A DNA stretch of 64,000 nt from Dehalococcoidia bacterium. Lineage in GTDB: Bacteria > Chloroflexota > Dehalococcoidia > Lucifugimonadales > UBA6952. The position numbers were made by a program, and so were the translations under genes. The DNA is taken from positions 912 to 64,911 of the forward strand of contig JAKUQA010000006.1 of assembly GCA_022450525.1 (NCBI GenBank). Direction: 5' to 3'. The notes beneath the pieces are model-generated. The model was not told the DNA's origin, did not search any database, and worked only from the letters and a program-made list of their open reading frames with translations. This document shows positions 1 to 64,000 of the stretch, one piece after another (positions within the stretch are counted from its first letter, which is position 1; every line of letters starts with the position of its first letter).

Positions 1-1
1 T

Positions 2-412
2 GATGGTTCCAGAATTCGTTTAACGGGTGAGGGTGATGTTGGGGATGCAGGCCAACCAGCCGGTGATTTATATATACTTTTACAAGTTTCTAATCATAAA
101 CTATTCAAACGTGAAAACTTTAATTTACTTTATACCTTAGATCTGTCATTCCCACAGGCTGCACTTGGTACACAAGTTAAAATTCCAACATTAGAGAAGA
201 CTATAGATTTAAAAATAGATCCGGGTGTTCAAACCGGTAGTTTGTTTCGCATTAGAGGCGAAGGTGTGCCAATCTTGAATAGAAAAGGACGAGGTGACCT
301 TCTTGTTGAAATAGTTTTAAGCACACCTAAAAAACTAAACAAGGAAGCAAAGGAATTATTTAAACAACTTGCTGAGCATCTTGATACACCTCTCGATTCA
401 AAAGAAGGCTAA
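2..412 (+). CDS. dnaJ: DnaJ co-chaperone, C-terminal fragment (N-terminus lies upstream of window)
   Basis: Frame is open from the window edge to TAA at 410-412. Translation DGSRIRLTGEGDVG..GDLYILLQVSNHKLFKRENFNLLYTLDLSFPQAALGTQVKIPTLEKTIDLKIDPGVQTGSLFRIRGEGVPILNRKGRGDLLVEIVLSTPKKL matches conserved DnaJ C-terminal domains. It is missing from the ORF track only because no start codon lies in the window. Confidence 0.85.
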   Translation, partial: DGSRIRLTGEGDVGDAGQPAGDLYILLQVSNHKLFKRENFNLLYTLDLSFPQAALGTQVKIPTLEKTIDLKIDPGVQTGSLFRIRGEGVPILNRKGRGDLLVEIVLSTPKKLNKEAKELFKQLAEHLDTPLDSKEG

Positions 413-414
413 AT

Positions 415-1323
415 GTGGCATCAGTATCAAAAGAATGGATTGAGTTAACAATTCAGACAAAAGATGAACTCATAGAGCCTCTTACTGAACTTTTACGAAA
501 ATATACACTTCCATTTGCTGTCGTATTATATGATAAAGGAGAACGAATTTCAGAAATCTTTCAGGTTTCTGATCTCATACGTGTCTATACATATATTCCT
601 GTTGATTCTAAGTCTCAAAATATACGCGAAATGGTAGATGTTGGTTTAAAAGTTCTCAGTATAATTCACGAAACTATAATTATAGATGAAAAACATGTTA
701 ATCAAGCTTATTGGGAGCAGATATGGAAAACTCATTTTTCAATATTGCCGATACTAGATAAACTCGTTATTAAACCTGTTTGGCAAGAATTAGATGATAA
801 AGATGATCGTATAGTAATAAATTTAGACCCTGGTATGGCATTTGGTACAGGTCATCATCCAACAACAAGGATGTGCTTAGAAGAACTTTCCAGACAAGAA
901 TTAACCGGGAAGTCGATACTTGATATAGGATCAGGTTCTGGAATTCTTTCTATTGCAGCAGTTAAATTGGGTGCTTTATCTTGTATTGGTATAGATATTG
1001 ATGAAAATGCAATCGATTCAGCACTCAACAATATAGAAATGAATGGTGTATCAGAAAATATAACTCTACAAACTGGAGTTTTAGACGATCTCGATAGTAC
1101 ATTTAAATATGACGTAATTGTTGCAAATATCACAGCACAAATAATTATTAATTTAGTACCTTCTATAGGTTCGTATTTAAAACCTAATGGAATAGTAATT
1201 ACATCGGGTATTTTATCAGAACTTTTTCCTGAAGTTGAAAATACATTTAATCAATTAGGATTTCAATGCAGCAGTATTATTAATTCAGGAGATTGGTCTC
1301 TCGGTGTATTTTCAATTACTTAG
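415..1323 (+). CDS. prmA: Ribosomal protein L11 methyltransferase
   Basis: 302 aa. DPGMAFGTGHHPTT and DIGSGSGILSIAA (SAM-binding) motifs. GTG start 2 nt after the dnaJ stop, the classical dnaJ-prmA arrangement. Confidence 0.9.
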   Translation: MASVSKEWIELTIQTKDELIEPLTELLRKYTLPFAVVLYDKGERISEIFQVSDLIRVYTYIPVDSKSQNIREMVDVGLKVLSIIHETIIIDEKHVNQAYWEQIWKTHFSILPILDKLVIKPVWQELDDKDDRIVINLDPGMAFGTGHHPTTRMCLEELSRQELTGKSILDIGSGSGILSIAAVKLGALSCIGIDIDENAIDSALNNIEMNGVSENITLQTGVLDDLDSTFKYDVIVANITAQIIINLVPSIGSYLKPNGIVITSGILSELFPEVENTFNQLGFQCSSIINSGDWSLGVFSIT

Positions 1324-1961
1324 ATACTAAAGAACGAGTATATAAAATATATTCCCATTAAGAAGAGAAATATTCCACATGATAACAAAAGGTAATGATA
1401 AATTTTATTTGATAAGAATTTGAACCCAGACACCAATATTAGTGATACAGCAGTGTACCAAACAATATCAGCTAATATATGTCCAATATACATACTGGTA
1501 ATACCCAAAATACCGTGATCAGAGGAGTTTATAATTAGGGTAGCCCCTATAGTCACCCACCAAATAAACCAATAAGGATTACTCAAACTAACTAATGCCC
1601 CTTGAAGAAGTAAAGTTTTAGAATTTAGATTTGATGGTTCTTTTGTATCGTTTATATTGACTTCTTTATTAGAAATTATTGTTTGTATACCTAATATTAC
1701 AAGCATTATCCCACCAAATAAACTAATAGTTTTAGCTATAAAATCTGAATTTAATAATTGATTTATACCTATAGAAATACCAATAACAATAAATAATTCT
1801 AGGATAGAATGGCCTATGGCAATCAGGGGACCTGCCTTCCAACCATTTTGTAGTGTTTCTTTGATACTCAATGCTAGTAAAGGACCTGGTGAAGCTGCTC
1901 CTGAAAATCCGATTAGAAGTGATCCAAAGAATATAGTCACTATTACAAATTGATCTTCCAT
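1320..1961 (-). CDS. LysE/RhtB-family amino-acid exporter
   Basis: 213 aa, multi-pass hydrophobic protein. N-terminal GAASPGP motif typical of LysE-type translocators. Confidence 0.65.
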   Translation of the reverse strand: MEDQFVIVTIFFGSLLIGFSGAASPGPLLALSIKETLQNGWKAGPLIAIGHSILELFIVIGISIGINQLLNSDFIAKTISLFGGIMLVILGIQTIISNKEVNINDTKEPSNLNSKTLLLQGALVSLSNPYWFIWWVTIGATLIINSSDHGILGITSMYIGHILADIVWYTAVSLILVSGFKFLSNKIYHYLLLSCGIFLFLMGIYFIYSFFSI

Positions 1962-1964
1962 ATC

Positions 1965-2975
1965 TTATTCAGCGGTGAGTTCTCTATCCATTAATGCAGA
2001 AAATGCATCCATTGGGGAAAGGTTTTCAAATATAATTTGGTAGACCATAGAAGTGATTGGCATTTCTATATTTTTTGATAGAGATATCGAATATATTGCT
2101 TTTGTAGTATTTATACCTTCTGCAACGTTTGTCATATTGTTGGTTATGGAATCAATATTATTACCCATTGCCAGTTGTTCTCCAACATATCTATTTCGAC
2201 TGTAGTCACTTGATATAGTAGTCATAAGGTCTCCAATGCCTGCGAGGCCATAAAACGTTGTTTCTTGGGCATTATAGGCCATTGCAAAGCGTTTTATTTC
2301 TGCAAGACCTCTTGTAACAAGAGCAGATTTAGCATTATTACCAAAATTTAATCCATCTACTATTCCTGCCCCTATGGCAATTATATTTTTAAGTGAACCA
2401 CATAATTCTACGCCCGTAACATCCGAACTTCTATAGACGCGAAATGTTTTGGTAGTGAGCATATTTTGTATATCTTGTGCAGTTTCACTATTTAGGCTAG
2501 CTATTACGGAAGAGGCAGGAAGGCCATTTGCAATTTCCTTTGCTAGATTAGGACCAGATAAAACTGAAAATGTGTTATTTTGATTATAGCTAATATATTC
2601 AGCCGCAACTTCACTCATACGTTTATTAGTTTTAATTTCTATACCTTTTGTTGCGCTAATAATAACCTGATTATCATTAAGATAATTTATAAGATTAATC
2701 ATGTTATCTCTGAAACTATGAGATGGAACAGCAAGTAGAATATATTTAGAATTTTTTATACAAGATTCTAAATCATGATTGATCGTTATACTTTTGGGTA
2801 AAGTGATACCTGGTAAATGTTTTTTATCTTCTCTGTCGTTTCGAATTGATTGGGCTTCAATTTCAGTTCTGGTCCAAATATCTACAGGTGTATTTTTATT
2901 GGCAAGTAGGCAAGCAAGCGTTATTCCCCAACTTGTTGTACCCATAACAGTTACCTTATTTTGCATACTTGTCAC
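1965..2975 (-). CDS. gpsA: NAD(P)H-dependent glycerol-3-phosphate dehydrogenase
   Basis: 336 aa. N-terminal Rossmann segment (VMGTTSWG), LSGPNLAKEIA and GLAGIGDLMTT motifs. 4-nt overlap with upstream plsY. Confidence 0.9.
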   Translation of the reverse strand: MTSMQNKVTVMGTTSWGITLACLLANKNTPVDIWTRTEIEAQSIRNDREDKKHLPGITLPKSITINHDLESCIKNSKYILLAVPSHSFRDNMINLINYLNDNQVIISATKGIEIKTNKRMSEVAAEYISYNQNNTFSVLSGPNLAKEIANGLPASSVIASLNSETAQDIQNMLTTKTFRVYRSSDVTGVELCGSLKNIIAIGAGIVDGLNFGNNAKSALVTRGLAEIKRFAMAYNAQETTFYGLAGIGDLMTTISSDYSRNRYVGEQLAMGNNIDSITNNMTNVAEGINTTKAIYSISLSKNIEMPITSMVYQIIFENLSPMDAFSALMDRELTAE

Positions 2976-3592
2976 AGTTTTTCTCCAAATTTATTTTCAT
3001 TACCCTTTAATAATCTTCCGATATTTTCATGATGTTTAACTACTAATAACGGACCCACAATTAAAGCGTAAAGATAATTATAGTCATTTATAACTGAAAT
3101 AGATTGAACAACAAGGATTATCATTGCAGTTATTGCTCCAAGTATAGAACCTAGAGATACATATCTTGTGATAAATAAAATTGGTAAAAACGTTAAAATG
3201 GCGGCTAACGCTGAAAGAGGATTTAAAACTGTAGCTATACCTACAGCAGATGCAACACCTTTACCTCCCTTGAATCCAGCGAAAATAGGCCAATTATGTC
3301 CAAAAATGATGGCGATTCCACATATAGCTATAAGAATGGCATTGTTTGAGTTAATATCCTCTATGAGCATTAGGTAAAAGATCGGTATAGCTCCTTTTAG
3401 GAAGTCTAATATTAGTACTAATATTGCTGATTTTGTACCAAGTATTCTTAAAGCATTAGTAGCTCCAGTTGACTGGCTTCCATGTTTTCTTATATCTATC
3501 CCTGCTTTTAGTTTTCCAATGATTAAACCGACTGGAATACTGCCTATGAGATAAGAAACCGGTACCATAAGTAATAGTATTTGTTGATTCAT
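2972..3592 (-). CDS. plsY: Acyl-phosphate:glycerol-3-phosphate acyltransferase PlsY
   Basis: 206 aa membrane protein with all three PlsY motifs: GSQSTGATNALR, LDFLKG, GHNWPIFAGFKGGKG. Confidence 0.9.
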   Translation of the reverse strand: MNQQILLLMVPVSYLIGSIPVGLIIGKLKAGIDIRKHGSQSTGATNALRILGTKSAILVLILDFLKGAIPIFYLMLIEDINSNNAILIAICGIAIIFGHNWPIFAGFKGGKGVASAVGIATVLNPLSALAAILTFLPILFITRYVSLGSILGAITAMIILVVQSISVINDYNYLYALIVGPLLVVKHHENIGRLLKGNENKFGEKL

Positions 3593-3601
3593 TTTATAAC
3601 C

Positions 3602-4906
3602 TTAGTAAAAAATTAAATTAAGGTGTGTCCATTGAAAATCCAATTCTTTTCGCATTTGATTTTCAATATATCGTTTATAAGAAAAATGTATTAGATTTGT
3701 ATCATTAACCTTAAATTTGAAAGTTGGTGGATTTATATTGTCTTGGATAACACTTCTAATTACTAAAGACCGTTTACCTTTATGTGGTATTTGATGAGAA
3801 CCAACAATATCCCATATTAAATTAGATAACATTGATGGCTCTATTCTTCTCATTCTTTCTTCATGAATTATTAAAACAGTATCTAAAATATCATCGATAC
3901 CAGTATTTTCTTTAGCAGATATAAAAAAGATAGGTGCATAGGGTGCAAAACCAAAATGGGTATTTACTGCATATGATAGTTCATTTTTTTCTTCATCTGA
4001 AAGTAATTCAGATTTATTTACTGCAATGATTACACCTTTATATGATTCGATTGCAAGACCAGCAACATGAGTATCTTGGGCGGTAATAGGTTCTTCAGCA
4101 TCGAGAAGTATACAGACTATATTCGATCTTTCTATTGCTTGCTCAGATCTAATAACAGAAAATTGTTCGATTCCAGGTTCTACTTTACCTCTTCTTCTAA
4201 TACCAGCGGTATCAATGAGGTTTATAGATGTATTTTTGTATTCAAATAAAGTGTCTATTGCGTCACGGGTAGTACCGGGAATAGGAGAAACAATTGATCG
4301 AGATTCTTGTGTTATGGTATTAACTAATGTTGATTTTCCTACGTTTGGACGCCCTATTATTGAAAGTGATATAGATGAATGATCAAAATCATTGTTGGTT
4401 TCATTCTGCGGCACTAATTCGGCAATCGATTGTTTTAAATCATTAATTCCGTGGTTATGATAAGCACTTATAGATATAGGAGATCCAATTCCTAGAGAAT
4501 AAAATTCATTTGATAATAATTCTGATTTTGGTGTGTCTGCTTTATTTGTAATTAAGATTATTGGTGTTTTAGTTTTTCTTAGTACATTAGTTAGATCTTG
4601 ATCAATTGGTGTAGGACCTTCATTAACATCAGTCACAAATAGAATTACAGAGGCTATATCTATAGCAAATTCAGCTTGTGATTGAATTTCTGATTGTAAT
4701 ATATCAGAATTGGCTGAAATGCCAATTCCACCAGTATCTGTTAGTAAAAATCGTTTATTTTCAATAGTTACCGGTGTAGTTATACGATCTCTTGTCGTTC
4801 CGGATTCTTCTGCTATAACAGCAACCTTTTTACCAGCTAGACGGTTAAAGAGTGTAGATTTCCCTACATTAGGCCTTCCTACTATAGCTACAATTGGAGT
4901 GTTCAT
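3602..4906 (-). CDS. der: Ribosome-associated GTPase Der/EngA
   Basis: 434 aa. Two tandem GTPase domains, each with a GRPNVGKST P-loop and DTGG/DTAG, plus a C-terminal KH-like domain. Confidence 0.92.
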   Translation of the reverse strand: MNTPIVAIVGRPNVGKSTLFNRLAGKKVAVIAEESGTTRDRITTPVTIENKRFLLTDTGGIGISANSDILQSEIQSQAEFAIDIASVILFVTDVNEGPTPIDQDLTNVLRKTKTPIILITNKADTPKSELLSNEFYSLGIGSPISISAYHNHGINDLKQSIAELVPQNETNNDFDHSSISLSIIGRPNVGKSTLVNTITQESRSIVSPIPGTTRDAIDTLFEYKNTSINLIDTAGIRRRGKVEPGIEQFSVIRSEQAIERSNIVCILLDAEEPITAQDTHVAGLAIESYKGVIIAVNKSELLSDEEKNELSYAVNTHFGFAPYAPIFFISAKENTGIDDILDTVLIIHEERMRRIEPSMLSNLIWDIVGSHQIPHKGKRSLVIRSVIQDNINPPTFKFKVNDTNLIHFSYKRYIENQMRKELDFQWTHLNLIFY

Positions 4907-4920
4907 ATTATTAATCTCTA

Positions 4921-5808
4921 TTATTTAAATAAATATTCCATTGCTGCTCTTTGGGCATGAAGTCTGTTTTCTGCTTGGTCAAAAACCACTGATTTTTTGT
5001 GATATAACAGATCTTGGGAAATTTCTTCACCATGATGTGCTGGTAGTGGATGCATTAATATTGTGGTATCTTTTGCCGAGTCCAAATCCTTTTCACTTAT
5101 TTGATATTTTTGAAAAGCATTTTTTCGGATTTCTGATTCTTCTTCTTGTCCCATACTTGTCCATGCGTCTGTATATATAACGTCTGCAGCCAACATAGCT
5201 TTTTGAGGGTTTATTTCATGAATTATAGACTTATTAATCATTTCGTCACTAATTGTTAATTTATATTCTAGTGGAGATGAAGAAATAAAAGGCATTCCCA
5301 TATGATAAGCACCACAAGCTAAACTTCGAGCAACGTTATTACCATCACCAATATAGGCAATCGTTATATCTTTCAATGTGCCAAATTTTTCTTGTATTGT
5401 TACTAAGTCAGCAAGAGTTTGGCATGGGTGTTCTTCATCTGACAAAGCATTAATAATAGGAATTGTTGAATATTTAGCAAATTCAGTGAGTGTACTATGT
5501 GCAAAAGTACGTGCAATAAATGCGTATACATATCGTGATATCACATTAGCAACATCTCTAATTGGTTCTCTTGAACCGACACCAATGTTGTCCTTGTCGA
5601 GATAAACAGTAGTGCCGCCTAATTGTTTTACCCCGATTTCAAAGCTTAGTCGAGTTCGCAAGGAGGGTTTTTCAAACCAGATTCCAACGGTTTGATTTTC
5701 TAATAAATTGTTGAAAGGCATAGGTTTGCTAGAAATGGCACGAGTAATTATCGATGATATTTCAGAACCATTTAAATCATTAATACTGAGCAGATGTTTT
5801 ATTGACAT
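4921..5808 (-). CDS. argF: Ornithine carbamoyltransferase
   Basis: 295 aa. Contains SLRTR (carbamoyl-phosphate binding), HPCQ, DAWTSMG and HPLP motifs. DxWxSMG favours OTCase over ATCase. Confidence 0.8.
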   Translation of the reverse strand: MSIKHLLSINDLNGSEISSIITRAISSKPMPFNNLLENQTVGIWFEKPSLRTRLSFEIGVKQLGGTTVYLDKDNIGVGSREPIRDVANVISRYVYAFIARTFAHSTLTEFAKYSTIPIINALSDEEHPCQTLADLVTIQEKFGTLKDITIAYIGDGNNVARSLACGAYHMGMPFISSSPLEYKLTISDEMINKSIIHEINPQKAMLAADVIYTDAWTSMGQEEESEIRKNAFQKYQISEKDLDSAKDTTILMHPLPAHHGEEISQDLLYHKKSVVFDQAENRLHAQRAAMEYLFK

Positions 5809-5987
5809 TTTTTAACCTTTATAAAGTCATAGAAATTATAACCATGAGACAATAAGTATTTAGTTTAATAATTCTTTTGTCAAATGTGCTCTTTATCATA
5901 GCGAACCTATATATAAGTTAGATTTAATTTTTGTTATGATTATCAAACTTATATTAGAAGTTATAGGTTTAGTCGAAGGAGAATATA

Positions 5988-6329
5988 ATGGCAAAAAAAA
6001 GATGTTTATTAGAAATGGGAATGGGCACTGATCTACATGGTAAAGACTATACAAAAGCTGCACAAAGAGCAGTACGAGATGCATTATGGCATAATAGTGT
6101 TTCTTTTCCAGGCATTTTTGCTGATGGTGCTAATTCAATGTATGTAGATGTTACAATTGCTGTCCCTGAACCAGAGCAGGTCAATGGAGATGAAGTTTTA
6201 TCAGTATTACCATATGGAATGAAATCAATTAATGTAGTACAAGGTGGATTAAACGTTCCTAGTCCAGATGGAAGTGACGTGACAATCATTGCTAATGCAG
6301 CAGTTATTGTTAGCTTAGAAGTAGAATAA
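5988..6329 (+). CDS. Small conserved protein, Lin0512-like family (function unknown)
   Basis: 113 aa. N-terminal LEMGMGTDLHGKDYTKAAQRAVRDAL resembles my recollection of the Lin0512 family. A good GGAG SD lies upstream. Confidence 0.45.
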   Translation: MAKKRCLLEMGMGTDLHGKDYTKAAQRAVRDALWHNSVSFPGIFADGANSMYVDVTIAVPEPEQVNGDEVLSVLPYGMKSINVVQGGLNVPSPDGSDVTIIANAAVIVSLEVE

Positions 6330-6356
6330 TTACTTACTTAATGTCAGGGGTTTGAT

Positions 6357-6770
6357 ATGTCATATATGATTAATCATATACACATAAAAACAGATGATCC
6401 AGATAAAGTTGCAGAATGGTATGCAGAAGCATTTGGTTTTGAAATTATAAGTAGACGAGTAAGGGATTTTAACTCTAAATTAATGGATTATTTTATTGTT
6501 ACTCAATCTAGGGATGGGACTAGAGTTAATATATCAGGTGCTAGATCAAATGAAACACTACCAGAGATTGGTTCTGGTGTACATGAGGGGCTTGAACATT
6601 TTGGTATAACAGTTCCTAACATCAATGAAGAACTTGAAAGATTACAAAAATTAGGTGCGGTAGTTTTAGAACAACCCATAGAAACTCCTGAAGGTGCCTT
6701 TTTGGCTTTTATACAAACACCGTATGACAAGTCTCGAGTAGAGATAGCTCAAGTTCCAGATTCAATATAA
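6357..6770 (+). CDS. VOC (glyoxalase/bleomycin-resistance/dioxygenase) superfamily protein
   Basis: 137 aa. INHIHIKTDDPDKVAEWYAEAFGFE start and a later EHFGI segment are typical of paired beta-alpha-beta-beta-beta VOC modules. Confidence 0.65.
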   Translation: MSYMINHIHIKTDDPDKVAEWYAEAFGFEIISRRVRDFNSKLMDYFIVTQSRDGTRVNISGARSNETLPEIGSGVHEGLEHFGITVPNINEELERLQKLGAVVLEQPIETPEGAFLAFIQTPYDKSRVEIAQVPDSI

Positions 6771-6778
6771 TTAGTCTG

Positions 6779-7951
6779 TTATTTATCCCAAAGGTGCTCT
6801 CTCAAAGCATCTTCATTCAAGTCTGTTCCCCATCCTATTCCGGAAGGTGTTTTCATGTATCCATCAGTAATTTCAGGAACATTTGTAACTAAATCGTCTT
6901 TCCATGAGACTTGATCGACATCAATTTCCATAATTTTTATGTTTGGTAAAACAGCACATAAACTTGCGCTAATAAAGCTTGAAAGGTGACTGTAATAATT
7001 ATGTGGTGCAACATTAAACTGGAATGTTTCTGCTAAGTCTCCTACTTTCTTACCTTGAGAAAAGCCCATCCATGGTACATCAATCATAAATATATCTGCC
7101 GATCTTGCTTGGAAATATGGGAGGTATTCCTGCATAAATAATAAATTTTCTCCTGAGCAAATAGGTATATTAATTGAATCTTTTAATTCACGTAATGCGT
7201 CAGGTTGATACATATCAATTTCAAGCCACATAAGGTTATACTTTTCTACCACGTCAGCAATACGTTTGGCACTTTCGGGTTTTACATGAAAATTAAGATC
7301 TAAATTAATATCTATATCTTCTCCAACCGCATCTCGGAATGTTCCTATTTGATTATCAAGATGCGTTAAAATATCTTTTGGAATTACACCATCAGTGCTG
7401 CCTATTGGACCTGCAAATCCACCACCCCAAGTTTGAGCAGGTTTACCAGGGATAATGATATTTGTTTTAAGGGCCGTATATCCTTTTTCAATAACTTCTT
7501 TTCCAAGGTTATAAATATCCTTGAGGGATTCTAACGGTGGCGTATTACATAGTTCGTAATTTCTTGCACGATATGTTCCACAATGTGACCAATATAGTCG
7601 TATATTTTCTCGAGTTGGTCCTCCAAATAATTCAACTACAGAAATATTTAAAGCCTTAGCTTTAATATCCAGCAGGGCTAACTCAATTCCAGATATAGCT
7701 TTGTATGCTATTCCACCCCTACTTTGTATAGAAATCCGTTTTAAGTCTAATAAAAGCATTTCAAATGAACGAGGATCTTTGCCAATTAATAGCTTTGAAA
7801 AATCTTCAATAGATCCTACGACTCCATGTGGCTGTCTCGTTTCAGTACATTCTCCGTATCCAGTTATTCCTTCATCAGTTTCAATTTTTACAAATAAAAA
7901 TGGCCACCATCCAGAATCGACTAAAAATGTTTCTATATTTGTGATTTTCAT
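6779..7951 (-). CDS. Enolase-superfamily enzyme (mandelate racemase / muconate lactonizing / acid-sugar dehydratase type)
   Basis: 390 aa. MKITNIETFLV capping-domain start, and length and organisation typical of MR/MLE-family dehydratases. Substrate cannot be assigned. Confidence 0.75.
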   Translation of the reverse strand: MKITNIETFLVDSGWWPFLFVKIETDEGITGYGECTETRQPHGVVGSIEDFSKLLIGKDPRSFEMLLLDLKRISIQSRGGIAYKAISGIELALLDIKAKALNISVVELFGGPTRENIRLYWSHCGTYRARNYELCNTPPLESLKDIYNLGKEVIEKGYTALKTNIIIPGKPAQTWGGGFAGPIGSTDGVIPKDILTHLDNQIGTFRDAVGEDIDINLDLNFHVKPESAKRIADVVEKYNLMWLEIDMYQPDALRELKDSINIPICSGENLLFMQEYLPYFQARSADIFMIDVPWMGFSQGKKVGDLAETFQFNVAPHNYYSHLSSFISASLCAVLPNIKIMEIDVDQVSWKDDLVTNVPEITDGYMKTPSGIGWGTDLNEDALREHLWDK

Positions 7952-8060
7952 ATTTGTACTTTTCTTCCTATATAAAAATTTATGATAATGAGTATAATAT
8001 ACAAACTTACCCGGAAGATGAATATAGTTATTCTTAATTATATGAGATAAGGAGATAGAA

Positions 8061-9119
8061 ATGCCTTTAATAAACCATAATGACTTAAGAAATTTTATTT
8101 CACAATTAATGCAATCATATGGAGCAAGTGAAGATGAGGCTACACTTATTTCAGAACACTCCGTTGAAGCTAATCTGGTTGGCCATGATTCTCATGGAGT
8201 AATTCAAATTCCTACTTATATAGATCGAATTCAACGTGGACATATTAAGCCAGGTGCAGAAATAGAAGTAAATAATGAATCTCGCACAACAGCACGAATC
8301 AATGGGAATTGGGGATTTGGGTATTATGTATCTGATTTTGCTATGAAATTGGCAATAAAGAAAGCTCGTCAAGATAATATAGCTGCTATTACCGTAGTGC
8401 AACAAAGTCATGTAGGAAGAGTAGCAAGTTATCCACTTATGGCTGCAAAAGAAGGTATGATAGCTATTATGACCGCAGATTCAGGTAGAGGGCCTAAAAT
8501 GGTTGTTCCATTTGGGGGTAAAGAAAGAAAATTAGGCACTAATCCTATCTGTATTGCATTTCCAAGTAATCTTGAAGGAACCATGTTTGTAGATATGGCT
8601 ACATCATCAGTTGCTGCAGGTAAAATCAATTTAGCTAGAAGTAGAGGAAAAGATATTCCATTTGGTTGGATATTGGATAAAGACGGAAATCAAACAAATG
8701 ATCCAAATGATTTTAGTCAGGGTGGTGCAATTTTGCCCTTAGGAGCTGATCAAGGTCACAAAGGATATGGTCTTTCTGCTGCTGTTGAAACTTTTTCTGG
8801 AATACTCACTGGTTTAGGATTTGGGGTTTCAAAAGATGGAATTCATAACGATGGTTGTTTAATGATTGTAATGAATGTTGAAGCTTTTAGAGATCTCGAA
8901 GTTTTTAAACAAGAAGTCACTGATTTTGCTTTGGATTTAAGTTCCACTGAAGTAGCTTCGGGCTATGATCGGGTTTATTATCCTGGTGAAATTGAGCATA
9001 TTACTAAGCAAGATCGTATGCAAAACGGAATATTTGTAGAAGATACTACAGTTGCTAATATCAATAAATTTGCTGATGAATCTGATATTAAAGGTAATTT
9101 AGATACTTTTTTACATTAA
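8061..9119 (+). CDS. Ldh_2-family (malate/L-lactate dehydrogenase-like) NAD(P)H oxidoreductase
   Basis: 352 aa. GHDSHGV motif and overall pattern of the Ldh_2 family, which includes ureidoglycolate dehydrogenase and pyrroline/piperideine-2-carboxylate reductases. Confidence 0.7.
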   Translation: MPLINHNDLRNFISQLMQSYGASEDEATLISEHSVEANLVGHDSHGVIQIPTYIDRIQRGHIKPGAEIEVNNESRTTARINGNWGFGYYVSDFAMKLAIKKARQDNIAAITVVQQSHVGRVASYPLMAAKEGMIAIMTADSGRGPKMVVPFGGKERKLGTNPICIAFPSNLEGTMFVDMATSSVAAGKINLARSRGKDIPFGWILDKDGNQTNDPNDFSQGGAILPLGADQGHKGYGLSAAVETFSGILTGLGFGVSKDGIHNDGCLMIVMNVEAFRDLEVFKQEVTDFALDLSSTEVASGYDRVYYPGEIEHITKQDRMQNGIFVEDTTVANINKFADESDIKGNLDTFLH

Positions 9120-10532
9120 TTATAAAGTTGGTTTCATCTTATTCCATTCAGTGTTGGATTCGAATATATGAGCTATCTGTAAAATTGTCATTTCATCAAA
9201 ATGTTTTCCAACAATTTGAAGTCCAATTGGTAACCCTTTTGTATCGAATCCACAAGGAACACTTATAGCTGGCAATCCAGATAAGTTAAATGGTGAGGTA
9301 AATTTTGTTAACAATGATTGTATGGTAACTTCCTCATTATTAATAGTCGTAGTGGTTTGACCAATTTCTGGTGAACATATTGGTTCAGTAGGTGTTATTA
9401 AGGCATCTACAGTTGACATACAATCAACCATGCGGCCAATAAATTGTCTTCGTAACCGTTGTGCTTGAATATAATTTACTGCTGGAATAAATACACCAGA
9501 TTCGAGTCTTGCTCTAACATCAGGTGCTATTCTATCAATATCATTTCGTAACCTGTCTTGATGAAAAGCTACTGCTTCAGGATTGATAATATTTGTTTGA
9601 ATTTTACCTGCCTCTTCCGGAGTAGGGATATCTACTTCTACTACAGTGAAACCAAGCTTTTTCAGCGTTTCTATTGCTTCATTTACTTTTGTTTCAACCT
9701 CCGAGTGAATATTAGTAAAATATTGATTTTTGGGAATACCTATTGTAAATTTTCGAGTTTCTTCATCGAAAGCTTTAGAAAATTGAGGGACATCTTTTGT
9801 GGAAGAGGAATCATCATTAATATCAAACCCGGACATTACTTCAAGCATATAAGCACAATCTTTTACACTTCTTGTCATTGGGCCTGCAGTATCTAGAGAC
9901 CATGATAATGGAGTTAATCCATATCTACTAATTCTCCCATACGTTGGTTTTATGCCAACAATTCCACATACTGCAGATGGAATTCTAATTGATCCTCCTG
10001 TATCTGATCCTGTAGCACCTGGGATCATACCTGATGCAACGGCTACTCCAGAACCACTACTTGATCCTCCTGGAATATGAGATGTATTCCATGGATTTGG
10101 AGGTGTTCCAAAATCAGAATTGGTTCCAAATGCACCAAACGCAAAAGGGTGCATATTTAGTTTTCCAATAATAATTGAACCTGCATCAATTAATTTTTGG
10201 ACACTAGTTGCATTCTTGTTTGATTGATAATCTTTGAAAATAACACTTCCTGAAGTTGTAGGCATATTATCGGTTTCATACAAGTCCTTTAGTCCAATGG
10301 GTATACCATGCAGTGGTCCTTTATAGTTCCCTGATGATATTTCTTTTTCGATACTATGGGCTTCTTTTATACTCTCTTCTTCAGCTATATATAAAAACGA
10401 TTTATTTGCGGGATTCAATTTTTTAATTGTTTTCAGTAGTTCTTGTACAATTTCAATTGGTGAAAGTTTTTTTTCACGAATATTTTCTGATAATTCAGAA
10501 ATTGTCATAAAATTAATAGAATTATTCGACAT
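9120..10532 (-). CDS. Amidase-signature family amidase
   Basis: 470 aa. Gly/Ser-rich amidase signature GGSSSGSGVAVASG...GSDTGGSIRIP. Confidence 0.85.
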   Translation of the reverse strand: MSNNSINFMTISELSENIREKKLSPIEIVQELLKTIKKLNPANKSFLYIAEEESIKEAHSIEKEISSGNYKGPLHGIPIGLKDLYETDNMPTTSGSVIFKDYQSNKNATSVQKLIDAGSIIIGKLNMHPFAFGAFGTNSDFGTPPNPWNTSHIPGGSSSGSGVAVASGMIPGATGSDTGGSIRIPSAVCGIVGIKPTYGRISRYGLTPLSWSLDTAGPMTRSVKDCAYMLEVMSGFDINDDSSSTKDVPQFSKAFDEETRKFTIGIPKNQYFTNIHSEVETKVNEAIETLKKLGFTVVEVDIPTPEEAGKIQTNIINPEAVAFHQDRLRNDIDRIAPDVRARLESGVFIPAVNYIQAQRLRRQFIGRMVDCMSTVDALITPTEPICSPEIGQTTTTINNEEVTIQSLLTKFTSPFNLSGLPAISVPCGFDTKGLPIGLQIVGKHFDEMTILQIAHIFESNTEWNKMKPTL

Positions 10533-10550
10533 AACAATTCTCTCCTTTAT

Positions 10551-11654
10551 TTATTGTTTTATTATTTCACCATTATTTAGATGGATAATATTGTTTGCAT
10601 AAGTTGCATCTATTAAATCAGGTTCTGGTGTAGTAACTATTGATTGATTATACACATGCATTTTTTCAATAATTTTTTTTCTTCTAAATTCGTCGAGTTC
10701 TGAAAGTATATCATCAAGGAGTAGTATAGGTTGTACATTTATTGTTGATTGAATTATCTTTGCCTCAGATAACCTTAATGAAAGTACTATATTTTTTGCC
10801 TGACCTCTAGAGGAAAAACTATATGCTGATCTCTCATTAATGTGAATTAGAATATTATCCCTATGAGGTCCTATATCGGTTATTCCCATTAGGATTTGTT
10901 GCCTTAAAGTAGAATTTAAGGTTTCCTCAAAATTTTCAATACTAACTGAAGGAATATATTGGAAAGATAATTTTTCTGTAGGAGAAAATTCAGCGTGAAT
11001 TTCTTGTACCTCTCTATGAATAAGTTTGATAATATCTTCGCGTTTACTAATGATAAATTTGCCTAATTCAATTAATTCAGTGTTCCAATATACTAATTCG
11101 TCTTCTGATGATTGATGATCTCGTATTGCTTTTAATAAGGAATTTCTTTGAGTTAATATTTGTTGATATTTTTGTAATTTGATTAAATATTGTTGATCCA
11201 CCTGAGAAATTAATATATCTAAAAACTGCCTTCTTTTACCAGGGCTACCTAAAACTATATCCATATCATGCGCAGTAAAAAGTACAGTTGGGGTTTTGCC
11301 AACTAATTGCGAGGCAGATATATTGATTCCATTAAGTTTAATTTCTTTTGATTGGTTATTGTCCAAGGGAAGTGCTATGACTATATTATTTTTTTCATCA
11401 GCAAATTTAGTGATACCATGAATAGTTGTTTGGGAAACAAATTTATTTACTTGGTCAGGAGATCTGTGACGAATTAATTCAAAATCATTTCTTGCTCGAA
11501 ATGATTTTCCAATAGAAATTAAATAAAGAGATTCAAGTAAATTTGTTTTACCTTCCCCGTTATTTCCTGAAATTATTGAGAGCCCAGGAGTAAACTCTAG
11601 ATGAATATTAGAAAAATTTCTATATTGGGTTAATTCTATGTCTGATACGTACAA
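10551..11654 (-). CDS. recF: DNA replication and repair protein RecF
   Basis: 367 aa. Walker A GNNGEGKTNLLESLY, C-terminal LLLDDILSELD, SMC-like architecture. Confidence 0.9.
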   Translation of the reverse strand: MYVSDIELTQYRNFSNIHLEFTPGLSIISGNNGEGKTNLLESLYLISIGKSFRARNDFELIRHRSPDQVNKFVSQTTIHGITKFADEKNNIVIALPLDNNQSKEIKLNGINISASQLVGKTPTVLFTAHDMDIVLGSPGKRRQFLDILISQVDQQYLIKLQKYQQILTQRNSLLKAIRDHQSSEDELVYWNTELIELGKFIISKREDIIKLIHREVQEIHAEFSPTEKLSFQYIPSVSIENFEETLNSTLRQQILMGITDIGPHRDNILIHINERSAYSFSSRGQAKNIVLSLRLSEAKIIQSTINVQPILLLDDILSELDEFRRKKIIEKMHVYNQSIVTTPEPDLIDATYANNIIHLNNGEIIKQ

Positions 11655-11764
11655 TTTGATCTCTCAATAATTTATAATGTAATGAATATCGTAGTGTCTT
11701 TGACTATTAAATTCATTATAAAAATTTTCGATAAATAAAAGTATTAAATATTTGGGAGTAAGGT

Positions 11765-12115
11765 GTGGGTACACAAGAATTGAAAGCAAAAGTGGGAGAA
11801 TTATTTCAATCTGTTTATAATTTTCACGATAGATTTGATTTATTAGATACCTATAGTCGCGAAAGACTTCTTGATAGAATTCCTATCCAAAGTGAAGAAG
11901 TTGATGAGCTTAAAGTAGCTTTAGAATCTGAATCTATGCATAATGTTGCAAATGAAGCAGTTGACGTATTATATGTAGCTTTAGGAACGATAATTTCTAT
12001 TGATAATGAATTAGCAGTCAGTGCTTTAAATGAAGTGATAGAAAAAAATAATAATAAAACTGATAAAACGCATTATCTTAACCCTGAAGGAAAAGTAGTA
12101 AAGTTACCTAACTAA
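11765..12115 (+). CDS. MazG-like all-alpha nucleotide pyrophosphohydrolase (putative)
   Basis: 116 aa. EEVDELKVALE ... NEAVDVLYVALG acidic helices resemble MazG-type NTP-PPase cores. Confidence 0.4.
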   Translation: MGTQELKAKVGELFQSVYNFHDRFDLLDTYSRERLLDRIPIQSEEVDELKVALESESMHNVANEAVDVLYVALGTIISIDNELAVSALNEVIEKNNNKTDKTHYLNPEGKVVKLPN

Positions 12116-14334
12116 GACTGAATAAGAACTTCTCTTGATTTTCCTGGTTCTTCTGGTCCGATTACTCCAGCATCTTCTAATTGATCAATTAATCTTGCAG
12201 CTCGTGGATATCCAATACGTAACTTCCGTTGAAGGAGTGAAGTTGATATATGCGAGTATCTTCCAGCTAATTCTGAAGCTTTACTAAATAGTTCATCTTG
12301 AGGAAAGTCTCCTGAATTAAGGTCGGGATTAGTTATATCATTTACAGGTAATTCTAATGATATTTCAGGAAGTGGTGGGCCTTCTTGAGTAGACCAATAG
12401 TTCACAAGTTTATTAATCTCGTCATCACTTAAATATGCACCTTGAACTCGTTGAGCTTTAGGAAAATCTGAAGAGAGAAATAACATATCGCCTTTTCCTA
12501 ATAATCTTTCCGCACCACTAGAATCTAAAATGGTTCTTGAGTCTACTTGGGATACAACAGCAAAACTAATCCTGCTAGGGAAATTAGCTTTAATTAGGCC
12601 AGTTACTACATCTACTGATGGTCTTTGGGTTGCTACCAGTAAATGTATTCCAGTTGCACGTCCTAATTGAGCTAGTCGTGTTAGGGTTTGTTCAACCTCA
12701 TAAGGTGCAGTCATCATCAGGTCTGCTAATTCATCTATTGCTATAACTAAGTAAGGCATAGGTTCAATTGCTTTGGGATGATTTATATAACTATCAATAT
12801 TTCTTACGCCAATTTCTTCAAGAATTTTATACCTTCTTATCATTTCTTCAAGAAGTCCTTTTAGTGATTTAACTGCGTCTTCTGGCTCAACAACTACTGG
12901 AGAAATTAAATGAGGAATTCCGTTAAATGGTGTTAGTTCTACACGTTTTGGGTCAATGAGTAAAAGTCGTAGTCTATCTGGAGTCATTTTGGATATCATT
13001 GAAACTAATAAAGTATTAATGCAGACACTTTTACCACTACCAGTAGAACCCGCAATTAATAGGTGAGGTAACTTTCTTAAATCAGTAATTGTCGCCTCCC
13101 CACTAGATCCTTGACCTAAAGCTAGAGGGATACCCATTTCCTGTTTAATATAGTTTACTTTTTCATGTTCTAATGTTTTTCTTAGACTTACCATGAGAGC
13201 TTTTTTATTTGGAACTTCTATACCTACTATAGATTCTCCAGGAACTGGTGCTTCTATTCTTAAACTAGGTGCAGCAAGAGCTAATGCTAAGTCTTTTTCT
13301 CTTGCGACAATACTATCTACTTTTACACGTGTGCCTTTGTCACTTTCTTCATCCAAATTATCGTCTTCGCTATCATTTTTTTTAGGTCTTCTGGTTTTTC
13401 TTGTCCAACCAGGTGTGAGCCCATACATAGTAACTGTTGGTCCAGGCTTTATTTGATTAACTCTAACTTCAATACCATGATTTATTAGGGTTTCTTCAAT
13501 TTTTTCGGCTACTAATTTTGATTCGTCAGACGAAATCGAAGCCTCAGGTCCATATTCAAGTAATGACATTTCTGGTATGGCCCATGGTTTTCCAAAAGTG
13601 AATGCTCTAGTTGGTTTTTTAGGCGTATCAATTTTTTCTTCAATTTTTTTTGTTTTTTCTTCAAACGGCGGGTTATTTTTAATTGGTTGGTAATTATCCT
13701 GAAGGGATTTTTTTCTAGGTTCTTCTATTTTTTGTTGTATATTATCTTTAGTTTCTTGATAGGGTTTTTTTTCAATTATTCTTGGCTTTTTGGATTTTGA
13801 TTTAAATATTTTCCTTAAAAAATATAAAAAAGAAAGAAAATATAATTTAGATAATTTTAATTTAGCCAAAGAAAATTTTGGCCATGAAATGTAAAATGCA
13901 ATTAAAAGTAAGAGTAGTAATAATAGTGGGCCTGGAATATAAAAATCCTCCCATAGGTACTTTCCAAATCTTCCTCCTGTAGTTTCTTTAAAGACAATTC
14001 CTTGTGGCCCTTTAAATGCTCCCATTACTAATTGAATAGAAATAACCGTTAATAGTGTGGAAACTAATTGTGGCCAAAATATTAATGAATCTTTTCTGAA
14101 ATGGTTTACTGTTGCTGTTACACCAATCAAAAATATCGAAAGAGTTACAAATCCATATCCTACATATGTAAGAACTATGTCACTGATATTTGGTATAAAA
14201 GTTTCAATTATATATTCTCTTTGGAGGTAAATAATTATTACTGAAGCAACGAAAAGAACTGCAGCTTGTGCAGATGGGTTGTCTGAAAGTTCACGTGTGA
14301 GCTTCTTTATATTTGTTAGAATGCTGGTGAACAT
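12112..14334 (-). CDS. ftsK: DNA translocase FtsK/SpoIIIE
   Basis: 740 aa. N-terminal TM segments and a K/E/P-rich linker. Motor domain with Walker A GSTGSGKS and Walker B IAIDELADLM. C-terminal winged-helix gamma domain LLQRKLRIGYPRAARLIDQLE. Confidence 0.92.
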   Translation of the reverse strand: MFTSILTNIKKLTRELSDNPSAQAAVLFVASVIIIYLQREYIIETFIPNISDIVLTYVGYGFVTLSIFLIGVTATVNHFRKDSLIFWPQLVSTLLTVISIQLVMGAFKGPQGIVFKETTGGRFGKYLWEDFYIPGPLLLLLLLLIAFYISWPKFSLAKLKLSKLYFLSFLYFLRKIFKSKSKKPRIIEKKPYQETKDNIQQKIEEPRKKSLQDNYQPIKNNPPFEEKTKKIEEKIDTPKKPTRAFTFGKPWAIPEMSLLEYGPEASISSDESKLVAEKIEETLINHGIEVRVNQIKPGPTVTMYGLTPGWTRKTRRPKKNDSEDDNLDEESDKGTRVKVDSIVAREKDLALALAAPSLRIEAPVPGESIVGIEVPNKKALMVSLRKTLEHEKVNYIKQEMGIPLALGQGSSGEATITDLRKLPHLLIAGSTGSGKSVCINTLLVSMISKMTPDRLRLLLIDPKRVELTPFNGIPHLISPVVVEPEDAVKSLKGLLEEMIRRYKILEEIGVRNIDSYINHPKAIEPMPYLVIAIDELADLMMTAPYEVEQTLTRLAQLGRATGIHLLVATQRPSVDVVTGLIKANFPSRISFAVVSQVDSRTILDSSGAERLLGKGDMLFLSSDFPKAQRVQGAYLSDDEINKLVNYWSTQEGPPLPEISLELPVNDITNPDLNSGDFPQDELFSKASELAGRYSHISTSLLQRKLRIGYPRAARLIDQLEDAGVIGPEEPGKSREVLIQS

Positions 14335-14408
14335 ATATCATTCTCATTTTTTATATAATTTTAGATAATTTTAGACAATAAAATGAAATATGTCTAATTG
14401 GTGTAAGT

Positions 14409-15008
14409 TTAAAATAATTGTAACTGATCGTTAACAGATTCAGGTTTATCTGTTTTTGTTTCTAAAGATTTTATTAGACTTGGAATACGTTTGAACTCTT
14501 CGGAAAGGATTTCATGGAATCTTGTTTGCCGTAAAGCCGCAGCAGGATGATAAGTTGGGTAAATCGTATACCCATTTTGATTGATAATGGTTCCATGTGC
14601 TTTGCCAATAGGGATCTTGGGAACAAAGTATGACAAAGAATGCCTACCTAAAGTTATGACGAGAGTAGGATTAATGAGCTCAATTTGTTTACTAAGGTAT
14701 GGTGAGCATTTATTTATTTCATTTGGAGAAGGATCTCTATTGTTAGGCGGACGACATTTAACAATATTTGTAATAAACACATCTTCTCTAGATAAATTAA
14801 TAGAATTAAGTAATTTTGTAAGTAATTTTCCTGCTGCACCTACAAACGGTTTGCCACTATTATCTTCGTAATAACCTGGAGCTTCTCCAATAAGCATGAT
14901 CTTAGATTGGAAAAACCCTTCTCCTGGTACAGCATTTATCCTTGTTAATGATAGTTCACAATTTGTACAATTTTTTACCAGTTCTGAAATATCCGTCAGA
15001 TTTTTCAT
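14409..15008 (-). CDS. Uracil-DNA glycosylase, family 4
   Basis: 199 aa. GEAPGYYED..GKPFVGAAGKLL motif plus Cys residues (CTNC.., KCRPP) typical of Fe-S family 4 UDGs. Confidence 0.85.
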   Translation of the reverse strand: MKNLTDISELVKNCTNCELSLTRINAVPGEGFFQSKIMLIGEAPGYYEDNSGKPFVGAAGKLLTKLLNSINLSREDVFITNIVKCRPPNNRDPSPNEINKCSPYLSKQIELINPTLVITLGRHSLSYFVPKIPIGKAHGTIINQNGYTIYPTYHPAAALRQTRFHEILSEEFKRIPSLIKSLETKTDKPESVNDQLQLF

Positions 15009-15029
15009 AAGACTAAGACTTGAGTTTAT

Positions 15030-15302
15030 CTAATCTTGAATCCCTTTGGATTGAATGTAATCAACCGCGCTTTGGACAGTTACAATTTTTTCAGCATCTT
15101 CATCAGGAATTTCTAATGGGTCTCCATCTTTTGAAAATTCTTCTTCAAGTGCCATTATTAATTCTACCAAGTCGAGAGAATCTGCATTTAAGTCATCTAT
15201 AAAGGAAGCTGTAGGGACAACCGATGCCTCATCGACTCCTAAACGTTCCGCTGTAAGTTGTTGTACTCTTTCTAAAATTGTCGCCACAATGTTCCTCCTC
15301 AA
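15030..15302 (-). CDS. acpP: Acyl carrier protein
   Basis: 90 aa. [16 protein letters not shown] phosphopantetheine-attachment motif. Confidence 0.92.
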
Positions 15303-15308
15303 GTTATA

Positions 15309-15728
15309 TTATGTTTTATTTAGTGTTTTTCTGGCGTAGGAGCCTAGGACCCCATTAATAAATTTTCCTGATTGGTCACTTCCATAATTCTTCGCTAATT
15401 CTACAGCGTCATTAATAACAATACTAGTAGTGTTTGTGTCAGAATTTTGGAGTTCATAAATTGATAAGCGTAAAATGTTTCGATCAATAAGCGATATTTG
15501 TTCTATTGGCCAACTAATTGCATATTCCGATATAGTTTGGTCAATAGAGGAAATATTAGCAATAATTCCTTTTGAGGTAGAAGATATGTAGGTTCTTCTG
15601 GAAACATTGAGTTTTATACGCTTAAAGGTATTATTTATAATAGTTTCTAATGGATGTGAAGTGCTATCAATTTCGTAAAGTATTTTTATTATTAATTCGC
15701 GATCTTTTCGTAACCTTAGAGGATCCAT
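15309..15728 (-). CDS. nusB: Transcription antitermination factor NusB
   Basis: 139 aa. [12 protein letters not shown] start, [33 protein letters not shown]-terminal motif. Confidence 0.8.
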
Positions 15729-15735
15729 AATTTCC

Positions 15736-16665
15736 TTAATTTTCAGGTTGCAAATTAATCAAAGATTCGTAGTCGGAAACCGAATGAGTTATCGAATTTT
15801 CCGATATTCTTTTCACCATACCAGATAAAACCTTACCGGGTCCAAATTCATAGAAAGTAGTAATGCCTTCATTTGCCATATGTTCAATACCTCTCTGCCA
15901 ATAAACGCATCCACATAATTGTTCTGACAATTCTTCGCGTATTTCGGATACATTACTCATTGGTTTACTAGAACAGTTAGCAATTAAAGGAATTGAAGAA
16001 TTGTTAAAAGTAACATTTTTGATTGCTTCATTCATTTCAGATAAAGCTGAGCTCATAAGGTATGAATGAAACGCTCCACTAACTTTCAAAGGAATTGCTC
16101 TTTTTGCCCCACGATCAGATGCAATTTTGACTGCGTTATCAATATCAGATTTGAGTCCACTAATTACTATTTGACCAGGGCTATTTATATTAGCAGCTTG
16201 AGTATTTGATTCTTTACAGATTTCTTGAACGGCATCTTCTTCTAATCCAATTATAGCTGCCATGCCACTATCAACTCTATCACAGGCTTCTTGCATTAAT
16301 CTTCCACGTTCTCTAACTAATTTCACTCCATCTTCTAAGCTGATTGCCTGACTTGCAACTAGTGCGCTATATTCTCCCAAACTATGGCCTGCACAAAATC
16401 TCGCAATTTCAGAAACTTCTAGAGAATGCATGGATTTATATGCCTCAAAACAGGCGATACTCATAGTTAGGATAGCAGGTTGGGTATTTATGGTACGTTC
16501 GAGTTCTTCTGAAGGTCCTTCAAAAATTATCTTAGATAAAGAGAAACCTAAGGCTTCATCTGCGCGCAGAAAAATATCCTTAGCAGATTCAGAGTTTTCA
16601 AAAAGACTTTTGCCCATACCTACTTCTTGCGCACCTTGTCCTGGAAAAATTATTGCATTATCCAT
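15736..16665 (-). CDS. fabD: Malonyl-CoA:ACP transacylase
   Basis: 309 aa. FPGQGAQ start and GHSLGEYSA active-site motif. Confidence 0.92.
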
Positions 16666-16701
16666 ATATCACCAACTGTATACCATCAAAGTATATTTTA
16701 G

Positions 16702-16896
16702 TTAAACTATTTCTTGAACTTTGGTTTCTTTAATCAATTCACCCTTATAGTATCCGCATATTGAACAAACTTGATGGCTTGGAATTTTTTGACCACATTG
16801 AGTGCACAAAGTTAAGGTTGGTGCTTTTAAACTTACATGGCTTTTTCTAGCTCCTCTTCTTGATTGAGTTCGCTTTTTTTTAGGTAAAGCCCCCAT
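16702..16896 (-). CDS. rpmF: 50S ribosomal protein L32
   Basis: 64 aa. Basic N-terminus PKKKRTQSRRGARKSH and CxxC..CxxC zinc ribbon. Follows the DUF177 gene as in most bacteria. Confidence 0.92.
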   Translation of the reverse strand: MGALPKKKRTQSRRGARKSHVSLKAPTLTLCTQCGQKIPSHQVCSICGYYKGELIKETKVQEIV

Positions 16897-16929
16897 GATA
16901 TTATCTCCTTATATATCTTCGATATTGAT

Positions 16930-17379
16930 TTATTTAGTATTTGTAATTCTATTATTTTTATTCTTTATACCCTGACAATTTAAATTGCACAATAACTTTA
17001 TTGGCATATTAACTAATATGTTCTGCCTGAATGATTCTGTTAATTCAATCATATTATCTTTTATATAAAAAAACTCAGGACCATCTATTCTATCATATAA
17101 TTCAGGGTTTTTGCCTAAATAATCAAAATGATAGAAAATATCATCAGATTCTAGATGTATTTCTTGATTATATTTTTCCAAACAACGATCACAGTTAGAA
17201 GCTATAGATAATTGTATTTTGGTATTAACCCAGACACCCATATTAATTTTTGTAAGCCAAATTACTCCACTACTGGATATGATATTGAATTCATCTACAA
17301 TTATTTCATCATAATAAATATTATGAAGTTTTTTTGTTCCTGTAGCTGATTTTAATAAATCTCCTAATTGTAAAAGCAA
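16930..17379 (-). CDS. yceD: DUF177 / YceD-family protein
   Basis: 149 aa. Conserved position directly upstream of rpmF, with Cys pairs (CDRC.., CNLNCQG) typical of YceD. The start codon may differ from the track. Confidence 0.7.
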   Translation of the reverse strand: MLLQLGDLLKSATGTKKLHNIYYDEIIVDEFNIISSSGVIWLTKINMGVWVNTKIQLSIASNCDRCLEKYNQEIHLESDDIFYHFDYLGKNPELYDRIDGPEFFYIKDNMIELTESFRQNILVNMPIKLLCNLNCQGIKNKNNRITNTK

Positions 17380-17404
17380 GAATAAATACCTTCCTTAATA
17401 AAAA

Positions 17405-17803
17405 TTATTCCCCATGTGCATTTCGTATAGATAATTCAATTTCTTCTAGTGAGGTGCCTGGTCCAAAAACCCCTTTTACTCCTAATGAGTTTAGGGCTTC
17501 TTTATCTGATTCAGGTATAATACCACCGACGAGTATTTTTACATGATCCATTTCTTTTTTATACAGACAGTCAAAAAGTTCGGCTACAAGTTCTAAATGC
17601 GCTCCTGATAATATACTTATTCCAATGATATTTGCGTCCATTTTTGCAGCTAATTCTGTTATTTGTTCAGGTGTTTTTCTAATTCCAGAAAATTTCGTTT
17701 TGATGTTTTGCTCTGACAAATATCGAGTAATAACCTTAGCTCCGCGGTCATGTCCGTCAAGTCCCGGTTTGGCAATTAGTACTCTTATTTCATTATTATC
17801 CAT
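17405..17803 (-). CDS. B12-dependent acyl-CoA mutase, small cobalamin-binding subunit
   Basis: 132 aa. GLDGHDRGAKV (DxHxxG cobalamin His-ligand motif), SILSG and GGIIP motifs. Confidence 0.88.
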   Translation of the reverse strand: MDNNEIRVLIAKPGLDGHDRGAKVITRYLSEQNIKTKFSGIRKTPEQITELAAKMDANIIGISILSGAHLELVAELFDCLYKKEMDHVKILVGGIIPESDKEALNSLGVKGVFGPGTSLEEIELSIRNAHGE

Positions 17804-17804
17804 A

Positions 17805-18962
17805 TTAGTTATTATTTGCTTGATTAATGATTGAGCGAGATATAATCATTCGATGAATTTCGCTTGTACCTTCATAAATTTCTGTGATTTTGGCATCTCT
17901 AAAGTATCTTTCTACATGGCTAGATTTAAAGTATCCATATCCGCCTAGTATTTGTACAGCTTTGGTTGCAGCTCTATTAGCACTTTCAGATGCAAACAAT
18001 TTAGCCATAGATGCTTCTTTGTTATGAGGTTCTTTCATATCTTTTAAGATACTTGCTCTACGAGTTAATAATCTCGCTGCGTCTATTTCAGTAGCCATAT
18101 CAGCTAACATCCATTGGATAGCTTGATATGAAGCTATTGGGTTATTAAAAGTTTTTCTTGAAACTGCATAATTTGTAGCTGCTTCAAGACATGCTTGGCC
18201 TATGCCTACGGATTGCGCGGCAATTGCAATTCTACTTGATTCTAATATTTGCATTGCTGAATAAAAACCAGTATTTTCTTCACCTAATCGATTTTCTTCC
18301 GGAACAGGACAATCTTCAAATATTAATTCAGCAGTACTAGAAGCTTTCATTCCCAGTTTTCCATCTTGTTTGATTGTTTGAAATCCAGGGGTATTTCTAT
18401 CAACTACTAAACAATTTACACCTTTGCTTTTTAATTCACGATTTTGGGTTGCATAAATTACAAAAGTATCAGCTACATCACCATTAGTGATAAAATGTTT
18501 AGTTCCGTTTAATCTATATAGACCATCTCCTGAAGTTGATGTAGTAGACATTGACGCAACATCGGAACCAGATTCAGGTTCAGTAAGACCCCAAGCACCA
18601 ACGGATGTTCCATCAATAAGTGGTGGTAAAAATCTTGACTTTTGTTCTTCATTGCCGAATCTGGCAATGCTTTGTAATACTAATCCTATATGAGATCCAT
18701 ATATAGCAGAGGTGGCACCACAGGCTTTAGCAATTTCTTCCGTTACTATAGAAAACTCTTTAAATCCTCCCCCTGAACCTCCGTATTTCTCATCGATAGT
18801 AATTCCTAGTAAGCCCATACTGGCAAGACGATGAAAGTTTTCCATGGGGAATTCCTCACGTTCATCTAATATGGGAGCCATAGGAGCTAAATAATCTTGT
18901 GCGAAGTCTTGAACTGTTTTAGCGAGCATTAATTCAGTTTCATTGTATAGCAAGTTGTCCAT
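17805..18962 (-). CDS. Acyl-CoA dehydrogenase (short/branched-chain type)
   Basis: 385 aa. GLTEPESGSD and C-terminal YEGTSEI (catalytic Glu region) motifs. Confidence 0.88.
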   Translation of the reverse strand: MDNLLYNETELMLAKTVQDFAQDYLAPMAPILDEREEFPMENFHRLASMGLLGITIDEKYGGSGGGFKEFSIVTEEIAKACGATSAIYGSHIGLVLQSIARFGNEEQKSRFLPPLIDGTSVGAWGLTEPESGSDVASMSTTSTSGDGLYRLNGTKHFITNGDVADTFVIYATQNRELKSKGVNCLVVDRNTPGFQTIKQDGKLGMKASSTAELIFEDCPVPEENRLGEENTGFYSAMQILESSRIAIAAQSVGIGQACLEAATNYAVSRKTFNNPIASYQAIQWMLADMATEIDAARLLTRRASILKDMKEPHNKEASMAKLFASESANRAATKAVQILGGYGYFKSSHVERYFRDAKITEIYEGTSEIHRMIISRSIINQANNN

Positions 18963-18981
18963 TATATTTCCTTTAATTCAA

Positions 18982-20613
18982 TTAATAAGTTGGGGAATAT
19001 TCTCCATATACTTTTCTAAATATATCACTAATTTCACCTATTGTAGAATAGGATTCAACAGCTTCAATAATAGCTGGCATTGTGTTGTCTTTAGTATTGG
19101 CAATTTTTTCTAGTTTTCTCAGACTTTCATCAACTTTTTTCATGTCGCGATTTTTTTTGACAGAACCAAGCTTTTTGATTTGTTGTTGAATTTCTCTTCT
19201 TGAAACTTTTTGAAAAGTAATATTTTCAGTACTTTCTTCTTGAAATGTATTGACTCCAACCATATATCTTTCCTGATTTTCGAGCTCTTGTTGAAATACA
19301 TAAGCTGAGTCTTCTATTTCATTTTCTTGAAATTGTGTTTCTAAAGCTTTTAGAGCACCACCAATAGATTCTATTTTATTAATATAATCAAATGCTTCAT
19401 TTTCAATGTCGTCGGTCAATTTCTCAAGATAATATGAGCCTCCTAAAGGATCAACTGTATCTGCAACTCCGCTTTCTAAAGCAATTATTTGTTGGGTTCT
19501 AAGCGAGATAACAGCGGAATTTTCTGAAGGTAGTCCTAAGGCTTCATCTTTTGAGTTAACATGAAGTGATTGTGCTCCACCTAAAACAGCCGCCATAGCT
19601 TGTATAGTACTCCGTATAATATTGTTATCTGGTTGTTGAGCAGTAAGAGTAACTCCAGCAGTCTGTACATGAAATCGCAACATAGACGATTTAGGGTTTT
19701 TTGCTTTGAACATTTCTTTAGTTATCTTTGCCCAAATTCTTCTTGCTGCGCGATATTTAGCTACTTCTTCGATTAAATTATTTTGAGCGACAAAGAAAAA
19801 AGAAATTTGGGGACAAAACTCATCAATCGATAAACCAGCCTTAAGTGCTGAATTTAAATATTCAATAGCATTTGAAAAAGTAAAAGCTAATTCTTGTGTA
19901 GCTGTACTTCCTGCTTCACGAATATGGTACCCGCTAATACTTATAGGGTTCCATTTTGGTAATGTTTTTGAACAATATTCAAAAACATCTGTAATCAGCT
20001 TCATTGATTCCTTAGGTGGATATATATAGGTCCCTCTAGCTATATATTCTTTTAGAATATCGTTCTGTAGTGTCCCTCGTAACTGTTCAAGAGGAACATT
20101 TTGTTTTTTTGCAAGAGCAACATACATTGCAAGTAAAATAGGAGCTGTAGCATTTATAGTCATCGATGTGCTGATTTTATCTAAAGGAATATCTTTGAAT
20201 AAAGTTTCCATATCAGCAAGAGTGTCGATAGGAACACCAACTTTACCTACTTCGCTTTGGGCGATTTCATTATTTGAGTCATAGCCAATTTGTGTTGGAA
20301 GGTCAAAAGCTACTGATAGACCATTTTGACCTTGTTCAAGAAGATGTTTAAATCGCTCATTAGATTTTTCAGGGTTAGAAAAACCTGAGTATTGACGCAT
20401 AGTCCACAACCTACTTCGGTACATACTGGGATAAATACCTCTTGTATAGGGGTATTCTCCAGGAAATTCTTCCTTGGGATCACCTTGGTTGTTATATGTA
20501 GATTCTATTTTTTGGTTAGAAAGAGTAGTAAATATTGATTTTCGTTCACCATTTATAGTAATAAAAGGTTTTAATACTTTTTCTCTCCATTTTTTAAATT
20601 TGTTTGTTTCCAA
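18982..20613 (-). CDS. B12-dependent acyl-CoA mutase, large catalytic subunit (methylmalonyl-CoA-mutase-like)
   Basis: 543 aa. [42 protein letters not shown] and [12 protein letters not shown] motifs align with my recollection of MutB. Tyr in RQY and Arg in ARGT match MCM-type rather than isobutyryl-CoA-mutase-type residues. Confidence 0.85.
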
Positions 20614-20791
20614 TTCAACACCATTAATTTTTTTTATGCATTATACTGTAAAATCTGAATAATGAAAAAATGGCGAAATCTTTCGGTTTAGTAACTAATG
20701 CTGTTATTATGCATCAGAGAAAATTGTATAAAATGAAACAAATTCTTCAAGATAAAGAATAAGAAGAATAATAGTTGTATAGGATACTAGT

Positions 20792-21811
20792 ATGGAAGAA
20801 CGAATAGTTTCATCACAAGAACAAGGTGAAGACACAGTCTTAGAAACAAATTTGCGGCCTAAAAAGCTTAGTGATTATGTAGGACAAAAATCTGTCAAAG
20901 AAAACTTATCTATTTCTATGGAAGCTTCTAGAAAACGTGGTGATGCATTGGATCATGTTCTTTTTTACGGACCTCCTGGATTAGGAAAGACCACCTTAGC
21001 AAATATAATTGCTTCTGAAATGGGTGTGAATATTCGGGTTACAGCAGGTCCAGCTATTGAACGATCAGGTGATATGGCTGCAATTATAACTTCACTAGAA
21101 GAACACGATGTTTTATTTATCGATGAAATTCATAGATTAAGCAGAGCTGTTGAAGAAGTTTTGTATCCTGCAATGGAGGATTTTTTCTTATCTTGGGTTA
21201 TGGGAAAGGGTTTAGGTGCACGAAGTGTTAATTTGAAAATACCAAAATTTACACTTATAGGCGCAACAACAAGGTACGCTTCAATTAGCTCACCTCTTCG
21301 AAATAGGTTTGGTCTTATTCATCGTTTGGATTACTATGATGTTGAATCACTTGTTCAATTATTAAATAGATCAGCAACAATTTTGAATATAAACTTTGAT
21401 AACGAAGGTTTAAAACAAATAGCTGTTAGATCTCGTGGAACACCCCGTATTGCAAATCGTTTATTAAAAAGAGTTCGTGATTATGCCGAAGTTACTTCTA
21501 ACGGAAAAATAACAGCTTCCATAGCTGATGAGAGTTTGTCAAAGCTTGGAATTACCTCTACAGGTTTGGATGAAATTGACATGAGATTGTTGGAAGCAAT
21601 AGTTGTAAATTTTGCAGGAGGACCTATAGGTTTAGATACCTTAGCAGCATTTATTAATGAAGAGTCTGAAACAATTATGGAAGTTTATGAACCTTATTTG
21701 TTACAAATAGGATTATTATCTCGTACTCCTAAAGGTAGGATTGCAACAAAATTAGCATACGATTTATTTGGTAGAGAATATACTCTTGGTAAACAGGGTA
21801 ATTTAATTTAG
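20792..21811 (+). CDS. ruvB: Holliday junction branch-migration ATPase RuvB
   Basis: 339 aa. [12 protein letters not shown], Walker [10 protein letters not shown], Walker [23 protein letters not shown]. Confidence 0.95.
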
Positions 21812-21822
21812 ATAGCAAGGAG

Positions 21823-22152
21823 ATGAAAATGATTCATGAGTTGAGAATATATGAAGCAATACCAGGTAAATTACCTGAACTGAATAAAAGATTTGACACC
21901 ATAACCTTAGGATATTTCAAAAAATATGATATGAAAGTTGTTGGATTTTGGACTGATGAGTTTGGTGATAATACAAAATTAACATATATATTGGAATTTA
22001 ATGACATAAATCATCGACAAGAAGCATGGGCAAAATTTAGAGCAGATGAAGAAAGAGCTAAAGCTTTTGCAGAAACAGAAAAAAATGGACCTTTAGTTGC
22101 TAGAGTAACTAACTCAATTTTAACTCCTACTTATTATTCACCTTTACGTTAG
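21823..22152 (+). CDS. NIPSNAP-family protein
   Basis: 109 aa. ELRIYEAIPGK..., single ferredoxin-like NIPSNAP-type module. Confidence 0.55.
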   Translation: MKMIHELRIYEAIPGKLPELNKRFDTITLGYFKKYDMKVVGFWTDEFGDNTKLTYILEFNDINHRQEAWAKFRADEERAKAFAETEKNGPLVARVTNSILTPTYYSPLR

Positions 22153-22182
22153 GTAAATTTTTATTTTATTGGAGGTTTATAT

Positions 22183-23115
22183 TTGTCTGAAATATCCGCA
22201 GTCGTTTTTGGATCAGTAAATTATGATTTGATAGCAAAAACTGAAGTTTTTCCTTTAGATGGAGAATCAGTAATTGGTCAAAATTTTTATACTTCTGCAG
22301 GGGGTAAAGGTGGTAACCAAGCTGTGGCTTTAGCACAGTTAGGTGTTGAAACCTATATGGTTTGTAGAATTGGTGATGATTATTATGGTGAAGAACTTCT
22401 TACTAGTTTGCAAACGTTTGGTGTAGATGTATCCATGGTTGGTATTGAAAAAGACATGAACTCTGGAATTGCACATATATCAGTGAATGATTCCGGGCAG
22501 AATAAAATTATTATTGTCAGAGGTGCTAATGGAACATGTTCGGATGTGGAAATAAATAAAATTATATCAAAATTAGATACTACTGCTGATGCACTTTTAT
22601 TACAGATGGAACTTCCTTTAGAGCTTTCTTTAAAAGCTGCTCAATATTCTCAAAAGGTAAAAAAGCTTGTTGTAATGGATCCCGCACCTGCGGGGATTAT
22701 ACCTTTAGAAGCATACAAATATTTTGACTATTTGATTCCTAATGAAACAGAAGCGGAAACTCTAGTTGGGCACCCAGTTCAAACCAAAAATCAGATAAGT
22801 AATGCTGCAAGAACTCTTCTTGATAGAGGAGTGAAAGAGGGAGTTATTATTAAATTAGGTGAAAAAGGTGCATATTATATTAATAATGTAGAATCTGGAT
22901 TTATTGAGGCAAAAAAAGTTAAAGCCGTAGATACTGTAGCAGCTGGTGATGCCTTTAATGCTGGATTTACAGCATATTTATTAAAAGGAAATTCTTTTGT
23001 AGAGTCTGTGGCTATGGGCGTAACGATAGGATCATTAGCAGTTACAAAATCTGGTGCACAGGAATCTATGCCGACATTGGAAGAAGTTGATTCTTTTTTG
23101 AATACAACAAAATAA
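22183..23115 (+). CDS. rbsK: PfkB-family sugar kinase (ribokinase-like)
   Basis: 310 aa. GGKGGNQAVA and DTVAAGDAFNAGF motifs of ribokinase-type kinases. TTG start. Confidence 0.7.
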   Translation: MSEISAVVFGSVNYDLIAKTEVFPLDGESVIGQNFYTSAGGKGGNQAVALAQLGVETYMVCRIGDDYYGEELLTSLQTFGVDVSMVGIEKDMNSGIAHISVNDSGQNKIIIVRGANGTCSDVEINKIISKLDTTADALLLQMELPLELSLKAAQYSQKVKKLVVMDPAPAGIIPLEAYKYFDYLIPNETEAETLVGHPVQTKNQISNAARTLLDRGVKEGVIIKLGEKGAYYINNVESGFIEAKKVKAVDTVAAGDAFNAGFTAYLLKGNSFVESVAMGVTIGSLAVTKSGAQESMPTLEEVDSFLNTTK

Positions 23116-23130
23116 ACCTAAGGGGGAAAT

Positions 23131-23880
23131 ATGGGCAACTTAGATGGGCAAGTAGCAATTGTAACAGGCTCTGCTACTGGAATTGGTTATGGTATAGCTG
23201 AGAGGCTTTCGAATGATGGTGCAAATATTATTATGGTTGATTTTGATGCAGAGTTAGCAGAACAGTCTGGAAGTGAATTAGCTGCAAAGAATGTAGATTT
23301 AGAGATATGTATTGGCGATGTTGCTAACCCTGAAACAGCCCAAGAAGCAGTAAGGAAAGCATTAGATAAATGGGGAAGAATAGATATTCTCATAAATAAT
23401 GCTGGCATTGGGGGCAAAAATGGTAATATTTGGGAATTGGATGTTGAAGAATTAGACAGAGTATATAGAACAAATTTTAGAGGGGTTTTCTCTTTTTGCC
23501 ATGAAGTGATACCTCATATGATTGAAAAAGATTATGGCCGAATAGTTAATATTGCATCAATTGCTGGTAAAGAAGGAAATCCAAGAATGGTTCCTTATTC
23601 AGCAACAAAATCTGCAGTAATTGGACTTACTAAGTCAGTTGGAAAAGAACTTGCTGGCACAGGGGTATTAGTAAATTGCATTACTCCTGCAGTCGTACAA
23701 ACTAGAATTCTTGATCAATTCACACCTGATCAAGTGAAATATATGGTAGATAGAATTCCGGTTGGCAGAACAGGAGAAATCACAGAAATCGCAGCACTGG
23801 TAGCGTGGTTATCATCTGAAGAGTGTTCATTTAGTACAGGTGCTGTTTTTGATATCAGTGGAGGTAGAGCAACATATTAA
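23131..23880 (+). CDS. Short-chain dehydrogenase/reductase (FabG-like)
   Basis: 249 aa. TGSATGIGYG cofactor motif, NNAG, catalytic YSATKSAV. Confidence 0.88.
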   Translation: MGNLDGQVAIVTGSATGIGYGIAERLSNDGANIIMVDFDAELAEQSGSELAAKNVDLEICIGDVANPETAQEAVRKALDKWGRIDILINNAGIGGKNGNIWELDVEELDRVYRTNFRGVFSFCHEVIPHMIEKDYGRIVNIASIAGKEGNPRMVPYSATKSAVIGLTKSVGKELAGTGVLVNCITPAVVQTRILDQFTPDQVKYMVDRIPVGRTGEITEIAALVAWLSSEECSFSTGAVFDISGGRATY

Positions 23881-23905
23881 ACAATGATTAGGTTTAGGAG
23901 GAAGT

Positions 23906-24709
23906 ATGAATTACGAATATGTGAAATTTGAGGTAAAGAATCAAGTTGCATGGGTGACAATAAATAGGGAAGAAGTACGGAATGCTTTACATCAACCAGC
24001 CCATGTTGAGCTTTATAGTATTTGGAACATGATTGATCAGGACCCTAATATTAGAGTCGCAGTATTAACTGGTGCAGGTGACAAGTCTTTTAGTGCGGGT
24101 AATGATCTGAAATTCTCTACTGAATTGGCTAAAAAAGGGTTAGATCACAATAAATTAGGTAATATGCCTTTGGGAGGGTTTGGAGGTATAACGAATCCTA
24201 GATATAGAATGTCAAAACCATTAATAGCAGCAGTAAATGGTTTTGCTTTGGGAGGTGGGTTTGAACTTGCCTTAGCGTGTGACATTATTATCGCTGCAGA
24301 TCATGCCCAATTTGGTTTACCTGAACCAACTGTTGGTTTGGTCGCAGGTGCTGGAGGAATGCATCGACTTCCTAGACAAATTCCTTATAAAGTAGCAATG
24401 GGTATGATGCTTACAGCTAGACGGCTTTCAGCACAAGATGCTTTTGGCTATGGTTTAGTGAATCAAATATGTCCTTTAGATGATTTGTATTCTGTTGTAT
24501 CAGAATGGGCTTCGGATATAATTAAATGTGCTCCATTGGCTATACAAGGAACTAAGGAAGCCTCAACTATAGGATTTGATTTACCTCTTGAGGCTGCATT
24601 TAATAAAACATATTATTGGATAGATTTGCATATGGCATCTCCAGATAGATTAGAAGGAATGAGTGCTTTTGTAGAAAAAAGAAGTCCTCGATGGAAGGGT
24701 AGTGTATGA
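23906..24709 (+). CDS. Enoyl-CoA hydratase/isomerase (crotonase) family protein
   Basis: 267 aa. GAGDKSFSAGNDL and AAVNGFALGGGFELALACD oxyanion-hole motifs. ATGA overlap with the next gene. Confidence 0.88.
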   Translation: MNYEYVKFEVKNQVAWVTINREEVRNALHQPAHVELYSIWNMIDQDPNIRVAVLTGAGDKSFSAGNDLKFSTELAKKGLDHNKLGNMPLGGFGGITNPRYRMSKPLIAAVNGFALGGGFELALACDIIIAADHAQFGLPEPTVGLVAGAGGMHRLPRQIPYKVAMGMMLTARRLSAQDAFGYGLVNQICPLDDLYSVVSEWASDIIKCAPLAIQGTKEASTIGFDLPLEAAFNKTYYWIDLHMASPDRLEGMSAFVEKRSPRWKGSV

Positions 24710-25962
24710 TTTTTAATCATAATGATAAGGGTGAACCTCTTCCATTATCTGGCATTAGAGTAGTGGATTTAACATGGATTGTGGCCGGTCCTCAAACAAC
24801 AAGAATTTTTGCAGATTTAGGTGCTGAAGTTATCAAAGTTGAATATAAAGAATCTCCAGATTACATAAGAGGCGCACCTCCATTTGCAGATAATATATCT
24901 GGGGTAAATAGAAGCGGGTTTTTTAATAATTTAAACCGAAATAAACACTCTCTTTCACTTAATGTTATGCATCCAGATGGAATGGATGTTCTGAAAAATT
25001 TAATTGGTGTTTCAGATATATTAATCGAAAATTTTAGTTCCAAAGTTTTAGATAAATGGGGGCTAAATTATGAGGAACAAATAAAAATAAAACCTGACAT
25101 AATTTACTTAAGTTTGTCTGGATTTGGCCATAGTGGAAGTAAGCAGGACTATACTACTTGGGGGCCTACTGCCCAAGCACTCTCAGGGTTAACATATATG
25201 TCGGGCTCTCCCAATGAATATCCAGCTGGATGGGGGTATTCATTCCTAGACCATACAGCAGGGTATTATGGAGCTATAGCTTTATTATTAGCTTTGCATC
25301 ATAGAAATAATAGTGGAGAAGGACAATCAGTTGATATTTCACAAGTAGAAACTGGTATGGCTCTTACGGGAACTTATTTGTTAGATTATTTTGTGAATGG
25401 TAGAAAATATAAACGAGAAGGAAACCCTCCAGGGAATAGAGCTCGATTTGATATTGTGGCTCCACACAATATTTATCGATGTTATGGAGAGGATCGATGG
25501 ATATCTATAGTAGTTTCAAATGACATCGAATGGAGCATATTTTGCAAAGTAATAAACAGAATCGATTTACTAGAGAACAATTTATTCTCTACCAATACAT
25601 TACGTATAACTAATCAAGATGTTTTAGACCAAGAAATCAGTGAATCTCTCAGGAATTGGAATGCTGATGAATTGATGCATCTATTGCAGACAAAAGGAGT
25701 TAGCGCAGGCCTGGTACAAAATGCAAGAGATAGAGTTGATAATGATATTCAACTTAAAGATCGAAATTATTTTCAAGAAATTGAGCATCCAGAAATAGGA
25801 ACATATAAATTTGATGGATTTCCTGCAAAATTTAATGAGATAGGCCATCATATGAAAAGGTCATCCCCAATAATAGGTCAGGATAGTAAATCAATAATTT
25901 CTGGTTTATTAGGATATAAACAGGAAGATATAGACAGAATGGAAAGCGAGGATGTTTTTTGA
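24706..25962 (+). CDS. Family III CoA-transferase (CaiB/BaiF/Frc type), paralog 1
   Basis: 418 aa. LSGIRVVDLTWIVAGPQTTRIFADLGAEVIKVE N-terminus and GYSFLDHTAGYY (catalytic Asp region). Confidence 0.82.
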   Translation: MIFNHNDKGEPLPLSGIRVVDLTWIVAGPQTTRIFADLGAEVIKVEYKESPDYIRGAPPFADNISGVNRSGFFNNLNRNKHSLSLNVMHPDGMDVLKNLIGVSDILIENFSSKVLDKWGLNYEEQIKIKPDIIYLSLSGFGHSGSKQDYTTWGPTAQALSGLTYMSGSPNEYPAGWGYSFLDHTAGYYGAIALLLALHHRNNSGEGQSVDISQVETGMALTGTYLLDYFVNGRKYKREGNPPGNRARFDIVAPHNIYRCYGEDRWISIVVSNDIEWSIFCKVINRIDLLENNLFSTNTLRITNQDVLDQEISESLRNWNADELMHLLQTKGVSAGLVQNARDRVDNDIQLKDRNYFQEIEHPEIGTYKFDGFPAKFNEIGHHMKRSSPIIGQDSKSIISGLLGYKQEDIDRMESEDVF

Positions 25963-27215
25963 TAAATCAAACTTATGCTTTGAATGATGTTACAGTCTTA
26001 GATCTAACTGATGAAAAAGGTGTGTATACAGGAAAATTACTCGCTGATATGGGAGCAAATGTAATCAGAATAGAACCCTTGTCTGGGAATAAAACAAGAT
26101 TAATTGGACCATTTTTCATGGATAGAGTTAACGAAGAATCTAGTCTATATAATTGGTATCATAACACAAGCAAAAAAAGTATTACTTTAGATATTTCTAC
26201 CAAGGAGGGTATAGAAATATTAAAAAAGCTTTGTCTAAAAGCAGATATCCTTTTAGAATCTTTTGATGATAATTATTTAGAGGGTATAGGTTTAAGTTAT
26301 GATGATATTTCTAAGCAAAATAGCCAGTTGATTTGGACTGCTATTTCAGGTTTTGGAAGGACGGGACCTTATGCAAATTACAAAACAACTGATTTAGTTG
26401 CACTTTCACTTGGAGGCCCTGTCGCTAGTTGTGGATATGATCATCTACCAAACAATCCTCCAATGTGTCCCGATGGTTGGGCTGGATATTATACTGGTTC
26501 GCATTACGCCGCTATTAGTACATTAGTTGCTTTAATCTATCGGGATATGACTAATAGAGGACAATATATTGATGTCTCAATTCACGAAGCAATCTCATCT
26601 TCTACAGAAGCAGCTTTACCTATGTATATCTATCAAAATGCTGTGCCACTAAGACAAACCGGTCGTCATCATAGTATAAATCCTACCCCGCCAGCAATTT
26701 ATAGATGTATGGATGGTGGCATGATCCATGTTTTTGGGACCCCACCACAGGATTTGAATAGATGGTCAAAGTTACTAGAGTGGATTCAAGAATCACAAGA
26801 TGCTTCAGAATTATTTACTCCAAGATATGAAGAAATGGTAACGATGAGAAATAGAGATTCAGATCTCATGTTTACTTTATTTAGTTACATAGGACACTTG
26901 ATAAATTCATTAGATTCTGAATACGTATTCAATAGAGCCCAATCTATTGGATTACCTTGGGGTTTAGTCAGATCTCCAGAAGAAAACGTATCTGATAAAC
27001 ATTTTTGGGAAAGAGGATTTTTTGTTGATATAAGCTCTGAAAATGATGAAAAGCCTTCATATTTCCCAGGAGCACCGTATATTTTTAATAAAACACCCTG
27101 GAGAATTCACTCTTCTGCACCTATATTGGGACAGGATAACGATGAAATTTACAAACTTATGTTGAATTTTACTACTAGTGATATTGAGAAGTTGAAAGCA
27201 AACAAGATAATATAA
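25959..27215 (+). CDS. Family III CoA-transferase, paralog 2
   Basis: 418 aa. VTVLDLTDEKGVYTGKLLADMGANVIRIE N-terminus, same architecture as paralog 1. Start overlaps the previous stop by 4 nt. Confidence 0.78.
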   Translation: MINQTYALNDVTVLDLTDEKGVYTGKLLADMGANVIRIEPLSGNKTRLIGPFFMDRVNEESSLYNWYHNTSKKSITLDISTKEGIEILKKLCLKADILLESFDDNYLEGIGLSYDDISKQNSQLIWTAISGFGRTGPYANYKTTDLVALSLGGPVASCGYDHLPNNPPMCPDGWAGYYTGSHYAAISTLVALIYRDMTNRGQYIDVSIHEAISSSTEAALPMYIYQNAVPLRQTGRHHSINPTPPAIYRCMDGGMIHVFGTPPQDLNRWSKLLEWIQESQDASELFTPRYEEMVTMRNRDSDLMFTLFSYIGHLINSLDSEYVFNRAQSIGLPWGLVRSPEENVSDKHFWERGFFVDISSENDEKPSYFPGAPYIFNKTPWRIHSSAPILGQDNDEIYKLMLNFTTSDIEKLKANKII

Positions 27216-27239
27216 TTAGACCTACATTTAGGAGGAATT

Positions 27240-27854
27240 TTGGATATTCTAAATACTATATTTTTAATCGTATTTGCTTATTTAGGTGGTTCATTAGTTT
27301 GGGCAAATATAATTACAAAATTTTACAAAAAAGAAATTACAGATTTTGGTACAAATAATCCGGGAACTGCTAATTTTACAAGAGAATTTGGTTTATCTGG
27401 TGGTTTTCTAGTGTTTCTTGGAGATGTTTTTACAGGATTTGTTGTATTTACTATTTGTATTTATTTAACAAACAATCTTGAAGAATTTAAGACACTTTTA
27501 GTAATAACTTTACCCTGTTTTATACTATTAGGTACTTTTTTTCCAGTTTATTTTAAATTTAGAGGAGGAACTGGTCTTGCTAAATGTATTGGAGTATCAT
27601 GTGCAATCAATCCGTTAGCATTTTTAATACTATTTCCAATCATTTTAATTGTTACACTGAAGACTAAAGCTTTTGCTGTTGTAGGGGCTCTTTTTATAAT
27701 TCTTATAGTTTTTTCTTCCATAACAAAATATCAATACAATCTAATGGATCTCAAATATACTTACCCGGATTTACAAGGTTTATTTGCAGTAGCATTGTGT
27801 GGAGTAATGGTTTTACTCAAAGGTATGCATCAATATAAGTTAAGATTGTATTAA
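27240..27854 (+). CDS. Divergent PlsY-like membrane protein (second copy)
   Basis: 204 aa. Same TM layout as PlsY. Recognisable motif 1 (GTNNPGTANFTR) but altered motif 2 (GDVFTG) and motif 3 (GTFFPVYFKFRGGTG). Confidence 0.6.
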   Translation: MDILNTIFLIVFAYLGGSLVWANIITKFYKKEITDFGTNNPGTANFTREFGLSGGFLVFLGDVFTGFVVFTICIYLTNNLEEFKTLLVITLPCFILLGTFFPVYFKFRGGTGLAKCIGVSCAINPLAFLILFPIILIVTLKTKAFAVVGALFIILIVFSSITKYQYNLMDLKYTYPDLQGLFAVALCGVMVLLKGMHQYKLRLY

Positions 27855-29645
27855 TTATTCAGTAAAGTTGAGATTATACAAATTCTGGTAAAATTCACTT
27901 GAATTCATTAGTTCTTCATGACTACCAGAAGCCAAAATTTTACCTTGATCCATAACAATTATTCTATCTGCGTTTCGTATTGTGGATAATCTATGAGCTA
28001 TTACAATTGAAGTACGATTATTTAGCAGAGTGTTTAAAGCTTTTTGTATTTTTATTTCTGTAAAGGTATCTACATTTGCAGTTGCTTCATCGAGTATCAG
28101 TATTTCTGGGTCTGCTAATAATACTCTCGCAAAACTAATTAACTGTCTTTGCCCTAAACTAAGATTCATGCCACGCTCGTGAAGAATTGTGTCGTATTGT
28201 TCACTCAATTCATTAATAAAATCATGTGCACCTGCAGCCTTGCTAGCTTTAATTATATCCTCTAAAGAAGCGTTATCATGATTGTATTTAATGTTCTCTG
28301 CGACAGTTAATGAATATAAGAAAGGTTCTTGAAGGACCATACCTAATCGTTGTCGTAAATATTCACGTGGTAGTTCCTTTAAATTTAATCCATCGATTAA
28401 GACTGTTCCTTCTGTTGGATCATAAAATCTAGCAGCTAGTGAAGCTATAGTTGTTTTTCCAGCTCCAGTTGGGCCTACTAAGGCGATCATTTCCCCTGAT
28501 TCTATACTTAAATCTAAATTTTTTAATGCATATCTATCTTTTGTATATTCCATAGTGACATTATCAAATTTCAACTTACTAGATTTTTCGATTTTACTAT
28601 TTGATTTGATCGATTCATTATAAATCACTTCAGGTTCTACACTAAGTAATTCGAATATTCGTACTGCTGATGTTGTAGTTCTTTGAAATTCTGTATATTG
28701 CATTGTTAGACTTCTAATAGGTTCAAAAAATCTTTGAACATAAAGTGTAAATGCAATCAATTCTCCCAATTGTAGTTCTTCTCCTAGAACCATGTTTCCA
28801 CCAATAATTATTACTAAACTCAAAGAAATAGCTGTAATAAATTCCACGGTTGGCATAAGTGCGGAAGATAGCCTGATTGCTTTGATATTAGCTTGTAAAT
28901 GATCATCATTTACTCCATCAAAAATTTTCGCATTTCTTTCTTCTCTATTAAAACTTTGTACTATTCGTACACCAGAAATATTTTGTTGGAGTCGTGAATT
29001 TACTACTGATATTGCCTGTCTAACTTTGACAAAGGCAGCTTTAGCTCTAGTTTGCCAAAGAGCAATTATAAATAAAAGAAAAGGAATTACGGTGAAACAA
29101 TACAAAGCTAATTTAACATTCATCAATAACATAACAATGGTTATGCCTACTACACTGAGCATATCCCCTAAAGTGAGAGCTAACATGGGGAAAAACTCTT
29201 GTAGTTGATTTACATCATTTTGTATTCTACTCATTATTCTTCCCACTTCGTTTTTATCAAAAAACGGTATGGATAGGTTTTGCAAATGATCAAACATTTT
29301 CATTCTTAGATTAAGGAGTACATGTTGTGAGGCCTGTGCTAATAACTTTAGGTAACTGACATTTGCAACATAATTTATTGTTACAACAATAAATAAAGCT
29401 ATGCCCCATTGATTTAAACTAGATTTATTTTGAGTAAGTATGAAGGCATCTGTGACGTATCCAATAATTCTAGGTAAAGCTACAATAGTGAGTGTATAAA
29501 ATGTCATCATTACCATAGCTAAAGTAAAGACAATTAATTTTCCTCTGAGAAAAGGGAACAGCTGTTTTGCTGCTCCAAAATCCCATACAGCACCTATTTC
29601 TTCTTCATTGAGAGTAGTCCATGCGGCAGTGCGTTTATTAAGCAT
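27855..29645 (-). CDS. ABC exporter, fused permease/ATPase half-transporter (MdlB/YheH-like)
   Basis: 596 aa. Six-TM exporter domain, Walker A GPTGAGKTT, signature LSLGQRQ, Walker B ILILDEATA. Confidence 0.9.
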   Translation of the reverse strand: MLNKRTAAWTTLNEEEIGAVWDFGAAKQLFPFLRGKLIVFTLAMVMMTFYTLTIVALPRIIGYVTDAFILTQNKSSLNQWGIALFIVVTINYVANVSYLKLLAQASQHVLLNLRMKMFDHLQNLSIPFFDKNEVGRIMSRIQNDVNQLQEFFPMLALTLGDMLSVVGITIVMLLMNVKLALYCFTVIPFLLFIIALWQTRAKAAFVKVRQAISVVNSRLQQNISGVRIVQSFNREERNAKIFDGVNDDHLQANIKAIRLSSALMPTVEFITAISLSLVIIIGGNMVLGEELQLGELIAFTLYVQRFFEPIRSLTMQYTEFQRTTTSAVRIFELLSVEPEVIYNESIKSNSKIEKSSKLKFDNVTMEYTKDRYALKNLDLSIESGEMIALVGPTGAGKTTIASLAARFYDPTEGTVLIDGLNLKELPREYLRQRLGMVLQEPFLYSLTVAENIKYNHDNASLEDIIKASKAAGAHDFINELSEQYDTILHERGMNLSLGQRQLISFARVLLADPEILILDEATANVDTFTEIKIQKALNTLLNNRTSIVIAHRLSTIRNADRIIVMDQGKILASGSHEELMNSSEFYQNLYNLNFTE

Positions 29646-31422
29646 GATTGGTATCTTCCTTCAATGAGACATTATTTTGTATTAGGGGTTGATCTGCTTG
29701 ATTTTCAGCAATTTGTAAATTATACAAATCTTTATATATACCTTCTTGTTGAATTAATTCTGTATGATTTCCTCTTTGTTCAATTAATCCATTATTTAAA
29801 ACAATGATATTATCGGCATTTTGTACTGAACTTATTCTGTGAGCAATGATAATTGTAGTTTTATCTTGGGAAATATTTTCCAATTGTGCTTGTATATATT
29901 TTTCTGTGATTGTATCAACACTTGATGTGGCATCGTCTATTATTAATATTGGTGGATCGATTAGTAATGCTCTGGCAATTGAAATTCTTTGTCTTTGTCC
30001 TCCTGATAAAGTGCTTCCTCTTTCACCAACGACGGTATCATATTTATGTGGTAAAGACATGACAAACTCATGAATCTGGGCGATTTTAGCAACTTTTTCA
30101 ATTTCTTCAATAGAAATATTAGGGTTACCATAGGCTATATTTTCCCTAATGCTATCAGTAAACAAGAAAACATCTTGGTGGATTAAGCCAATATTTTTTC
30201 GTAAATTTATTAATTCAAACTTATCTACTGAAATATTGTCTATAGTAACAAATCCATCGGTAGGTTCATAAAATCGTGGTATAAGGTTAATAATACTTGT
30301 TTTTCCGCTTCCTGGTGGGCCTATAATTCCTAGGGTTTCACCTGGTTTTATTCGGAAATCAATATTATGTAGAATATCTTTTCCAGATTCATGATAAAAC
30401 GAAACATTTTCAAATTTTATTTCACCTTTGATTTTTGTCGTAGAATCTGCATTATCATGGTTAAAAATTGATGGGTCACTATCTAATATTTCAAATATGC
30501 GTGTACCTGCAGATAGACCTCGAGAAAAAGAGTTAGTAACCCAGGCTGCTATTCTTACTGGCATAGCTAGCATACCAAGATATAATATAAATTGAGCAAG
30601 TTCACCAGCTGTCATATTTCCATCGACTACTTCTGTTCCCCCAACCCACAATATTAGTGCAGTACTTGCCATATAGAAAAATGTCATCATTCCAGCATTA
30701 TTTGCTTGTAGGGCAGCAGCTTCGTAGGCATGTTCCGCAACTTCACCAGTGCGGTTAAGAAAGCGTTTTTCTTCAAACTCTTCAGCACCAAACGCTTTTA
30801 CTACTTTTTGACCAGATAGGTTTTCTTGCAAGATAGTGGTCATATGTCCCATTGCTACTTGAACAAGGAACCATTTTTTCCTTTGGGCTAATATGAAAAT
30901 ACTACCGCGCCATATAATGAATGGTACAAATACTAAGCAATATAAGCTTAATTTCCAATCTAATAAAACAATTAAAATCATTACGCCCAAAATTAAACTT
31001 ATACAGAAGAAAGATCGTATCATTCCTCCTTGGACAAACATTCGAATTCCTTCAATATCAGATGTGGCTCGTGACATCAAATTTCCTGTTTGATGTTTGT
31101 CATGAAAATCGAAATTGAGGGTTTGTAAATGTGTATAAAATTCATTTCTCAGGTCATAAGCAACTTGTTGTCCCAGTGATTCACCAAAATAAGTTTGGCC
31201 ATAGGCCATAAGTCCTCTAAACAAGTTTGCTAATATTATTCCTCCGGCTAAGAGCCATAAGCCTTGGGCTGAACCAGAAGTGATTACAGCATCAATGGCT
31301 GTTCCGATAATTTTTGGGATCATTAAGCCAAAAACTGTTACACCTATTATGGAAAGATATGCTAATAGTAATCGACCTTTGTAAGGTGCTGTTCTTTTAG
31401 CTAATCTGATTAATACGTTCAT
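29638..31422 (-). CDS. ABC exporter, fused permease/ATPase half-transporter (MdlA/YheI-like)
   Basis: 594 aa. Walker A GPPGSGKTS, signature LSGGQRQR, Walker B ILIIDDATS. 8-nt overlap with the downstream partner implies a heterodimer. Confidence 0.9.
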   Translation of the reverse strand: MNVLIRLAKRTAPYKGRLLLAYLSIIGVTVFGLMIPKIIGTAIDAVITSGSAQGLWLLAGGIILANLFRGLMAYGQTYFGESLGQQVAYDLRNEFYTHLQTLNFDFHDKHQTGNLMSRATSDIEGIRMFVQGGMIRSFFCISLILGVMILIVLLDWKLSLYCLVFVPFIIWRGSIFILAQRKKWFLVQVAMGHMTTILQENLSGQKVVKAFGAEEFEEKRFLNRTGEVAEHAYEAAALQANNAGMMTFFYMASTALILWVGGTEVVDGNMTAGELAQFILYLGMLAMPVRIAAWVTNSFSRGLSAGTRIFEILDSDPSIFNHDNADSTTKIKGEIKFENVSFYHESGKDILHNIDFRIKPGETLGIIGPPGSGKTSIINLIPRFYEPTDGFVTIDNISVDKFELINLRKNIGLIHQDVFLFTDSIRENIAYGNPNISIEEIEKVAKIAQIHEFVMSLPHKYDTVVGERGSTLSGGQRQRISIARALLIDPPILIIDDATSSVDTITEKYIQAQLENISQDKTTIIIAHRISSVQNADNIIVLNNGLIEQRGNHTELIQQEGIYKDLYNLQIAENQADQPLIQNNVSLKEDTNHA

Positions 31423-31568
31423 AGAAGTTTTAACAAAAGGTAAAAAAATAAAAATTCTTCAGCTATTATTACTTAAATAGTGATAAAATGCCAACAATTC
31501 GTTTTTTTTCTTACGGTAATAATTAATAAAATGAATTATCTGATCAAATTTTATTACATTTTAGGGTT

Positions 31569-32210
31569 ATGAATTTTTCAGTACGATTAATGAATAATAA
31601 TGATATTTCTGAAGTCGCAATAATTGAGCGGCAAGCCTTTCCAACTATGTGGCCACCTATTCCTTTTAAAAGAGAACTTGGTAATAAGTTTGCTGAATAT
31701 TTTGTTATTGTTTGCAAATTAGATGAACACTTAGTTATTCCTGAACCTCAACCAAATACTTCTTTTCTACAAAAATCGGTAAATAAAATCCGTGGTTTAT
31801 TTTTTTCAGATAAATTTGATGCAAAGGATTCATTTATAGTTGGATATCTTGGGATATGGTATACATTAGATGAAGCGCATATAACTTCTATTGCAACTCG
31901 AGAAGAATTTAGAGGTATGGGTATAGGAGAAATGTTGTTAATTGCCGCCTTTCAAAGAGCTTTTCAAAGGAAATCAAATTCAGTGACATTGGAAGTACGA
32001 GTGTCGAATGAAATTGCACAAAACTTATATTCTAAATATGAAATGATAGAAGTGGGAAAAAGAAAGAGATATTACTCTGATAATCAAGAAGATGCATTAA
32101 TTATGACTGCCGATGATATAAATACTGATGATTTTTATCATCAAATTCAAATAAAAATCAAAAAATATTTGGATAAACATCAAAATATTACATTACTTGA
32201 TGACAAATAA
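31569..32210 (+). CDS. GNAT N-acetyltransferase, RimI-like, with internal insertion and C-terminal tail
   Basis: 213 aa. IERQAFPTMWP start, acetyl-CoA motif RGMGIGEMLL, YSKYEMIEVGKRKRYY end of core. About 40 extra residues sit between the early strands. Confidence 0.6.
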   Translation: MNFSVRLMNNNDISEVAIIERQAFPTMWPPIPFKRELGNKFAEYFVIVCKLDEHLVIPEPQPNTSFLQKSVNKIRGLFFSDKFDAKDSFIVGYLGIWYTLDEAHITSIATREEFRGMGIGEMLLIAAFQRAFQRKSNSVTLEVRVSNEIAQNLYSKYEMIEVGKRKRYYSDNQEDALIMTADDINTDDFYHQIQIKIKKYLDKHQNITLLDDK

Positions 32211-32296
32211 ATAAATATTGAAATCTACAATTGTATATATATAGATCTTTAGTATTGACATTAGATTCATGATCGGTTTTCATTTATTCGTGGTAT

Positions 32297-32410
32297 GGGA
32301 TTGATTGCAAGGGTATATTATCCGAAGGCATTAAATCTATTTCATATCAATAGGGTTTTTTAATCAAAGGCAAGGACCCTGCTCTGGGGTTACCGAAGGT
32401 CAGAAAGGAG
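32297..32410 (+). promoter_or_regulatory. Candidate glycine-riboswitch-like structured 5' leader (one full aptamer plus truncated second repeat)
   Basis: Hand-folded. P1 TTGATT(32301-06)/AATCAA(32362-67). Hairpin GGGTA-TAT-TATCC (32311-23) is followed directly by GAAGG (32324-28). Hairpin TCTATT-7nt-AATAGG (32336-54), then AGGCAAGGAC (32368-77). Next comes GCTCTGGGGTTACCGAAGGTCAGAAAGGAG, which repeats the CUCUGG / CCGAAGG / CAGxAAAGGA core motifs without peripheral hairpins. 32368-32410 is 25/43 G+C in a genome of about 33% GC. Confidence 0.4.
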
Positions 32411-32470
32411 TTAAGATGCCCAAAATAATTTTAATTACTTGTTTTAGATTGTCGATGAAAGGAGGAGAAT

Positions 32471-33682
32471 ATGTCTAGTAGGTATCCTAAAGTCACTTAT
32501 ACCGAGCAAGGTTTAAGAGAAGGTATGCAAATCGAAGATGCTAATATTGCTATCGATGATAAAATCGAACTGCTGAATGCATTAGGAGAAACTGGTTTAA
32601 AAAATATAGTTGTTGGATCTTTTGTGAGCCCTCGATATACTCCACAAATGGCGAGAATGGATGAATTAATGTCCAAATTTAAGCCTATTGAAGGTGTAAC
32701 ATACACTGCATTAGCTCTTAATGAAAGAGGAGTTGAGAGAGCCAAAGAATATTCACCACCTCTTACTATTGAACGAGGTTCAGGTCGACCTTCTCTAAGT
32801 TGTCATATGTGTGACGTATTTGTTAGAAGAAATACAAACAGATCACAAATGCAAGAGATGGAAAATTGGCCAAAAGTTATTGCTCGAGCAATAGAAGCAG
32901 GTGCAAAGGAAGCAGGTATAGGTGCTAATGCTTCATTTGGATCTAATTTCCTTGGAGACTTTTCTGTAGATCAATATATGGCCTTACTTGAGCATCAACA
33001 TGCTCTTTGGGAAGATGCAGGTATTAAGGTTACTCAAGTTAGTATGGGTGATCCTATGGGATGGGTTCATCCAGAAAAAGTAGAACAAATTATCTACCGT
33101 GTGAAAGAAAAATGGCCAGAAGCTACTCATTGGTCATTACATTCTCACAATAGTAGAGGAATGGCTGTAACTTCTCACTATGCAGCATTACGAGCCCTTG
33201 GTCCAGAAGATGATTTAGCTCTTGATGGAACAATTGGTGGTTTCGGTGGTTGCCCTTATTGTGGTAACGGAAGAGCCACAGGTATGGCTCCAACTGAAGA
33301 TACAATGCATATGATGGAAGATATGGGTATTGATACAGGAGTAGATTTAGATAAATTAATCGAGACTGTATGGATGGCTGAAGAAATACTAGGAAGACAG
33401 TTGTGGGGACATGTTTCAAGAGCTGGACCCAGACCTTCGAATGGTATTGATGGAAGAAATGTTAAGACCAAGGTATACGATATGAATGCTCCTTTCGTAG
33501 AGACATTGGAACAAACCAAACATTTCAAACTTGGTTCAAAGGCTTACGAAGGTGGAGTCTATCCATGGCGTGAACCTATTGCAAGTCCATATAAAGATAG
33601 GCTTGATAAAGGATTGCCAGTTTTTGAGGTAGATGGTGATTGGCCTTGGAAAGAAGATTGGTTCCCAAAACCATCAAATTAA
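32471..33682 (+). CDS. HMG-CoA-lyase-like (HMGL/pyruvate carboxyltransferase fold) acyl-CoA lyase with C-terminal extension
   Basis: 403 aa. GLREGMQIE (cf. RDGLQ), LHSHNSRG (HxH metal site) and GGFGGCPY motifs of HMGL-like lyases. About 100 extra C-terminal residues, rich in W/P/K. Confidence 0.72.
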   Translation: MSSRYPKVTYTEQGLREGMQIEDANIAIDDKIELLNALGETGLKNIVVGSFVSPRYTPQMARMDELMSKFKPIEGVTYTALALNERGVERAKEYSPPLTIERGSGRPSLSCHMCDVFVRRNTNRSQMQEMENWPKVIARAIEAGAKEAGIGANASFGSNFLGDFSVDQYMALLEHQHALWEDAGIKVTQVSMGDPMGWVHPEKVEQIIYRVKEKWPEATHWSLHSHNSRGMAVTSHYAALRALGPEDDLALDGTIGGFGGCPYCGNGRATGMAPTEDTMHMMEDMGIDTGVDLDKLIETVWMAEEILGRQLWGHVSRAGPRPSNGIDGRNVKTKVYDMNAPFVETLEQTKHFKLGSKAYEGGVYPWREPIASPYKDRLDKGLPVFEVDGDWPWKEDWFPKPSN

Positions 33683-33701
33683 TCGAATAGATTATAATTT
33701 G

Positions 33702-33744
33702 TAGAGCGAACTTCAATATTCTGAGGTTCGCTCTATAATTTTTA
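33702..33744 (+). terminator. Rho-independent terminator after the HMGL-like gene
   Basis: Perfect 10-bp stem TAGAGCGAAC(33702-11)/GTTCGCTCTA(33726-35). It is extendable to 14 bp through T.G, T-A, C-G and A-T pairs, and is followed by TAATTTTTA. Confidence 0.65.
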
Positions 33745-33762
33745 GGACATGAGGGAGGAGAT

Positions 33763-34953
33763 TTGTTACCTTTAAATGATGTATTAATATTAGAAATAGG
33801 TTCAAGTATATCTGGCTCATATTGTTGTAAAATTTTAGCTGATTATGGTGCTAATATTGTGAAGATAGAAACAATAGACGGTGATTCTATTAGAAACGAA
33901 GAGCCATTTATTACAGATTCTTCAAATGATGATCATAGTACTCTTTTTTTGAGTTTGAATACAGGGAAAAAAAGTATCTCAGTTGATTTTGATAATGAAA
34001 AATCGATAGACATTATTGTTCAACTAGCGCAAAAAGCAGATGTTATCATAGATGGTACTACACCAGGATTTCTTGAAACAAAAGGCTTAATCTTTTCAGA
34101 TTTATTAGAACGCAACCCTAGTCTAGTAATTACTTCAATAACACCATATGGTCAAAGTGGTCCAAATAGTAATTGGGAGTGGTCCCAAATAAGCTTGGAA
34201 GCTTTTGGTGGCAATATGTATGTTAGTGGTGATTATGATGGGGAACCTATGTCATTTGGTGTTCCATTATTTCAATATGTGGCAGGCCAGGTAGCATTAA
34301 GTTCAACAATGATGGCACTTTTATGTGCTGATCGTATTGGAGGCCAATATATTGATGTAAGTATTGCTGAAGTAGTTACTTCATGTATACCCTATGCTTT
34401 ACAATATTATACCTATACAGGAGCTGTTTGGGGTCGTGGGCCTAAAGATCGATTGTTATTTGGTGTAGACTTATGGCCAGCTAGTAATGGCCATGTAGGT
34501 CTTTCAGTAATTCGGAGTACAGATTTCGAAGAAATTGCAGCATTTTTAGGTGTTCCTGAAATGTACGAAGAAAAATTTTCAACACCACAAGGTCGGGAAG
34601 AAAATTATGAAGAGCTAAAATCTTTATATTTGAATCGACTGCAAGAAATAGATAAAGATGATTTTTTTCATGAAGCTCATGCTTGGCGCCTGATGGCTAG
34701 TAGAGAATTAAATCCCAAAGAGTTATTACAGTGTGAACAATTAATTGAAAGAAATTATTTCACTAATATTGATCATGGAACATTATCAGGATTGCCTCAT
34801 GTTTCAAATGTATTAGGTTTAAATACAACTAAAGGTATACCTACAGAAGGTTCTCCATCGCTTGGTCAGCATTCAGAATATATTTTATCAACTATTCTTA
34901 ATTTCGAATCTGATGTTATTCGAGATATGAAAGATAAAGGGGTGATTAAATAA
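33763..34953 (+). CDS. Family III CoA-transferase, paralog 3
   Basis: 396 aa. VLILEIGSSISGSYCCKILADYGANIVKIE N-terminus. TTG start behind a GGGAGGAG SD. Confidence 0.78.
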   Translation: MLPLNDVLILEIGSSISGSYCCKILADYGANIVKIETIDGDSIRNEEPFITDSSNDDHSTLFLSLNTGKKSISVDFDNEKSIDIIVQLAQKADVIIDGTTPGFLETKGLIFSDLLERNPSLVITSITPYGQSGPNSNWEWSQISLEAFGGNMYVSGDYDGEPMSFGVPLFQYVAGQVALSSTMMALLCADRIGGQYIDVSIAEVVTSCIPYALQYYTYTGAVWGRGPKDRLLFGVDLWPASNGHVGLSVIRSTDFEEIAAFLGVPEMYEEKFSTPQGREENYEELKSLYLNRLQEIDKDDFFHEAHAWRLMASRELNPKELLQCEQLIERNYFTNIDHGTLSGLPHVSNVLGLNTTKGIPTEGSPSLGQHSEYILSTILNFESDVIRDMKDKGVIK

Positions 34954-34955
34954 CA

Positions 34956-36338
34956 ATGAATGATAAACTACTACCGTTACAGGGTGTAAGAATAATAGAA
35001 ACATCAGACATACTGGCTTTGCCAATGGCAATGAGTATACTAGGTGATATGGGTGCTGAAATAATTCATGTGGAATATGCACAAAGACCGAACTTTTATA
35101 GGTTTTTAGGTCCTTTCCCTGAAGGAGATCCTGGTATAAATTGGCATGATCGTTCAGGCGCTTTTAATGGATCAAATAGAAGTAAGAAAAGTTTTACCTT
35201 AAACTTGTCAGAAGATAGTGGACGTGATTTGTTCAAACATTTGGTATCTATCTCAGATATTGTGGCAGAAAACTTTTCTGCTAGAGTTATGACAAATTTA
35301 GGTCTAAATTATGAACAATTAAAAGAGATAAAGCCTGATTTAATTATGCTTTCTAATTCTGGATATGGACACACTGGGCCTTGGAAAGATTATGTAGGAA
35401 TGGCACAAGTGATAGAGGCAGCAACTACTTCACATCTTACTGGATTTTCTGATAAAACTCCGAGTAAAGCGGGACAGTCAATTATGGATCTAGTTGTTGC
35501 ATGGAATATAGTAAGTGCAATCAATATGGCTTTATTTCATCGAAATAAAACGGGAGAAGGTCAATGGATTGATCATTCAATGCTTGAAGCTTGCACCCCC
35601 ATAATTAGCTCTCCATTGCTAGATGTTGCATACAATGATAAGTATATTCAAAGGAATGGGAATCGTCATAATACCTATGCTCCGCAAGGTTGTTATCCGT
35701 GCAAGGGTAATGATGATTGGTTTGTTTTAACTATTAAATCAGATGATGAGTGGGGGAAATTTTGTGATTTAGTGAATGATGAAAGTTTATCAGCAAATAA
35801 GTATCCAAAGAATATTGATCGCATGACGAATCATGAAGAAATTGATAATCAAATTAAAAACTGGAGTCAAAATTTATCTAAACAAGAAGTTGTTGAAAAA
35901 CTGCAATCTATAAATATTGCAGCTGCCCCTGTTAATAATTCAAGAGATTTATTACTTGATAAACAATATAAACATCGAGAATTCTTCGAACAGGTAGATC
36001 ATTTCGAAGAAACTAATATAGGTAAACGTATATATTCTGGTCTACCATTTAATATGAGTAAAACAAATGGATTTATTCAAAATCCCACTGCTCCTCTTGG
36101 GTTTCATAATACCTATGTATTATCGGAATTATTGGGGCTCGATGAAGATAATATTCTAGATCTTGAAGACGATGAAGTAGTATCTGAATATAAAAGTGGT
36201 ACGGAAGTACAGGATATGCGTGTTGGAAACATGCCTGCTGGTTATAAACCAGCTTCTCCTTCAAATCAATCACTTATCGATAGAGGAGATGTGAGAGAAG
36301 ATGATACAAATTATAAAAATATTATTGAAGAGTTTTGA
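34956..36338 (+). CDS. Family III CoA-transferase, paralog 4 (with acidic C-terminal tail)
   Basis: 460 aa. LQGVRIIETSDILALPMAMSILGDMGAEIIHVE N-terminus and IMDLVVAWN Asp region. Starts 2 nt after paralog 3. Confidence 0.78.
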   Translation: MNDKLLPLQGVRIIETSDILALPMAMSILGDMGAEIIHVEYAQRPNFYRFLGPFPEGDPGINWHDRSGAFNGSNRSKKSFTLNLSEDSGRDLFKHLVSISDIVAENFSARVMTNLGLNYEQLKEIKPDLIMLSNSGYGHTGPWKDYVGMAQVIEAATTSHLTGFSDKTPSKAGQSIMDLVVAWNIVSAINMALFHRNKTGEGQWIDHSMLEACTPIISSPLLDVAYNDKYIQRNGNRHNTYAPQGCYPCKGNDDWFVLTIKSDDEWGKFCDLVNDESLSANKYPKNIDRMTNHEEIDNQIKNWSQNLSKQEVVEKLQSINIAAAPVNNSRDLLLDKQYKHREFFEQVDHFEETNIGKRIYSGLPFNMSKTNGFIQNPTAPLGFHNTYVLSELLGLDEDNILDLEDDEVVSEYKSGTEVQDMRVGNMPAGYKPASPSNQSLIDRGDVREDDTNYKNIIEEF

Positions 36339-36355
36339 TAAAATAGTGATAAATT

Positions 36356-38560
36356 GTGAATGATCAAATTTTTTCTGGACTTAATCCTGAACAACAGGAT
36401 GCTGTTAATACAACAGATGGGCCTTTATTGGTTTTAGCAGGTCCAGGTAGCGGTAAAACACGAGTTATAACCCATCGTATTTCTCATTTAATTAGTGAAG
36501 TGTCTATTAAATCACAAAATATTTTGGCGGTAACCTTTACCAATCGTGCTGCTAATGAAATCAAAGAACGTATAAATAATATGGTTATGAGCAGAGATGC
36601 TTTTAATATTCGATGTGGAACATTTCATAGCCTTTGCGTTTATATATTGAGGCAACACGCGAACTTTATTGGGTTGAATCAAAATTTTGTTATTTATGAT
36701 GATAGTGATCAATTACAGGTTATAACAGAATCATTAAAGGAATTACAGATTGATAATAAAAGATTTCCTCCTCGAGCCTTATTAGCTTCAATATCAAAAC
36801 ATAAAAGTAATTTAATCCCTTATGAAATTTTGAGTGGGGCAAGTCAGAACTTTTATGATGAAATCGTATCTAGAGTATATGAAACTTATCAAAAAACTTT
36901 AAATTCTAATAGTGCTTTGGATTTTGATGACCTTTTAATGAAGGCAGTTCAATTATTACAAAATTCGAAAGAAACACATGACTACTATAGTAATAAATAT
37001 GAACATCTGATGATTGATGAATTTCAAGATACTAATATAGCTCAATACACTTTAATGAAATTATTAGGCAATAAGTATGAAAATATATGTGTGGTGGGCG
37101 ATCCAAATCAATCAATTTATTCATGGAGAAATGCAGATATTAGAAATATATTATCTTTTCAAAAAGATTATCCAAATGCAAAGGTTATTCATCTTTCTCA
37201 AAATTATCGATCTACCCAAAATATATTAGATGCAGCTTCTAAGCTTATATCTTCCAATGATACAAATATTAACAATAAACTATGGACTAATAATGGTACT
37301 GGTGAATCTCTGATTATAGATGAAGGATATTCAGAAAAAGAAGAAGCTGAAAAAATTATTCATGAAATACAACGTTTGGTAAAGATAAAAAAATACAAAT
37401 GGGATGAATGTGCAATTATGTATAGAGTAAATGCGCAATCACGCGTAATTGAAGAAGCCTGTCTTTCGAATAAAATCCCATATAAAATTATAGGTGGTAT
37501 TAAATTCTATAGCAGAAAAGAAATAAGGGATGTGATTTCTTATCTAAAGGTTATAGCAAATCCGGATGATGATATTAGTATTGCTAGAATAATGAATGTT
37601 CCTCCAAGAGGAATTGGTGCTACTAGTTACAATAAATTAGTCGATTTCGCTAAAAATAATAATAAGACCATCTATAAGACATTGTGTACATTTAATAGTT
37701 CAGAAGAATTACAACAATCAGTTGGATTAACACGACGTGCTGCTATAGCTATAGATGGTTTTTCTAATTTGTTAAAAAACATTATTGCTGAGTCATTAGA
37801 TACAAAACCTTCTGAAATCATTCAAAAAATTATAACTGATGTGGGCTATCAATCATATTTACAACAGGATGAGACAAATGGTCTTGATCGTTTAGAAAAC
37901 GTAATGGAGTTAAAAGGCCTAGCATTACAATTACATGAGACTGAAGAAATAACATCAATGACAGATTATTTAGATAGAATAGCTTTAGTTAGTGATGTAG
38001 ACGGATTAGATAGAAATGAAAATTCTATAACTTTAATTACTTTACATCAATCGAAAGGACTAGAATTCCCAGTTGTTTTTATAGCAGGTATGGAGGAAGG
38101 ATTATTACCTCACATAAGAAGTATGGAGGATCCAGTACAGTTAGAAGAAGAGAGGAGACTTTGTTATGTTGGGATTACACGTGCAGAAAAATTATTATAT
38201 TTATTGAGAACATATAAAAGATATGGTTTTGGTCAAGGAAGTCAAACTAGTATACCATCACGTTTTCTTTCAGATATTTCAGATGTAAGTATACAAAGTT
38301 TAGAAAAAAATAATCCTAATTCACGTAAAGACATAACGACGCTAAAAACAAATATTAATAATAGCCAACAGGAAATTCAGTTATTAGATCCTATGGAAAT
38401 TGGAACAAAAGTCATTCACAAAACTTTTGGAGAAGGTATTGTTTTGTTATGTACTGAAAGTGGAAATGATTTTGTGATTGATGTTCATTTTAGCTCTGCA
38501 GGCAAAAAGAAATTATTGATGAGTTTGGCTAACCTAGAAATAGTTGAGAAATCAAAATAA
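36356..38560 (+). CDS. pcrA: ATP-dependent DNA helicase PcrA/UvrD (superfamily 1A)
   Basis: 734 aa. LNPEQQDAV, Walker A AGPGSGKT, DEFQDTN, VGDPNQSIYSWRNA, LSQNYRS, TLHQSKGLEFPVVF, VGITRAEKLLYL motifs. GTG start. Confidence 0.92.
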   Translation: MNDQIFSGLNPEQQDAVNTTDGPLLVLAGPGSGKTRVITHRISHLISEVSIKSQNILAVTFTNRAANEIKERINNMVMSRDAFNIRCGTFHSLCVYILRQHANFIGLNQNFVIYDDSDQLQVITESLKELQIDNKRFPPRALLASISKHKSNLIPYEILSGASQNFYDEIVSRVYETYQKTLNSNSALDFDDLLMKAVQLLQNSKETHDYYSNKYEHLMIDEFQDTNIAQYTLMKLLGNKYENICVVGDPNQSIYSWRNADIRNILSFQKDYPNAKVIHLSQNYRSTQNILDAASKLISSNDTNINNKLWTNNGTGESLIIDEGYSEKEEAEKIIHEIQRLVKIKKYKWDECAIMYRVNAQSRVIEEACLSNKIPYKIIGGIKFYSRKEIRDVISYLKVIANPDDDISIARIMNVPPRGIGATSYNKLVDFAKNNNKTIYKTLCTFNSSEELQQSVGLTRRAAIAIDGFSNLLKNIIAESLDTKPSEIIQKIITDVGYQSYLQQDETNGLDRLENVMELKGLALQLHETEEITSMTDYLDRIALVSDVDGLDRNENSITLITLHQSKGLEFPVVFIAGMEEGLLPHIRSMEDPVQLEEERRLCYVGITRAEKLLYLLRTYKRYGFGQGSQTSIPSRFLSDISDVSIQSLEKNNPNSRKDITTLKTNINNSQQEIQLLDPMEIGTKVIHKTFGEGIVLLCTESGNDFVIDVHFSSAGKKKLLMSLANLEIVEKSK

Positions 38561-38566
38561 TTTTGT

Positions 38567-38595
38567 TTGACAAAAATTTGAATATACCATAAAAT
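38567..38595 (+). promoter_or_regulatory. Sigma-70-type promoter candidate for rpoBC
   Basis: TTGACA (38567-72), a 17-nt spacer, then TAAAAT (38590-95), immediately after the pcrA stop. Confidence 0.5.
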
Positions 38596-38676
38596 AGGAG
38601 TTTATATTTTATAAAACAGGCTTATCATATCATATATAAGTTTCCAAAATAACTGGGATATCCCATTTTCTTTTTG

Positions 38677-38700
38677 CCATTCCTCATGGAATGGTATTTT
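38677..38700 (+). terminator. Terminator-like hairpin in the rpoB leader (possible attenuator)
   Basis: CCATTCC(38677-83)-TCAT-GGAATGG(38688-94) followed by TATTTTTT. It lies between the promoter candidate and the rpoB SD. Confidence 0.4.
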
Positions 38701-38727
38701 TTACATTCAATAAGGAGTGTGTTTCAT

Positions 38728-41700
38728 ATGGTTGCTATTGAACCTTCTGCCAATATTAAGCGTATTGAAAATAGTTTTGCTTCTAGCACCTTAGAGGCTA
38801 GTGTGCCCAATTTAATTCAGGTATTAAGTCAATCCTTTGAATCATTTAAAACTGAAGGAATGACTGAATTATTAAATGAAATTTCCCCGATTGAAGACTT
38901 CAATAACACTCGTTATGAGTTAAATTTCGTTGGTCACGAGTTTCGCGAACCTAAATATAGTGAATCAGAATGTAGAGAATTAGAAAAAACTTATGCTTCA
39001 GCCCTATATGTTACTGCGCAATTGAAAATTAAGCAGACCGGAGAAATCAAAGAGAATCAAATATTTCTTGCTGATATACCATTTATGACAACTAATGGGA
39101 CATTTATTATTAACGGTGCTGAACGCGTTGTAGTGAGTCAGCTTGTAAGATCCCCAGGGGTATATTTTACCGTTGAAGAAGATCCTGTTACAGGAAGAAA
39201 AATGGGAAATGCAAAATTTGTTCCATATCGTGGTGCATGGTTGGAATTTGAAACAAGTTCAAGGGATATCATATCTGTAAAAGTAGATAGAAAAAGAAGA
39301 ATACCTGTAACCACTTTTTTGCGAGCTATTGGTTTTGATTCTCCTCAAGCTATTTTAGATGAATTTAAATCTTTTGATACAGATACAGATCACACATACA
39401 TCAAAACAACTCTTGATCGTGATCCTAATGCGATTGAGAGAAAAGATGCCTTAATTGAATTATATCGACATATAAGACCAGGGGAACCCCCAACTTTGGA
39501 AAACTCTGAGGCTATGTTGCATAATTTATTTTTTAATCCAAGAAGATATGACTTAGGTAGGGTTGGAAGATATAAAGTAAACAAGCGTTTAGGCAGTGAT
39601 TATAATATTGAAGATAAAACCCTGACAAAGTCGGATATTATTGCAGTGGTTAAGAAAATTCTAGATATTAATAATGGTCGTGAAACTCCAGATGATATTG
39701 ATCATTTGGGTAATAGGAGAGTTCGAGCTGTTGGTGAATTAATTCAAAATCAGTTACGTGTTGGTCTCGTTAGAATGGAACGTGTTGTTAAAGAACGTAT
39801 GACGATTAATGATCCAGAAACTACTACACCTTCATCATTAATTAACCAACGACCAGTTGGTGCTGCAGTAAGAGAATTTTTTGGAGGATCTCAATTATCA
39901 CAATTTATGGATCAAACGAATCCTTTAGCAGAGTTGACTCATAAGAGAAGACTTTCAGCGTTAGGTCCTGGCGGGTTATCAAGAGAAAGAGCAGGGTTTG
40001 ATGTCAGAGACGTGCATCATTCTCATTACGGCAGAATATGCCCTATTGAAACTCCTGAAGGACCAAATATTGGTTTGTTGGGTTCTCTAGCAACTTATGC
40101 CCGAACTAATGAATTCGGTTTTATTGAGACTCCTTATAGAACAGTTGTTCATGAATTACAATCTCATGATGGTGAATTGATTGGGAGAACAATTAACGAA
40201 CCTGTCAGGGACGATCAAGGTAAAACTATAATTCGAAAGGGTTCTGTAGTTACAAATAGAACTTTTGCTAAATTAAGTTCATTACCTGAAATGAACATAA
40301 AGGTACAGGCTTATGTTACGGATAAACCTGAACATATACATTATCTCTCTGCAGACGATGAAGAAAAGTTCGTAATTGCTCAGGCAAATGCCGTTCTTGA
40401 TGAAAAAGGACAAATTTCAAGTGAAAAAATTGAAGTCCGAAGAGGTGAGGATTTCGCAATTGAAAGTCCTGATCAGATTGATTATATGGATATTTCTCCA
40501 AAGCAAATTGTTAGTGTTTCAACTGCCTTGATACCTTTCTTAGAGCATGATGACGCCAATAGAGCGTTGATGGGTTCAAATATGCAGAGACAAGCAGTTC
40601 CATTGCTGAGACCAGATGCACCAATTGTTAGTACCGGTATGGAAAGAAGAGTTGCGATTGACTCAGGTCAAGTAGTAATTTCTGATGTAGATGGTGAAGT
40701 TACAGTATGTGGAAGTGATTATATAGCCATACGAGATAACCAAGGTAAGGACTATGAATATCAATTAAGAAAATTCTTTAGGACAAATCAAGGCACTTGT
40801 ATGAATCAAAGACCTATTGTTTTTAAAGGCGATAAAGTTTATGCAGGTCAACCAATAGCAGATTCTTCATCTACTGATGGTGGAAGACTCGCCTTAGGAC
40901 AAAATGTTTTAGTCGCATTTATGAGCTGGGAAGGGTATAACTTCGAGGATGCAATAATTGTAAGTGAAAGATTACTCCAAGAAGATAAATTTACTTCTAT
41001 TCATATTGAAAAGCACGAATGTGAAGCTAGAGATACTAAAATTGGTCCAGAAGAAATTACAAGAGATATACCAAATGTAGGAGAAGAAAGTCTTCGGAAT
41101 TTAGATGAGGACGGGATAATTATGCCCGGAGCAGAAGTTGGCCCTGGCGATATATTAGTTGGTAAAATTACACCAAAAGGTGAAACAGATCTAAGTGCAG
41201 AAGAGAAACTGCTAAGAGCTATTTTTGGAGAAAAAGCCCGAGATGTTAAAGACTCTTCTTTACGAGTTCCCCATGGTGAAAGAGGTAAGGTCACAAAGGT
41301 TAGTATATTCAGTAGAGACAATGGTGATGACTTACCAGCTGGAGCTAATAAATTAGTAAGGGTTTGGATTGCTCAGACAAGAAAAATTTCTGTAGGAGAT
41401 AAAATGGCTGGTCGTCATGGTAATAAAGGGGTTATTTCCAGAATTATGCCTGTCGAAGATATGCCATATACCGCCGATGGTACTCCAGTTGATATAATTT
41501 TGAATCCATTAGGTGTTCCATCTAGAATGAACCTTGGTCAGGTTTTAGAAACCCATTTGGGTATGGGGGCGAAGGGAATGAATTTTGATGCAGTAACACC
41601 TGTATTTGATGGCGCAAGTGATGTCGGAATTCAGGATACATTAGCAAAATCTTGGTTTGTTACTGAATCAGGTTGTATACAAAAACACGGATCTATAGAT

Positions 41701-42504
41701 CTTGATTTATTAAGAGACTGGTTATCTGAAAGAGGATATAACTATGAAGATATTTATCGAGAAGATATAGTAGGATTAGCCACTGAAGCTTGTCATCGTA
41801 TCTGGCTAAATAGTCGTAATATACCTACTGAAGGTTTGTCCAGAGAAGACTTGAACGACAAAATTAGAGATTTGAATGCCAAGCATGATGATGTTCCACC
41901 TACTTTTGGAAAAACCAAACTCTACGATGGAAGAACAGGTGAAGCATTTGATATGCCAGTGACTGTAGGTTGCGTATATATGCTTAAACTCATTCACTTA
42001 GTTGAAGACAAGATACATGCTAGATCTACAGGCCCATATTCGTTGATAACACAACAACCTCTTGGAGGTAAGGCTCAATTTGGAGGCCAAAGATTCGGAG
42101 AAATGGAAGTTTGGGCTCTGGAAGCCTATAGCTCAGCTCATAATTTACAAGAAATGTTAACAGTTAAATCTGATGATGTATTAGGTCGAGTAAAAACATA
42201 TGAATCTATTATTAAAGGTGAGGATATAGTACAACCTGGAATTCCAGAATCATTCAATGTTCTTTTGAAAGAATTACAAAGTTTGGGTCTGTCAGTTGAA
42301 TTACTGCGAGAAGCAGACCAACCTTTCGGACTATTAAATGAATATGATGAAGCAGCCTTACTTGATATGGATATAGAAACCGATCAAATTATTCCAAGTT
42401 TTGAGGATGATGATATTGCATCTAATTTGGATACTGCTGGCAATTTGGCAAATTTGAAAGATCGAGATTTTATTGATTCTGTAGATGTTGAAGAAGAACT
42501 TTAG
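38728..42504 (+). CDS. rpoB: DNA-directed RNA polymerase subunit beta
   Basis: Start set at ATG 38728, behind AAGGAG (38712-17). The track ORF begins 54 nt earlier at TTG. Conserved blocks: [84 protein letters not shown]. Confidence 0.97.
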
Positions 42505-42563
42505 ATATCGGCAAATTTAGTATCAATTTGCATATATAAATACACAAAGAGGTAGAAAAAAGG

Positions 42564-45500
42564 ATGACAACTGAAACTCCTGAATTTAATGCGGTAAAGA
42601 TAGGTATAGCATCTCCAGAACAAATTTTGAACTGGTCTTATGGAGAAGTAACCAAACCTGAAACAATAAACTACAGGACTTTGCGTCCAGAAAAAGACGG
42701 CTTGTTCTGCGAAAAAATATTCGGTCCAACTAAAGACTGGGAATGTTATTGTGGTAAGTATAAAAAATTACGTTATAAAGGCGTAATTTGTGATCGTTGT
42801 GGAGTTGAAGTTACACGAAGTAAAGTTCGTAGAGAAAGAATGGGCCATATAAAATTAGCAGCACCAGTTGCTCATATATGGTTCGCCAAAGGGTCTCCCA
42901 CACGCTTAGGTTTATTGTTAGATATATCACCAAGAAATTTAGAAAGAGTTTTATATTTTGCTCAATATATTATTACATCAATAGATCAAGAATCTTTAGA
43001 TTTATTGTTAAGTGATATGCGTGAACAGGAAGAACAAATAGAGCAAAATAGTATGGAGGCAATTCTTGCTGCGGTAAATAATTATATTGATCATAATAAA
43101 TTAGAATATGGTGTATTTGATCAATCAAATATCGCAAAATTACTTGCCGTTTCAGAATCAGACGATGATAAAGAGTTGGTTAAAATTTCTCAAATCGCAA
43201 CGGAAATTAAAGCAAGTTTTGAAACTTCTTTAGCACAAATTAAAATCAAAATAGACGACATTGAGCAAGTAGCACTTATGCAGCTTCTTACAGAAAATCG
43301 ATATCGTGAACTTAGAGATTCACTAGGAGATAGGTTTACTGCTGCCATGGGGGCAGGTTCAATCATGGAAATTTTAGAAGGTATTGATCTAGATGTTCTC
43401 AGAGATGAACTAGCTGAAGAAATAAAAGTAACAGCAGGACAGAGACGTAAAAAGGCTGTTAAAAGACTAAGAATTGTTGAATCATTTCGTCGTAGTGGAA
43501 ATCGTTCAGAGTGGATGATAATGACTGTTTTACCAGTACTACCTCCAGATCTACGACCAATGGTACAACTTGATGGTGGCCGTTTTGCTACTAGTGATTT
43601 AAATGACCTGTATAGAAGAGTAATAAATCGAAATAATAGATTAAGAAGATTATTAGAACTTGAAGCTCCGGAAATTATTGTTCGTAATGAAAAAAGAATG
43701 TTACAGGAAGCCGTAGATGCTTTAATTGATAATGGTCGACATGGAAGAGCTATTGCTGGTAGTCATAATCACAAATTAAAATCATTATCAGATTTGTTAA
43801 GAGGAAAACAGGGACGGTTTAGACAAAACTTACTTGGAAAGAGAGTAGATTACAGTGGAAGATCTGTAATTGTTGTTGGCCCTGAATTAAATATGCATCA
43901 GTGCGGCTTACCAAAAAAAATGGCATTAGAATTATTTAAACCTTTTGTGATGAATCGATTGGTTATGGAAGGCCATGCACATAATGTGAAAAGTGCAAAA
44001 AGAATGGTAGAAAATGGTAGAGAAGAAGTTTGGGATATTTTAGAAGAAGTAATCTCGGGTAGACCTGTTCTTCTTAATAGAGCTCCTACATTACATAGAT
44101 TAGGTATTCAAGCTTTTCAGCCAGTATTAGTAGAAGGAAGTGCAATTAGGTTGCATCCGTTAGTTTGTACGGCTTTTAATGCCGATTTTGATGGAGACCA
44201 AATGGCTGTACATGTACCATTATCAGAAGAAGCGGTTAGAGAAGCTAGCGAAATTATGCTTAGTACTCACAATATGTTACGACCAAGTTCTGGAGAACCA
44301 ATTGTATCACCAACCTTAGATATAGTACTCGGTTGCTATTACCTCACACATTTCGAAGATGATACAGAACATACAAATAATAAATATTTGAGTCCAGAGA
44401 GTGCTAGGCAGGCATATGATGCAGGTTTAATTGAGTTACATGATTTGATATCGATTAAAGTAGAAGATGAATGGATTGATACGACTGCTGGGAGAATAAT
44501 ATTTAATGAAATTCTTCCAGAAGAATTATCCTTCAGGAATGTTGTAATGAATTCAGACAATTTAGGAGAATTGATTAACGAATGTTATGCAGAGTTAGGA
44601 AACCTAAAAACAGCTGAGATATTGGATTCAATTAAAAAAATTGGATTTGGTTATGCCACAAAATCTGGTACTACAATTTCAATAAATGACATTACAATTT
44701 CACCTAAAAAACAGGCTTTGATAAATCAAGCAACTGAAGATGTTGATGAAATTGAAGAAGAATATCTAAATGGGTTGTTAAGCGATGAAGAACGCTACCA
44801 ACGATCAATAGCTATATGGACAAAAACTAGCGATGATATGACAGGTGTAATAAGAGAATCTTTACCTGGCTATGGTGGAGTTTATATGATGGCAAATTCT
44901 GGTGCTAAAGGTAACTTGGCCCAAATTAAACAAATGGCAGGTATGCGTGGTTTAATGAGTAATCCTCGTGGAAGGATTATTGAATTACCAATTAAATCAA
45001 GTTTCCGTGAAGGTCTTTCTGTGCTGGAATATTTTATTTCAACACATGGTGCTCGAAAAGGATTGACAGATACAGCTTTGAGAACAGCTGATAGTGGATA
45101 TTTAACTAGAAGGCTTATTGATATTTCCCAAGATGTCATTATATTGCATGAAGAATGTGATGCTACAGAAGGTTATTGGATTGAAGATGAGCCTGATAAT
45201 CCATTACGTCCTCCTTTTGAGTATAGAATTACTGGAAGAGTTGTATCTGAAAAAGTAACTCATCCAGATACTGGAGAAATTTTAGCTGATGAGTTAGTTA
45301 CTATCGATAGATTAATGGCAAAGTCAATTCTTGAATCCGGGGTAAAACGGGTTCAGGTACACTCTCCTTTAACTTGTACTTGTTGGCGTGGTATATGTCG
45401 AATGTGTTATGGACAAAGTCTAGCTACGGGTCAAACTCCACTTATTGGTGAATCAATAGGAATTATTGCTGCCCAAAGTATTGGGGAACCAGGAACACAG

Positions 45501-46673
45501 CTTACAATGAGAACATTCCATACAGGAGGAATCGCTGGTGATGATATAACTTCAGGGTTACCTCGTGTAGAAGAATTATTTGAAGCTCGAGTTCCAAAAG
45601 GTGTTGCAACTTTAAGTGAGATTGATGGAATTGTTGAAATAGTCAATGATTTAGAAGTTCGACGTATTGTTGTAACTGATGAACGAGATGTTGATGAAGA
45701 GTATATTCTTCCTGAAGACTACAAATTTATTGTTAAAAATAAACAATCAATTGAATTAGGTGACATATTAGCAGAATATAAACCAAAGAAATCTTCTAAG
45801 AAACCTGCGGATGATTCTGAAGAAAATTTACCTTTGATTGCTAAAATTTCTGGAATTGTAGAATTAAATAAGACTTCTATAAAGCTGAAATGGAAAGAAA
45901 TACAAAGACGTGAATATTTAATTCCACTTTCTGCTAGTTTAAATATAACAGACGGTGAGGTTATTACTGCTGGTACAGCTTTGACAGTAGGTCCTCAAAA
46001 CCCTCAAGATATATTGCGTATTTTAGGTAGAGAAGCAGTTCAAAAATATCTTATCTCTCAAGTACAAGCAGTGTATCGATCTCAAGGAATCACAATTAAT
46101 GATAAACATATTGAGATAATTGTTCGTCAGATGTTAAGAAAAATTCGAGTTGATCAGGCAGGAGACACTGAACTTTTACCAGGCGAAATGATCGATCGAT
46201 TTGTCTTTGAAGAACAAAACAGAAAAATCGTTGAAGAAAATGGCAATCCTGCTATAGGTAGTCCGGTTCTTCTCGGTGTTACTAGAGCTTCTTTAAATAC
46301 TGAAAGTTTCCTTGCCGCTGCATCTTTCCAAGAAACTACAAGAGTATTAACTGAAGCAGCAGTGAGCGGGTCTACAGACCCCTTACTTGGACTTAAAGAA
46401 AATGTAATTATTGGTAGATTAATTCCTGCCAGACTGGATATATCGGAAGAAGGTCGTGAAAGATACAATCTTCCTTATTACGATGACAGTATTTCAGTTT
46501 CAAGCTCTGATGAGGATAAAGATTTAGCAGAAAGCTTGTCTATAGCTGATGATATTATTTCTTCTGATCCATTTGCGGCTGTACAAATCGAAGACGTGGA
46601 TGGGGTAGATTTTCTATCTAGTGGTTTCCAAGTGGAAAATGAAAATACTGATGAATCAAAAGAGGATTCGTAA
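42564..46673 (+). CDS. rpoC: DNA-directed RNA polymerase subunit beta'
   Basis: 1369 aa. Zn-finger [23 protein letters not shown], catalytic [12 protein letters not shown], trigger-loop region [16 protein letters not shown]. Confidence 0.97.
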
Positions 46674-46724
46674 TTTCTAGAAATATCCTTATTTCAGACT
46701 CTTATCTACAATATGATATAGGTA

Positions 46725-46747
46725 ATAACTATAACTATTATAGTTAT
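46725..46747. repeat. Perfect 10-bp inverted repeat with 3-nt spacer in the rpoC / prpD-family intergenic region
   Basis: ATAACTATAA-CTA-TTATAGTTAT. All ten positions pair. There is no downstream T-run. Confidence 0.6.
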
Positions 46748-46841
46748 CATGGTCTTGATTAATATCTGATATGGGTAGATAATACTGCTTTCTCAAAAAA
46801 TTAATTTGTAAAGATGATGTTTTTAAGGAAGTGAGGTTTAT

Positions 46842-48218
46842 ATGTCTACTACAGAAAAATTAGCTAAATTTGTTATTGAATCAAAATTTGATAGCTATCC
46901 TGAAGAGGCTTCAAGCCAAATAAAAAAATCTATTTTAGATGGGATAGGTACATGTTTAGAAAGTACGATTCGTCCAATAGGTAGGATAATCAGTGAATTT
47001 ACAGAAGAATTGGGTGGAAACGCAGATTCTCGATTATTAGGTAGTGGAATTGAAACCTCAGCAGTAAATGCTGCTTTTGCAAATGGTGTATTGACTCATG
47101 GAGCCGATTATGACGATAGTGGTAAAGGTTTCGGTCATACAGCATGTGTTTTAATGCCAACAGTATTAGCCCTAGGGGAACAATATAAACTTAGTGGTAA
47201 ATCTATAATGGATGCATTTACAGTTGGTTTTGAAGTTGGATCAAAAGTTGGTTTAAATATTGGTGCTGACCATTATGAGAGGGGTTGGCATAAAACTTCA
47301 ACTATGGGAGCACTTGGCGGCGCTGCCGCAGCAAGTAGAATTCTAGACTTATCAGTAGATGAGACAAGAGCAGCTCTAGGAATAGCAACTTCAACTGCTT
47401 CAGGCGTTCGTGCAAATTTTGGTTATATGACTAAACCGTATCACCCAGGCAATTCTGCTCGTGGAGGTATTGTTTCAGCTATGCTTGCTAAGAAAGGGTT
47501 TAGTGCAAACCCATCTTCTATTGAAGGCCGTCATGGTTATTTTGCAGTTTTTGGAGATCTACAAGCAAATTTAGATGGTGTTACTGAGAATTTAGGAAAC
47601 CCATTAGCTATATGTAATGCAATACGAATTAAGCCTTGGCCGTGTTGTGCAGGAACTCATGCTGCTTTGACATGTTTGGAGGAGATAAGTGCAGAAACAA
47701 AGATCAATCCAGATGATATTGCTGAAGTTGAGGTATTAATTAGCCAAGAACCATTGGAAATAGCACCTAATATGTGGGATCCTCAAACTGGTTTTAATGG
47801 CAAATTCAGTCTTTGGTATGTAATTGCCGCGTATTTACTGGATAATAAATTAGACATCAATTCATTTAGTGATAGAAAAGTATTAAGATCAAAAGCCCAA
47901 GATTTAATTGGCCGTATCAATATTAAACAACATAACGATTTTGCTCATTTACCATCTCGAGCTATAGAGTCTGCTAGATTTAATGAAATAAGTATAAAGA
48001 TGAATGATGGAACGGTATTGTCACACAGAGTTGAAATTGGTCGTCATTTACAAGGTGAGGACGTTAAAACTAAATTTCGAGATAATGCTAGACTTGCAGG
48101 TCTAAGTAAAGCACAAATAGAAAGACTTATTGGGTTAATTGATAATTTAGAAGACGTTGAAGATGTTACATCCATAGTGGATGCTTCTATAGCAAATGTA
48201 GCTACAGGTATTGATTAG
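46842..48218 (+). CDS. MmgE/PrpD-family protein (2-methylcitrate dehydratase-like)
   Basis: 458 aa. Typical LAKFV....F...P start, GVLTHGADYDD and HPGNSARGG segments characteristic of the MmgE/PrpD family. Confidence 0.75.
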   Translation: MSTTEKLAKFVIESKFDSYPEEASSQIKKSILDGIGTCLESTIRPIGRIISEFTEELGGNADSRLLGSGIETSAVNAAFANGVLTHGADYDDSGKGFGHTACVLMPTVLALGEQYKLSGKSIMDAFTVGFEVGSKVGLNIGADHYERGWHKTSTMGALGGAAAASRILDLSVDETRAALGIATSTASGVRANFGYMTKPYHPGNSARGGIVSAMLAKKGFSANPSSIEGRHGYFAVFGDLQANLDGVTENLGNPLAICNAIRIKPWPCCAGTHAALTCLEEISAETKINPDDIAEVEVLISQEPLEIAPNMWDPQTGFNGKFSLWYVIAAYLLDNKLDINSFSDRKVLRSKAQDLIGRINIKQHNDFAHLPSRAIESARFNEISIKMNDGTVLSHRVEIGRHLQGEDVKTKFRDNARLAGLSKAQIERLIGLIDNLEDVEDVTSIVDASIANVATGID

Positions 48219-48278
48219 AAACTAATAATACAATCATACATTTCTTTTAGATTTAGGATTAATTGCTATAATAGAAAA

Positions 48279-48680
48279 ATGAAATATACAAAAGAGACTA
48301 TTACAGGTTCTTTCTTGCGTGAGTTTGGGATTTCATCAAAAACTTTAGAACACACGCGAATTATCTTAGTTCGATACATTCCTTTCCCTGCATTTACATG
48401 GCCATCTATATTTGGAAATCCTGTTGTTTTTATCTCTGAGAAGAAACTGAAATTTAATAAAGAAAAACAAATAAAAGATAAGAAAAGCCTCGCTTTTGTA
48501 TTGTATCAGTATTGTCATGCTCATCAATTATTGGAATGGGGTTCGTTTCTTTATCTTTGGAGGCATTTTTATCATAGAATATTTTCGCGTAGCACACCTG
48601 TAAGACATTCGCATGTAGAAAGAGAATGTTATGCAAGGGTAGATGAATTGATGGCTTCTGATATGGAAATAAACAATTAG
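48279..48680 (+). CDS. Hypothetical protein (weak DUF4157/zincin-like resemblance)
   Basis: 133 aa ORF in an especially AT-rich stretch. Pattern LREFGIS..L.HTRII...AFTWPSIFGNPVVF....LYQYCHAHQLLEW loosely recalls DUF4157 domains but lacks an intact HExxH. Coding status is uncertain. Confidence 0.3.
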   Translation: MKYTKETITGSFLREFGISSKTLEHTRIILVRYIPFPAFTWPSIFGNPVVFISEKKLKFNKEKQIKDKKSLAFVLYQYCHAHQLLEWGSFLYLWRHFYHRIFSRSTPVRHSHVERECYARVDELMASDMEINN

Positions 48681-48766
48681 GTTTTTGTAAACTGTAAAGA
48701 AAATAGTGTAAATCAGAGTAGATACCAAGTATAATTTTGACGGTAGAATAAATTAAGGGAAAAGAT

Positions 48767-49540
48767 ATGATCAACATAGATTTAAATGGGAAAAAAGGTA
48801 TAGTTTTTGGTGTTGCGAATCATAGAAGTATCGCTTGGGCTATATCACAAAAACTTTTAGATGCAGGAGCTGATGTTACAATTGCTTATCAAAATGAACG
48901 CTTCAAGTCTGGAGTCGAAAAACTCATAGACGGTTATAGTAATGCATCGTTAGAAGAATGCGATGTTTCAAGCGATGATTCGATTACAGATTTATTTTCT
49001 AATTTAAAAGATAAATATCAGAACATAGACTTTTTAGTTCATAGTATTGCTTTTGCTCCTAGAGAAGATTTAGCTGGTGATTTTTCTGAAACTTCTCGAG
49101 AAAGTTTTAATATAGCTTTAGAAATAAGCTCTTTTTCATTAATTTCTTTGGTCAATAACGCAACAAAATTAATGAAAAATGGCGGGAGTATTCTTGCACT
49201 TACTTTTCAGGCATCTCAATCTGTATACCCAGGATACAATGTCATGGGTGTAGCCAAAGCTGCTTTAGAAAATGAAGTAAAACAACTAGCAGCTGAATAT
49301 GGTTCTAGAGAAATTAGGGTTAACGCGCTTTCACCAGGTCCTATGGATACGTTAGCTGCTAGAGGCATTCATGGATTTATAGATATGAAAAAGATTCACG
49401 CTGAAAAAGCGCCTTTAAAACGAAATATCACACATGACGAAGTAGGTAATGCAGCATTATTTTTATGTAGTGATTTATCGACAGGTATCACTGGTACAAT
49501 TTTACCTGTTGATGCTGGCTATCACATAATGGCTGTATGA
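48767..49540 (+). CDS. fabI: Enoyl-ACP reductase (NADH), FabI
   Basis: 257 aa. GKKGIVFGVANHRSIAWAI start, HSIAFAP, YNVMGVAKAALE (Tyr/Lys catalytic pair), SPGPMDTLAA. Confidence 0.88.
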   Translation: MINIDLNGKKGIVFGVANHRSIAWAISQKLLDAGADVTIAYQNERFKSGVEKLIDGYSNASLEECDVSSDDSITDLFSNLKDKYQNIDFLVHSIAFAPREDLAGDFSETSRESFNIALEISSFSLISLVNNATKLMKNGGSILALTFQASQSVYPGYNVMGVAKAALENEVKQLAAEYGSREIRVNALSPGPMDTLAARGIHGFIDMKKIHAEKAPLKRNITHDEVGNAALFLCSDLSTGITGTILPVDAGYHIMAV

Positions 49541-50100
49541 GTACTAAGAAACTAAAACTTAAACGTATTCCCGAGGGTAGATCTGGTCATTTTTCTATAA
49601 TTCATCGTTATCACCCTCATCTATACTTCAATGGTAAATATATCCGCTACACAGGCGCTATGTTAATAGACAATGAAACAATGTGGATGAGTGATGGCCC
49701 TGAGGAACGTTTAACAATGTCCAGTGCTGTTCGGTGGTGTCCAAATAATGCAGATGTATTAATTGGAGGGTTAGGGTTAGGTATTGTTCCACGATGGTTA
49801 GAACAAAAAGCTAATTCTATAACGATAGTTGAATTTTCAAGAGATGTAATTAATCTTGTTTATGATTATATTAAAACAGCTAAGATGAAAATAATTCATG
49901 ATGATATAAATAATTATTTAGATAAAACAGAAGAAAAATTTGATTTTGTGTATTTAGATACTTGGCCAGATTTAGACGCCAGTCGATTAGATGAAATTAC
50001 TCACCTAAAAAAATTATCAAAAAATGTTTTAAAAAACGAAAACAGTCGTGTAATTTGTTGGGGTGAAAATGTTGTAAGGAAGGCAGCAACAAAGGTTTAA
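49537..50100 (+). CDS. Spermidine-synthase-like SAM-dependent methyltransferase-fold protein
   Basis: 187 aa. VLIGGLGLGIVPRWL (glycine-rich loop), ITIVEFSRDV, IIHDDINNYL, FDFVYLDTWPD. Confidence 0.5.
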   Translation: MSTKKLKLKRIPEGRSGHFSIIHRYHPHLYFNGKYIRYTGAMLIDNETMWMSDGPEERLTMSSAVRWCPNNADVLIGGLGLGIVPRWLEQKANSITIVEFSRDVINLVYDYIKTAKMKIIHDDINNYLDKTEEKFDFVYLDTWPDLDASRLDEITHLKKLSKNVLKNENSRVICWGENVVRKAATKV

Positions 50101-50993
50101 TTAGTATTTTTGCGTTCTGATTGTCTTGCTCTTCGAATTTCACCAGCTCGTGCCAGAATAGCTCTATTAGATTCATTAACTTCCATATATTCCTTACGCC
50201 ATTCGTGTGTGTGCCATGTATAAGGAGTTTGTATGGATGTTCTAGGAAACTTAGCTTCTTCCAAAAGAGTTAATGCCATCTTCGTAATTTCAATTTGCAT
50301 TTCTGAGTCATATGGCAATCCAACTGGATTACCAAGAGGAAAATCTGAAAATATAAATCTTGGCACTCCACACTGTTCAACTATGTCTCGTGCTGACCCT
50401 ATTATTACTGTAGGAATATTATTTTTTTCAAGATGTCTTGCAATCAAACTCACGGTTTGATGACATACAGGTCACAAAGGAACTAGTAGAGCAACGTCAA
50501 CTTGGTCTAGTTGCATATAATTCAGTATTTCTGGAGCAACATTTTGATTAGTTTTCCTTTGAGAATAATCAGTAGGAGCACCATAAAAGTTTTTTGAAAT
50601 TGATTTTATTACTCCTTCTTCTACAAGAGTTTTAAGATGATCTAATGGGAAAAATGTACCCAAATCATGAGTGTGCGTTGCTTTTTTATCCCATGATCTG
50701 TCCATTGTATAAAGTGCAGGAGGAGTAGGTGTTGTCGGAAAGTGATAAGTAGATCCGATTTGTAATATGCCAGGATCAAAATCAAGTGATATATCAGGAT
50801 TTGGTAAAGATGCAGTAGTTACAAGGCCAACATTACATTCGGACAAAGGTTTAGTTAATTTTTGAAAAGGTACGTGGTCATTTACAGCCCATCGATAAGG
50901 GACTTCATAACCTTGTGCCGCATAAAAATGTCGTGACTTATCAATATATGAAACAGCTAATCTGTAGGCAGGATTAAATTGCTCATCATTCAT
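50097..50993 (-). CDS. GrdB/PrdB-family (glycine/sarcosine/betaine/D-proline reductase protein B-like) selenoprotein, Sec encoded by in-frame TGA at 50472-50474
   Basis: Track ORFs 50472-50993 and 50097-50453 share one frame and are separated only by TGA plus six sense codons (PVCHQT). The joined 298-aa product reads QVDVALLVPL-U-PVC-HQTVSLIARHLEKNNIPTV...FPLGNPVG. This parallels the Sec region I recall from clostridial GrdB (DAVILTST-U-GTC-TRCGATMVKEIERAGIPVV...PLGNP). There is no SD before the GTG of the second ORF, and a SECIS-like hairpin follows the TGA. Confidence 0.8.
50443..50461 (-). promoter_or_regulatory. Candidate bacterial SECIS hairpin
   Basis: On the mRNA: UGA, 10 nt (CCUGUAUGUC), then AUCAAAC-CGUGA-GUUUGAU. 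This is a perfect 7-bp stem with a 5-nt loop containing GU. The lower stem is extendable (G-C, U-A, U.G) past a C/U mismatch. The loop lies about 20 nt from the UGA. Confidence 0.6.
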
Positions 50994-50995
50994 AA

Positions 50996-51964
50996 TTAAT
51001 CTAATCCATATAGTTCTTTAATTTCAGGCACATCATGAAGTTTCAGAGCATTGATTGCATTTTTCCAACAGATTTTATCTAATACTTCATCTTTCCATGG
51101 GAGGGAGAAAAAGAAATTAGTATAATTTGTTAGGTTTAATAGAGGATATGCACTACCAAAAATAAATCTATCTGCTATACCCCAAGAACTATTCACTGCT
51201 TTAACCCAATCTTCAGTACCTAACATAGTCAAATAAGCATCAGGAGATACATATATATTATCTCTTCGCATGCTTGCAATAGTAATAATTTCTCTTATGT
51301 ATGGATAATGGCCATGGCCACAAATTATTGTTAAATCTGGAAAATCATGTGCTACTTGATCAATATATTTAGGATGTGCATAGTCAATATTTAGTCCTCC
51401 TAATGGTCCAGATGTTTGGGGGCTAATTGCTATATCTAAATCAAGGCATTTTTGATATATAGGGTAAAGACGTGGGTCTGCTAGATTATCAGCATAATTT
51501 GGACCTCTACCAGGTTCAATAAATACAACTTTAAATCCTAGTTTTTTACAACGTTCTATTTCTTCTAATGGATCATGAAAAACACCCCATGCATCAATAC
51601 CTGCACATGCTACAAACCTAGCAGGATTTTCCTTTTGGATTTGTGCTTGTTCATCATTAGAAGTTGTTCGTTCTGGAAATACACTATGACCTAAAGTCAT
51701 ACCTTTGTTCATTCCTGATACAGATACGGCTGTTGTTACTCCTGCCTCGTCAAGATCTCGAAAGAATGATTCTATAGAACCATCTTTAAATGCATTTATA
51801 GAATCATAAGCTCCACTATGCTGTGTGCGCTGTCTAAAGTAGTCGGATTGTGAAGCAGTTGTTAATCTACATCGCATATCAATAATTTTTGGTCTTTCAG
51901 ATTTAGGTAGCATATTTGATCCACCACCCATGTCTTGGAATGCTAAAGTATTTTCATTTACCAT
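50996..51964 (-). CDS. Amidohydrolase_2-like TIM-barrel protein (atypical metal-ligand positions)
   Basis: Start set at ATG 51962-64 (MVNENT), behind AAGGTGGGG. The track ORF is 21 codons longer. ICGHGHYPY and RFIFGSAYPL resemble amidohydrolase_2 (ACMSD/LigI type). The usual N-terminal IDxHxH reads IIDMRCRL instead. Ends 2 nt before the selenoprotein gene. Confidence 0.5.
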   Translation of the reverse strand: MVNENTLAFQDMGGGSNMLPKSERPKIIDMRCRLTTASQSDYFRQRTQHSGAYDSINAFKDGSIESFFRDLDEAGVTTAVSVSGMNKGMTLGHSVFPERTTSNDEQAQIQKENPARFVACAGIDAWGVFHDPLEEIERCKKLGFKVVFIEPGRGPNYADNLADPRLYPIYQKCLDLDIAISPQTSGPLGGLNIDYAHPKYIDQVAHDFPDLTIICGHGHYPYIREIITIASMRRDNIYVSPDAYLTMLGTEDWVKAVNSSWGIADRFIFGSAYPLLNLTNYTNFFFSLPWKDEVLDKICWKNAINALKLHDVPEIKELYGLD

Positions 51965-52142
51965 TTTCCCCACCTTTTCATATTTTTGAATGTGTTCATA
52001 GTACAGCGATATAGAAACTTGGTACAAGCATAAAAGTCGTTCTTATTTAATATATGAATAAAACTGATATTCAATCTTGTTATTCGCACGATAGATCAGC
52101 TATAATTTTATAGTTTTAATCAATAATATTGTGGAGAATAAA

Positions 52143-53558
52143 ATGAGTGATAACAAAAGAATAGAACGCGACTCAATGGGTGAAATGGAAGTCGATGCCG
52201 ATGCATACTACGGAGCTTCTACACAACGAGCAGTTCTCAATTTCCCAATTAGTACTTTAAGATTTTCAAAAGAATTTAATAGTAATTTGGCTTTAATTAA
52301 AAAAGTTGCGGCTGAAACCAATATTGAACTGGGATTACTAGATGAAAAATTAGGAAAAGCAATAATTTCTTCTGCAGATGAAGTTATCGAAGGTAAGTTT
52401 GAAGATCATTTTGTTGTAGATATTTTCCAAACAGGTTCGGGAACTTCTACAAATATGAATGCTAATGAAGTTATAGCAAATCGTTCTGCAGAAATACTTG
52501 GAGCAGAACGCGGCTCAAGAGGTTTAGTTCATCCAAATGATCATGTGAATATGGGGCAGTCATCCAATGATGTTATCCCTACAGCTATTCATATAACTGC
52601 TGCTGCAGTTATATCACATTCATTAATTCCTGCTTTAGAAAAATTATCTGCTGTCTTGAAAGAAAAAAGTATAGAATTTTACGATATTATAAAAACAGGA
52701 AGAACTCACTTGCAAGATGCAACTCCTATCCGTTTAGGACAAGAATTTGATGGATATGCAGGACAAGCAGACAGATCGATAAAACGATTACAACATGCTT
52801 TATCAGAATTATGCGAAGTAGCTATAGGAGGAACAGCAGTTGGTACAGGAGTAAACACTCATCCAGAATTTGCTAGTTTAATAAGTCAAAAGCTGAGTAA
52901 GTATTTAAATTTAGAAATTAGAGAAACGAGTAATCATTTTCAGTCTCAAAGTACGTTAGATAATATGGTTGAAGCAAGTGGGGTTACTAAAACTATTGCT
53001 GTTAGTTTATTGAAAATTGCAAATGATATACGTTGGTTAGGATCCGGACCTAGAGCAGGATTTGCTGAAATTTCTTTACCCGAAGTGCAACCGGGTAGTT
53101 CTATTATGCCTGGAAAAGTGAATCCAGTTATTCCAGAGTCAGTTTGTCAGGTAGCCGCTCAAGTAATTGGGAATGATGCATCAGTGACTATTGCTGGTCA
53201 GTCTGGTAACTTTGAAATAAATGTTATGATGCCAGTTGCAGCGTATAATTTAATCCAATCTGTTACTTTATTAGCTTCGGTTATTGATAATTTTGTTGAG
53301 CAATGCCTTCGTGGAATTAAATCAACATCCGCGGGTCCTGACATGGTTGAAAAGGGGTTGGCAATATGTACAGGATTAGTTCCTAGAATTGGCTATGATG
53401 CTTCTGCAAAAATTGCCAAAGAAGCAGAAAAAACAGGTAAAACAGTAAGAGAAGTTGCTAAAGAGCAGACAGATTTAACAGATGAAGAGCTTCAAGAACT
53501 GTTAGATCCTTTTAAAATGACTGAGCCAGGCATTACAGGAGCACCTTCTGGAGGATAA
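52143..53558 (+). CDS. fumC: Class II fumarate hydratase
   Basis: Start set at ATG 52143, behind GGAG. The track begins at GTG 52131. FQTGSGTSTNMNANEVIANR and the GSSIMPGKVNP signature are present. The N-terminal region is FumC-like rather than AspA-like. Confidence 0.85.
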   Translation: MSDNKRIERDSMGEMEVDADAYYGASTQRAVLNFPISTLRFSKEFNSNLALIKKVAAETNIELGLLDEKLGKAIISSADEVIEGKFEDHFVVDIFQTGSGTSTNMNANEVIANRSAEILGAERGSRGLVHPNDHVNMGQSSNDVIPTAIHITAAAVISHSLIPALEKLSAVLKEKSIEFYDIIKTGRTHLQDATPIRLGQEFDGYAGQADRSIKRLQHALSELCEVAIGGTAVGTGVNTHPEFASLISQKLSKYLNLEIRETSNHFQSQSTLDNMVEASGVTKTIAVSLLKIANDIRWLGSGPRAGFAEISLPEVQPGSSIMPGKVNPVIPESVCQVAAQVIGNDASVTIAGQSGNFEINVMMPVAAYNLIQSVTLLASVIDNFVEQCLRGIKSTSAGPDMVEKGLAICTGLVPRIGYDASAKIAKEAEKTGKTVREVAKEQTDLTDEELQELLDPFKMTEPGITGAPSGG

Positions 53559-53569
53559 TTAAACCTATT

Positions 53570-53857
53570 TCAATTCAAAGAAATTAAATTTATTGGACTG
53601 GTGTAAAATATTATAAAATTAATAATAAACCAGGATAATATAACCACAAATTGATATCTTGTTTTAATTCTTTGTTTTATTTGAATACCAATGATTGGTA
53701 TAGCTATAAGTAATGGCCACATAATTGGTAGGTAAAAAAATAATTTAGGAAAAGAGTATATTCCGAGTAAAACTATTAATGAAAATCCGATTAATAATTG
53801 ATCTTTAATCGGTGGAAGATATTCTTTCCAATTATATAAATTCATCCATTTATTCAT
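53570..53857 (-). CDS. Small membrane protein (about 3 TM), translationally coupled to ftsH
   Basis: 95 aa, strongly hydrophobic. Its ATG overlaps the ftsH 3' end by 8 nt. No recognisable family. Confidence 0.4.
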   Translation of the reverse strand: MNKWMNLYNWKEYLPPIKDQLLIGFSLIVLLGIYSFPKLFFYLPIMWPLLIAIPIIGIQIKQRIKTRYQFVVILSWFIINFIIFYTSPINLISLN

Positions 53858-55697
53858 TTGGCTGATGCGTTACCTCAGATTCAATTGGAGGAGCTTCAGA
53901 GTCTAGTAATGTTATTAATTCTTCACCCTCAACTGTTTCGTGAGTTAATAAATGTCTTGCTAATTGAACCAACTTTGCTCGATTCTTACTTATCATACTA
54001 TGTGCAAGGTCATAAGCTTCTGTAACTAGAGATTTTACTTCTTCATCTATTTGTTGAGCAATGTTATCACTGTAGTCTCTTTGTTCACTTATTTGTCTAC
54101 CTAAAAACACCATTTCTTCTCTTTCACCAAATGTTCTTGGACCAAGATTTTCGCTCATTCCATAGCGAACAACCATATTTCGAGCCATTCTTGTTGCGTT
54201 TTCAAGGTCATTGCTAGCCCCAGTAGTAATTTTCTCGAATATGATCTGTTCAGCAACTCTACCACCCATAGCCATTGCCATCATGCTTTTAAACTGATCT
54301 AAACTATACATATGGCGATCTTCAGCAGGTATAGATTTAGTGTAACCTCCAGCCATTCCTCGAGAAACTATGGATACTTTTTGAACTGGATCGCAATCTG
54401 GTAGCAAATGTCCAACAATTGTATGTCCAGCTTCATGATAAGCTGTAATCTCGCGCTCTAAATGACTAATGATTCTACTTTTTCTTTCAGGTCCAAGTAG
54501 AACTCTATCGATAGATTCGCCAAATTCATCAAATGTGATCGATGTTTTTTTTCGCCTTGCAGCTAAAATTGCAGCTTCGTTAACTAAGTTGGCTAAATCA
54601 GCTCCACTAAACCCTGGTGTTTCTTTTGCTACGACTTCAAGATTTACATTATTGTCAATTGGTTTGCCTTGGGAGTGAACTTTTAATATTGCTTGTCTAC
54701 CAGCGATATCTGGTAAATCTAAAGTAACACGACGATCAAATCTACCAGGTCGTAATAAAGCAGGATCTAGGATATCAGGTCTATTTGTAGCTGCGATTAC
54801 GATTACATTACTGGTAGAATCAAATCCATCGATTTCAACGAGAATTTGATTTAATGTTTGTTCTCTTTCGTCATGGCCTCCACCTAAGCCAGCTCCTCGA
54901 TGTCGTCCAACGGCATCAATTTCATCAACAAACACTATGGCAGGTGAATTTTTTTTTGCTTGATCAAATAAATCTCTTACTCTTGCTGCACCAACTCCAA
55001 CAAACATTTCGACAAATTCACTACCACTTATTGAAAAGAAAGGGACACCAGCTTCTCCTGCGACTGCTTTAGCTAAAAGAGTTTTTCCTGTTCCTGGAGG
55101 TCCAACTAATAGTACTCCTCGAGGAATTTTTGCACCGAGTGATAAGAATCTTTCGGCATGTTTCAAAAACTCAACAACTTCTTCTAATTCGAGTTTGGCT
55201 TCATCTGCACCAGCAACATCCCCAAACGTGACTCCTGGTTTATTACCCAGAGAAACACGGGCTCGGCTTCGTCCGAAACTCATAGCCTGAGAACCTGTTC
55301 CTTGTGCTTGACGCATCATGAATAAGAGAATTGCACCGAAAAATATGAGTGGAAGAAAGTTTATTATGATACCTAGAAAATTAGAGACGCCACTCGCACC
55401 TTTGACTGTTATTTTTACTGTATTTGTGACTCCAGCATTTTGTAGAATATCTACCATACTAGAATCAGATTCTTTTCGTGATGTAAATTTTTGAGGAGGG
55501 TAGTCGTTAGTAGTTACCGTAAGATTATTTCCATCTACCGTTATATTTTCAATTCTATCATCCTGAGCTAAGGAAATTACTTCTGTAATAGCTATTTCAG
55601 ATGAGGATTGATTCGATACCATAAGGTAAAAAACACCAATCACTATGAGCGCTATTCCTAAATATGCTCCAGTATTTTTGAGAAAACCTGATCCCAT
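53850..55697 (-). CDS. ftsH: ATP-dependent zinc metalloprotease FtsH
   Basis: 615 aa. Two TM segments, Walker A GPPGTGKT, Walker [12 protein letters not shown] region, HEAGH zinc motif. Confidence 0.96.
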
Positions 55698-55897
55698 TTA
55701 TGCTCCCATTCTTTTGAAAAAAGTTAAATACACCAATTAGTGCCATATTTTCAGGATTAGTGTATAATCATATTTTATACTATGTAATAGTTAAAATAAA
55801 GTGAGAAGCATTCTATTCCTAAACTTAACTAATTTCAATTGATTCAAATTTTATTTTAACATTAGTATATATATATTGTGACTGGAGGGTTTATATT

Positions 55898-56710
55898 TTG
55901 GGTGAGGGTTCAAATAATACTTTACAAGCCGTAATGTTTGATTATTTACAATCACAGAAAAGTGGAACAGTAGCTGAATCTGAGAATGCTATGGGACTTC
56001 TTTTACGATGGTTTGGTGAGGATAGGGATATTACTACATTAAGTCCAGTTGAAATAGAAGAATACTGCTCAAGCATAAATGATAATAATGTAGATTCTAG
56101 CGCCAGTATGAAAAGTTTAAAGAAGTTTTTTTCTACGTTATATAAAAATGAAACAATTGCTTTAGATTTGTCTCGATATATAAAAATTCGCAAAAGAAAG
56201 ACAACCATTACTTCTTCTGGGCAAAGTCATGAAGAACAGTTTGATATGTTGACTCAAGAAGGCTGGAACAAATTAGAAGAAGAAGTAGAGGATTTAAAGC
56301 TAAGACGTGAAGATATTTCAGAGGATATACGAAAAGCTGCAGCAACAGGAGACTTCAGCGAAAATGCTCCCTTAGATGCTGCACGAGAAGCACAAGGAAA
56401 AAATGAAGGTAGGATTCGAGAAATAGAAGAAACTTTAAAAAAATCTCGAGTAATGGATTCTAAAAGCATAAAAAGAAGAGGAAAATCAGCTGCATTTGTT
56501 GGTTCTACTATCGTTCTAAAAAACAGGACTACAAACAAACAAAATTCATATATGTTAGTTGAATCTAGTGAATCTAATCCTAAGGAAGGGAAACTATCTA
56601 TTCAATCTCCAATTGGAAGAGCTGTATATGGCATGTCAGCTGGTTCTGAGGTAGAAATTCAGCTTCCTAATGGAGAAGCTAACTTATTTTATTTATCAAG
56701 TATCAAATAA
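55898..56710 (+). CDS. greA: GreA-type transcript cleavage factor with N-terminal extension of about 115 aa
   Basis: 270 aa. Residues from about 116 on carry MLTQEGWNKLEEEVEDLK...GDFSENAPLDAAREAQ (coiled-coil tip with the conserved acidic D..E) and C-terminal SIQSPIGRAVYG (FKBP-like domain). The N-terminal region has no Gre counterpart. TTG start behind GGAGGG. Confidence 0.7.
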   Translation: MGEGSNNTLQAVMFDYLQSQKSGTVAESENAMGLLLRWFGEDRDITTLSPVEIEEYCSSINDNNVDSSASMKSLKKFFSTLYKNETIALDLSRYIKIRKRKTTITSSGQSHEEQFDMLTQEGWNKLEEEVEDLKLRREDISEDIRKAAATGDFSENAPLDAAREAQGKNEGRIREIEETLKKSRVMDSKSIKRRGKSAAFVGSTIVLKNRTTNKQNSYMLVESSESNPKEGKLSIQSPIGRAVYGMSAGSEVEIQLPNGEANLFYLSSIK

Positions 56711-56719
56711 ATTTATTGT

Positions 56720-57781
56720 ATGAATACGTATTCTATTGCAGTCATACCAGGAGATGGTATAGGTTCTGAAGTAATTGATGAAGGGATCAAAGTTCTTAAA
56801 TTATTAGAAGAACAAGAAGAGGTCACTTTTCAGTTTGAATATTTCGATTGGGGTTCTGATTATTATCGTGCAAATGGGTTGATGATGCCTGAGAGCGGTT
56901 TAGAATCTCTAAAGAATTTTGATGCAATATATTTTGGAGCAGTAGGTGATCCCGAAATTCCTGATCATATAACTTTAAATGGTTTGTTAATACCCATGAG
57001 AAAAGGTTTAGATCAATACGTATGCCTTAGACCGAATATTTTGTTCCCAGGTGTTGTCTCGCCACTTGTAAACCCCAATGTGGATTTAGTCGTGGTAAGA
57101 GAAAATACTGAAGGAGAATATGCCTCAGTGGGTGGGAATTTTAAACCAGATACCGAGGATGAAGTTGCAATCCAGACTGCAATCTTTACCAGAAAAGGAA
57201 CTGAACGAATAATTAGATATGCTTTCGAGGTTGCAATTTCAAGATCTAAAACCCCTAAGTTAACTTCTGTGACTAAATCTAATGCACAAAGATATGGTAT
57301 GGTTTTTTGGGATAAGGTATTTCAAGAAGTTGCATCAGAATATCCAAATGTTGAAACAGAATCGTTGTTGGTTGATGCCGCATGTATGGATTTGATACGT
57401 AGACCATCAGAGTTTGATGTAATTGTTGGTAGTAATTTATTCGGGGATATTTTATCCGATATAGCTGCTGTAATTACTGGTAGTATGGGTTTAGCTCCTA
57501 GTGCAAATATTAACCCAGAAAAACAGTTTCCTTCCCTATTTGAACCAGTACACGGAAGTGCACCTGATATTGTGGGTAAAAATATATCAAATCCTATAGC
57601 TGCTGTATTATCTGCAGGTATGATGCTTAGGCATTTAGGTGAATCAGAATTAGATGAAAAAATAATTAGATCAGTCTACCAGCTCATTGAAGATAAAAAA
57701 GTGTTAACTCCTGATCTTGGAGGAACAGCATCTACACAACAATTAGGTGATGAATTAGTTTCAATTTTATCTAGAATTTAA
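56720..57781 (+). CDS. Isocitrate/isopropylmalate dehydrogenase-family enzyme (tartrate / D-malate dehydrogenase-like)
   Basis: 353 aa. YSIAVIPGDGIGSEV start, VRENTEGEY, NLFGDILSD, HGSAPDI motifs. The size and N-terminus resemble TtuC-type enzymes. Confidence 0.75.
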   Translation: MNTYSIAVIPGDGIGSEVIDEGIKVLKLLEEQEEVTFQFEYFDWGSDYYRANGLMMPESGLESLKNFDAIYFGAVGDPEIPDHITLNGLLIPMRKGLDQYVCLRPNILFPGVVSPLVNPNVDLVVVRENTEGEYASVGGNFKPDTEDEVAIQTAIFTRKGTERIIRYAFEVAISRSKTPKLTSVTKSNAQRYGMVFWDKVFQEVASEYPNVETESLLVDAACMDLIRRPSEFDVIVGSNLFGDILSDIAAVITGSMGLAPSANINPEKQFPSLFEPVHGSAPDIVGKNISNPIAAVLSAGMMLRHLGESELDEKIIRSVYQLIEDKKVLTPDLGGTASTQQLGDELVSILSRI

Positions 57782-60343
57782 CAATGACTCAATTTCATCA
57801 ATATGGTGCTCAAGCCAGGCAACATTTGCATCTATTCTTTCCAAGGATTGTTGAAGAGTCCTATAAGCCGATTCAATCGGGTGATCATTAAAAAATCCTT
57901 GAACATTATCATAATCTGATTTTGTAAGTAAATTTCCAGTAATCCCGACAAGTCGCATCATTGCAAATCCACCAGATCCATATCTCTCGTCTAAAAGGGC
58001 CCAGTTTGATTTGATAAAGTCCCATGTAGCTTCTGCGCCGTTATTTCTATTAACTGACATGAGTGATAACAAGGAAACAGTATCTTGTGTTCTAATTTCA
58101 TCACTTATACTCAGTTGCAATGTTTTATTGAATAACTCATCATTTTCAACTCTACATAGAGAGGCATACAACCGTAGCTTTTCTTCTTGTAATTGTTCTT
58201 TTCTAGCTCTATCTAAGATTAGATTATAAATACTTTTATCTCCTGTTTGCGCAGATAAATTATATACAATAGAACGTAGCTCTGGAGCTAAAGAAATTTT
58301 ATCAGAGAAAAACTGTTCTAATAATTCTAATGATTTGTTAATGGTATCTCCATCTCCAAAACTTCCAAGAGAAGAGAGAATAGTTGTGCGCAATAAGGAT
58401 TCTAAGTGCCCTTCATTTGGGCTTACTTCCCATCCGAGTTTTTCTCCGATTGGTTTTAGGGTTTCAACGCACATATTTTTATAGATTTTTCCCAATTCAG
58501 TTTTTCTCAGAAGTAAATCTATAGATCTCATGTTATTAGTTAAATCACTCCAAACTCCAAAATCTTTTTCGTTGTTATAGGACTTAATTAATTCTAAAAA
58601 CACAGTCGCACTAATTTTACGTGCTTTTGCTAGGGCATAAGCATCAGATTGTATAGATAATCGGTCTGTTGGTTTTAATAATTGTTTATTTATTAATTCA
58701 GATAAGTTTTTCCAGTGTTCTTTAGGGTAGTTAACTCTATAGAAACCAGCAGTATCATAATTTACTTTCATAAAACCATTGTTTGTATCAGCTGCGGCAT
58801 CAATGGTAGTTGAATTTGAATCAAGTATAAAAGAGTCTACTTTATCCATATTTTTCCCACTTACAATTGATATTGGTACTAACCATGTATCTGGTAAATT
58901 GGTTTTATTTGAATAGAGAAATCGTTCTTGATTTAAACTCAATCTAGAATCTGATTCCCATGTAATATTTATCACAGGATATCCAGTTTGTTTTGTCCAG
59001 CTTTCCATCATTGGAATAATTTCGGTTTCTGAAGCTTCTTGAATGCATTCCCATAAATTATTTCCTTCAGCATTAGAGTATTTGTATAATTGCATATATT
59101 GTCTTAAGCCATCTCGAAACTTGTCTTCGCCGACATATGTTTCTAGCATACGTATTATAGACGCACCTTTGCTGTAACTTATTGCATCGAATAATTGGTT
59201 TATTTCTGAAGGGTTATTTACTGCTTGAACAATTGGGTGAGAATTTTCCAAGCCATCTAAAGATAAGCCAGAGTTATAATCTGTATAGATAAATTGAGTC
59301 CACATGTTCCATTCAGGGAATAAGTGATCAATTGCTTTTGTAGCCATCCAGGATGCAAAGCTTTCATTGAGCCATAAATCATTCCACCATTTCATTGTTA
59401 CCAAGTCTCCGAACCACATATGTGCCATTTCGTGAGCTACAATTTCAGCTATTCTTTGCTTAGTTGCAGGTGCAGAGTTTTTTTCGTCAAATAGCAATGC
59501 TACCTCTCTGTAGGTAATTGCACCCCAATTTTCCATAGCACCAGCTGCAAAATCAGGGATCGCCAAATGATCAAGTTTAGGTAAAGGATAATCAATTTGG
59601 AAATATTCGTTGTAATATTTGAGTAAATCTTTAGCAACTTGAAGTGCAAATTCTCCATGTATCACATTATGTTTTGTTGCCCATATATTAATTTCAACGT
59701 TATTTTCAGCAATAGTTGTACATTTATCAAGATCACCAATGATAAAGGCTAGAAGGTAGGTGGACATAATAGGTGTTTTATCGAAATATACTTTCTTGTA
59801 GTTATTTTCTGAAACTTCTTCTTTAGTAATTGGCATGTTTGAAATAGCTTCCATTTCTTTTGGTACACTTAACATTATTTCAAATGTGCTCTTGATTTCT
59901 GGTTCGTCCCAACAAGGAAAAGCTCTTCTAGCATCAGTTGGCTCAAATTGAGTACAAGCCATAATTTTCTGATTCCCATTTTCGTCTTCATATGAACTAC
60001 GATAAAATCCATGCAATCTATCATTCAAAACCCCTGTAAACTCAACAGACAGTACGGCGTTTGATTCATTGATAGTATTCTCAAAACTTATTGTTACTTG
60101 TTCTTTTTCTTCGTTATATTCGAAGTTGTTAGAAGACAATATGCCTGAATCTGTAGAAATAGATGAATTTATCAAATCTAATTCAATTGCATTCATAGTA
60201 ATTTGATTAGTAGGCTCGAATATTGATAATTCTATGATTACTTTGCCACTAAAGGTCATACTATTAAAGTTAGGTGTGAGAGATAAATTATAATTATTAG
60301 GTTTTATTTTATTCGATAGTTGGTATTCATTAGTAGTAGTCAT
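57767..60343 (-). CDS. pepN: M1-family aminopeptidase N
   Basis: 858 aa. GAMENWG exopeptidase motif and HEMAHMWFGDLVT...WLNESFA zinc site, with a long ERAP1-like C-terminal domain. Confidence 0.92.
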   Translation of the reverse strand: MTTTNEYQLSNKIKPNNYNLSLTPNFNSMTFSGKVIIELSIFEPTNQITMNAIELDLINSSISTDSGILSSNNFEYNEEKEQVTISFENTINESNAVLSVEFTGVLNDRLHGFYRSSYEDENGNQKIMACTQFEPTDARRAFPCWDEPEIKSTFEIMLSVPKEMEAISNMPITKEEVSENNYKKVYFDKTPIMSTYLLAFIIGDLDKCTTIAENNVEINIWATKHNVIHGEFALQVAKDLLKYYNEYFQIDYPLPKLDHLAIPDFAAGAMENWGAITYREVALLFDEKNSAPATKQRIAEIVAHEMAHMWFGDLVTMKWWNDLWLNESFASWMATKAIDHLFPEWNMWTQFIYTDYNSGLSLDGLENSHPIVQAVNNPSEINQLFDAISYSKGASIIRMLETYVGEDKFRDGLRQYMQLYKYSNAEGNNLWECIQEASETEIIPMMESWTKQTGYPVINITWESDSRLSLNQERFLYSNKTNLPDTWLVPISIVSGKNMDKVDSFILDSNSTTIDAAADTNNGFMKVNYDTAGFYRVNYPKEHWKNLSELINKQLLKPTDRLSIQSDAYALAKARKISATVFLELIKSYNNEKDFGVWSDLTNNMRSIDLLLRKTELGKIYKNMCVETLKPIGEKLGWEVSPNEGHLESLLRTTILSSLGSFGDGDTINKSLELLEQFFSDKISLAPELRSIVYNLSAQTGDKSIYNLILDRARKEQLQEEKLRLYASLCRVENDELFNKTLQLSISDEIRTQDTVSLLSLMSVNRNNGAEATWDFIKSNWALLDERYGSGGFAMMRLVGITGNLLTKSDYDNVQGFFNDHPIESAYRTLQQSLERIDANVAWLEHHIDEIESLLNSR

Positions 60344-60367
60344 TTTTTTCCTTTTAATTTATTTATT

Positions 60368-61060
60368 CTATCGAGATATGACCAATTTATAGCCTTGACC
60401 TCTTTCGGTGACTATAATTTTTGGTTTTGTTGGATCTCGCTCTATTTTTTGTCTGAGATGCTGAATATGTATTTTAGGTAAATATTTTGTATCGAGGTAT
60501 TGTTGTCCCCATACTTTATCTAAGAGTTGTTCACTAGAGATGGGACGTCCAAGATTTTTAATCAGGTGGAAAAGGATATTATACTCAATAGAGGTCAATT
60601 TTGCTTGTTTTCCTCGAACTTTAACTTCTTTTGAATCAAACTCAACTGTTAGATCTTTTGTTTCAAAAGGAGTATCATTTTGGGCTAATGGAAGTGTTCG
60701 ACTTCTTCTTATAACTGCTTGGATTCTTGCTAAAAACTGTATATAACTGAATGGCTTGATAATCCAGTCATCTGCTCCCCATTCGAGTCCTTTTACAACA
60801 CTCCTGTCATCAGAATTATTTGAAAGCATGATAATTGGAACTTCGGAAAAGTATCTAATTTCTTTGCATAAGTAAAAGCCATTTTCTTCTTTTGGGGCAA
60901 GATCAATGATAACAAGATCTGGAAGTGTGTTTTTTATAAGTCTAACTGTGTCTTCTTGAGCAGTAGTTAGAGTAACTATTGCCTCAGGCCATCTAGTTTT
61001 AATGCATGTAGATATTTCTTCTGGGTCTTCTGAATGCCCATCTACGATTATTACTTTCAT
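60368..61060 (-). CDS. OmpR/PhoB-family response regulator
   Basis: 230 aa. Receiver domain (LVIIDL phospho-Asp region, IIKPF Lys) plus winged-helix output (LTSIEYNILFHL..., VTERGQGYKL). No histidine kinase gene is adjacent. Confidence 0.85.
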   Translation of the reverse strand: MKVIIVDGHSEDPEEISTCIKTRWPEAIVTLTTAQEDTVRLIKNTLPDLVIIDLAPKEENGFYLCKEIRYFSEVPIIMLSNNSDDRSVVKGLEWGADDWIIKPFSYIQFLARIQAVIRRSRTLPLAQNDTPFETKDLTVEFDSKEVKVRGKQAKLTSIEYNILFHLIKNLGRPISSEQLLDKVWGQQYLDTKYLPKIHIQHLRQKIERDPTKPKIIVTERGQGYKLVISR

Positions 61061-61197
61061 TTGTTAAATATCCCAAAATTTACTTAAATTACCAAGAATA
61101 ATTGCAGCTTTAGTTGCGACAGTGGAAATAGAGTATATCATATACTGAGCAAAGGTTCCAAATCATGGTACAATTGCCTCTCTAGTGAATTAAATAT

Positions 61198-62727
61198 TTG
61201 GGAGAGATTATGAGTAATTTAAATAATGCTAATATTCTAATGGATGTCATTAAGAATGCTAAACAAGATAACATCGCTCTTAAAACACCAGAAGGTATTA
61301 CTTTAACTTATGCTAATGTTTTAAACCAAATTAATAGAATAAATAATCAGTTGCAAAATATTGGTGTTACTCCTGGAGACCGTATAGCAATGATTTTGCC
61401 AAACGCAATAGAAACAGTAATATGTTTCATCTCTGCAGCATCAGTAGGTACAGCAGCACCGTTAAATCCTGGATACAAACGTGATGAATTAGAGTTTTAT
61501 TTGGATGATACAGATGCCAAAGTGGTGATTGTTCCTGAAGATTTTGATCACTCTAATTTAGACTTTTTAAATGGTGATGTGAATGTGGCAACAGTTGTTG
61601 TAACGGATGAAGGAGAAGTTTCCTTAAAAGATGTAGATGATACATCTTCTTCTGGAGTATATGCTTCTTCTGATGATGTGGCATTGGTTCTACACACTAG
61701 TGGAACTACAAGTCGACCTAAAAGAGTTCCATTAAAACACAGTAATTTATTATCCTCAATTTCAAATATAGCTGATACATATAATTTAAATAATAGTGAT
61801 GTATCACTATGCGTTATGCCATTATTTCACGTGCACGGTTTAGTTGCTTCATTACTTTCAACATTAGCCACAAGTGGCACAGTTGTAATACCTTCAGGAT
61901 TTAATCCTTTACGAATGAATCAATGGATTAGTGATCACAATGTTACATGGTATACCGCAGTTCCAACCATGCATCAAACTTTCGTTAATCGAATTAAAAG
62001 TCAAAGCAAAGGTGAAGATGCTCAAATAAATTCAGAATTACGATTTATTAGATCGTGTAGTTCTTCATTAGCGCCAATATTAATGGATGATTTGGAATCT
62101 ATTTTTCAGGTACCAGTATTGGAAGCATACGGAATGACTGAAGCATCCCATCAAATGTCATCAAATCCATTACCTCCAAGCGATAGACTACCTGGTTCTG
62201 TCGGTACTCCTACAGGTATAGAAATTGCCATAATGGATGAAGAAGGTAACTTACTCGAGAATCATGAGCTTGGTGAAGTTGTAATTAAAGGAAAAAATGT
62301 AATTGATGCATATGAAGATAATCCTGAAGCTAATAGCACTGCATTTACTAATGGATGGTTTAGGACTGGTGATCAGGGAGTGATAGATGATAATGGTTAT
62401 TTAAGTCTAACTGGAAGATTAAAAGAATTAATCAACAGAAGTGGTGAAAAAATATCACCGAGAGAAATTGATGAAGCTTTGATGGATCATCCAAACGTTG
62501 CTGAGGCAGTAGCATTTGGTGCTCCTAGTTCAGTTCATGGAGAAGAGCCTTCAGCTGCTGTTGTATTAAGTGAAGAAGTTTCTGAACAAGAACTGATTTC
62601 TTTTGTTCGGGAAAAGTTAGCTAATTTTAAATGCCCAAGAAGGATATATATTGTTGAATCAATTCCACGGACAGCAACTGGTAAAATTCAACGTCGTTTA
62701 GTAGCTGAAGAATTAGCTTCATCGTAA
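61198..62727 (+). CDS. AMP-forming acyl-CoA synthetase (oxalate-CoA-ligase/AAE3-Pcs60-like)
   Basis: 509 aa. LHTSGTTSRPK AMP-binding motif, EAYGMTE, GWFRTGD, PRTATGKIQRR. LNPGYKRDELEFYLDD and TSRPKRVPLKHSNL resemble my recollection of oxalyl-CoA synthetases. Confidence 0.8.
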   Translation: MGEIMSNLNNANILMDVIKNAKQDNIALKTPEGITLTYANVLNQINRINNQLQNIGVTPGDRIAMILPNAIETVICFISAASVGTAAPLNPGYKRDELEFYLDDTDAKVVIVPEDFDHSNLDFLNGDVNVATVVVTDEGEVSLKDVDDTSSSGVYASSDDVALVLHTSGTTSRPKRVPLKHSNLLSSISNIADTYNLNNSDVSLCVMPLFHVHGLVASLLSTLATSGTVVIPSGFNPLRMNQWISDHNVTWYTAVPTMHQTFVNRIKSQSKGEDAQINSELRFIRSCSSSLAPILMDDLESIFQVPVLEAYGMTEASHQMSSNPLPPSDRLPGSVGTPTGIEIAIMDEEGNLLENHELGEVVIKGKNVIDAYEDNPEANSTAFTNGWFRTGDQGVIDDNGYLSLTGRLKELINRSGEKISPREIDEALMDHPNVAEAVAFGAPSSVHGEEPSAAVVLSEEVSEQELISFVREKLANFKCPRRIYIVESIPRTATGKIQRRLVAEELASS

Positions 62728-62746
62728 TACTTTAAGGAAGACAAAT

Positions 62747-63724
62747 ATGAAGATTGCTATATATGGAGCTGGTGCTATAGGTGCTTTATTAGGAGCTAAA
62801 CTTCATCTTAGTGGTGAAGACGTAACATTAATTGCGAGAGGTCCTCATTTACAAGCAATGCAAAAATCGGGTGTAACAGTTATTGAATCTGGAGAAACAT
62901 ATATCTCGCACCCTTCTTTGGCTGAAAATCCTAAAGATATTGGCCCAGTAGATTATTTATTTATCACTGTGAAAACCAACGGATTGGAAGCAATAGCAGA
63001 AAATATACCATATCTTTGTGATCAAAATACTGCTGTTGTAACTGCTCAAAACGGAATTCCGTGGTGGTATTTTTATGGTTTAGATACTAAATTTAAAAAT
63101 ACGAAACTTAATTCTCTAGATCCCAATAATATTATACATTCGAATATAGAAAATAAGAGAATAATAGGATGTATAGTTTATCCTTCAGCAATTATTTCTG
63201 AACCAGGCGTTGTAACTCATCTAGAAGGAGATCGATTCTCTTTAGGAGAACCTGATGGTAGTATTTCTGAAAGATGTAAAAACCTTTCTGCAGCATTAAT
63301 TAAAGCTGGTTTTAAAAGTCCTGTTAGACCAAATTTACGAAATGAAATATGGGTCAAATTAATGGGGAATATAGCTATGAATCCTATTAGTATGATAACG
63401 AGAGGAAGTTTAAAAGATATTACTGAGAATGAAACTACAAGAGAATTTGCTCGTAATGTTATGTTGGAAGCAGAAACTGTAGCAACAACCTTAGGTGTAA
63501 AAATGCAAGTTACAGTTGATCAGAGACTTGAAGGTGCAAATAGTGTTGGAGATCACAAAACATCAATGTTGCAAGATTACGAACAAGGTCGACCAATTGA
63601 ATTAGAAAGTATTATTGGTTCCGTTGTGGAACTTGCAGATATTTTACATATACAGGTTCCCAATATAAAAACTCTATATGGAATTTCAAAAATGCTTGCC
63701 ATAAAGTCCGGTATTTATAAGTGA
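62747..63724 (+). CDS. 2-dehydropantoate 2-reductase (ApbA/PanE) family oxidoreductase
   Basis: 325 aa. MKIAIYGAGAIGALLGAKL Rossmann start, TVKT, ..HKTSMLQD motif of the ketopantoate reductase family. Confidence 0.7.
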   Translation: MKIAIYGAGAIGALLGAKLHLSGEDVTLIARGPHLQAMQKSGVTVIESGETYISHPSLAENPKDIGPVDYLFITVKTNGLEAIAENIPYLCDQNTAVVTAQNGIPWWYFYGLDTKFKNTKLNSLDPNNIIHSNIENKRIIGCIVYPSAIISEPGVVTHLEGDRFSLGEPDGSISERCKNLSAALIKAGFKSPVRPNLRNEIWVKLMGNIAMNPISMITRGSLKDITENETTREFARNVMLEAETVATTLGVKMQVTVDQRLEGANSVGDHKTSMLQDYEQGRPIELESIIGSVVELADILHIQVPNIKTLYGISKMLAIKSGIYK

Positions 63725-63739
63725 TTAGGAGTTAATCGC

Positions 63740-64000
63740 ATGGATAAAAATGATCAAATTAACAAATTTGTTGAATTTTCAAAAGAAATTATTAAAACCG
63801 AAGGAATCAATGAAGAAACTTTATCAAAAATTTCTAAAGAATTATCCAAACTTTCTAATATTGAAGATTTATTTAGGTTTGGTAATCATCGTGGAAGAGG
63901 TGCAAATGCAGCTGAATCGTATGTATTGTACGAAGATGCAGATCCCCATGGCCCAGTTCTCCAATTAGCAAAATTTGATGGACCTACTGCGATTCACAAT
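63740..64000 (+). CDS. Partial CDS running off the window (possible cupin / cysteine-dioxygenase-like protein)
   Basis: ATG 63740 sits behind AGGAG (63727-31). The frame is open for 87 codons to the window end (MDKNDQINKFVEFSKEII...YVLYEDADPHGPVLQLAKFDGPTAIHN). It is absent from the track because there is no stop. The family guess is weak. Confidence 0.4.
   Translation, partial: MDKNDQINKFVEFSKEIIKTEGINEETLSKISKELSKLSNIEDLFRFGNHRGRGANAAESYVLYEDADPHGPVLQLAKFDGPTAIHN

Follow-up and report, generated by a model that had tools for sequence, protein, structure and literature searches.

A conserved tandem bulged-hairpin RNA in the leader of an HMG-CoA lyase-like gene of Dehalococcoidia is a candidate orphan riboswitch

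Introduction

The dark ocean abounds in Dehalococcoidia of the SAR202 type. Their genomes encode large paralogous enzyme families that are poorly understood, among them HMGL-like lyases and CaiB-type CoA-transferases, and these are thought to degrade recalcitrant organic matter. In the genome fragment studied here, a stretch of 64,000 nt with 33% G+C (the window), a gene for an HMGL-like protein is preceded by a leader with an unusually G+C-rich patch. A reading of the letters alone (the original prediction) had taken this leader for a glycine riboswitch, in which a three-way junction is followed by a segment reminiscent of a ghost aptamer. The locus therefore raises the question of whether the leader is a genuine structured RNA, whether it belongs to the glycine family, and how it might act on the gene that follows.

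Results

The leader and the gene that it precedes

The leader occupies a 260-nt gap between a rimI-like GNAT gene (31569-32210) and the HMGL-like gene (32471-33682). The window is near-identical to locus L001 of a marine Dehalococcoidia MAG, with 98% protein identity. As originally claimed, the patch at 32368-32410 contains 25 G+C in 43 nt, against 84 in 260 across the entire intergenic region; this content is matched by just 0.1% of 43-nt windows in the 64 kb. The words from which the glycine aptamer had been assembled are all at the places given for them: TTGATT (32301-32306) and AATCAA (32362-32367), GGGTA-TAT-TATCC (32311-32323) with GAAGG (32324-32328), TCTATT...AATAGG (32336-32354), AGGCAAGGAC (32368-32377) and GCTCTGGGGTTACCGAAGGTCAGAAAGGAG (32381-32410). 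The word CCGAAGG alone is not rare, with 3 copies in the window versus 2.0 expected. The parts of the leader and the genes downstream, as delineated by the analyses described below, are:

32255..32260, + strand: possible -35 box TTGACA, kept in six of six marine variants
32261..32268, + strand: conserved 5' word UUAGAUUC, identical in leaders L133, L143, L135, L085 and L164
32291..32349, + strand: unit 1 domain, from folding of six marine variants, pair counts and the unit-2 model (8.7 bits)
32291-32301 with 32339-32349, + strand: unit 1 P0, an 11-bp outer stem
32303-32305 with 32335-32337, + strand: unit 1 outer P1
32306-32308 (UGC) with 32328-32330 (GCA), + strand: unit 1 P1 core
32309-10 (AA) opposite 32324-27 (GAAG), + strand: unit 1 internal loop
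32311-12 (GG) with 32322-23 (CC), + strand: unit 1 GG/CC step
32313-15 (GUA), loop UAU, 32319-21 (UAU), + strand: unit 1 P2
32350..32368, + strand: linker, containing GGGUUUUUU (32353-32361), which is invariant across the marine clade
32369..32401, + strand: unit 2, the universal core, from RNAalifold, pair counts and covariance model R1 (47.3 bits)
32369-71 (GGC) with 32399-401 (GUC), + strand: unit 2 P1, 3 bp
32372-73 (AA) opposite 32395-98 (GAAG), + strand: unit 2 internal loop
32374-75 (GG) with 32393-94 (CC), + strand: unit 2 GG/CC step
32376 (A) opposite 32390-92 (UUA), + strand: unit 2 bulges
32377-81 (CCCUG), loop CUC, 32385-89 (UGGGG), + strand: unit 2 P2
32402..32410, + strand: purine tail AGAAAGGAG with Shine-Dalgarno (SD) 1 (GGAG 32407-32410), directly 3' of unit 2
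32353-56 and 32358-64 with 32410-16 and 32418-21 (span 32353..32421), + strand: proposed helix P0' enclosing unit 2
32416..32478, + strand: 20-codon upstream ORF (uORF; MPKIILITCFRLSMKGGEYV, then stop), its stop overlapping the main start codon
32458..32467, + strand: SD 2, AAAGGAGGAG, for the main ORF, read from the sequence and kept in the marine clade
32471..33682, + strand: HMGL-like gene (DRE-TIM lyase/synthase family; Pfam PF00682, 85.5 bits), the controlled gene
33763..36338, + strand: two family III (CaiB-type) CoA-transferase genes (Pfam PF02515), probably co-transcribed in this genome

A promoter scan of the + strand of the window itself called none. GC-rich relatives carry a TTGAC(A/T)-N16-TA(T/A)GGT promoter some 20-30 nt upstream of the leader, which in L085 was called by the scan tool at 10/12. 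The -10 box is indistinct in the marine clade.

The HMGL-like protein (403 aa) has a C-terminal extension of about 100 aa. It scores 165 bits against the NCBIfam HMG-CoA lyase subfamily, under the 246-bit cutoff, and its best match in the PDB is the HMG-CoA lyase of B. subtilis (1ydo, E 1.5e-35). The gene is named 'citramalate synthase' by NCBI and 'HMG-CoA lyase' by JGI; the R-citramalyl-CoA lyase of Chloroflexus is another member of the HMGL-like enzyme family. In the window the CoA-transferase genes are followed by a PcrA/UvrD helicase gene and then rpoB. Frequent neighbours of the HMGL-like gene are CaiB-type CoA-transferases, PrpD/MmgE and MaoC-like hydratases, and this gene company suggests a branched or dicarboxylic acyl-CoA pathway.

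The leader is conserved with the HMGL-like gene

Protein-guided scans of genomes and metagenomes, together with contig look-ups for homologues of 72-82% identity, yielded 171 loci. The leader element is present at 25 of these, all from Dehalococcoidia/Chloroflexota with between 33% and about 60% G+C; the carriers comprise six AT-rich variants of the marine clade and, from groundwater, soil and sediment, about 15 distinct Chloroflexota that are GC-rich. Conservation upstream of orthologous genes across this G+C gap of roughly 27 points shows that the leader is real and beyond chance.

In all 25 carriers the element lies directly 5' of an HMGL-like gene that is placed first in its transcription unit. 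It is absent from HMGL-like orthologues inside operons (for example L169, after a PrpD/MmgE gene) and from the L171 orthologue, where the gap is just 54 nt. The genes downstream differ among carriers and include a CoA-transferase, serS, a helicase, a transposase and an Fe-S protein; CoA-transferase genes follow in L161 and L165 and are absent in L160, L162, L163, L164 and L170, while the upstream rimI-like GNAT gene is missing in L164 and L166. Since these neighbours change while the leader stays with the HMGL-like gene, the element belongs to that gene.

The leader consists of two homologous bulged hairpins

RNAalifold analysis of 17 unit-2 sequences gave the fold of the repeating unit without analyst input. 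Each unit has a P1 (GGC/GYC), an internal loop (5' AA / 3' GAAG), a GG/CC step, a bulged A facing a 3-nt bulge (GNN), and a P2 hairpin. The arms of P2 vary with their pairing kept (UCCCGAC/GUCGGGA, UUCCAAC/GUUGGAA, CCCCGGC/GCCGGGG, CCC/GGG); across the 17 sequences 96.8% of cells are paired, versus at most 61% with slid partners, and the covariation score was reached by none of 500 shuffles. An alignment of 34 units from both positions, which was fitted to a covariance model and so somewhat favours the structure, has 97.2% of cells paired, with double-sided changes in 7 of 12 pairs (28 cells) and a score equalled by 0-2 of 500 shuffles. The GG/CC step is invariant in the 34 units, and its pairing is read from complementarity alone. 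G-U pairs are frequent, and the structure is therefore placed on the RNA of the + strand, which is the strand of the gene. About 14 unpaired nucleotides per unit are nearly invariant while the helices drift; the hairpin loops are 3 to 20 nt long and unconserved in sequence. A protein-coding explanation of the leader was rejected, as the units (35-54 nt) vary in length by steps that are not multiples of three and their substitutions are compensatory.

The covariance model R1, trained on unit 2 alone, scores this unit at 47.3 bits in the window and at 34-61 bits across all 25 carriers. It also recovers the untrained unit 1 in L133, L143 and L136, at E values of 2.5e-6 to 5.6e-5, with weaker matches to unit 1 in L087, L002, L088, L160, L162 and L166; the unit 1 core of the window is recognised weakly, at 8.7 bits. 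As a model of unit 2 finds copies of unit 1 on which it was not trained, the leader is a tandem of two homologous units. The original prediction was right to see a structured, conserved, G+C-rich cis element with two related halves in the 5' leader of the HMGL-like gene. As a control, 80 viral-contig sequences with both conserved words and without the hairpin scored 16-28 bits (maximum 27.7), and when viral contigs were scanned by pattern to find the element in front of other genes, chance matches alone were returned, all at or below 27.7 bits. L071 gave a weak R1 match of 19 bits, at the level of these viral-contig matches.

Architecture of the whole leader across lineages

An anchored alignment of the GC-rich leaders places P0-P1-unit 1 first and then, in the middle, a hairpin P3 (GGUGAGCC...GGCUCACC); about 25 nt of unpaired linker lead from there to unit 2, which the SD follows. 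P3 is missing from the window's leader; the GC-rich linkers carry G-run and pyrimidine-run equivalents of GGGUUUUUU. The basal stem of unit 1 is long, reading CAGGCAG-GGC / GCC-CGCCUG in most GC-rich leaders and UUUGUAGC / GUUACAAG in L085/L164, and the outer P0 occurs as GGCCU/AGGCC, GGCCUU/AAGGCC, CGUCUC/GAGGCG and GUCU/GGAC. When flanks of unit 1 were swapped among GC-rich lineages, cognate pairing was not significantly better (19/120 permutations). In the marine clade, unconstrained minimum free energy (MFE) folding gives an identical unit 1 architecture in all six variants, and their structure alignment has 96.5% of cells paired versus at most 55% when slid, counts that come from six sequences with the structure derived from one of them. 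Five pairs are double-changed in this clade, four of them in P0/outer P1, and none is in any slid control. Comparison of L085/L164, L163 and the marine clade lends the outer stems of unit 1 moderate support.

Unit 2 is universal. The unit 1 core has been lost in L004/L170, L135 and L161/L165, and the tandem is therefore not essential. The P2 hairpins of the two units are almost the same as each other in L136 and its relatives.

The leader is not a recognisable glycine riboswitch

A search of the whole window at the gathering score returned no match to the glycine riboswitch family, RF00504, and neither did searches at E<=10 of four leaders, those of the window, L002, L003 and L133. Nor did any other family of Rfam 15 match in these searches. 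The helices proposed for the aptamer fared no better: P1 (TTGATT/AATCAA) and the second hairpin (TCTATT/AATAGG) are together paired in 76.6% of cells among the six marine variants, which 155 of 500 shuffles equal. The central pairs of this P1 are broken in three of the six marine sequences, and the region of the 3' arm of the 'second hairpin' is in fact the 3' strand of the long covarying outer stem of unit 1. The supposed core word CUCUGG makes up the loop and 3' arm of P2 in unit 2, a hairpin of variable sequence; the word is found in the window only and is replaced by unrelated sequence in relatives. What survives of the core is the GGGTA/TATCC hairpin, CCGAAGG and GGCAAGGA, all conserved; CUCUGG, P1 and the second hairpin are not. 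In place of the three-way junction, sequence comparison gives a two-way bulged hairpin that occurs two times.

In the glycine-riboswitch junction consensus, CUCUGGAGAG is the 5' element, and the junction strands of the aptamer are GCCGAAGG and CAGGCAAAAGGAC. The 5' CUCUGGAGAG element is absent from the leader, where CCGAAGG and GGCAAGGA stand in a different structural setting. No glycine-metabolism genes are found near the element, whose neighbours encode a GNAT protein, ABC exporters, CoA-transferases and a helicase. The segment likened to a ghost aptamer is the best conserved unit, universal and with all of the core words, and no canonical glycine aptamer is present; ghost aptamers keep a P1-like stem only, without conserved aptamer elements, and flank one canonical glycine aptamer (PMC5066625). 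The glycine assignment fails because there is no Rfam match and the proposed helices are not conserved, and it serves as a caution that short words in common with a famous riboswitch core sufficed for a wrong family assignment.

Unit 2 adjoins a Shine-Dalgarno sequence and, in the marine clade, a uORF

The 3' strand of unit 2 ends 5-6 nt before the SD, a distance that is fixed in all carriers, and the purine tail AGAAAGGAG is invariant in the marine clade and almost so in all carriers. AAGG(A) motifs recur five times in the leader, including the SD. In the GC-rich relatives the SD 3' of unit 2 is the HMGL-like gene's own and coding begins ATGCCCGGAAAATAC. In the marine clade SD 1 is followed by ATGCCCAAAATA at 32416, which opens an ORF of 20-21 codons; this uORF is open in all six marine variants and poorly conserved in its middle, and its stop (32476-32478) overlaps the present start codon (32471), which is served by a strong SD of its own (32458-32467). 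This arrangement suggests that part of the start region was duplicated in the marine clade, in which case the ATGCCCAAAATA of the uORF would be the ancestral start region.

The marine sequences can form a helix, P0', between GGGU-UUUUAAU (32353-32364) and GUUAAGA-GCCC (32410-32421), which would cover the last base of the SD and the AUG of the uORF. Its duplex energy has z = -2.9 to -5.6 versus shuffled flanks in all six marine variants, and it is 100% paired in the clade, with one-sided changes only and without compensatory change. An analogous helix over SD and AUG occurs in L002, and many GC-rich leaders are without one; overall, helices of the flanks that cover SD and AUG have a mean z of -1.4, with many near 0, and strong ones are confined to the marine clade and a small number of GC-rich leaders.

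The linker and the SD are unpaired in the RNAalifold consensus. Ensemble modelling with unit 2 forced or forbidden gave no consistent change in accessibility of SD or AUG, and neither the consensus nor the ensemble modelling revealed a conserved, mutually exclusive alternative structure. In the MFE fold, the 3' half of unit 2 pairs with the body of the uORF to form an alternative hairpin of the marine clade (z only -1.38); this hairpin was rejected because the uORF body is free to change in L084 and the strand said to pair with it is invariant. No intrinsic terminator was called on the + strand in the leaders of the window, L133 and L085; the U-run at 32356-32361 begins 6 nt past a weak outer stem. 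An attenuator of this type, which calls for a G+C-rich hairpin with an immediate U-run on the sense strand, was rejected.

Discussion

We tentatively read the leader as an undescribed cis-regulatory RNA that binds a metabolite and acts on translation initiation, making it an orphan riboswitch candidate, and we place the chance of this at somewhat below even. The case for a sensor RNA is drawn from helices that drift around some 14 near-invariant unpaired nucleotides per unit, a stable first and a weak second domain, and the fixed distance to the SD. From these observations we infer ligand binding, a direction of switching and a coupling, as follows. The conserved internal region (5' AAGGA / 3' GNN-CC-GAAG) would form the binding pocket, most likely for a small metabolite of the enzyme's pathway, and unit 1, on its long and presumably pre-formed stem, would provide a scaffold or a second sensor. 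Occupancy would stabilise the weak 3-bp P1 of unit 2, along with the flanking helix over SD and AUG where one is present; ribosome access would thereby be reduced, and the element would be an OFF switch. In the marine clade, including the window, the regulated start would now be that of the uORF, with control passed on by translational coupling. No ligand is deducible from an enzyme of uncertain function. It is conceivable, though we are inclined to doubt it, that these leaders represent a new riboswitch class: a compact bulged-hairpin aptamer, usually in tandem and restricted to Dehalococcoidia (SAR202-type and groundwater Chloroflexota), that would respond to a small organic acid or to a metabolite of an acyl-CoA pathway and control whether a divergent enzyme of the HMG-CoA lyase family is translated.

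The same architecture could serve a protein. ThrRS-operator and CsrA-type leaders repress translation by occlusion, and the bulged hairpins may likewise be a tandem pair of sites at which an RNA-binding protein, perhaps a dimer or even the encoded enzyme itself (self-repression), blocks initiation beside the SD. Consistent with such a site, the two units are homologous and adjoin an SD, and their internal region is strictly conserved where their hairpins vary; two similar hairpins are typical of sites for dimeric proteins, and the P2 hairpins of L136 and its relatives are near-identical. The fivefold AAGG/AAGGA purine motifs resemble multi-site targets of the CsrA and ThrRS type, and the modelling shows no secondary-structure switch. 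However, no candidate protein is linked to the element; the upstream rimI-like GNAT gene is absent in L164 and L166, and the single-unit leaders L004/L170 keep the element. A kink-turn has a 3-nt bulge, tandem sheared G-A/A-G pairs and an invariant A at the 1n position; an L7Ae-type kink-turn reading of GGC-AAG-GA...G(N)-GCC was rejected, as the required A varies between A, U and C (GAG, GUG, GCG, GUA, GAA). We consider a protein-binding leader unlikely on this evidence, although it is the reading that comes next after the riboswitch. An element that senses nothing and sets constitutive expression, whether by stabilising the 5' end, as a site of RNase processing or as a standby structure for the ribosome, would be in keeping with the lack of a conserved mutually exclusive structure, an SD that is unpaired in the consensus and a unit 1 that is dispensable in some lineages. 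It is improbable, as the near-invariance of about 14 unpaired nucleotides per unit while helices drift argues for a specific binding surface and not for generic stability, and the SD spacing is fixed.

The remaining readings have very little in their favour. A divergent, minimised or permuted glycine riboswitch, sensing glycine or a close analogue, is suggested by the resemblance of GCCGAAGG after the hairpin and of AGGCAAGGAC to the GCCGAAGG/CAGGCAAAAGGAC junction strands, which is a lead and not a test, and by a tandem with a stable first and weak second P1, as in glycine tandems (PMC5066625). Against it stand the negative RF00504 searches, of the window at the gathering score and of the four leaders at E<=10, the lack of a three-way junction, the failure of P1 and the second hairpin, the unconserved CUCUGG and the lack of a glycine-metabolism gene nearby, and we regard it as highly improbable. 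An operator at the level of DNA, with inverted repeats bound by a transcription factor, would suit an element that lies between promoter and gene and contains inverted repeats; but the arms vary and stay complementary around loops of 3 to 20 nt, many of the pairs are G-U, which on the other strand are A-C mismatches, and the conserved bases are unpaired and asymmetric, so that this reading can scarcely be entertained.

Returning to the candidate riboswitch, the closest known system by architecture is the NAD+-I (nadA) riboswitch, and the closest by short words and by its stable first and weak second P1 is the tandem glycine riboswitch, both as analogies; the leader has the defining sequences and the model match of neither. 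Protein operators such as the ThrRS operator and CsrA multi-site leaders share with the leader repeated hairpins or purine GGA-type motifs, the last of them at or next to the SD. CsrA-type multi-site leaders present their GGA motifs in hairpin loops, whereas here the conserved bases are in the internal loop and the hairpin loops are unconserved. Like RF00504, the leader is a 5' element with two related tandem domains before one expression region, with the words GCCGAAGG and GGCAA(AA)GGAC in common. It differs in the order of its conserved words relative to the helices, in having neither the GGAGAG/CUCUGG element nor the P3 arm, and in preceding an HMGL-like lyase gene, not gcvT or a transporter. 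Tandem glycine riboswitches have a stable, long first P1 and a weak, short second P1 (PMC5066625), and the leader has the same stable-first, weak-second arrangement. In the NAD+-I class, bulged stem-loops occur in tandem and the second of the two domains carries the RBS (PMC7297122, PMC7708056), which lies within a regulatory helix (PMC7708056). The leader likewise has two tandem bulged stem-loops with the RBS tied to domain 2, a likeness of architecture only, and both have a narrow distribution with a single type of gene. In contrast to the ACANCCCC bulge of NAD+-I, the conserved strands here are AAGGA / GNNCCGAAG; the SD lies just outside the short P1 and not inside; and the gene is HMGL-like, in Dehalococcoidia and without an Rfam match, where that of NAD+-I is nadA, in Acidobacteria.

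The leader is a previously undescribed structured 5'-UTR RNA, without a family match in Rfam 15. In the literature searched, no paper ties HMG-CoA lyase to a riboswitch, work on SAR202 and riboswitches holds nothing on the HMGL-like gene or an RNA motif of this kind, and ncRNA surveys of 26 and 50 genomes contain nothing that matches the leader. The binding partner of this RNA would point to the substrate pathway of the enzyme in organisms that are unculturable; were the leader a true riboswitch, it could help to assign a substrate pathway to one of the many unassigned paralogous enzyme families in an abundant deep-ocean lineage. For RNA biology, the leader adds a compact tandem bulged-hairpin motif, together with an expression platform that may have been rewired when the start region was duplicated, so that an ancestral start would have become a coupled uORF.

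Variation of the tandem units and their linker

In the homologous locus L136, the P2 hairpins (the variable, covarying element) of the leader's tandem units are nearly identical, with the form UCCCGAC-NNN-GUCGGGA in both unit 1 (1735-1776) and unit 2 (1829-1869). The same holds for L133 and L143, while in other lineages the P2 hairpins of the two units differ. This near-identity suggests a recent duplication or gene conversion between the two units in L136, L133 and L143, or a partner common to both hairpins.

Several lineages (L135, L161/L165 and L004/L170) have independently lost the conserved core of unit 1. The basal stem of the unit persists in L135 as a perfect hairpin, CAGGCAGG/CCUGCCUG (2380-2400); in L161/L165 an unrelated hairpin takes the place of unit 1 upstream of unit 2, and in L004/L170 unit 2 alone is retained.

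AT-rich and GC-rich leaders have in common the word UUAGAUUC near their 5' end (window 32261-32268; L133, L143, L135, L085 and L164), for which no pairing partner was established. The sequence AAAUCU(A) is found 3' of unit 1 in the window and within the loop of the unit-1 hairpin in L002, L003 and L089. The linkers of the GC-rich leaders share a conserved motif, GGG-N-U(U/C)CGG (for example, L160 5880-5895, L163 5915-5930 and L002 2925-2940), whose complementarity to the units' CCGAAG core extends over 6 bp in L160, 5 bp in L163 and 4 bp in most others. Though this complementarity is short, the motif could act as an anti-aptamer strand.

The start region of the HMGL-like gene

The AT-rich leaders of the marine clade are followed by a short upstream open reading frame:

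Window 32416-32478: uORF of 20-21 codons, also present in L001, L083, L084, L086 and L092

Sequence comparison reveals that this uORF opens with codons, ATGCCCAAAATA, that correspond to those with which the HMGL-like gene begins in the GC-rich relatives, ATGCCCGGAAAATAC. In all six variants the uORF stop codon overlaps the present start codon of the gene and the middle of the encoded peptide is unconserved. The uORF appears to have arisen when the RBS/start region was partly duplicated in this clade.

HMGL-like genes with another upstream sequence or without a unit

In a subclade of HMGL-like genes, paralogous or orthologous at ~71-78% identity, another conserved sequence lies upstream and bears no relation to the tandem-unit leader:

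About -75 to -1 of the gene: ...GGGTTATGATAGGCGCGAGTGCTATGGCATCGGAGAAGGAGA...-type sequence, in L091, L093, L154, L157 and L158, and partly in L138

This element may comprise a promoter and a short conserved 5'-UTR. In L166-L168, HMGL-like paralogues form a tandem pair (1076-2275 and 2501-3715); the leader is found at the first alone, and a gap of ~225 nt that contains no unit separates the two genes.

Annotation and neighbourhood of the HMGL-like gene

The gene at window 32471-33682 is annotated as 'citramalate synthase' by NCBI and as 'hydroxymethylglutaryl-CoA lyase' by JGI, and it scores below the NCBIfam HMG-CoA lyase cutoff. Its product carries a C-terminal extension of ~100 aa, for which Pfam returned no match. 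The surrounding synteny block is partly kept across distant Dehalococcoidia (L160-L165 and L170):

Window 27855-46673: two divergent ABC exporters, rimI-like GNAT, leader, HMGL-like gene, (CoA-transferases), PcrA/UvrD helicase, rpoB/rpoC

Follow-up and report, generated by a model that had tools for sequence, protein, structure and literature searches.

The closest described relatives of the protein analyzed here have been filed in the literature as 'proline reductase PrdB', a selenoprotein family with a UxxC motif (Zhang, Fomenko & Gladyshev 2005; Zhang & Gladyshev 2008). With 42 genes, it is the third most abundant selenoprotein family of the Sargasso Sea (Zhang et al. 2005), and the GOS data contain 235 Sec and 110 Cys forms (Zhang & Gladyshev 2008). 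The supplement to the 2005 study lists 14 entries with PVCHQ; AACY01093821 contains LLVPLuPVCHQTVGLVARHLESNGIPTVIAGSARD, and AACY01491494 is given as TGA CCAGTCTGCCACCAAACCGTGAGTTTGG. Strings specific to the lineage studied here are not found in that supplement, and the searchable literature holds no paper that pairs 'SAR202' with 'selenoprotein' and nothing relevant on 'PrdB-like' or 'GrdB-like' proteins. The family has been published as a selenoprotein since 2005, and the gene described below represents neither a new family nor a new mechanism. What is added is a copy in a SAR202-like genome, the position of its clade below the PrdB and GrdB cut-offs, and a genomic setting with no nearby PrdA, GrdA or GrdE and no conserved neighbor.

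The window, a 64-kb stretch of DNA, comes from a low-GC, SAR202-like marine Chloroflexota bacterium. Translation of its minus strand from 50993 to 50097 gives a single 298-codon frame whose sole interruption is a TGA at 50474-50472. The coding sequence (50097-50993) starts with ATG at 50993, carries the UGA as codon 174 and terminates at TAA 50099-50097. Automatic annotation sees two genes here. The first ORF (50993-50472, 173 aa) closes at the TGA, and the next six codons (CCT GTA TGT CAT CAA ACC) lead in the same frame to a second ORF with a nominal GTG start (50453-50097). The translation bears out the claim of the initial annotation that this 18-nt linker is stop-free and in frame with both ORFs. 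The supposed GTG start (50451-50453) is the codon of Val181, an internal Val in homologs, and lies in the loop of the hairpin described below. No other long coding frame broken by a single TGA was found in a six-frame scan of the window. We are confident that positions 50993-50097 form one gene encoding a 298-residue selenoprotein, that UGA 174 is decoded as Sec by means of the hairpin, and that the product belongs to the GrdB/PrdB superfamily as a stand-alone protein.

Between residues ~165 and 186 the protein reads VDVALLVPL-U-PVCHQTVSLIAR. The UGA (50472-50474) aligns with an invariant Cys and supplies Sec174, the first residue of the anticipated U-x-x-C redox motif, which is present as U174-P-V-C177. 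Cys177 (codon TGT, 50463-50465) occupies an invariant column of alignment A2 and, by analogy with the published PrdB/GrdB mechanism, is likely the resolving cysteine of the pair. Upstream, the Y-S-Q-R-K-T motif (residues 143-148, 50550-50567) forms a conserved loop where a helix begins, with Ser144, Arg146 and Thr148 invariant. Downstream, the D-F-P-L-G-N-P motif (residues 217-223, 50325-50345) is a signature shared by GrdB and PrdB; Asp217, Phe218, Pro219, Leu220 and Gly221 are invariant in the same alignment, and the region is covered by the PrdB, GrdH and GrdF profile matches.

TIGR04483 (PrdB) is the best NCBIfam match, with E = 5.5e-28 and query residues 43-261 aligned to positions 20-235 of the 238-position profile; its 98 bits fall short of the equivalog cut-off of 300. 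The GrdH (E = 5e-11), GrdF, TIGR01917 and TIGR01918 profiles all match across the Sec region. The GrdB-type profiles (TIGR01917, TIGR01918, NF040794 and NF040795) score 28.7-42.1 bits against cut-offs of 65-800, and their matches are limited to profile positions ~270-425, short of the full-length ~430-aa architecture. The Pfam GRDB model (PF07355) gives a marginal 23.6 bits against a gathering threshold of 22, aligning residues 29-171 to positions 202-345 of 347; many homologs carry a precomputed match to it. The comparison with PF07355 and TIGR01917/01918 that the initial annotation had proposed therefore yields matches to all of them, the Pfam model above its cut-off and the TIGR models below theirs. 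Its assignment of the protein to the GrdB/PrdB family holds at the level of the superfamily, on the TIGR04483, GrdH, GrdF, TIGR01917/01918 and GRDB matches, and fails for bona fide PrdB or GrdB, whose cut-offs are not reached.

The gene neighborhood shows no conserved partner. An Amidohydro_2 gene (PF04909, E = 1.5e-21; 50996-52027, minus strand) lies upstream, and its stop codon ends 2 nt before the selenoprotein ATG. Because of this short gap on the same strand, the two genes are probably co-transcribed in the window lineage. The same gene is present in six related loci (L001-L006) and absent from a lineage with 87% identity (L007-L010); it belongs to the local setting and does not qualify as a conserved partner. 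A further relative (P0003), 90% identical and syntenic with the window, carries the annotation 'SAR202 cluster bacterium'. When all ORFs within 6.5 kb on either side of the gene were clustered across ~80 loci, nothing recurred in more than 18 loci except the gene itself and ORFs in overlapping frames. Among 132 immediate neighbors the commonest families are alpha/beta hydrolases (8), luciferase-like monooxygenases (6) and CoA-transferase III (3). No PrdA/GrdE (Gly_reductase) match occurs among the precomputed Pfam hits for L001-L014 and L097-L100, and those for L001 show no prdA or other prd gene in the synteny block of the window. As there is no conserved partner, functional inference stops at 'stand-alone'.

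These data bear directly on whether the protein is a genuine D-proline reductase PrdB, which together with a PrdA pyruvoyl subunit would cleave D-proline to 5-aminovalerate. The TIGR04483 match extends over nearly the whole profile, JGI labels homologs 'D-proline reductase (dithiol) PrdB' in line with the literature, and a proline racemase gene stands directly upstream at one locus, in an Ilumatobacter MAG (L083); yet the score remains far below the equivalog cut-off, the protein exceeds the PrdB profile by ~40 residues at each terminus, no conserved neighbor emerges across the ~80 loci, and PrdA/GrdE is missing from the Pfam listings named above. The selenoprotein hosts also belong mostly to aerobic heterotroph lineages, not to Stickland fermenters. 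We consider a true PrdB highly improbable. Given the failed PrdB/GrdB cut-offs and the lack of a PrdA, GrdA or GrdE partner or of any conserved neighbor, the 'proline reductase' label itself is doubtful.

The case for selenocysteine comes from comparison with homologs. Full-length Cys-containing homologs align end to end with the joined window protein, and the TGA column falls on the first Cys of their invariant C-P-V-C-H-Q-T, so that the alignment suggested by the initial annotation returns a Cys column. Across full-length homologs the Sec position is Cys in >90% and never Trp. Of 80 related loci found in GTDB genomes from about ten phyla, 79 have TGA in the Sec column; hosts of the TGA form include Chloroflexota, Acidimicrobiia, Syntrophales, Binatia and Myxococcota as well as Pseudomonadales, Reyranella, Rickettsiales, Burkholderiales and Spirochaetales. 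The scan of genome contigs for related loci missed the window's own species, for whose sequence the search patterns were unfit. Among marine relatives, separate assemblies made from many samples (L001-L010 and L012-L014) show the same TGA. Together with the GTDB loci, this recurrence rules out an assembly error.

A SECIS-like hairpin is located inside the coding sequence (50439-50465, minus strand), as indicated by folding and comparative pairing. Its core stem of 7 bp (AUCAAAC/GUUUGAU, 50461-50443) begins 10 nt after the UGA, encloses a 5-nt loop (CGUGA, 50454-50450) and is extended by three outer pairs. Folded as a single sequence, the 81-nt stretch is unexceptional against shuffles (z = -0.52), and the case for the hairpin consequently rests on comparative data. 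RNAalifold returns the four central pairs only, and no SECIS model of Rfam matched, either in the whole window at gathering thresholds or in 50350-50550 at E <= 10. In the 80 TGA-form sequences, 89.6% of hairpin cells are paired, compared with 25-39% when the partners are slid. At pair 18-28, 73 sequences have GC, seven have AU and none breaks the pairing; two GC-rich genomes (L077 and L089, 65-66% GC) keep it through joint use of the rare codons CAA and TTG. Part of the covariation in the stem, the alternation between CAA/TTG and CAG/CTG, follows genomic GC content.

Cys forms, represented by 103 metagenome sequences, serve as the control. The Ser codon is AGT in 63 of 66 Sec forms and in 6 of 49 Cys forms (p = 2e-21), and Val181 is encoded by GTG in 71 of 75 TGA forms and in 10 of 28 Cys forms. 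Where the identical peptide HQTVSLV is encoded, the full 7-bp stem is found in all 47 Sec forms and in only 2 of 13 Cys forms (p = 2e-10). Judged from these codon choices and stem counts, TGA forms maintain the hairpin as an RNA feature, whereas it decays in Cys forms with the same encoded peptide. We infer that it is a bacterial SECIS element that binds SelB.

An alternative is that the UGA is read as an ordinary amino acid, whether through near-cognate or suppressor decoding as Trp or Cys or through a lineage-wide reassignment of TGA. TGA closes long coding ORFs at 24709, 25962, 36338 and 49540 and also ends the minus-strand ORF 2951-3601; the initial annotation had named the triplets at 24707-24709, 25960-25962 and 36336-36338 as normal stops, and each does end a long coding ORF. 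The genetic code is therefore unchanged and reassignment is excluded, and the stops elsewhere, taken with the hairpin that follows the recoded TGA, agree with the site-specific recoding it had proposed. The ENA annotation of one relative (L014, P0001) renders the in-frame UGA as Trp, and in another relative (L011) the codon is TGG. This TGG could be erroneous or recently acquired, since it comes from a long-read contig of 3x coverage in which the hairpin is still intact. Against these two cases, the homologous residue is overwhelmingly Cys and in no instance Trp, and the hairpin is maintained after TGA and not after TGY, a feature that simple read-through would not need. Decoding as an ordinary residue is thus very unlikely.

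Purifying selection acts on both sides of the UGA. Relative to L001, L007 and L014, pN/pS is 0.11-0.20 upstream of the TGA and 0.08-0.14 downstream, and the six linker codons differ from those of relatives by synonymous changes only. These substitution patterns indicate that both halves and the linker are under purifying selection, as strong downstream as upstream. The view that the locus is a pseudogene with a nonsense mutation, or encodes two independent polypeptides of 173 and 118 aa, draws on the two ORFs in all automatic annotations and on the possible GTG start of the second, but the comparative data effectively refute it and leave it next to no probability: the TGA holds the same column across about ten phyla, selection does not relax beyond it, changes between TGA and GTG are synonymous only, Cys-form homologs are single ORFs, and the GTG encodes an internal Val, the choice of codon being dictated by the hairpin loop. 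The initial annotation's central proposal, that the two ORFs are one selenoprotein gene, is accordingly upheld by the open frame through the linker and by Cys homologs that exist as single ORFs of ~295 aa, not as the two separate genes it had considered as a possible objection. Its expectation that gene callers would split the gene is likewise realized, as public annotations of close relatives all give ORFs of 173 and 118 aa.

No tRNA-Sec was detected in the window by ARAGORN or Rfam, or in related loci L001-L094 by ARAGORN. Searches by tblastn with Escherichia coli SelA, SelB and SelD found no selA, selB or selD in the window and a single match, to selD in L029, among the related loci. The organism presumably has the capacity to decode Sec. 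Correcting the split annotation returns a conserved enzyme to SAR202 gene catalogs and identifies the lineage as a probable user of selenium.

For one Cys homolog (P0006), the AlphaFold model (pLDDT 91) places the Sec-equivalent Cys170 between a strand (residues 163-167) and a helix (171-186), and the equivalents of Y-S-Q-R-K-T at the N-terminus of helix 141-158. A PDB sequence search with the family profile gave no match. Foldseek comparison of the model with the PDB gave none at E <= 0.001, with only a weak likeness to Rossmann-like and B12-binding domains. In the mechanism we propose, the downstream hairpin would recruit SelB, whose binding is presumed, and Sec-tRNA(Sec) to the ribosome, and UGA 174 would be read as Sec. 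The U174-P-V-C177 pair would sit between a β-strand and a helix N-terminus. If PrdB and GrdB are a guide to the likely chemistry, the selenolate would attack the substrate and Cys177 would resolve the adduct to a selenenylsulfide, which thioredoxin or another cellular dithiol would re-reduce. The substrate is probably not D-proline on a PrdA pyruvoyl subunit, because none of the lineages examined has a gene for a PrdA-type partner close by.

This selenoprotein family ranks among the most abundant in surface-ocean metagenomes, and its 'proline reductase' name derives from distant homology alone. We give about an even chance to a broader reading, in which marine 'PrdB' is no proline-reductase subunit and is instead a Sec/Cys reductase that belongs to the Stickland-reductase superfamily and works without a partner in aerobic heterotrophs. 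The lineages meant are SAR202, Acidimicrobiia, Pseudomonadales, Reyranella and others. One possibility is that such an enzyme carries out reductive C-N or C-X cleavage in a dissolved organic compound and is re-reduced by thioredoxin. If the reading is true, SAR202 would be selenium-dependent, and chemistry typical of anaerobes would contribute to carbon turnover in the oxic ocean.

Comparison with known systems places the locus as follows. The core stem of the E. coli fdhF SECIS starts ~10-11 nt after the UGA. Like that element, the window hairpin is intragenic, directly follows the UGA and has G-U in a small apical loop; it differs in sequence and in matching no Rfam model. With PrdB of Clostridium sticklandii and Clostridioides difficile, the protein shares homology over nearly the whole profile and a PLGNP-type motif, and its Sec lies in a U-x-x-C motif within the stretch spanned by the profile match; unlike PrdB, it has the two terminal extensions, lacks adjacent prdA, prdC, prdD and prdE, and is found in aerobic marine and soil lineages. 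Residues 96-245 match the Sec-containing C-terminal third of GrdB, GrdF and GrdH (E = 5e-11 to 6e-7), whereas these proteins of ~430 aa are covered over about one-third of the profile and no grdA, grdE, grdC or grdD lies nearby. The motif U-P-V-C-H-Q also departs from the U-x-x-C-x-x-C of GrdB (2026 review). The closest agreement is with the marine 'PrdB' family of Zhang and colleagues. Entry AACY01093821 matches relative L012 over their common stretch, and the N-terminal half of the window protein shares 62% identity with the L012 product. U-P-V-C-H-Q-T, the downstream hairpin sequence, the U-x-x-C class and the surface-ocean habitat are all shared; there is no essential difference, and the window gene is a further ortholog of that family.

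The initial annotation held that two called ORFs are one gene interrupted by a TGA, and the reading frame bears this out. On the minus strand, the ATG at 50993 opens 173 codons that lead to TGA 50474-50472; past it, the same frame continues through CCT GTA TGT CAT CAA ACC and the nominal GTG start (50453) to TAA 50099-50097. The stretch 50993-50097 is open on both sides of the TGA, and the joined frame comprises 298 sense codons plus the UGA. TGA is a normal stop elsewhere in the window, as all three of the genes originally cited confirm, and a six-frame scan of the window detected no other long coding frame broken by a single TGA. The G+C content is 32-36% throughout, and the window contains neither tRNA genes nor Rfam matches at gathering thresholds. 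We note that the gene (50097-50993, minus) converges with a 187-aa gene (49537-50100, plus) that has a weak spermidine-synthase-domain match (E = 2e-4); the two genes share 4 nt at their stop codons, leaving no space for an intergenic terminator.

A search with the joined protein, carrying Cys in place of the stop, returned 1910 homologs. Full-length relatives (~295 aa) are single ORFs and place the first Cys of an invariant C-P-V-C-H-Q-T under the TGA, which is the Sec/Cys column proposed initially. The nearest relatives are called as 169-176-aa proteins terminating exactly at ...LVPL (P0003, 90% identical to the window protein and annotated as a SAR202 cluster MAG; P0007, 87% identical; P0076, P0079, and P0101), so gene callers do split the gene as anticipated. 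In the DNA of the closest relatives, the same frame stays open beyond a TGA. The ENA entry P0001 (80% identical) is reported as a full-length 298-aa protein with Trp at the Sec position; its DNA reads TGA (L014:829-831), indicating that this short contig was translated with a TGA = Trp table by at least one public pipeline.

An assembly error at the TGA is excluded by its recurrence in the relatives' DNA and in 79 of the 80 loci returned by a survey of one genome per GTDB species. The TGA-bearing loci span Chloroflexota, Acidimicrobiia, Syntrophales and other Deltaproteobacteria, Binatia, and Myxococcota, with further hosts in Pseudomonadales, Reyranella and other Alphaproteobacteria, Rickettsiales, Burkholderiales, and Spirochaetales. 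A pseudogene is excluded by these relatives and by the pN/pS values against three related loci (L001, L007, and L014), which are 0.11-0.20 upstream and 0.08-0.14 downstream of the TGA and indicate purifying selection along the whole gene. Two separate genes, as annotated, are likewise excluded: the six linker codons show only synonymous changes in the same comparisons, and the full-length homologs are single ORFs.

An mRNA hairpin can form 10 nt after the UGA (50465-50439, minus), with a 7-bp stem (AUCAAAC/GUUUGAU), a CGUGA loop, and three outer pairs. Its position and small G-containing loop agree with the fdhF SECIS paradigm. The single-sequence fold is unremarkable (z = -0.52), and the argument is therefore carried by the comparative signal. 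Over 80 distinct sequences of the TGA form, pairing holds in 89.6% of stem cells; sliding the partners by 1-3 columns lowers this to 25-39%. At pair 18-28, which is never broken, 73 sequences have G-C and 7 have A-U, and pair 15-31 is C-G in 64, U-A in 7, and U-G in 5. Because the stem is made of conserved His-Gln-Thr and Ser-Leu-Val codons, and the choice of CAA/TTG or CAG/CTG also follows genomic GC content, Cys forms served as a control (103 distinct metagenome sequences, retrieved with a degenerate pattern that left synonymous sites free). The Ser codon is AGT in 63/66 Sec forms and 6/49 Cys forms (Fisher p = 2e-21), and the Val codon is GTG in 71/75 and 10/28, respectively (p = 1e-9). With the identical peptide HQTVSLV, the full 7-bp stem is present in 47/47 Sec forms and 2/13 Cys forms (p = 2e-10). 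Furthermore, in two GC-rich genomes (L077 and L089; 65-66% GC) the rare codons CAA and TTG occur together, preserving the pair. These comparisons indicate RNA-level maintenance of the hairpin, restricted to genes whose codon is UGA. Together with the ordinary TGA stops, this upholds site-specific recoding over a changed code. In locus L011 (ENA ctg464834_3x_l), the Sec column (10265-10267) reads TGG (Trp), yet the SECIS-like hairpin is complete; in this 3x-coverage long-read assembly, the TGG may reflect an error in sequencing or a TGA that was altered very recently.

Among curated families, PrdB (TIGR04483) matches best, with E = 5.5e-28 but 98 bits, the cut-off being 300. The matches of GrdH, GrdF, TIGR01917, and TIGR01918 are confined to the Sec-containing third and fall far under their cut-offs. 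Pfam GRDB (PF07355) is barely over threshold, matching residues 29-171 and ending at profile position 345 of 347, just ahead of Sec. The proposed GrdB/PrdB membership thus holds at the superfamily level only; by these profiles the protein is classed as neither a bona fide PrdB nor a bona fide GrdB. The end of the GRDB profile two positions after the match, before the Sec column, suggests that the sequences behind the model were cut off at UGA; if so, this would explain the weak scores and missing Pfam annotation of many family members. The UGA (codon 174) and Cys177 form U-P-V-C, the U-x-x-C motif initially described. In the AlphaFold model of the Cys homolog P0006 (pLDDT 91, pTM 0.91; alpha/beta fold), the Sec-equivalent Cys170 lies between strand 163-167 and the N-terminus of helix 171-186, a predicted placement consistent with the usual setting of a redox-active CxxC-type pair. 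Neither a PDB sequence search nor Foldseek with this model gave a significant match.

In the window lineage, the synteny block consists of FtsH, fumarase, Amidohydro_2, the selenoprotein, a spermidine-synthase-like gene, FabI, MmgE/PrpD, and rpoC/rpoB, and contains no prdA, grdA, or grdE. Both the window and the 90%-identical lineage (L001-L006) have the Amidohydro_2 gene (50996-52027, minus; 2 nt from the selenoprotein gene). The 87%-identical one (L007-L010) lacks it and has fumarase as its nearest called upstream neighbour, so Amidohydro_2 is not an obligatory partner. A conserved hypothetical 133-aa ORF (48279-48680, plus; no Pfam match), flanked by FabI and MmgE/PrpD, has a called positional counterpart in every close relative (L001-L010). 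When all ORFs within 6.5 kb on either side of 83 loci were clustered, and the gene itself and its overlapping-frame ORFs set aside, no neighbour family was shared by over 18 loci. The commonest Pfam families among 132 immediate neighbours are alpha/beta hydrolase (8), luciferase-like monooxygenase (6), and CoA-transferase III (3); a downstream alpha/beta hydrolase recurs in about eight loci. The family looks like a stand-alone enzyme, judging from gene context. An Ilumatobacter MAG (L083:8863-11706) has a proline racemase family gene (Pfam E = 5e-114) directly upstream of a TGA homolog and an alpha/beta hydrolase downstream; this single case is the sole hint of a link to proline-like substrates, and the name "proline reductase" is poorly supported. 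The only Sec-machinery gene seen among the retrieved loci is a selD homolog (42% identical to E. coli SelD) in a Deltaproteobacteria MAG (L029:10460-11509), ~7 kb downstream of a family member.

In the mechanism we propose, SelB and Sec-tRNA(Sec) would insert Sec174 at the UGA, with SelB binding the hairpin. Sec174 and Cys177 would alternate between selenol/thiol and selenenylsulfide as the enzyme carries out a PrdB/GrdB-like reductive step on a substrate, and a general dithiol system would recycle it. The initial annotation was right on every testable point. The practical interest lies in the systematic mis-annotation of these genes, and the functional interest in an apparently stand-alone enzyme with a doubtful "proline reductase" label.

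Selenoproteins were already known in some Chloroflexi genomes, and "proline reductase" selenoproteins have been reported in Anaeromyxobacter and Geobacter; our literature search found no paper naming both SAR202 and selenoproteins. Zhang, Fomenko & Gladyshev (2005) listed 42 UxxC genes from the Sargasso Sea as "proline reductase PrdB", a family that ranked third in abundance among the selenoproteins of that site. The GOS study counted 235 Sec and 110 Cys forms, and later reviews retain the "D-proline reductase" label. Locus L011 also carries a second, longer GrdB-superfamily gene (6122-7267, minus; ~375 aa), likewise annotated as two ORFs, with its own in-frame TGA and the motif V-U-P-L-C-T-R-T. 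The similar U-P-M-C-P-R-T of Sargasso "PrdB" entry AACY01802489 indicates that the published family lumps several distinct clades. The window gene is a further member of this published family, in a SAR202-like genome: the 2005 supplement holds entries that share both its U-P-V-C-H-Q-T and its hairpin sequence, of which AACY01093821 matches the related locus L012 along their shared stretch, and the window hairpin fits the bacterial SECIS description of Zhang et al. in position and in its small G-containing loop.

Follow-up and report, generated by a model that had tools for sequence, protein, structure and literature searches.

A stand-alone PrdB-like selenoprotein gene adjoins an RxR amidohydrolase gene in one SAR202 lineage, in a pairing that is probably not a dedicated system

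The two genes described here, one for a selenoprotein and one for an Amidohydro_2 protein, lie in a 64-kb stretch of DNA (the window) from SAR202 (Chloroflexota) of Tara Oceans surface metagenomes. The reading that we hold to be probable is that of two native genes arranged head to tail, the second encoding a selenoprotein and the first an amidohydrolase with an RxR motif, which form no dedicated system and whose pairing is dispensable. The original prediction had joined them in a coupled reductive system, and this did not hold: the pair is found at none of the 80 and 78 loci surveyed around relatives of the two genes, and it is lost in a sister lineage. On this reading the two genes came to lie side by side in a single SAR202 lineage, and the selenoprotein can do without its neighbor. 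The provenance of the DNA agrees with the marine, aerobic-type heterotroph that had been predicted as the host.

The layout of the locus is as predicted, with a minus-strand amidohydrolase gene, a 2-nt gap, the selenoprotein gene and a convergent plus-strand ORF (Table 1). The convergent ORF is real, but its proposed identity as a methyltransferase comes down to a sub-threshold likeness to methyltransferases and spermidine synthases (21.2 bits with Pfam Spermine_synth, cut-off 22.9), and it is outside the two-gene unit. The amidohydrolase and selenoprotein genes are probably co-transcribed, presumably from a promoter within the divergent region upstream of the amidohydrolase gene. A consensus scan returned fewer promoter-like sites than were found in shuffled sequences and no terminator, and it is uninformative in a low-GC Chloroflexota genome such as this one; an Rfam search of positions 49500-52500 found no family. 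The GC profile and the profile of identity between the window and L001 bear no trace of recent transfer of either gene. Most amidohydrolase homologs begin at MIIDxRCR, without the 25-residue N-terminal extension of the annotated ORF, and translation may in fact begin further in, at the ATG at 51913 (M18).

Table 1. Features of the selenoprotein-amidohydrolase locus, in coordinates of the 64-kb window
Feature	Position	Strand	Remarks
Class I methyltransferase/spermidine-synthase-like ORF (sub-threshold)	49537-50100	plus	convergent; 4-nt overlap with the selenoprotein stop codon
Selenoprotein gene	50097-50993	minus	298 codons; ATG at 50993; stop codon 50097-50099
SECIS-type hairpin	50440-50464	minus	10-34 nt past the U of UGA
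In-frame TGA, codon 174	50472-50474	minus	motif LLVPL-U-PVC-HQT; no second in-frame TGA
Spacer from amidohydrolase ORF to selenoprotein ORF	50994-50995		2 nt
Amidohydro_2 gene	50996-51964	minus	322 aa; ATG at 51964; stop codon TAA at 50996-50998
Divergent intergenic region	51965-52130		common to the fumarase and amidohydrolase genes; carries ribosome-binding site AAGGTGGGG
Class II fumarase gene	52131-53558	plus	divergent from the amidohydrolase gene

Comparison with homologs identifies the downstream gene as a genuine selenoprotein gene, in which UGA174 would be read as selenocysteine (Sec), aided by a SECIS hairpin. UGA174 aligns with the invariant cysteine of the Cys-form homologs, and the codon at this position is TGA at 67 of 78 genome loci, spread over many phyla, and TGC or TGT at the other 11. 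The hairpin of the window has the stem AUCAAAC/GUUUGAU (positions +13 to +19 and +25 to +31), the loop CGUGA and outer G-C and U-G pairs; it has the properties of a bacterial SECIS element, namely a hairpin soon after the UGA with an apical loop in which G/U is conserved. Among 71 distinct Sec-form sequences the loop GU is invariant, and the stem covaries via synonymous codons, with pair +17/+27 being G-C in 55 and A-U in 11 sequences, and pair +14/+30 C-G in 59 and U-A in 6. A compensatory change from U-A to C-G is seen in L001, and in Cys forms AGC replaces AGU, which breaks the stem. Purifying selection is equal on either side of the UGA (dN/dS is 0.063 before it and 0.074 after it, with in-frame values of 0.05-0.07 downstream of the TGA).

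On sequence comparison, the selenoprotein is a member of a stand-alone PrdB-like family that is paralogous to, and separate from, PrdB and GrdB. Its match to Pfam GRDB (PF07355; 23.6 bits, cut-off 22) is confined to profile positions 202-345 of 347, and the gene is therefore equivalent to GrdB's C-terminal half and to the whole of PrdB, as had been predicted for this short protein of 298 residues. With NCBIfam PrdB (TIGR04483) it scores 98 bits (E 5.5e-28; equivalog cut-off 300), residues 43-261 aligning to model positions 20-235 of 238. Scores are 28.7 bits with the GrdB equivalog (cut-off 602) and 30.8 bits with the selenoprotein-B subfamily TIGR01918 (cut-off 65.45), the best Grd-type score being 42 bits with the betaine protein GrdH. 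A word index returned 1910 matching homologs, mostly of ∼295 residues and with Cys at the Sec position, and the family numbers 1360 cluster representatives at E ≤ 1e-10. Its invariant motifs, (U/C)PVCHQ(T/S) and DFPLGNPxGxP, place the window protein within the family, and U174-P-V-C177 forms a UxxC motif as in PrdB. Further polar residues beyond the redox motif are invariant as well (SQRxT, Tyr-16, Arg-21, and Trp-35), and their number implies a specific substrate. The family also has extra conserved segments of ∼42 residues at the N terminus and ∼37 residues at the C terminus.

Marine selenoproteome surveys have listed this family since 2005 as “proline reductase PrdB,” assuming a proline reductase function, and rank it with the most abundant selenoproteins of the sea (PMC1088965, PMC2398784). 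This Sargasso Sea/GOS survey family of Zhang, Gladyshev and colleagues includes the window gene, which does not differ from it in kind and shares the relation to pfam07355, the length of ∼300 residues, the UxxC motif, a SECIS element directly downstream, the occurrence of both Sec and Cys forms and the abundance in surface-ocean bacteria (PMC1088965, PMC2398784). Of the possibly uncharacterised system that had been suggested, the selenoprotein family as such is not new, and what stands is an orphan that has no conserved partner at the loci examined. A literature search on SAR202 with selenocysteine and on aerobic PrdB homologs yielded nothing relevant. We argue that “proline reductase” is a misnomer, because the scores are sub-threshold and the gene has neither PrdA nor a conserved partner.

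The PrdB proteins of Clostridium sticklandii and Clostridioides difficile are homologous to the window protein over nearly all of their length and carry Sec in a UxxC motif, and a cycle of Sec attack and Cys resolution is likely common to both. Unlike clostridial PrdB, the window protein has no prdA pyruvoyl proprotein gene and no prdC/D/E/F nearby, contains the extra terminal segments and occurs in aerobic hosts. For GrdB, GrdF, and GrdH (PF07355, TIGR01917/01918) homology extends over the C-terminal half; compared with GrdB (∼430 residues), the window protein lacks the N-terminal half and falls below every NCBIfam cut-off, and the window has none of the GrdA, GrdE, and GrdC/D proteins with which GrdB works. 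Pfam scans that took in every ORF of 100 residues or more in the 64 kb detected no GrdA, GrdE/PrdA, GrdC/D, thioredoxin, or thioredoxin reductase, and tblastn of the window with TrxA, TrxB, and glutaredoxin gave no match, which bears out the predicted orphan status of the gene. Neither neighbor clustering around PrdB-like genes (the best family reaches 8 of 82 loci) nor Pfam scans of flanking ORFs revealed a conserved partner: the top family among 140 immediate neighbors from 80 genomes, alpha/beta hydrolase, accounts for 5 of them, and Gly_reductase, GrdA, and thioredoxin are absent from the 25 most frequent of the 150 neighbor families matched. A glutaredoxin gene 1-4 nt downstream of the PrdB-like gene at two loci (L084 and L085) and a flavin reductase gene downstream of it at a third (L177) are hints, but only hints, of thiol recycling. 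Partners of the pyruvoyl-protein type could be encoded elsewhere in the carrier genomes.

A search of PDB sequences with the family profile returned no match at E ≤ 1. We modeled the natural Cys homolog P0006 (58% identical to the window protein) with AF2 and obtained a model (pLDDT 89.7) in which the redox motif is located at the start of helix 171-186. Foldseek found nothing in the PDB at E ≤ 0.001, the best match (TM about 0.2-0.3) being to generic folds of the Rossmann, B12-binding, or periplasmic-binding type, and matches so weak and generic yield no functional lead. The likeliest chemistry is that of a two-electron Sec/Cys reductase that depends on a general thiol system for its recycling. 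Sec174, predicted at the N terminus of a helix that follows a β-strand in a Rossmann/flavodoxin-like fold, would act as the nucleophile on an electrophilic substrate, and Cys177 would resolve the Sec adduct to a selenenylsulfide, which thioredoxin or glutaredoxin encoded elsewhere would reduce again. A pyruvoyl partner would be neither required nor conserved for such a protein.

The product of the upstream gene scores 78.1 bits with Pfam Amidohydro_2 (PF04909; cut-off 26.4), and its closest solved structure is 3IRS (profile E 5e-57). The usual metal ligands had been predicted to be absent, and this is borne out at strand 8, where the Ala of GSAYP aligns with the metal-binding Asp of both 3NUR (AADYP) and ACMSD (GTDYP) and where the whole subfamily has A, C, G, S, N, or (once) R but never D. 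The other half of the prediction, that RCR replaces HxH, is a correspondence by position alone: IIDMRCRL stands at the IDxHxH position, and no profile alignment includes the HxH, all of them beginning at about residue 46-60. The strand-6 His is kept (H217), and the strand-5 His of the ACMSD sequence used in the alignment is unmatched. All 20 homologs compared have Arg-31, Cys-32, and Arg-33, and 74 of 75 motif matches from related loci contain RxR (RCR in 65, RLR in 7, and RTR in 2). Judged from these alignments, strand-8 Asp and strand-5 His appear to have been lost from the RxR clade, and RxR to occupy the expected HxH position; with its metal ligands lost, the clade probably acts without a bound metal.

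The metal-dependent enzymes ACMSD, LigW, LigY, LigJ, and γ-resorcylate decarboxylase and the metal-independent LigI belong to the same PF04909 TIM-barrel family. The window protein differs from the metal-dependent members in having RCR at HxH, no strand-5 His and Ala for the strand-8 Asp; the metal-independent LigI still has the His and Asp residues. BB4693 from Bordetella bronchiseptica (PDB IDs 3IRS and 3K4W), an uncharacterised Amidohydro_2 TIM-barrel for which a literature search found no paper, shares the strand-8 Ala (GTAYP), the RxR itself being outside the alignments, which omit the BB4693 N terminus. The Cys of RCR was considered as a pyruvoyl precursor or as a redox partner of Sec and was rejected as a general proposition, since paralogs have RLR or RTR and the family is unlinked to PrdB-like genes. 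Usual neighbors of the RxR clade are genes for TctC/Bug carboxylate-binding proteins (TctC at 31 of 78 loci), tandem RLR/RTR paralogs (a tandem paralog at ∼25 of 78), MmgE/PrpD, and enolase-family genes, and this context points to organic-acid catabolism.

A survey of gene neighborhoods for a conserved amidohydrolase pairing, which the original prediction had itself named as a test, confines the pair to the window's own SAR202 lineage. No gene for this amidohydrolase is present within 6 kb of the PrdB-like gene at any of 80 genome loci (42-63% identity to the selenoprotein), and no PrdB-like gene within 5 kb of the RxR amidohydrolase gene at any of 78 loci (45-62% identity); the pair occurs in ∼10 contigs from the same population as the window or from a sister population. 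L174, a single 1.2-kb metagenome contig from a sister lineage whose Sec protein is 80% identical, covers the corresponding locus but is devoid of the amidohydrolase body: the intergenic region and the first ∼10 amidohydrolase codons are retained and are directly followed by an intact Sec gene, the dN/dS of which (0.068) equals the value in the paired lineage. Coupling is unsupported because the pairing fails this test of conservation. Within its lineage, the pair is kept across sub-lineages at dS of about 0.6-0.85 and between populations that are ∼12% divergent in DNA, with both genes under purifying selection. Together with the common strand, the spacing of 2 nt (in the sister population 4 nt) and the lack of promoter or terminator signals inside the unit, this retention is compatible with a local functional link, such that amidohydrolase and selenoprotein would serve one pathway of this SAR202 clade; the TIM-barrel protein might, for example, open or isomerise a ring or carboxylate, and the selenoprotein cleave the product reductively. 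We consider even such a lineage-specific coupling unlikely, given that the pair is missing at all 158 other loci examined from both sides, that selection on the selenoprotein is not relaxed in L174, that the amidohydrolase family has a recurrent context of its own and that constraint on the two genes is very different (dN/dS 0.011 for the amidohydrolase versus 0.068), which is not suggestive of co-evolving subunits.

Homology to PrdB over its full length, the identical UxxC motif and the name PrdB used by sources and surveys (PMC1088965, PMC2398784) would fit a genuine B subunit of a reductase for D-proline, glycine, or betaine, with PrdA/GrdE, GrdA, GrdC/D, and the thioredoxin system encoded elsewhere in the genome. 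This is very improbable in view of scores far under all equivalog and subfamily cut-offs, the absence of any prd or grd gene within 64 kb and of Gly_reductase and GrdA from the 25 commonest neighbor families of 80 genomes, the additional conserved terminal segments, and the Cys forms found in aerobes such as Bordetella bronchiseptica and Bradyrhizobium. These two carriers are aerobes not known to have Stickland metabolism. Very unlikely, too, is a self-sufficient Sec/Cys reductase that dispenses with the pyruvoyl partner and upstream of which the RxR amidohydrolase was recruited in the SAR202 lineage to supply or process the substrate. The pyruvoyl partner would then be unneeded because the substrate has a good leaving group on its α-carbon, and substrates would, by analogy with the betaine reductase GrdH, include onium-type marine osmolytes; if true, this would be a new aerobic route by which C-N or C-S bonds in abundant dissolved organic compounds are cleaved reductively. 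Finally, the gene calls of public contigs treat the TGA as a real stop and split the gene into hypothetical proteins of 173 and 118 residues, and two short ORFs or a pseudogene would accord with a window devoid of Sec machinery: a tRNA scan of the 64 kb found no tRNA and hence no tRNA-Sec, and SelA, SelB, and SelD are absent from the Pfam scans of window ORFs of at least 100 residues. The TGA stands, however, precisely at the conserved Cys position at 67 loci that span many phyla, the SECIS hairpin shows both conservation and covariation, in-frame constraint continues after the TGA, and the 118-residue ORF would have to start at a GTG within conserved sequence, leaving a practically negligible probability for a real stop.

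Taken as two native genes without a dedicated system, the locus is no target as the proposed two-gene reductive system, which is absent. The RxR amidohydrolase clade provides a clean case of a metal-ligand-free branch within a metalloenzyme family, with a structure (3IRS) that is solved and uncharacterised. The selenoprotein belongs to an abundant surface-ocean family that has been named for proline reductase since 2005 and that is seen here without proline-reductase partners, conserved context, or structural relative. As Cys forms are present in culturable aerobes, among them Bordetella bronchiseptica and Bradyrhizobium, the question of its function is testable by genetics.

The layout of the two genes matches the original prediction. 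The selenoprotein frame follows the amidohydrolase ORF on the minus strand and contains an in-frame TGA, and Pfam scans of the window ORFs return no Grd, Prd, thioredoxin, thioredoxin reductase or Sel genes; layout and missing partners together confirm that observation. No tRNA genes were found within the window. Of the two proteins, the upstream one falls clearly within Amidohydro_2 (PF04909, 78 bits versus a cut-off of 26.4). Other window ORFs match an enolase-superfamily protein, methylmalonyl-CoA mutase, MmgE/PrpD, an amidase, four family III CoA-transferases, rpoB/C, FtsH and fumarase, and the gene set is typical for SAR202. The two PlsY-type genes and the CoA-transferase paralogs fit the paralog expansion typical of this group. 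A 133-aa ORF without Pfam match, called as a gene in all sister contigs, lies in the fastest-diverging stretch of the neighborhood (76-78% nucleotide identity to the sister population L001 versus an average of ~88%).

Coordinates of the gene pair and of neighboring features in the window
Feature	Position	Strand	Remarks
Amidohydrolase ORF	ATG 51964 to TAA 50996-50998	minus	322 aa
N-terminal stretch of amidohydrolase ORF	51913-51964	minus	region of the 25-aa extension
Selenoprotein frame	ATG 50993 to stop 50097-50099	minus	starts two bases past the upstream ORF
In-frame TGA, codon 174	50472-50474	minus	sole one in the frame; within ...DVALLVPL-U-PVCHQTVSLIARHLE...
Hairpin 3' of UGA	50443-50461		outer pairs 50440-50464; stem AUCAAAC/GUUUGAU, loop CGUGA
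Convergent ORF	49537-50100	plus	4-nt overlap with the pair; weak methyltransferase likeness (Pfam)
133-aa ORF	48279-48680	plus	
MmgE/PrpD gene	46842-48218		three genes from the amidohydrolase
PlsY-type (G3P_acyltransf) genes	2972-3592 and 27240-27854		
Family III CoA-transferase paralogs (four)	24706-27215, 33763-36338		adjoin enoyl-CoA hydratase and HMGL-like genes

Comparison with homologs shows that UGA codon 174 is a selenocysteine codon. Full-length homologs align an invariant Cys at this position, and of 78 motif-bearing genome loci, 67 have TGA at this codon and 11 have TGC or TGT; the loci span Chloroflexota, Acidimicrobiia, Myxococcota, Desulfobacterota-type MAGs, Spirochaetes, Alpha- and Gammaproteobacteria and Methylomirabilia. 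Between the window and a sister population, dN/dS is 0.063 5' of the UGA and 0.074 3' of it. Across 71 distinct Sec-form sequences, compensatory changes at synonymous codons preserve the stem of the folded hairpin: positions +17/+27 pair as G-C in 55 and as A-U in 11, and positions +14/+30 as C-G in 59 and as U-A in 6. Every loop contains GU. The codons following the motif (window 50441-50462; loci L007-L093) read GUG-AGU (Val-Ser) in Sec forms, whereas Cys forms have AUC-AGC (Ile-Ser), which disrupts the stem; this systematic difference shows that the SECIS requirement shapes codon choice and one amino acid of the protein. Public gene calls cut the gene into "hypothetical proteins" of 173 and 118 aa. 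Likewise, many cluster representatives of the family stop at profile position 167-168 or begin at 171 or 176, a pattern left by gene calling that breaks off at Sec.

The selenoprotein resembles PrdB in its redox centre but falls outside PrdB and GrdB/F/H by curated scores, partners and architecture. It barely passes Pfam GRDB (23.6 versus 22, over the final 140 model positions only), aligns almost completely with NCBIfam PrdB at 98 bits versus an equivalog cut-off of 300, and scores 29-42 bits, far under the cut-offs, with each of the GrdH, GrdF, GrdB and selenoprotein-B subfamily models. The PrdB-like family is large, with 1910 matches in a word-indexed search and 3001, 1360 and 248 cluster representatives at E ≤ 1e-3, 1e-10 and 1e-30, respectively. 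Invariance in its alignment reaches well past the redox motif and covers Y16, R21, Y24, Y33 and W35 near the N terminus, S144-x-R146-x-T148, (U/C)PVCHQ and D217-F-P-L-G...G225-x-P227. A confident AF2 model of a Cys homolog (pLDDT 89.7) has an alpha/beta fold in which the motif opens a helix after a strand; neither family sequence searches nor the fold of this model returned a significant PDB match. Rare fusions carry an N-terminal AMP-binding (adenylate-forming) enzyme (P0243, 514 aa, and P0244, 805 aa; complete in one of them) or a Ser/Thr protein kinase domain (P0259, 480 aa), and may be functional clues or gene-call artefacts.

The protein belongs to an already catalogued marine selenoprotein family. 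Listed as "proline reductase PrdB", this family ranked third in abundance in the Sargasso Sea, with 42 Sec genes (PMC1088965), and in GOS it was represented by 235 Sec-form and 110 Cys-form sequences (pfam07355, UxxC; PMC2398784). Under D-proline reductase, a 2026 review still lists the clostridial enzyme alone (PMC13188914), and our literature search found no paper on the function of the PrdB-like family in aerobes.

The prediction that selenoprotein and amidohydrolase form a new two-gene reductive system draws on their adjacency, which we find only in marine metagenome contigs (Tara and others) of the same or a sister SAR202 population (amidohydrolase 98-100%, selenoprotein 89-100% identical to those of the window). 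Conservation of the pairing does not extend beyond this lineage, and the proposed system is not supported. Scanning 185,579 species genomes, we obtained 80 PrdB-like loci (42-63% identity), none with an amidohydrolase of the RxR clade (RCR, RLR or RTR where HxH is expected) within 6 kb; two have merely a distant Amidohydro_2 gene (23% identity) nearby. Reciprocally, 78 amidohydrolase loci (45-62% identity; from a metagenome profile scan, plus three from exact look-up) contain no PrdB-like gene within 5 kb, and the pair is also absent in Bradyrhizobium and in one 55%-identical relative. Composition and identity across the locus show no anomaly indicative of recent transfer. The amidohydrolase is under far stronger constraint (dN/dS 0.011) than the selenoprotein (0.068).

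A 1.2-kb metagenome contig from a sister lineage (L174; ENA ERZ27247716 k141_1122270), encoding a Sec-form protein 80% identical to that of the window, gives the clearest evidence against a coupled system. Its positions 1-330 correspond to window 50990-52130 and retain the divergent fumarase gene, intergenic region and ribosome-binding site, but the amidohydrolase body is missing. The first ~10 amidohydrolase codons (MVNENTLAF) persist in a 13-codon remnant ORF (MVNENTLAFYDIN, then a stop), and the selenoprotein starts 5 nt past that stop. UGA and full frame are intact, and dN/dS versus the window (0.068) equals the value in the amidohydrolase-bearing lineage. L174 thus offers a naturally occurring variant, formed by deletion or predating an insertion; under either explanation, the selenoprotein functions here whether or not the amidohydrolase is present, and the latter is very probably not its obligate partner.

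PrdB-like genes have a heterogeneous gene context and no conserved partner: the top family accounts for at most 5 of 140 immediate neighbors, which include alpha/beta hydrolases, luciferase-like monooxygenases, acyl-CoA dehydrogenases, HpcH aldolases and FAD oxidases. In two alphaproteobacterial MAGs (L084, Sec form; L085, Cys form) a 79-aa glutaredoxin (PF00462, CxxC) begins 1-4 nt past the PrdB-like stop, a weak lead to a candidate reductant; similarly weak is a downstream flavin reductase gene at locus L177.

The amidohydrolase belongs to an uncharacterised, metal-ligand-free Amidohydro_2 clade with a solved structure. Relatives from Chloroflexota, Acidobacteriota and Betaproteobacteria (45-68% identity) all share N-terminal IIDxRCR and, near the C terminus, (G/A)(S/T)AYP; 75 motif matches over the 78 loci include 65 RCR, 7 RLR and 2 RTR. 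The predicted loss of metal ligands holds for strand 8, where Ala lies opposite the metal-binding Asp of 3NUR and ACMSD in profile alignments (A, C, G, S, N or once R across the loci, never D), and the strand-5 His of ACMSD has no counterpart; the strand-6 His (H217) is retained, and RCR equates with HxH by position only, because the alignments stop short of the N terminus. The closest solved structure, the functionally uncharacterised BB4693 (3IRS/3K4W; E 5e-57), also has Ala for Asp. The N-terminal extension is absent in most homologs, which start MIIDxRCR, and the real start may be the internal ATG at 51913 (M18), preceded by GGTGGTGGA; the first 26 codons differ from L001 at just 2 nt, one non-synonymous.

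Recurrent neighbors at the 78 loci are TctC/Bug solute-binding proteins (31), a tandem paralog (~25), MmgE/PrpD (8) and enolase-superfamily genes (7). This context, with MmgE/PrpD also in the window, points to a role in organic-acid catabolism, independent of the selenoprotein. Tandem paralogs are ordered RCR, then RLR, sometimes RTR; arrays of two or three (L115, L120, L131-L135, L152, L153; for example, L133:5040-7700), commonly behind a TctC/Bug gene, may encode a hetero-oligomeric, metal-free carboxylate-catabolism enzyme. A different context occurs on a 1-Mb MAG contig (L011:5879-6973), where the amidohydrolase overlaps a 364-aa ATP-grasp/PylC-like ORF (weak Pfam matches only) by 4 nt, followed by MmgE/PrpD and sugar-modifying genes.

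Our comparisons establish that the Sec protein is real, has a UxxC centre and comes from a self-standing family with no conserved partner. Its invariant polar residues are numerous, which favours a specific small molecule over a generic disulfide as the substrate. Tentatively, and at somewhat less than even chance, Sec174 would attack an electrophilic substrate, Cys177 would resolve the adduct to a selenenylsulfide, and a general thioredoxin or glutaredoxin system would restore the enzyme, the final steps proceeding as in PrdB catalysis minus pyruvoyl activation by PrdA. The remaining interest lies in the RxR amidohydrolase clade and in the role of the PrdB-like selenoprotein family, which is abundant in the ocean and probably misnamed.

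Follow-up and report, generated by a model that had tools for sequence, protein, structure and literature searches.

The systems closest to the locus described here are the bacterial selenocysteine (Sec) decoding elements of E. coli and Moorella, in which SelB-GTP carrying Sec-tRNA(Sec) binds the loop of an mRNA hairpin (the bSECIS) through its C-terminal winged-helix domain while the UGA codon occupies the A site. The SelB-GTP/Sec-tRNA(Sec) complex out-competes release factor 2. The archetypal bSECIS, that of E. coli fdhF, lies within the open reading frame directly 3' of the Sec-UGA and has a small loop with G-U at positions 2-3; its stem carries a bulged U, and a minimal version of the element works at 11 nt from the UGA. 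Similarity in sequence among SECIS elements is not to be expected, as its absence is normal for bSECIS. A general bSECIS model, as given in the passages of PMC13188914 that define it, has a stem of 4-16 bp that carries a loop of 3-9 nt, with a G at loop position 1 or 2 that is usually followed by G or U; the loop lies 16-37 nt from the UGA, and the minimum free energy (MFE) is at most -7.5 kcal/mol.

On the protein side, the closest described family is the marine 'Proline reductase PrdB', which the relevant passages of two environmental surveys catalogued as a leading marine selenoprotein in 2005 and 2008 (PMC1088965, PMC2398784). In the Sargasso Sea survey passages this UxxC family is the third most abundant selenoprotein family, with 42 genes (PMC1088965), and those of the GOS survey place it in pfam07355 and count it among the top families, the Sec forms numbering 235 and the Cys forms 110 (PMC2398784). 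In the ocean data of these passages Sec forms are more numerous than Cys forms (PMC2398784, PMC1088965). The survey passages on the family describe neither a family-specific SECIS consensus nor covariation with amino acids. Marine Dehalococcoidia metagenome-assembled genomes (MAGs) are listed among the most selenoprotein-rich bacteria, and a literature search on SAR202 together with selenocysteine returned nothing relevant.

The gene examined here lies in a 64,000-nt stretch of DNA (hereafter the window) from a MAG of SAR202-type Dehalococcoidia, and the exact sequences of the gene recur in hundreds of ocean assemblies, including those of Tara. The positions of the gene and of the elements within it are collected in table 1. 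Current annotation does not represent it as one gene: ORF callers break it into 50472-50993 (173 aa) and 50097-50453 (118 aa), the second opening at a GTG at 50453 that lies inside the hairpin loop, and GenBank carries it under two separate entries, both of them hypothetical proteins (MCH2522590.1 with 173 aa and MCH2522589.1 with 118 aa). Among 5.8 billion proteins searched there were 1,910 homologs, of which the full-length ones are about 295 aa long and have C-P-V-C-H-Q-T opposite the U-P-V-C-H-Q-T predicted for the window protein. Other homologs end at ...LVPL or have W at this place, as in relatives P0001, P0043, and P0063, which is how gene callers treat a TGA. The predicted Sec/Cys exchange at the UxxC redox motif is the classical pair.

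Table 1. Positions in the window of the predicted selenoprotein gene, its upstream neighbor, and the elements around the in-frame UGA
Feature	Position	Strand	Remarks
Amidohydro_2 (PF04909) gene	50996..52027	-	upstream; ends 2 nt before the selenoprotein start
PrdB/GrdB-like selenoprotein gene, predicted	50097..50993	-	298 codons; ATG at 50993, TAA at 50099-50097, one TGA, codon 174
In-frame UGA, predicted Sec (U174)	50472..50474	-	opens the U-P-V-C redox motif
U-P-V-C codons	50463..50474	-	UxxC motif of the selenoprotein B / PrdB family; translation, homolog alignment
Spacer ccuguauguc, UGA to hairpin	50462..50471	-	10 nt; third-codon positions free to vary
5' arm AUCAAAC	50455..50461	-	codons cAU CAA AC-; fold and homolog comparison
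Apical loop CGUGA	50450..50454	-	G-U at loop positions 2-3
3' arm GUUUGAU	50443..50449	-	codons aGU UUG AUu; fold and homolog comparison
Lower helix, 3' side GCA	50439..50441	-	optional; pairs with UGU 50465-50463 past a C/U mismatch

On the minus strand the codons around the UGA read CCU UUG UGA CCU GUA UGU CAU CAA ACC GUG AGU UUG AUU GCA AGA. The first-pass annotation had claimed a UGA followed by a 10-nt spacer, a 7-bp stem, and a CGUGA loop, and we reproduced every base and coordinate of this arrangement; translation agrees that the hairpin is embedded in coding sequence, the encoded peptide being H-Q-T-V-S-L-I. The stem is perfect, with all seven pairs Watson-Crick, and the loop of 5 nt has a G in the expected place (C-G-U-G-A). 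The loop G and U, put at about 20 nt from the UGA and within SECIS range by the same annotation, lie 19 and 20 nt past the A of the UGA, and the distance from the UGA to the loop is 17 nt (the 10-nt spacer plus the 7-nt arm), inside the 16-37 nt of the model. The MFE fold of the surrounding 61 nt, at -9.6 kcal/mol, contains the hairpin together with a lower helix (U.G, G-C, U-A) and falls below the energy threshold of the model as an extended fold; the 19-nt core alone has -4.4 kcal/mol, and -7.1 kcal/mol with the 3-bp lower helix. Like the fdhF element, the hairpin sits in the reading frame directly 3' of the UGA and has a small loop with the G-U pair of residues at positions 2-3. It begins at 10 nt, and its stem is without a bulged U and, in this copy, A/U-rich and weak. 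In sequence it resembles none of the other SECIS elements, and a search of Rfam, in which no model covers the element, gave no hit at E <=10.

Taken from this one sequence, the fold is unremarkable. The hairpin is indeed in the MFE structure, as the first-pass annotation had expected of a folding check, but the structure does not stand out from dinucleotide shuffles of the 61-nt segment (z = -1.1), 31 of 200 of which fold equally well; with 101 nt of context, z is +0.5. Single-sequence thermodynamics was therefore dropped as evidence. Among the 2,619 TGA triplets of the window, 5.5% are followed by a loose bSECIS-like hairpin of at least 7 bp and 0.76% by one with Watson-Crick pairs only. None of the six ordinary TGA stops in the window is followed by such a hairpin, even of 6 bp. 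The significance of the hairpin comes from comparative data and not from the thermodynamics of one copy.

For this comparison, a metagenome collection was scanned for codons of the motif [A/P]-L-TGA-P-V-C-H-Q-[T/S], which gave at least 120 loci, and the corresponding scan of species-representative genomes, in which the Sec codon could be either TGA or TGY, again gave at least 120 loci. The scan patterns hold the codons of the 5' arm fixed. All 120 metagenome loci listed are true homologs with the frame open across the TGA, and the genome scan gave a mixture of TGA and Cys forms among the matches listed. Six loci were dropped by a motif filter, five of them chance matches and one (L114) a true homolog with Cys where the filter expects Arg. 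With duplicates removed, the matches listed comprise 181 TGA and 38 Cys (TGY) forms, all distinct and alignable without gaps. In a separate step, the five Cys forms most similar to the window protein were retrieved (55-58% identity). The TGA is thus conserved at this codon, with the frame continuing, in at least 181 distinct homologous genes.

The most serious alternative is that the hairpin is a functionless by-product of the conserved peptide H-Q-T-V-S-L-[IV], as CAY-CAR and YUG-RUN codons are inherently complementary. The peptide does supply much of the stem. When the window peptide was recoded synonymously, at least five pairs formed in about half of the draws, and the full 7/7 pairs in 2.8% of 20,000 draws made with the codon usage of the window. 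Furthermore, the Cys forms, which need no SECIS, keep 5-6 of the 7 pairs in 31 of the 38 listed, from which we conclude that most of the stem, five of its seven pairs, comes almost free from the peptide. The complete stem behaves differently. It is present in 135 of the 181 listed TGA forms and in none of the 38 listed Cys forms (Fisher p = 2e-19 for these 181 + 38 forms, uncorrected for relatedness), nor in any of the closest five, which have 3-6 of the 7 pairs, other loops, and Thr or Ala replacing Val. Six of the seven pairs are found in a further 31/181 TGA and 12/38 Cys forms among the matches listed, so that a stem of 6-7 bp is kept in 166/181 of the listed TGA homologs, as had been anticipated for orthologs with TGA. 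Among the same matches, the MFE structure of the 19-mer is exactly this hairpin in 114 of 181 TGA forms and 0 of 38 Cys forms.

The energies point the same way once the base composition is considered. Over nt +3 to +45, the overall MFE does not differ between TGA and Cys forms among the matches listed (-14.7 vs -13.7), because the Cys forms are richer in G+C (mean of the 60-nt segment 66%, against 58% for TGA forms, among the matches listed). We therefore used the energy of the fixed hairpin instead of the overall MFE of the segment, and the medians for the listed matches are -8.4 kcal/mol for TGA forms and -3.8 kcal/mol for Cys forms. By this measure the window hairpin ranks near the bottom of the family: 21 of the 181 listed TGA forms are as weak as its -4.4 kcal/mol core or weaker. 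A neighbor-joining tree of the protein sequences, built with the hairpin-encoded residues masked, analyzed by Fitch parsimony, gives at least 13 Sec/Cys switches; thus, the contrast between TGA and Cys forms is not that of a single split between clades.

Compensatory changes that preserve the stem while codons drift, which the first-pass annotation had proposed to look for, are found at three pairs. Pair 14-30 varies between U-A and C-G, linking His CAU/CAC to Ile AUN/Val GUN, and pair 17-27 varies between A-U and G-C, linking Gln CAA/CAG to Leu UUG/CUG. Pair 18-26 varies between A-U and U-A, with Thr ACC...Ser AGU in one state and Ser UCC...Gly GGA in the other, so that the compensation at this pair runs through two amino-acid changes. 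When given the 86 sequences that are mutually less than 85% identical, RNAalifold predicts solely this hairpin. Paired cells make up 89.5% in the proposed structure and 26-36% when the 3' partners are slid, and the covariation score was reached by none of 500 shuffles. The lowest A-U pair is broken (A.C) in 29/181 of the listed TGA forms and is dispensable; the conserved core is thus 6 bp. The lower helix past the C/U mismatch, also proposed by the first-pass annotation, fared less well: it does form in the MFE fold but is not supported as a selected feature, and we rejected it as such, its pairs 17-41 and 18-40 being fixed by Cys (UGY) and Ala (GCN) codons. Lower-helix pair 16-42 is unpaired in 38 of the 86 sequences.

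The sharpest differences between the two forms are in and next to the loop. The loop is CGUGA in 115 of the 181 listed TGA forms, and a loop GU is found in 179/181 TGA forms but in 11/38 Cys forms among the matches listed. This rarity in the Cys forms is explained by the Val at +7, which is invariant in the listed TGA forms and replaced by T, M, S, I, L, or A in the Cys forms; the invariance itself is confined to TGA forms because the Val codon supplies the loop GU. Codon +8 (Ser, Cys, or Gly) is AGU, UGU, GGU, or GGA in 175/181 of the listed TGA forms and is chiefly AGC, GCG, and similar in Cys forms. Among the matches listed, only the TGA forms keep pair 18-26; at pair 19-25, every TGA form has the G, compared with 18/38 of the Cys forms. 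In the window itself, which has 34% G+C, pair 18-26 and the loop GU are kept despite the use of rare codons, ACC and GUG being 11% of Thr and 7% of Val codons, respectively.

The nucleotide variation agrees with a constraint on the RNA as well as on the protein, and the dual constraint that had been claimed for this segment holds up. At third-codon positions 20, 23, 26, and 29, the entropy in TGA forms is 0.62, 0.85, 0.62, and 0.00 bits, respectively, as against 1.3-1.7 bits at 20, 23, and 26 and 0.66 bits at 29 in Cys forms. Four-fold sites of the TGA forms have 1.72-1.73 bits in the spacer and 1.5-2.0 bits in the flanks and downstream. The synonymous-site footprint is limited to the hairpin and to the TGA forms. 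Since the element lies within the most conserved motif of the protein, the protein is constrained as well: the putative SECIS restricts residue +8 to those encoded by NGU or GGA codons. Selection for the putative SECIS shows in the loop and in the two pairs nearest to it, which carry the discriminating part of the signal. Based on the absence of the full stem from Cys forms, the retention of pair 18-26 and the loop GU at the cost of rare codons, the restriction of amino acids in TGA forms (Val invariant; Ser, Cys, or Gly through NGU or GGA), and the fall in third-position entropy in TGA forms only, the Sec/Cys contrast largely refutes the origin of the hairpin as a by-product of the peptide, an explanation that we consider very unlikely.

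Slightly less plausible again is that the hairpin serves the mRNA in another way, such as ribosome pausing, mRNA stability, or attenuation, with no relation to Sec decoding. Any hairpin in a coding region can slow ribosomes, and nothing more specific speaks for such a role. Against it, the hairpin follows TGA, not TGY, over the 13 or more inferred switches, its loop G-U is typical of the loops bound by SelB, and its place is fixed 10 nt from the UGA, a spacing identical in all sampled homologs that is partly due to the construction of the search pattern.

We find it scarcely credible that the TGA is a true stop, which would leave a split gene or pseudogene with a 173-aa product and perhaps a 118-aa product initiated at the GTG in the loop. 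The two NCBI entries and the ORF that the GTG opens are what one would expect under such a reading. However, TGA is present at the same codon in the 181 distinct homologs listed, which come from many phyla, the downstream frame shows conservation at the protein level and runs on from the upstream one, and in the alignment the codon stands opposite the first Cys of a CxxC motif. Additionally, a pseudogene would not keep a stop codon plus a covarying hairpin. The least probable alternative, a genome-wide reassignment of UGA to Trp or Gly (codes 4 or 25) that would make a special element unnecessary, is in keeping with the W that some gene callers place at the codon in the three relatives mentioned above, but it is practically excluded, since TGA terminates six other genes of the window and a scan of the 64 kb for TGA-bridged frames gave this single convincing case, with rpoB and rpoC of the window having no in-frame TGA and homologs having Cys at the site, neither Trp nor Gly.

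We therefore favor the reading of the hairpin as a bSECIS that lies within the reading frame of a selenoprotein gene of the PrdB/GrdB-like type, which the comparison of homologs makes very probable; in addition to the geometry of the bSECIS model, conservation and covariation specific to UGA are found. We propose that, with the ribosome at UGA-174, the stem-loop 10 nt downstream would still be folded just outside the mRNA channel, where the C-terminal domain of the specialized elongation factor SelB would bind the apical loop with its conserved G-U. SelB would then bring Sec-tRNA(Sec) to the A site, so that the UGA would be read as selenocysteine and not as a stop, and the product would have 298 residues, with U-P-V-C as its selenol/thiol redox motif. 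For SelB binding and the decoding step, we infer this course from bacterial Sec decoding as it operates with E. coli fdhF and in the Moorella SelB-SECIS complex. The Sec machinery of this organism is assumed: in the window, a tRNA search, the gene table, and Pfam on about half of the ORFs gave no tRNA-Sec, selA, selB, or selD, and aragorn gave no tRNA-Sec in 240 related loci (1.6 Mb). The ORFs covered by Pfam take in 10 that were added in the search for SelA, SelB, and SelD; these include an amidase, an Ldh_2-family dehydrogenase, RecF-like and FtsK proteins, methylmalonyl-CoA mutase, ABC exporters, and EngA, among others.

The protein belongs to the family in the broad sense. Homology and the UxxC motif (pfam07355) are both found, with Sec replaced by Cys in homologs, and the Pfam model GRDB (PF07355) matches at 23.6 bits against a cut-off of 22, the match stopping 3 residues before the TGA. 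The NCBIfam models TIGR04483, TIGR01918, TIGR01917, GrdH, and GrdF all match, each under its trusted cut-off. In the alignment to TIGR04483, residues 43-261 of the protein correspond to positions 20-235 of the 238-position model, with U174 near model position 151, and GrdB-type models also align through the UGA site. Thus, the window protein is homologous to clostridial PrdB (TIGR04483) and GrdB/GrdF/GrdH (TIGR01918) across the Sec region, and all have UxxC, but its scores lie far under the equivalog cut-offs (PrdB, 98 bits with a cut-off of 300; family model, 30.8 with a cut-off of 65.45). It falls outside the PrdB equivalog on this score and has no prd operon partners. A search of PDB sequences with the protein gave no solved relative. 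As the survey passages describe it, the marine 'Proline reductase PrdB' has its Pfam family, its UxxC Sec motif, and a marine planktonic source in common with the window gene, which differs from it in nothing substantive and appears to be an ordinary member.

Within 10 kb of the gene there is no PrdA/GrdE-type pyruvoyl subunit, PrdC, or GrdA; the genes there encode Amidohydro_2, fumarase, SDR, PrpD, FtsH, GreA, and RNA polymerase subunits. As only 2 nt separate the Amidohydro_2 gene from the selenoprotein start, these two genes are probably co-transcribed. Amidohydro_2 is not a conserved partner of the family, as tblastn placed it beside a PrdB-like gene only in a locus of the same organism. 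Across about 220 related loci no conserved neighbor dominates; SDR, acyl-CoA dehydrogenase, family III CoA-transferase, and enoyl-CoA hydratase recur as minor neighbors at 12-17 loci each. The largest 'clusters' of neighbors were rejected as artifacts of antisense ORFs in G+C-rich DNA. In the genome scan, Cys forms were found in aerobes, for example, Bradyrhizobium and Rhodopseudomonas. Given the low PrdB score, the lack of PrdA, PrdC, or GrdA nearby, the lack of a conserved neighbor, and the Cys forms of aerobes, the window protein is probably not a D-proline reductase in function. Whether the abundant planktonic and soil 'PrdB' selenoproteins, the window protein among them, are stand-alone UxxC selenol/thiol enzymes that work without a PrdA-type subunit, and are not D-proline reductases, we judge to be evenly balanced.

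The gene is a routine member of a known selenoprotein family with a routine bSECIS; both are already known, the family and the mechanism having been known for about 20 years, and they raise no new biological question. The practical worth of the finding is mainly in annotation, given that GenBank splits this gene and that its relatives are truncated or assigned Trp at the Sec codon. A rule that combines TGA, 10 nt, a stem of 6-7 bp, a CGUGN loop, and the codons of CHQ[T/S]V[S/C/G]L could mend hundreds of such records. Beyond this, the locus illustrates cleanly, in textbook fashion, how constraints on RNA and on protein can overlap, with 19 nt that encode the most conserved peptide of the protein and would also act as a recoding signal, and the contrast between Sec and Cys forms separates the nucleotides that serve the peptide from those that serve the signal. 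If these proteins are indeed stand-alone UxxC enzymes, the SECIS would lie in the catalytic motif and would visibly have steered the evolution of the protein itself: Val at +7 would owe its fixation to the loop GU, and the A-U/U-A pair would couple Thr/Ser at +6 to Ser/Gly at +8.

The PrdB/GrdB-like selenoprotein gene of this Dehalococcoidia metagenome-assembled genome is a single gene that is entered in GenBank as two hypothetical proteins, and the annotated start of the 118-aa 'ORF' is a GTG that lies within the SECIS loop. Related proteins are affected in another way: in P0001, P0043, and P0063, homologs recovered by protein search, some gene callers render the TGA as W. The Pfam model for the family, GRDB (PF07355), matches residues 29–171 of the protein, and the match stops at model position 345 of 347, 3 residues short of the Sec codon. 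Such an end point suggests that the model was built from UGA-truncated sequences, which would explain the weak score of such proteins. The other TGA codons in the window that join two open stretches, each of at least 50 codons, look, judging from their flanking peptides, like ordinary stops followed by unrelated sequence.

Features of the window discussed in the text
Feature	Position	Strand	Remark
Selenoprotein gene	50097-50993	-	
MCH2522590.1			173 aa; hypothetical protein, part of the split gene
MCH2522589.1			118 aa; hypothetical protein, part of the split gene
Amidohydro_2 (PF04909) gene	50996-52027	-	ends 2 nt upstream of selenoprotein start
187-aa ORF	49537-50100	+	convergent; 4-nt overlap with selenoprotein gene 3' end
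Bridging TGA	63722-63724	+	
Bridging TGA	17544-17546	+	
Bridging TGA	11664-11666	-	

Variants of the hairpin occur among homologous loci. In a subfamily with H-Q-S-V-G-L, which comprises at least 12 loci (including L122, L123, L125, L133, L142, L190, L194, L205, L216, L222, L223, and L230), the stem is AUCAGUC/GACUGAU. Here an A-U pair has become U-A through a Thr-to-Ser and a Ser-to-Gly (GGA) change, and thus two coordinated amino-acid replacements keep one RNA pair. The genome-collection locus L224 is a Cys form with TGT at the Sec site, in which the loop CGUGA, the AGU codon, and 6 of the 7 stem pairs are still present; its sequence suggests that Sec gave way to Cys recently and left a relic SECIS behind.

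Given the 2-nt gap, the Amidohydro_2 gene and the selenoprotein gene of this organism probably belong to one operon, and this pairing is absent from every other family locus examined, among the matches listed. A Pfam search with the convergent ORF gave no match. Across loci L001–L240, among the matches listed, no conserved neighbor dominates at distances of up to 4 kb from the PrdB-like gene. Within the same distance and the same matches, short-chain dehydrogenase, acyl-CoA dehydrogenase, family III CoA-transferase, and enoyl-CoA hydratase genes recur as minor neighbors, at 12–17 loci each, which hints at a tie to acyl-CoA metabolism and not to a prd operon.
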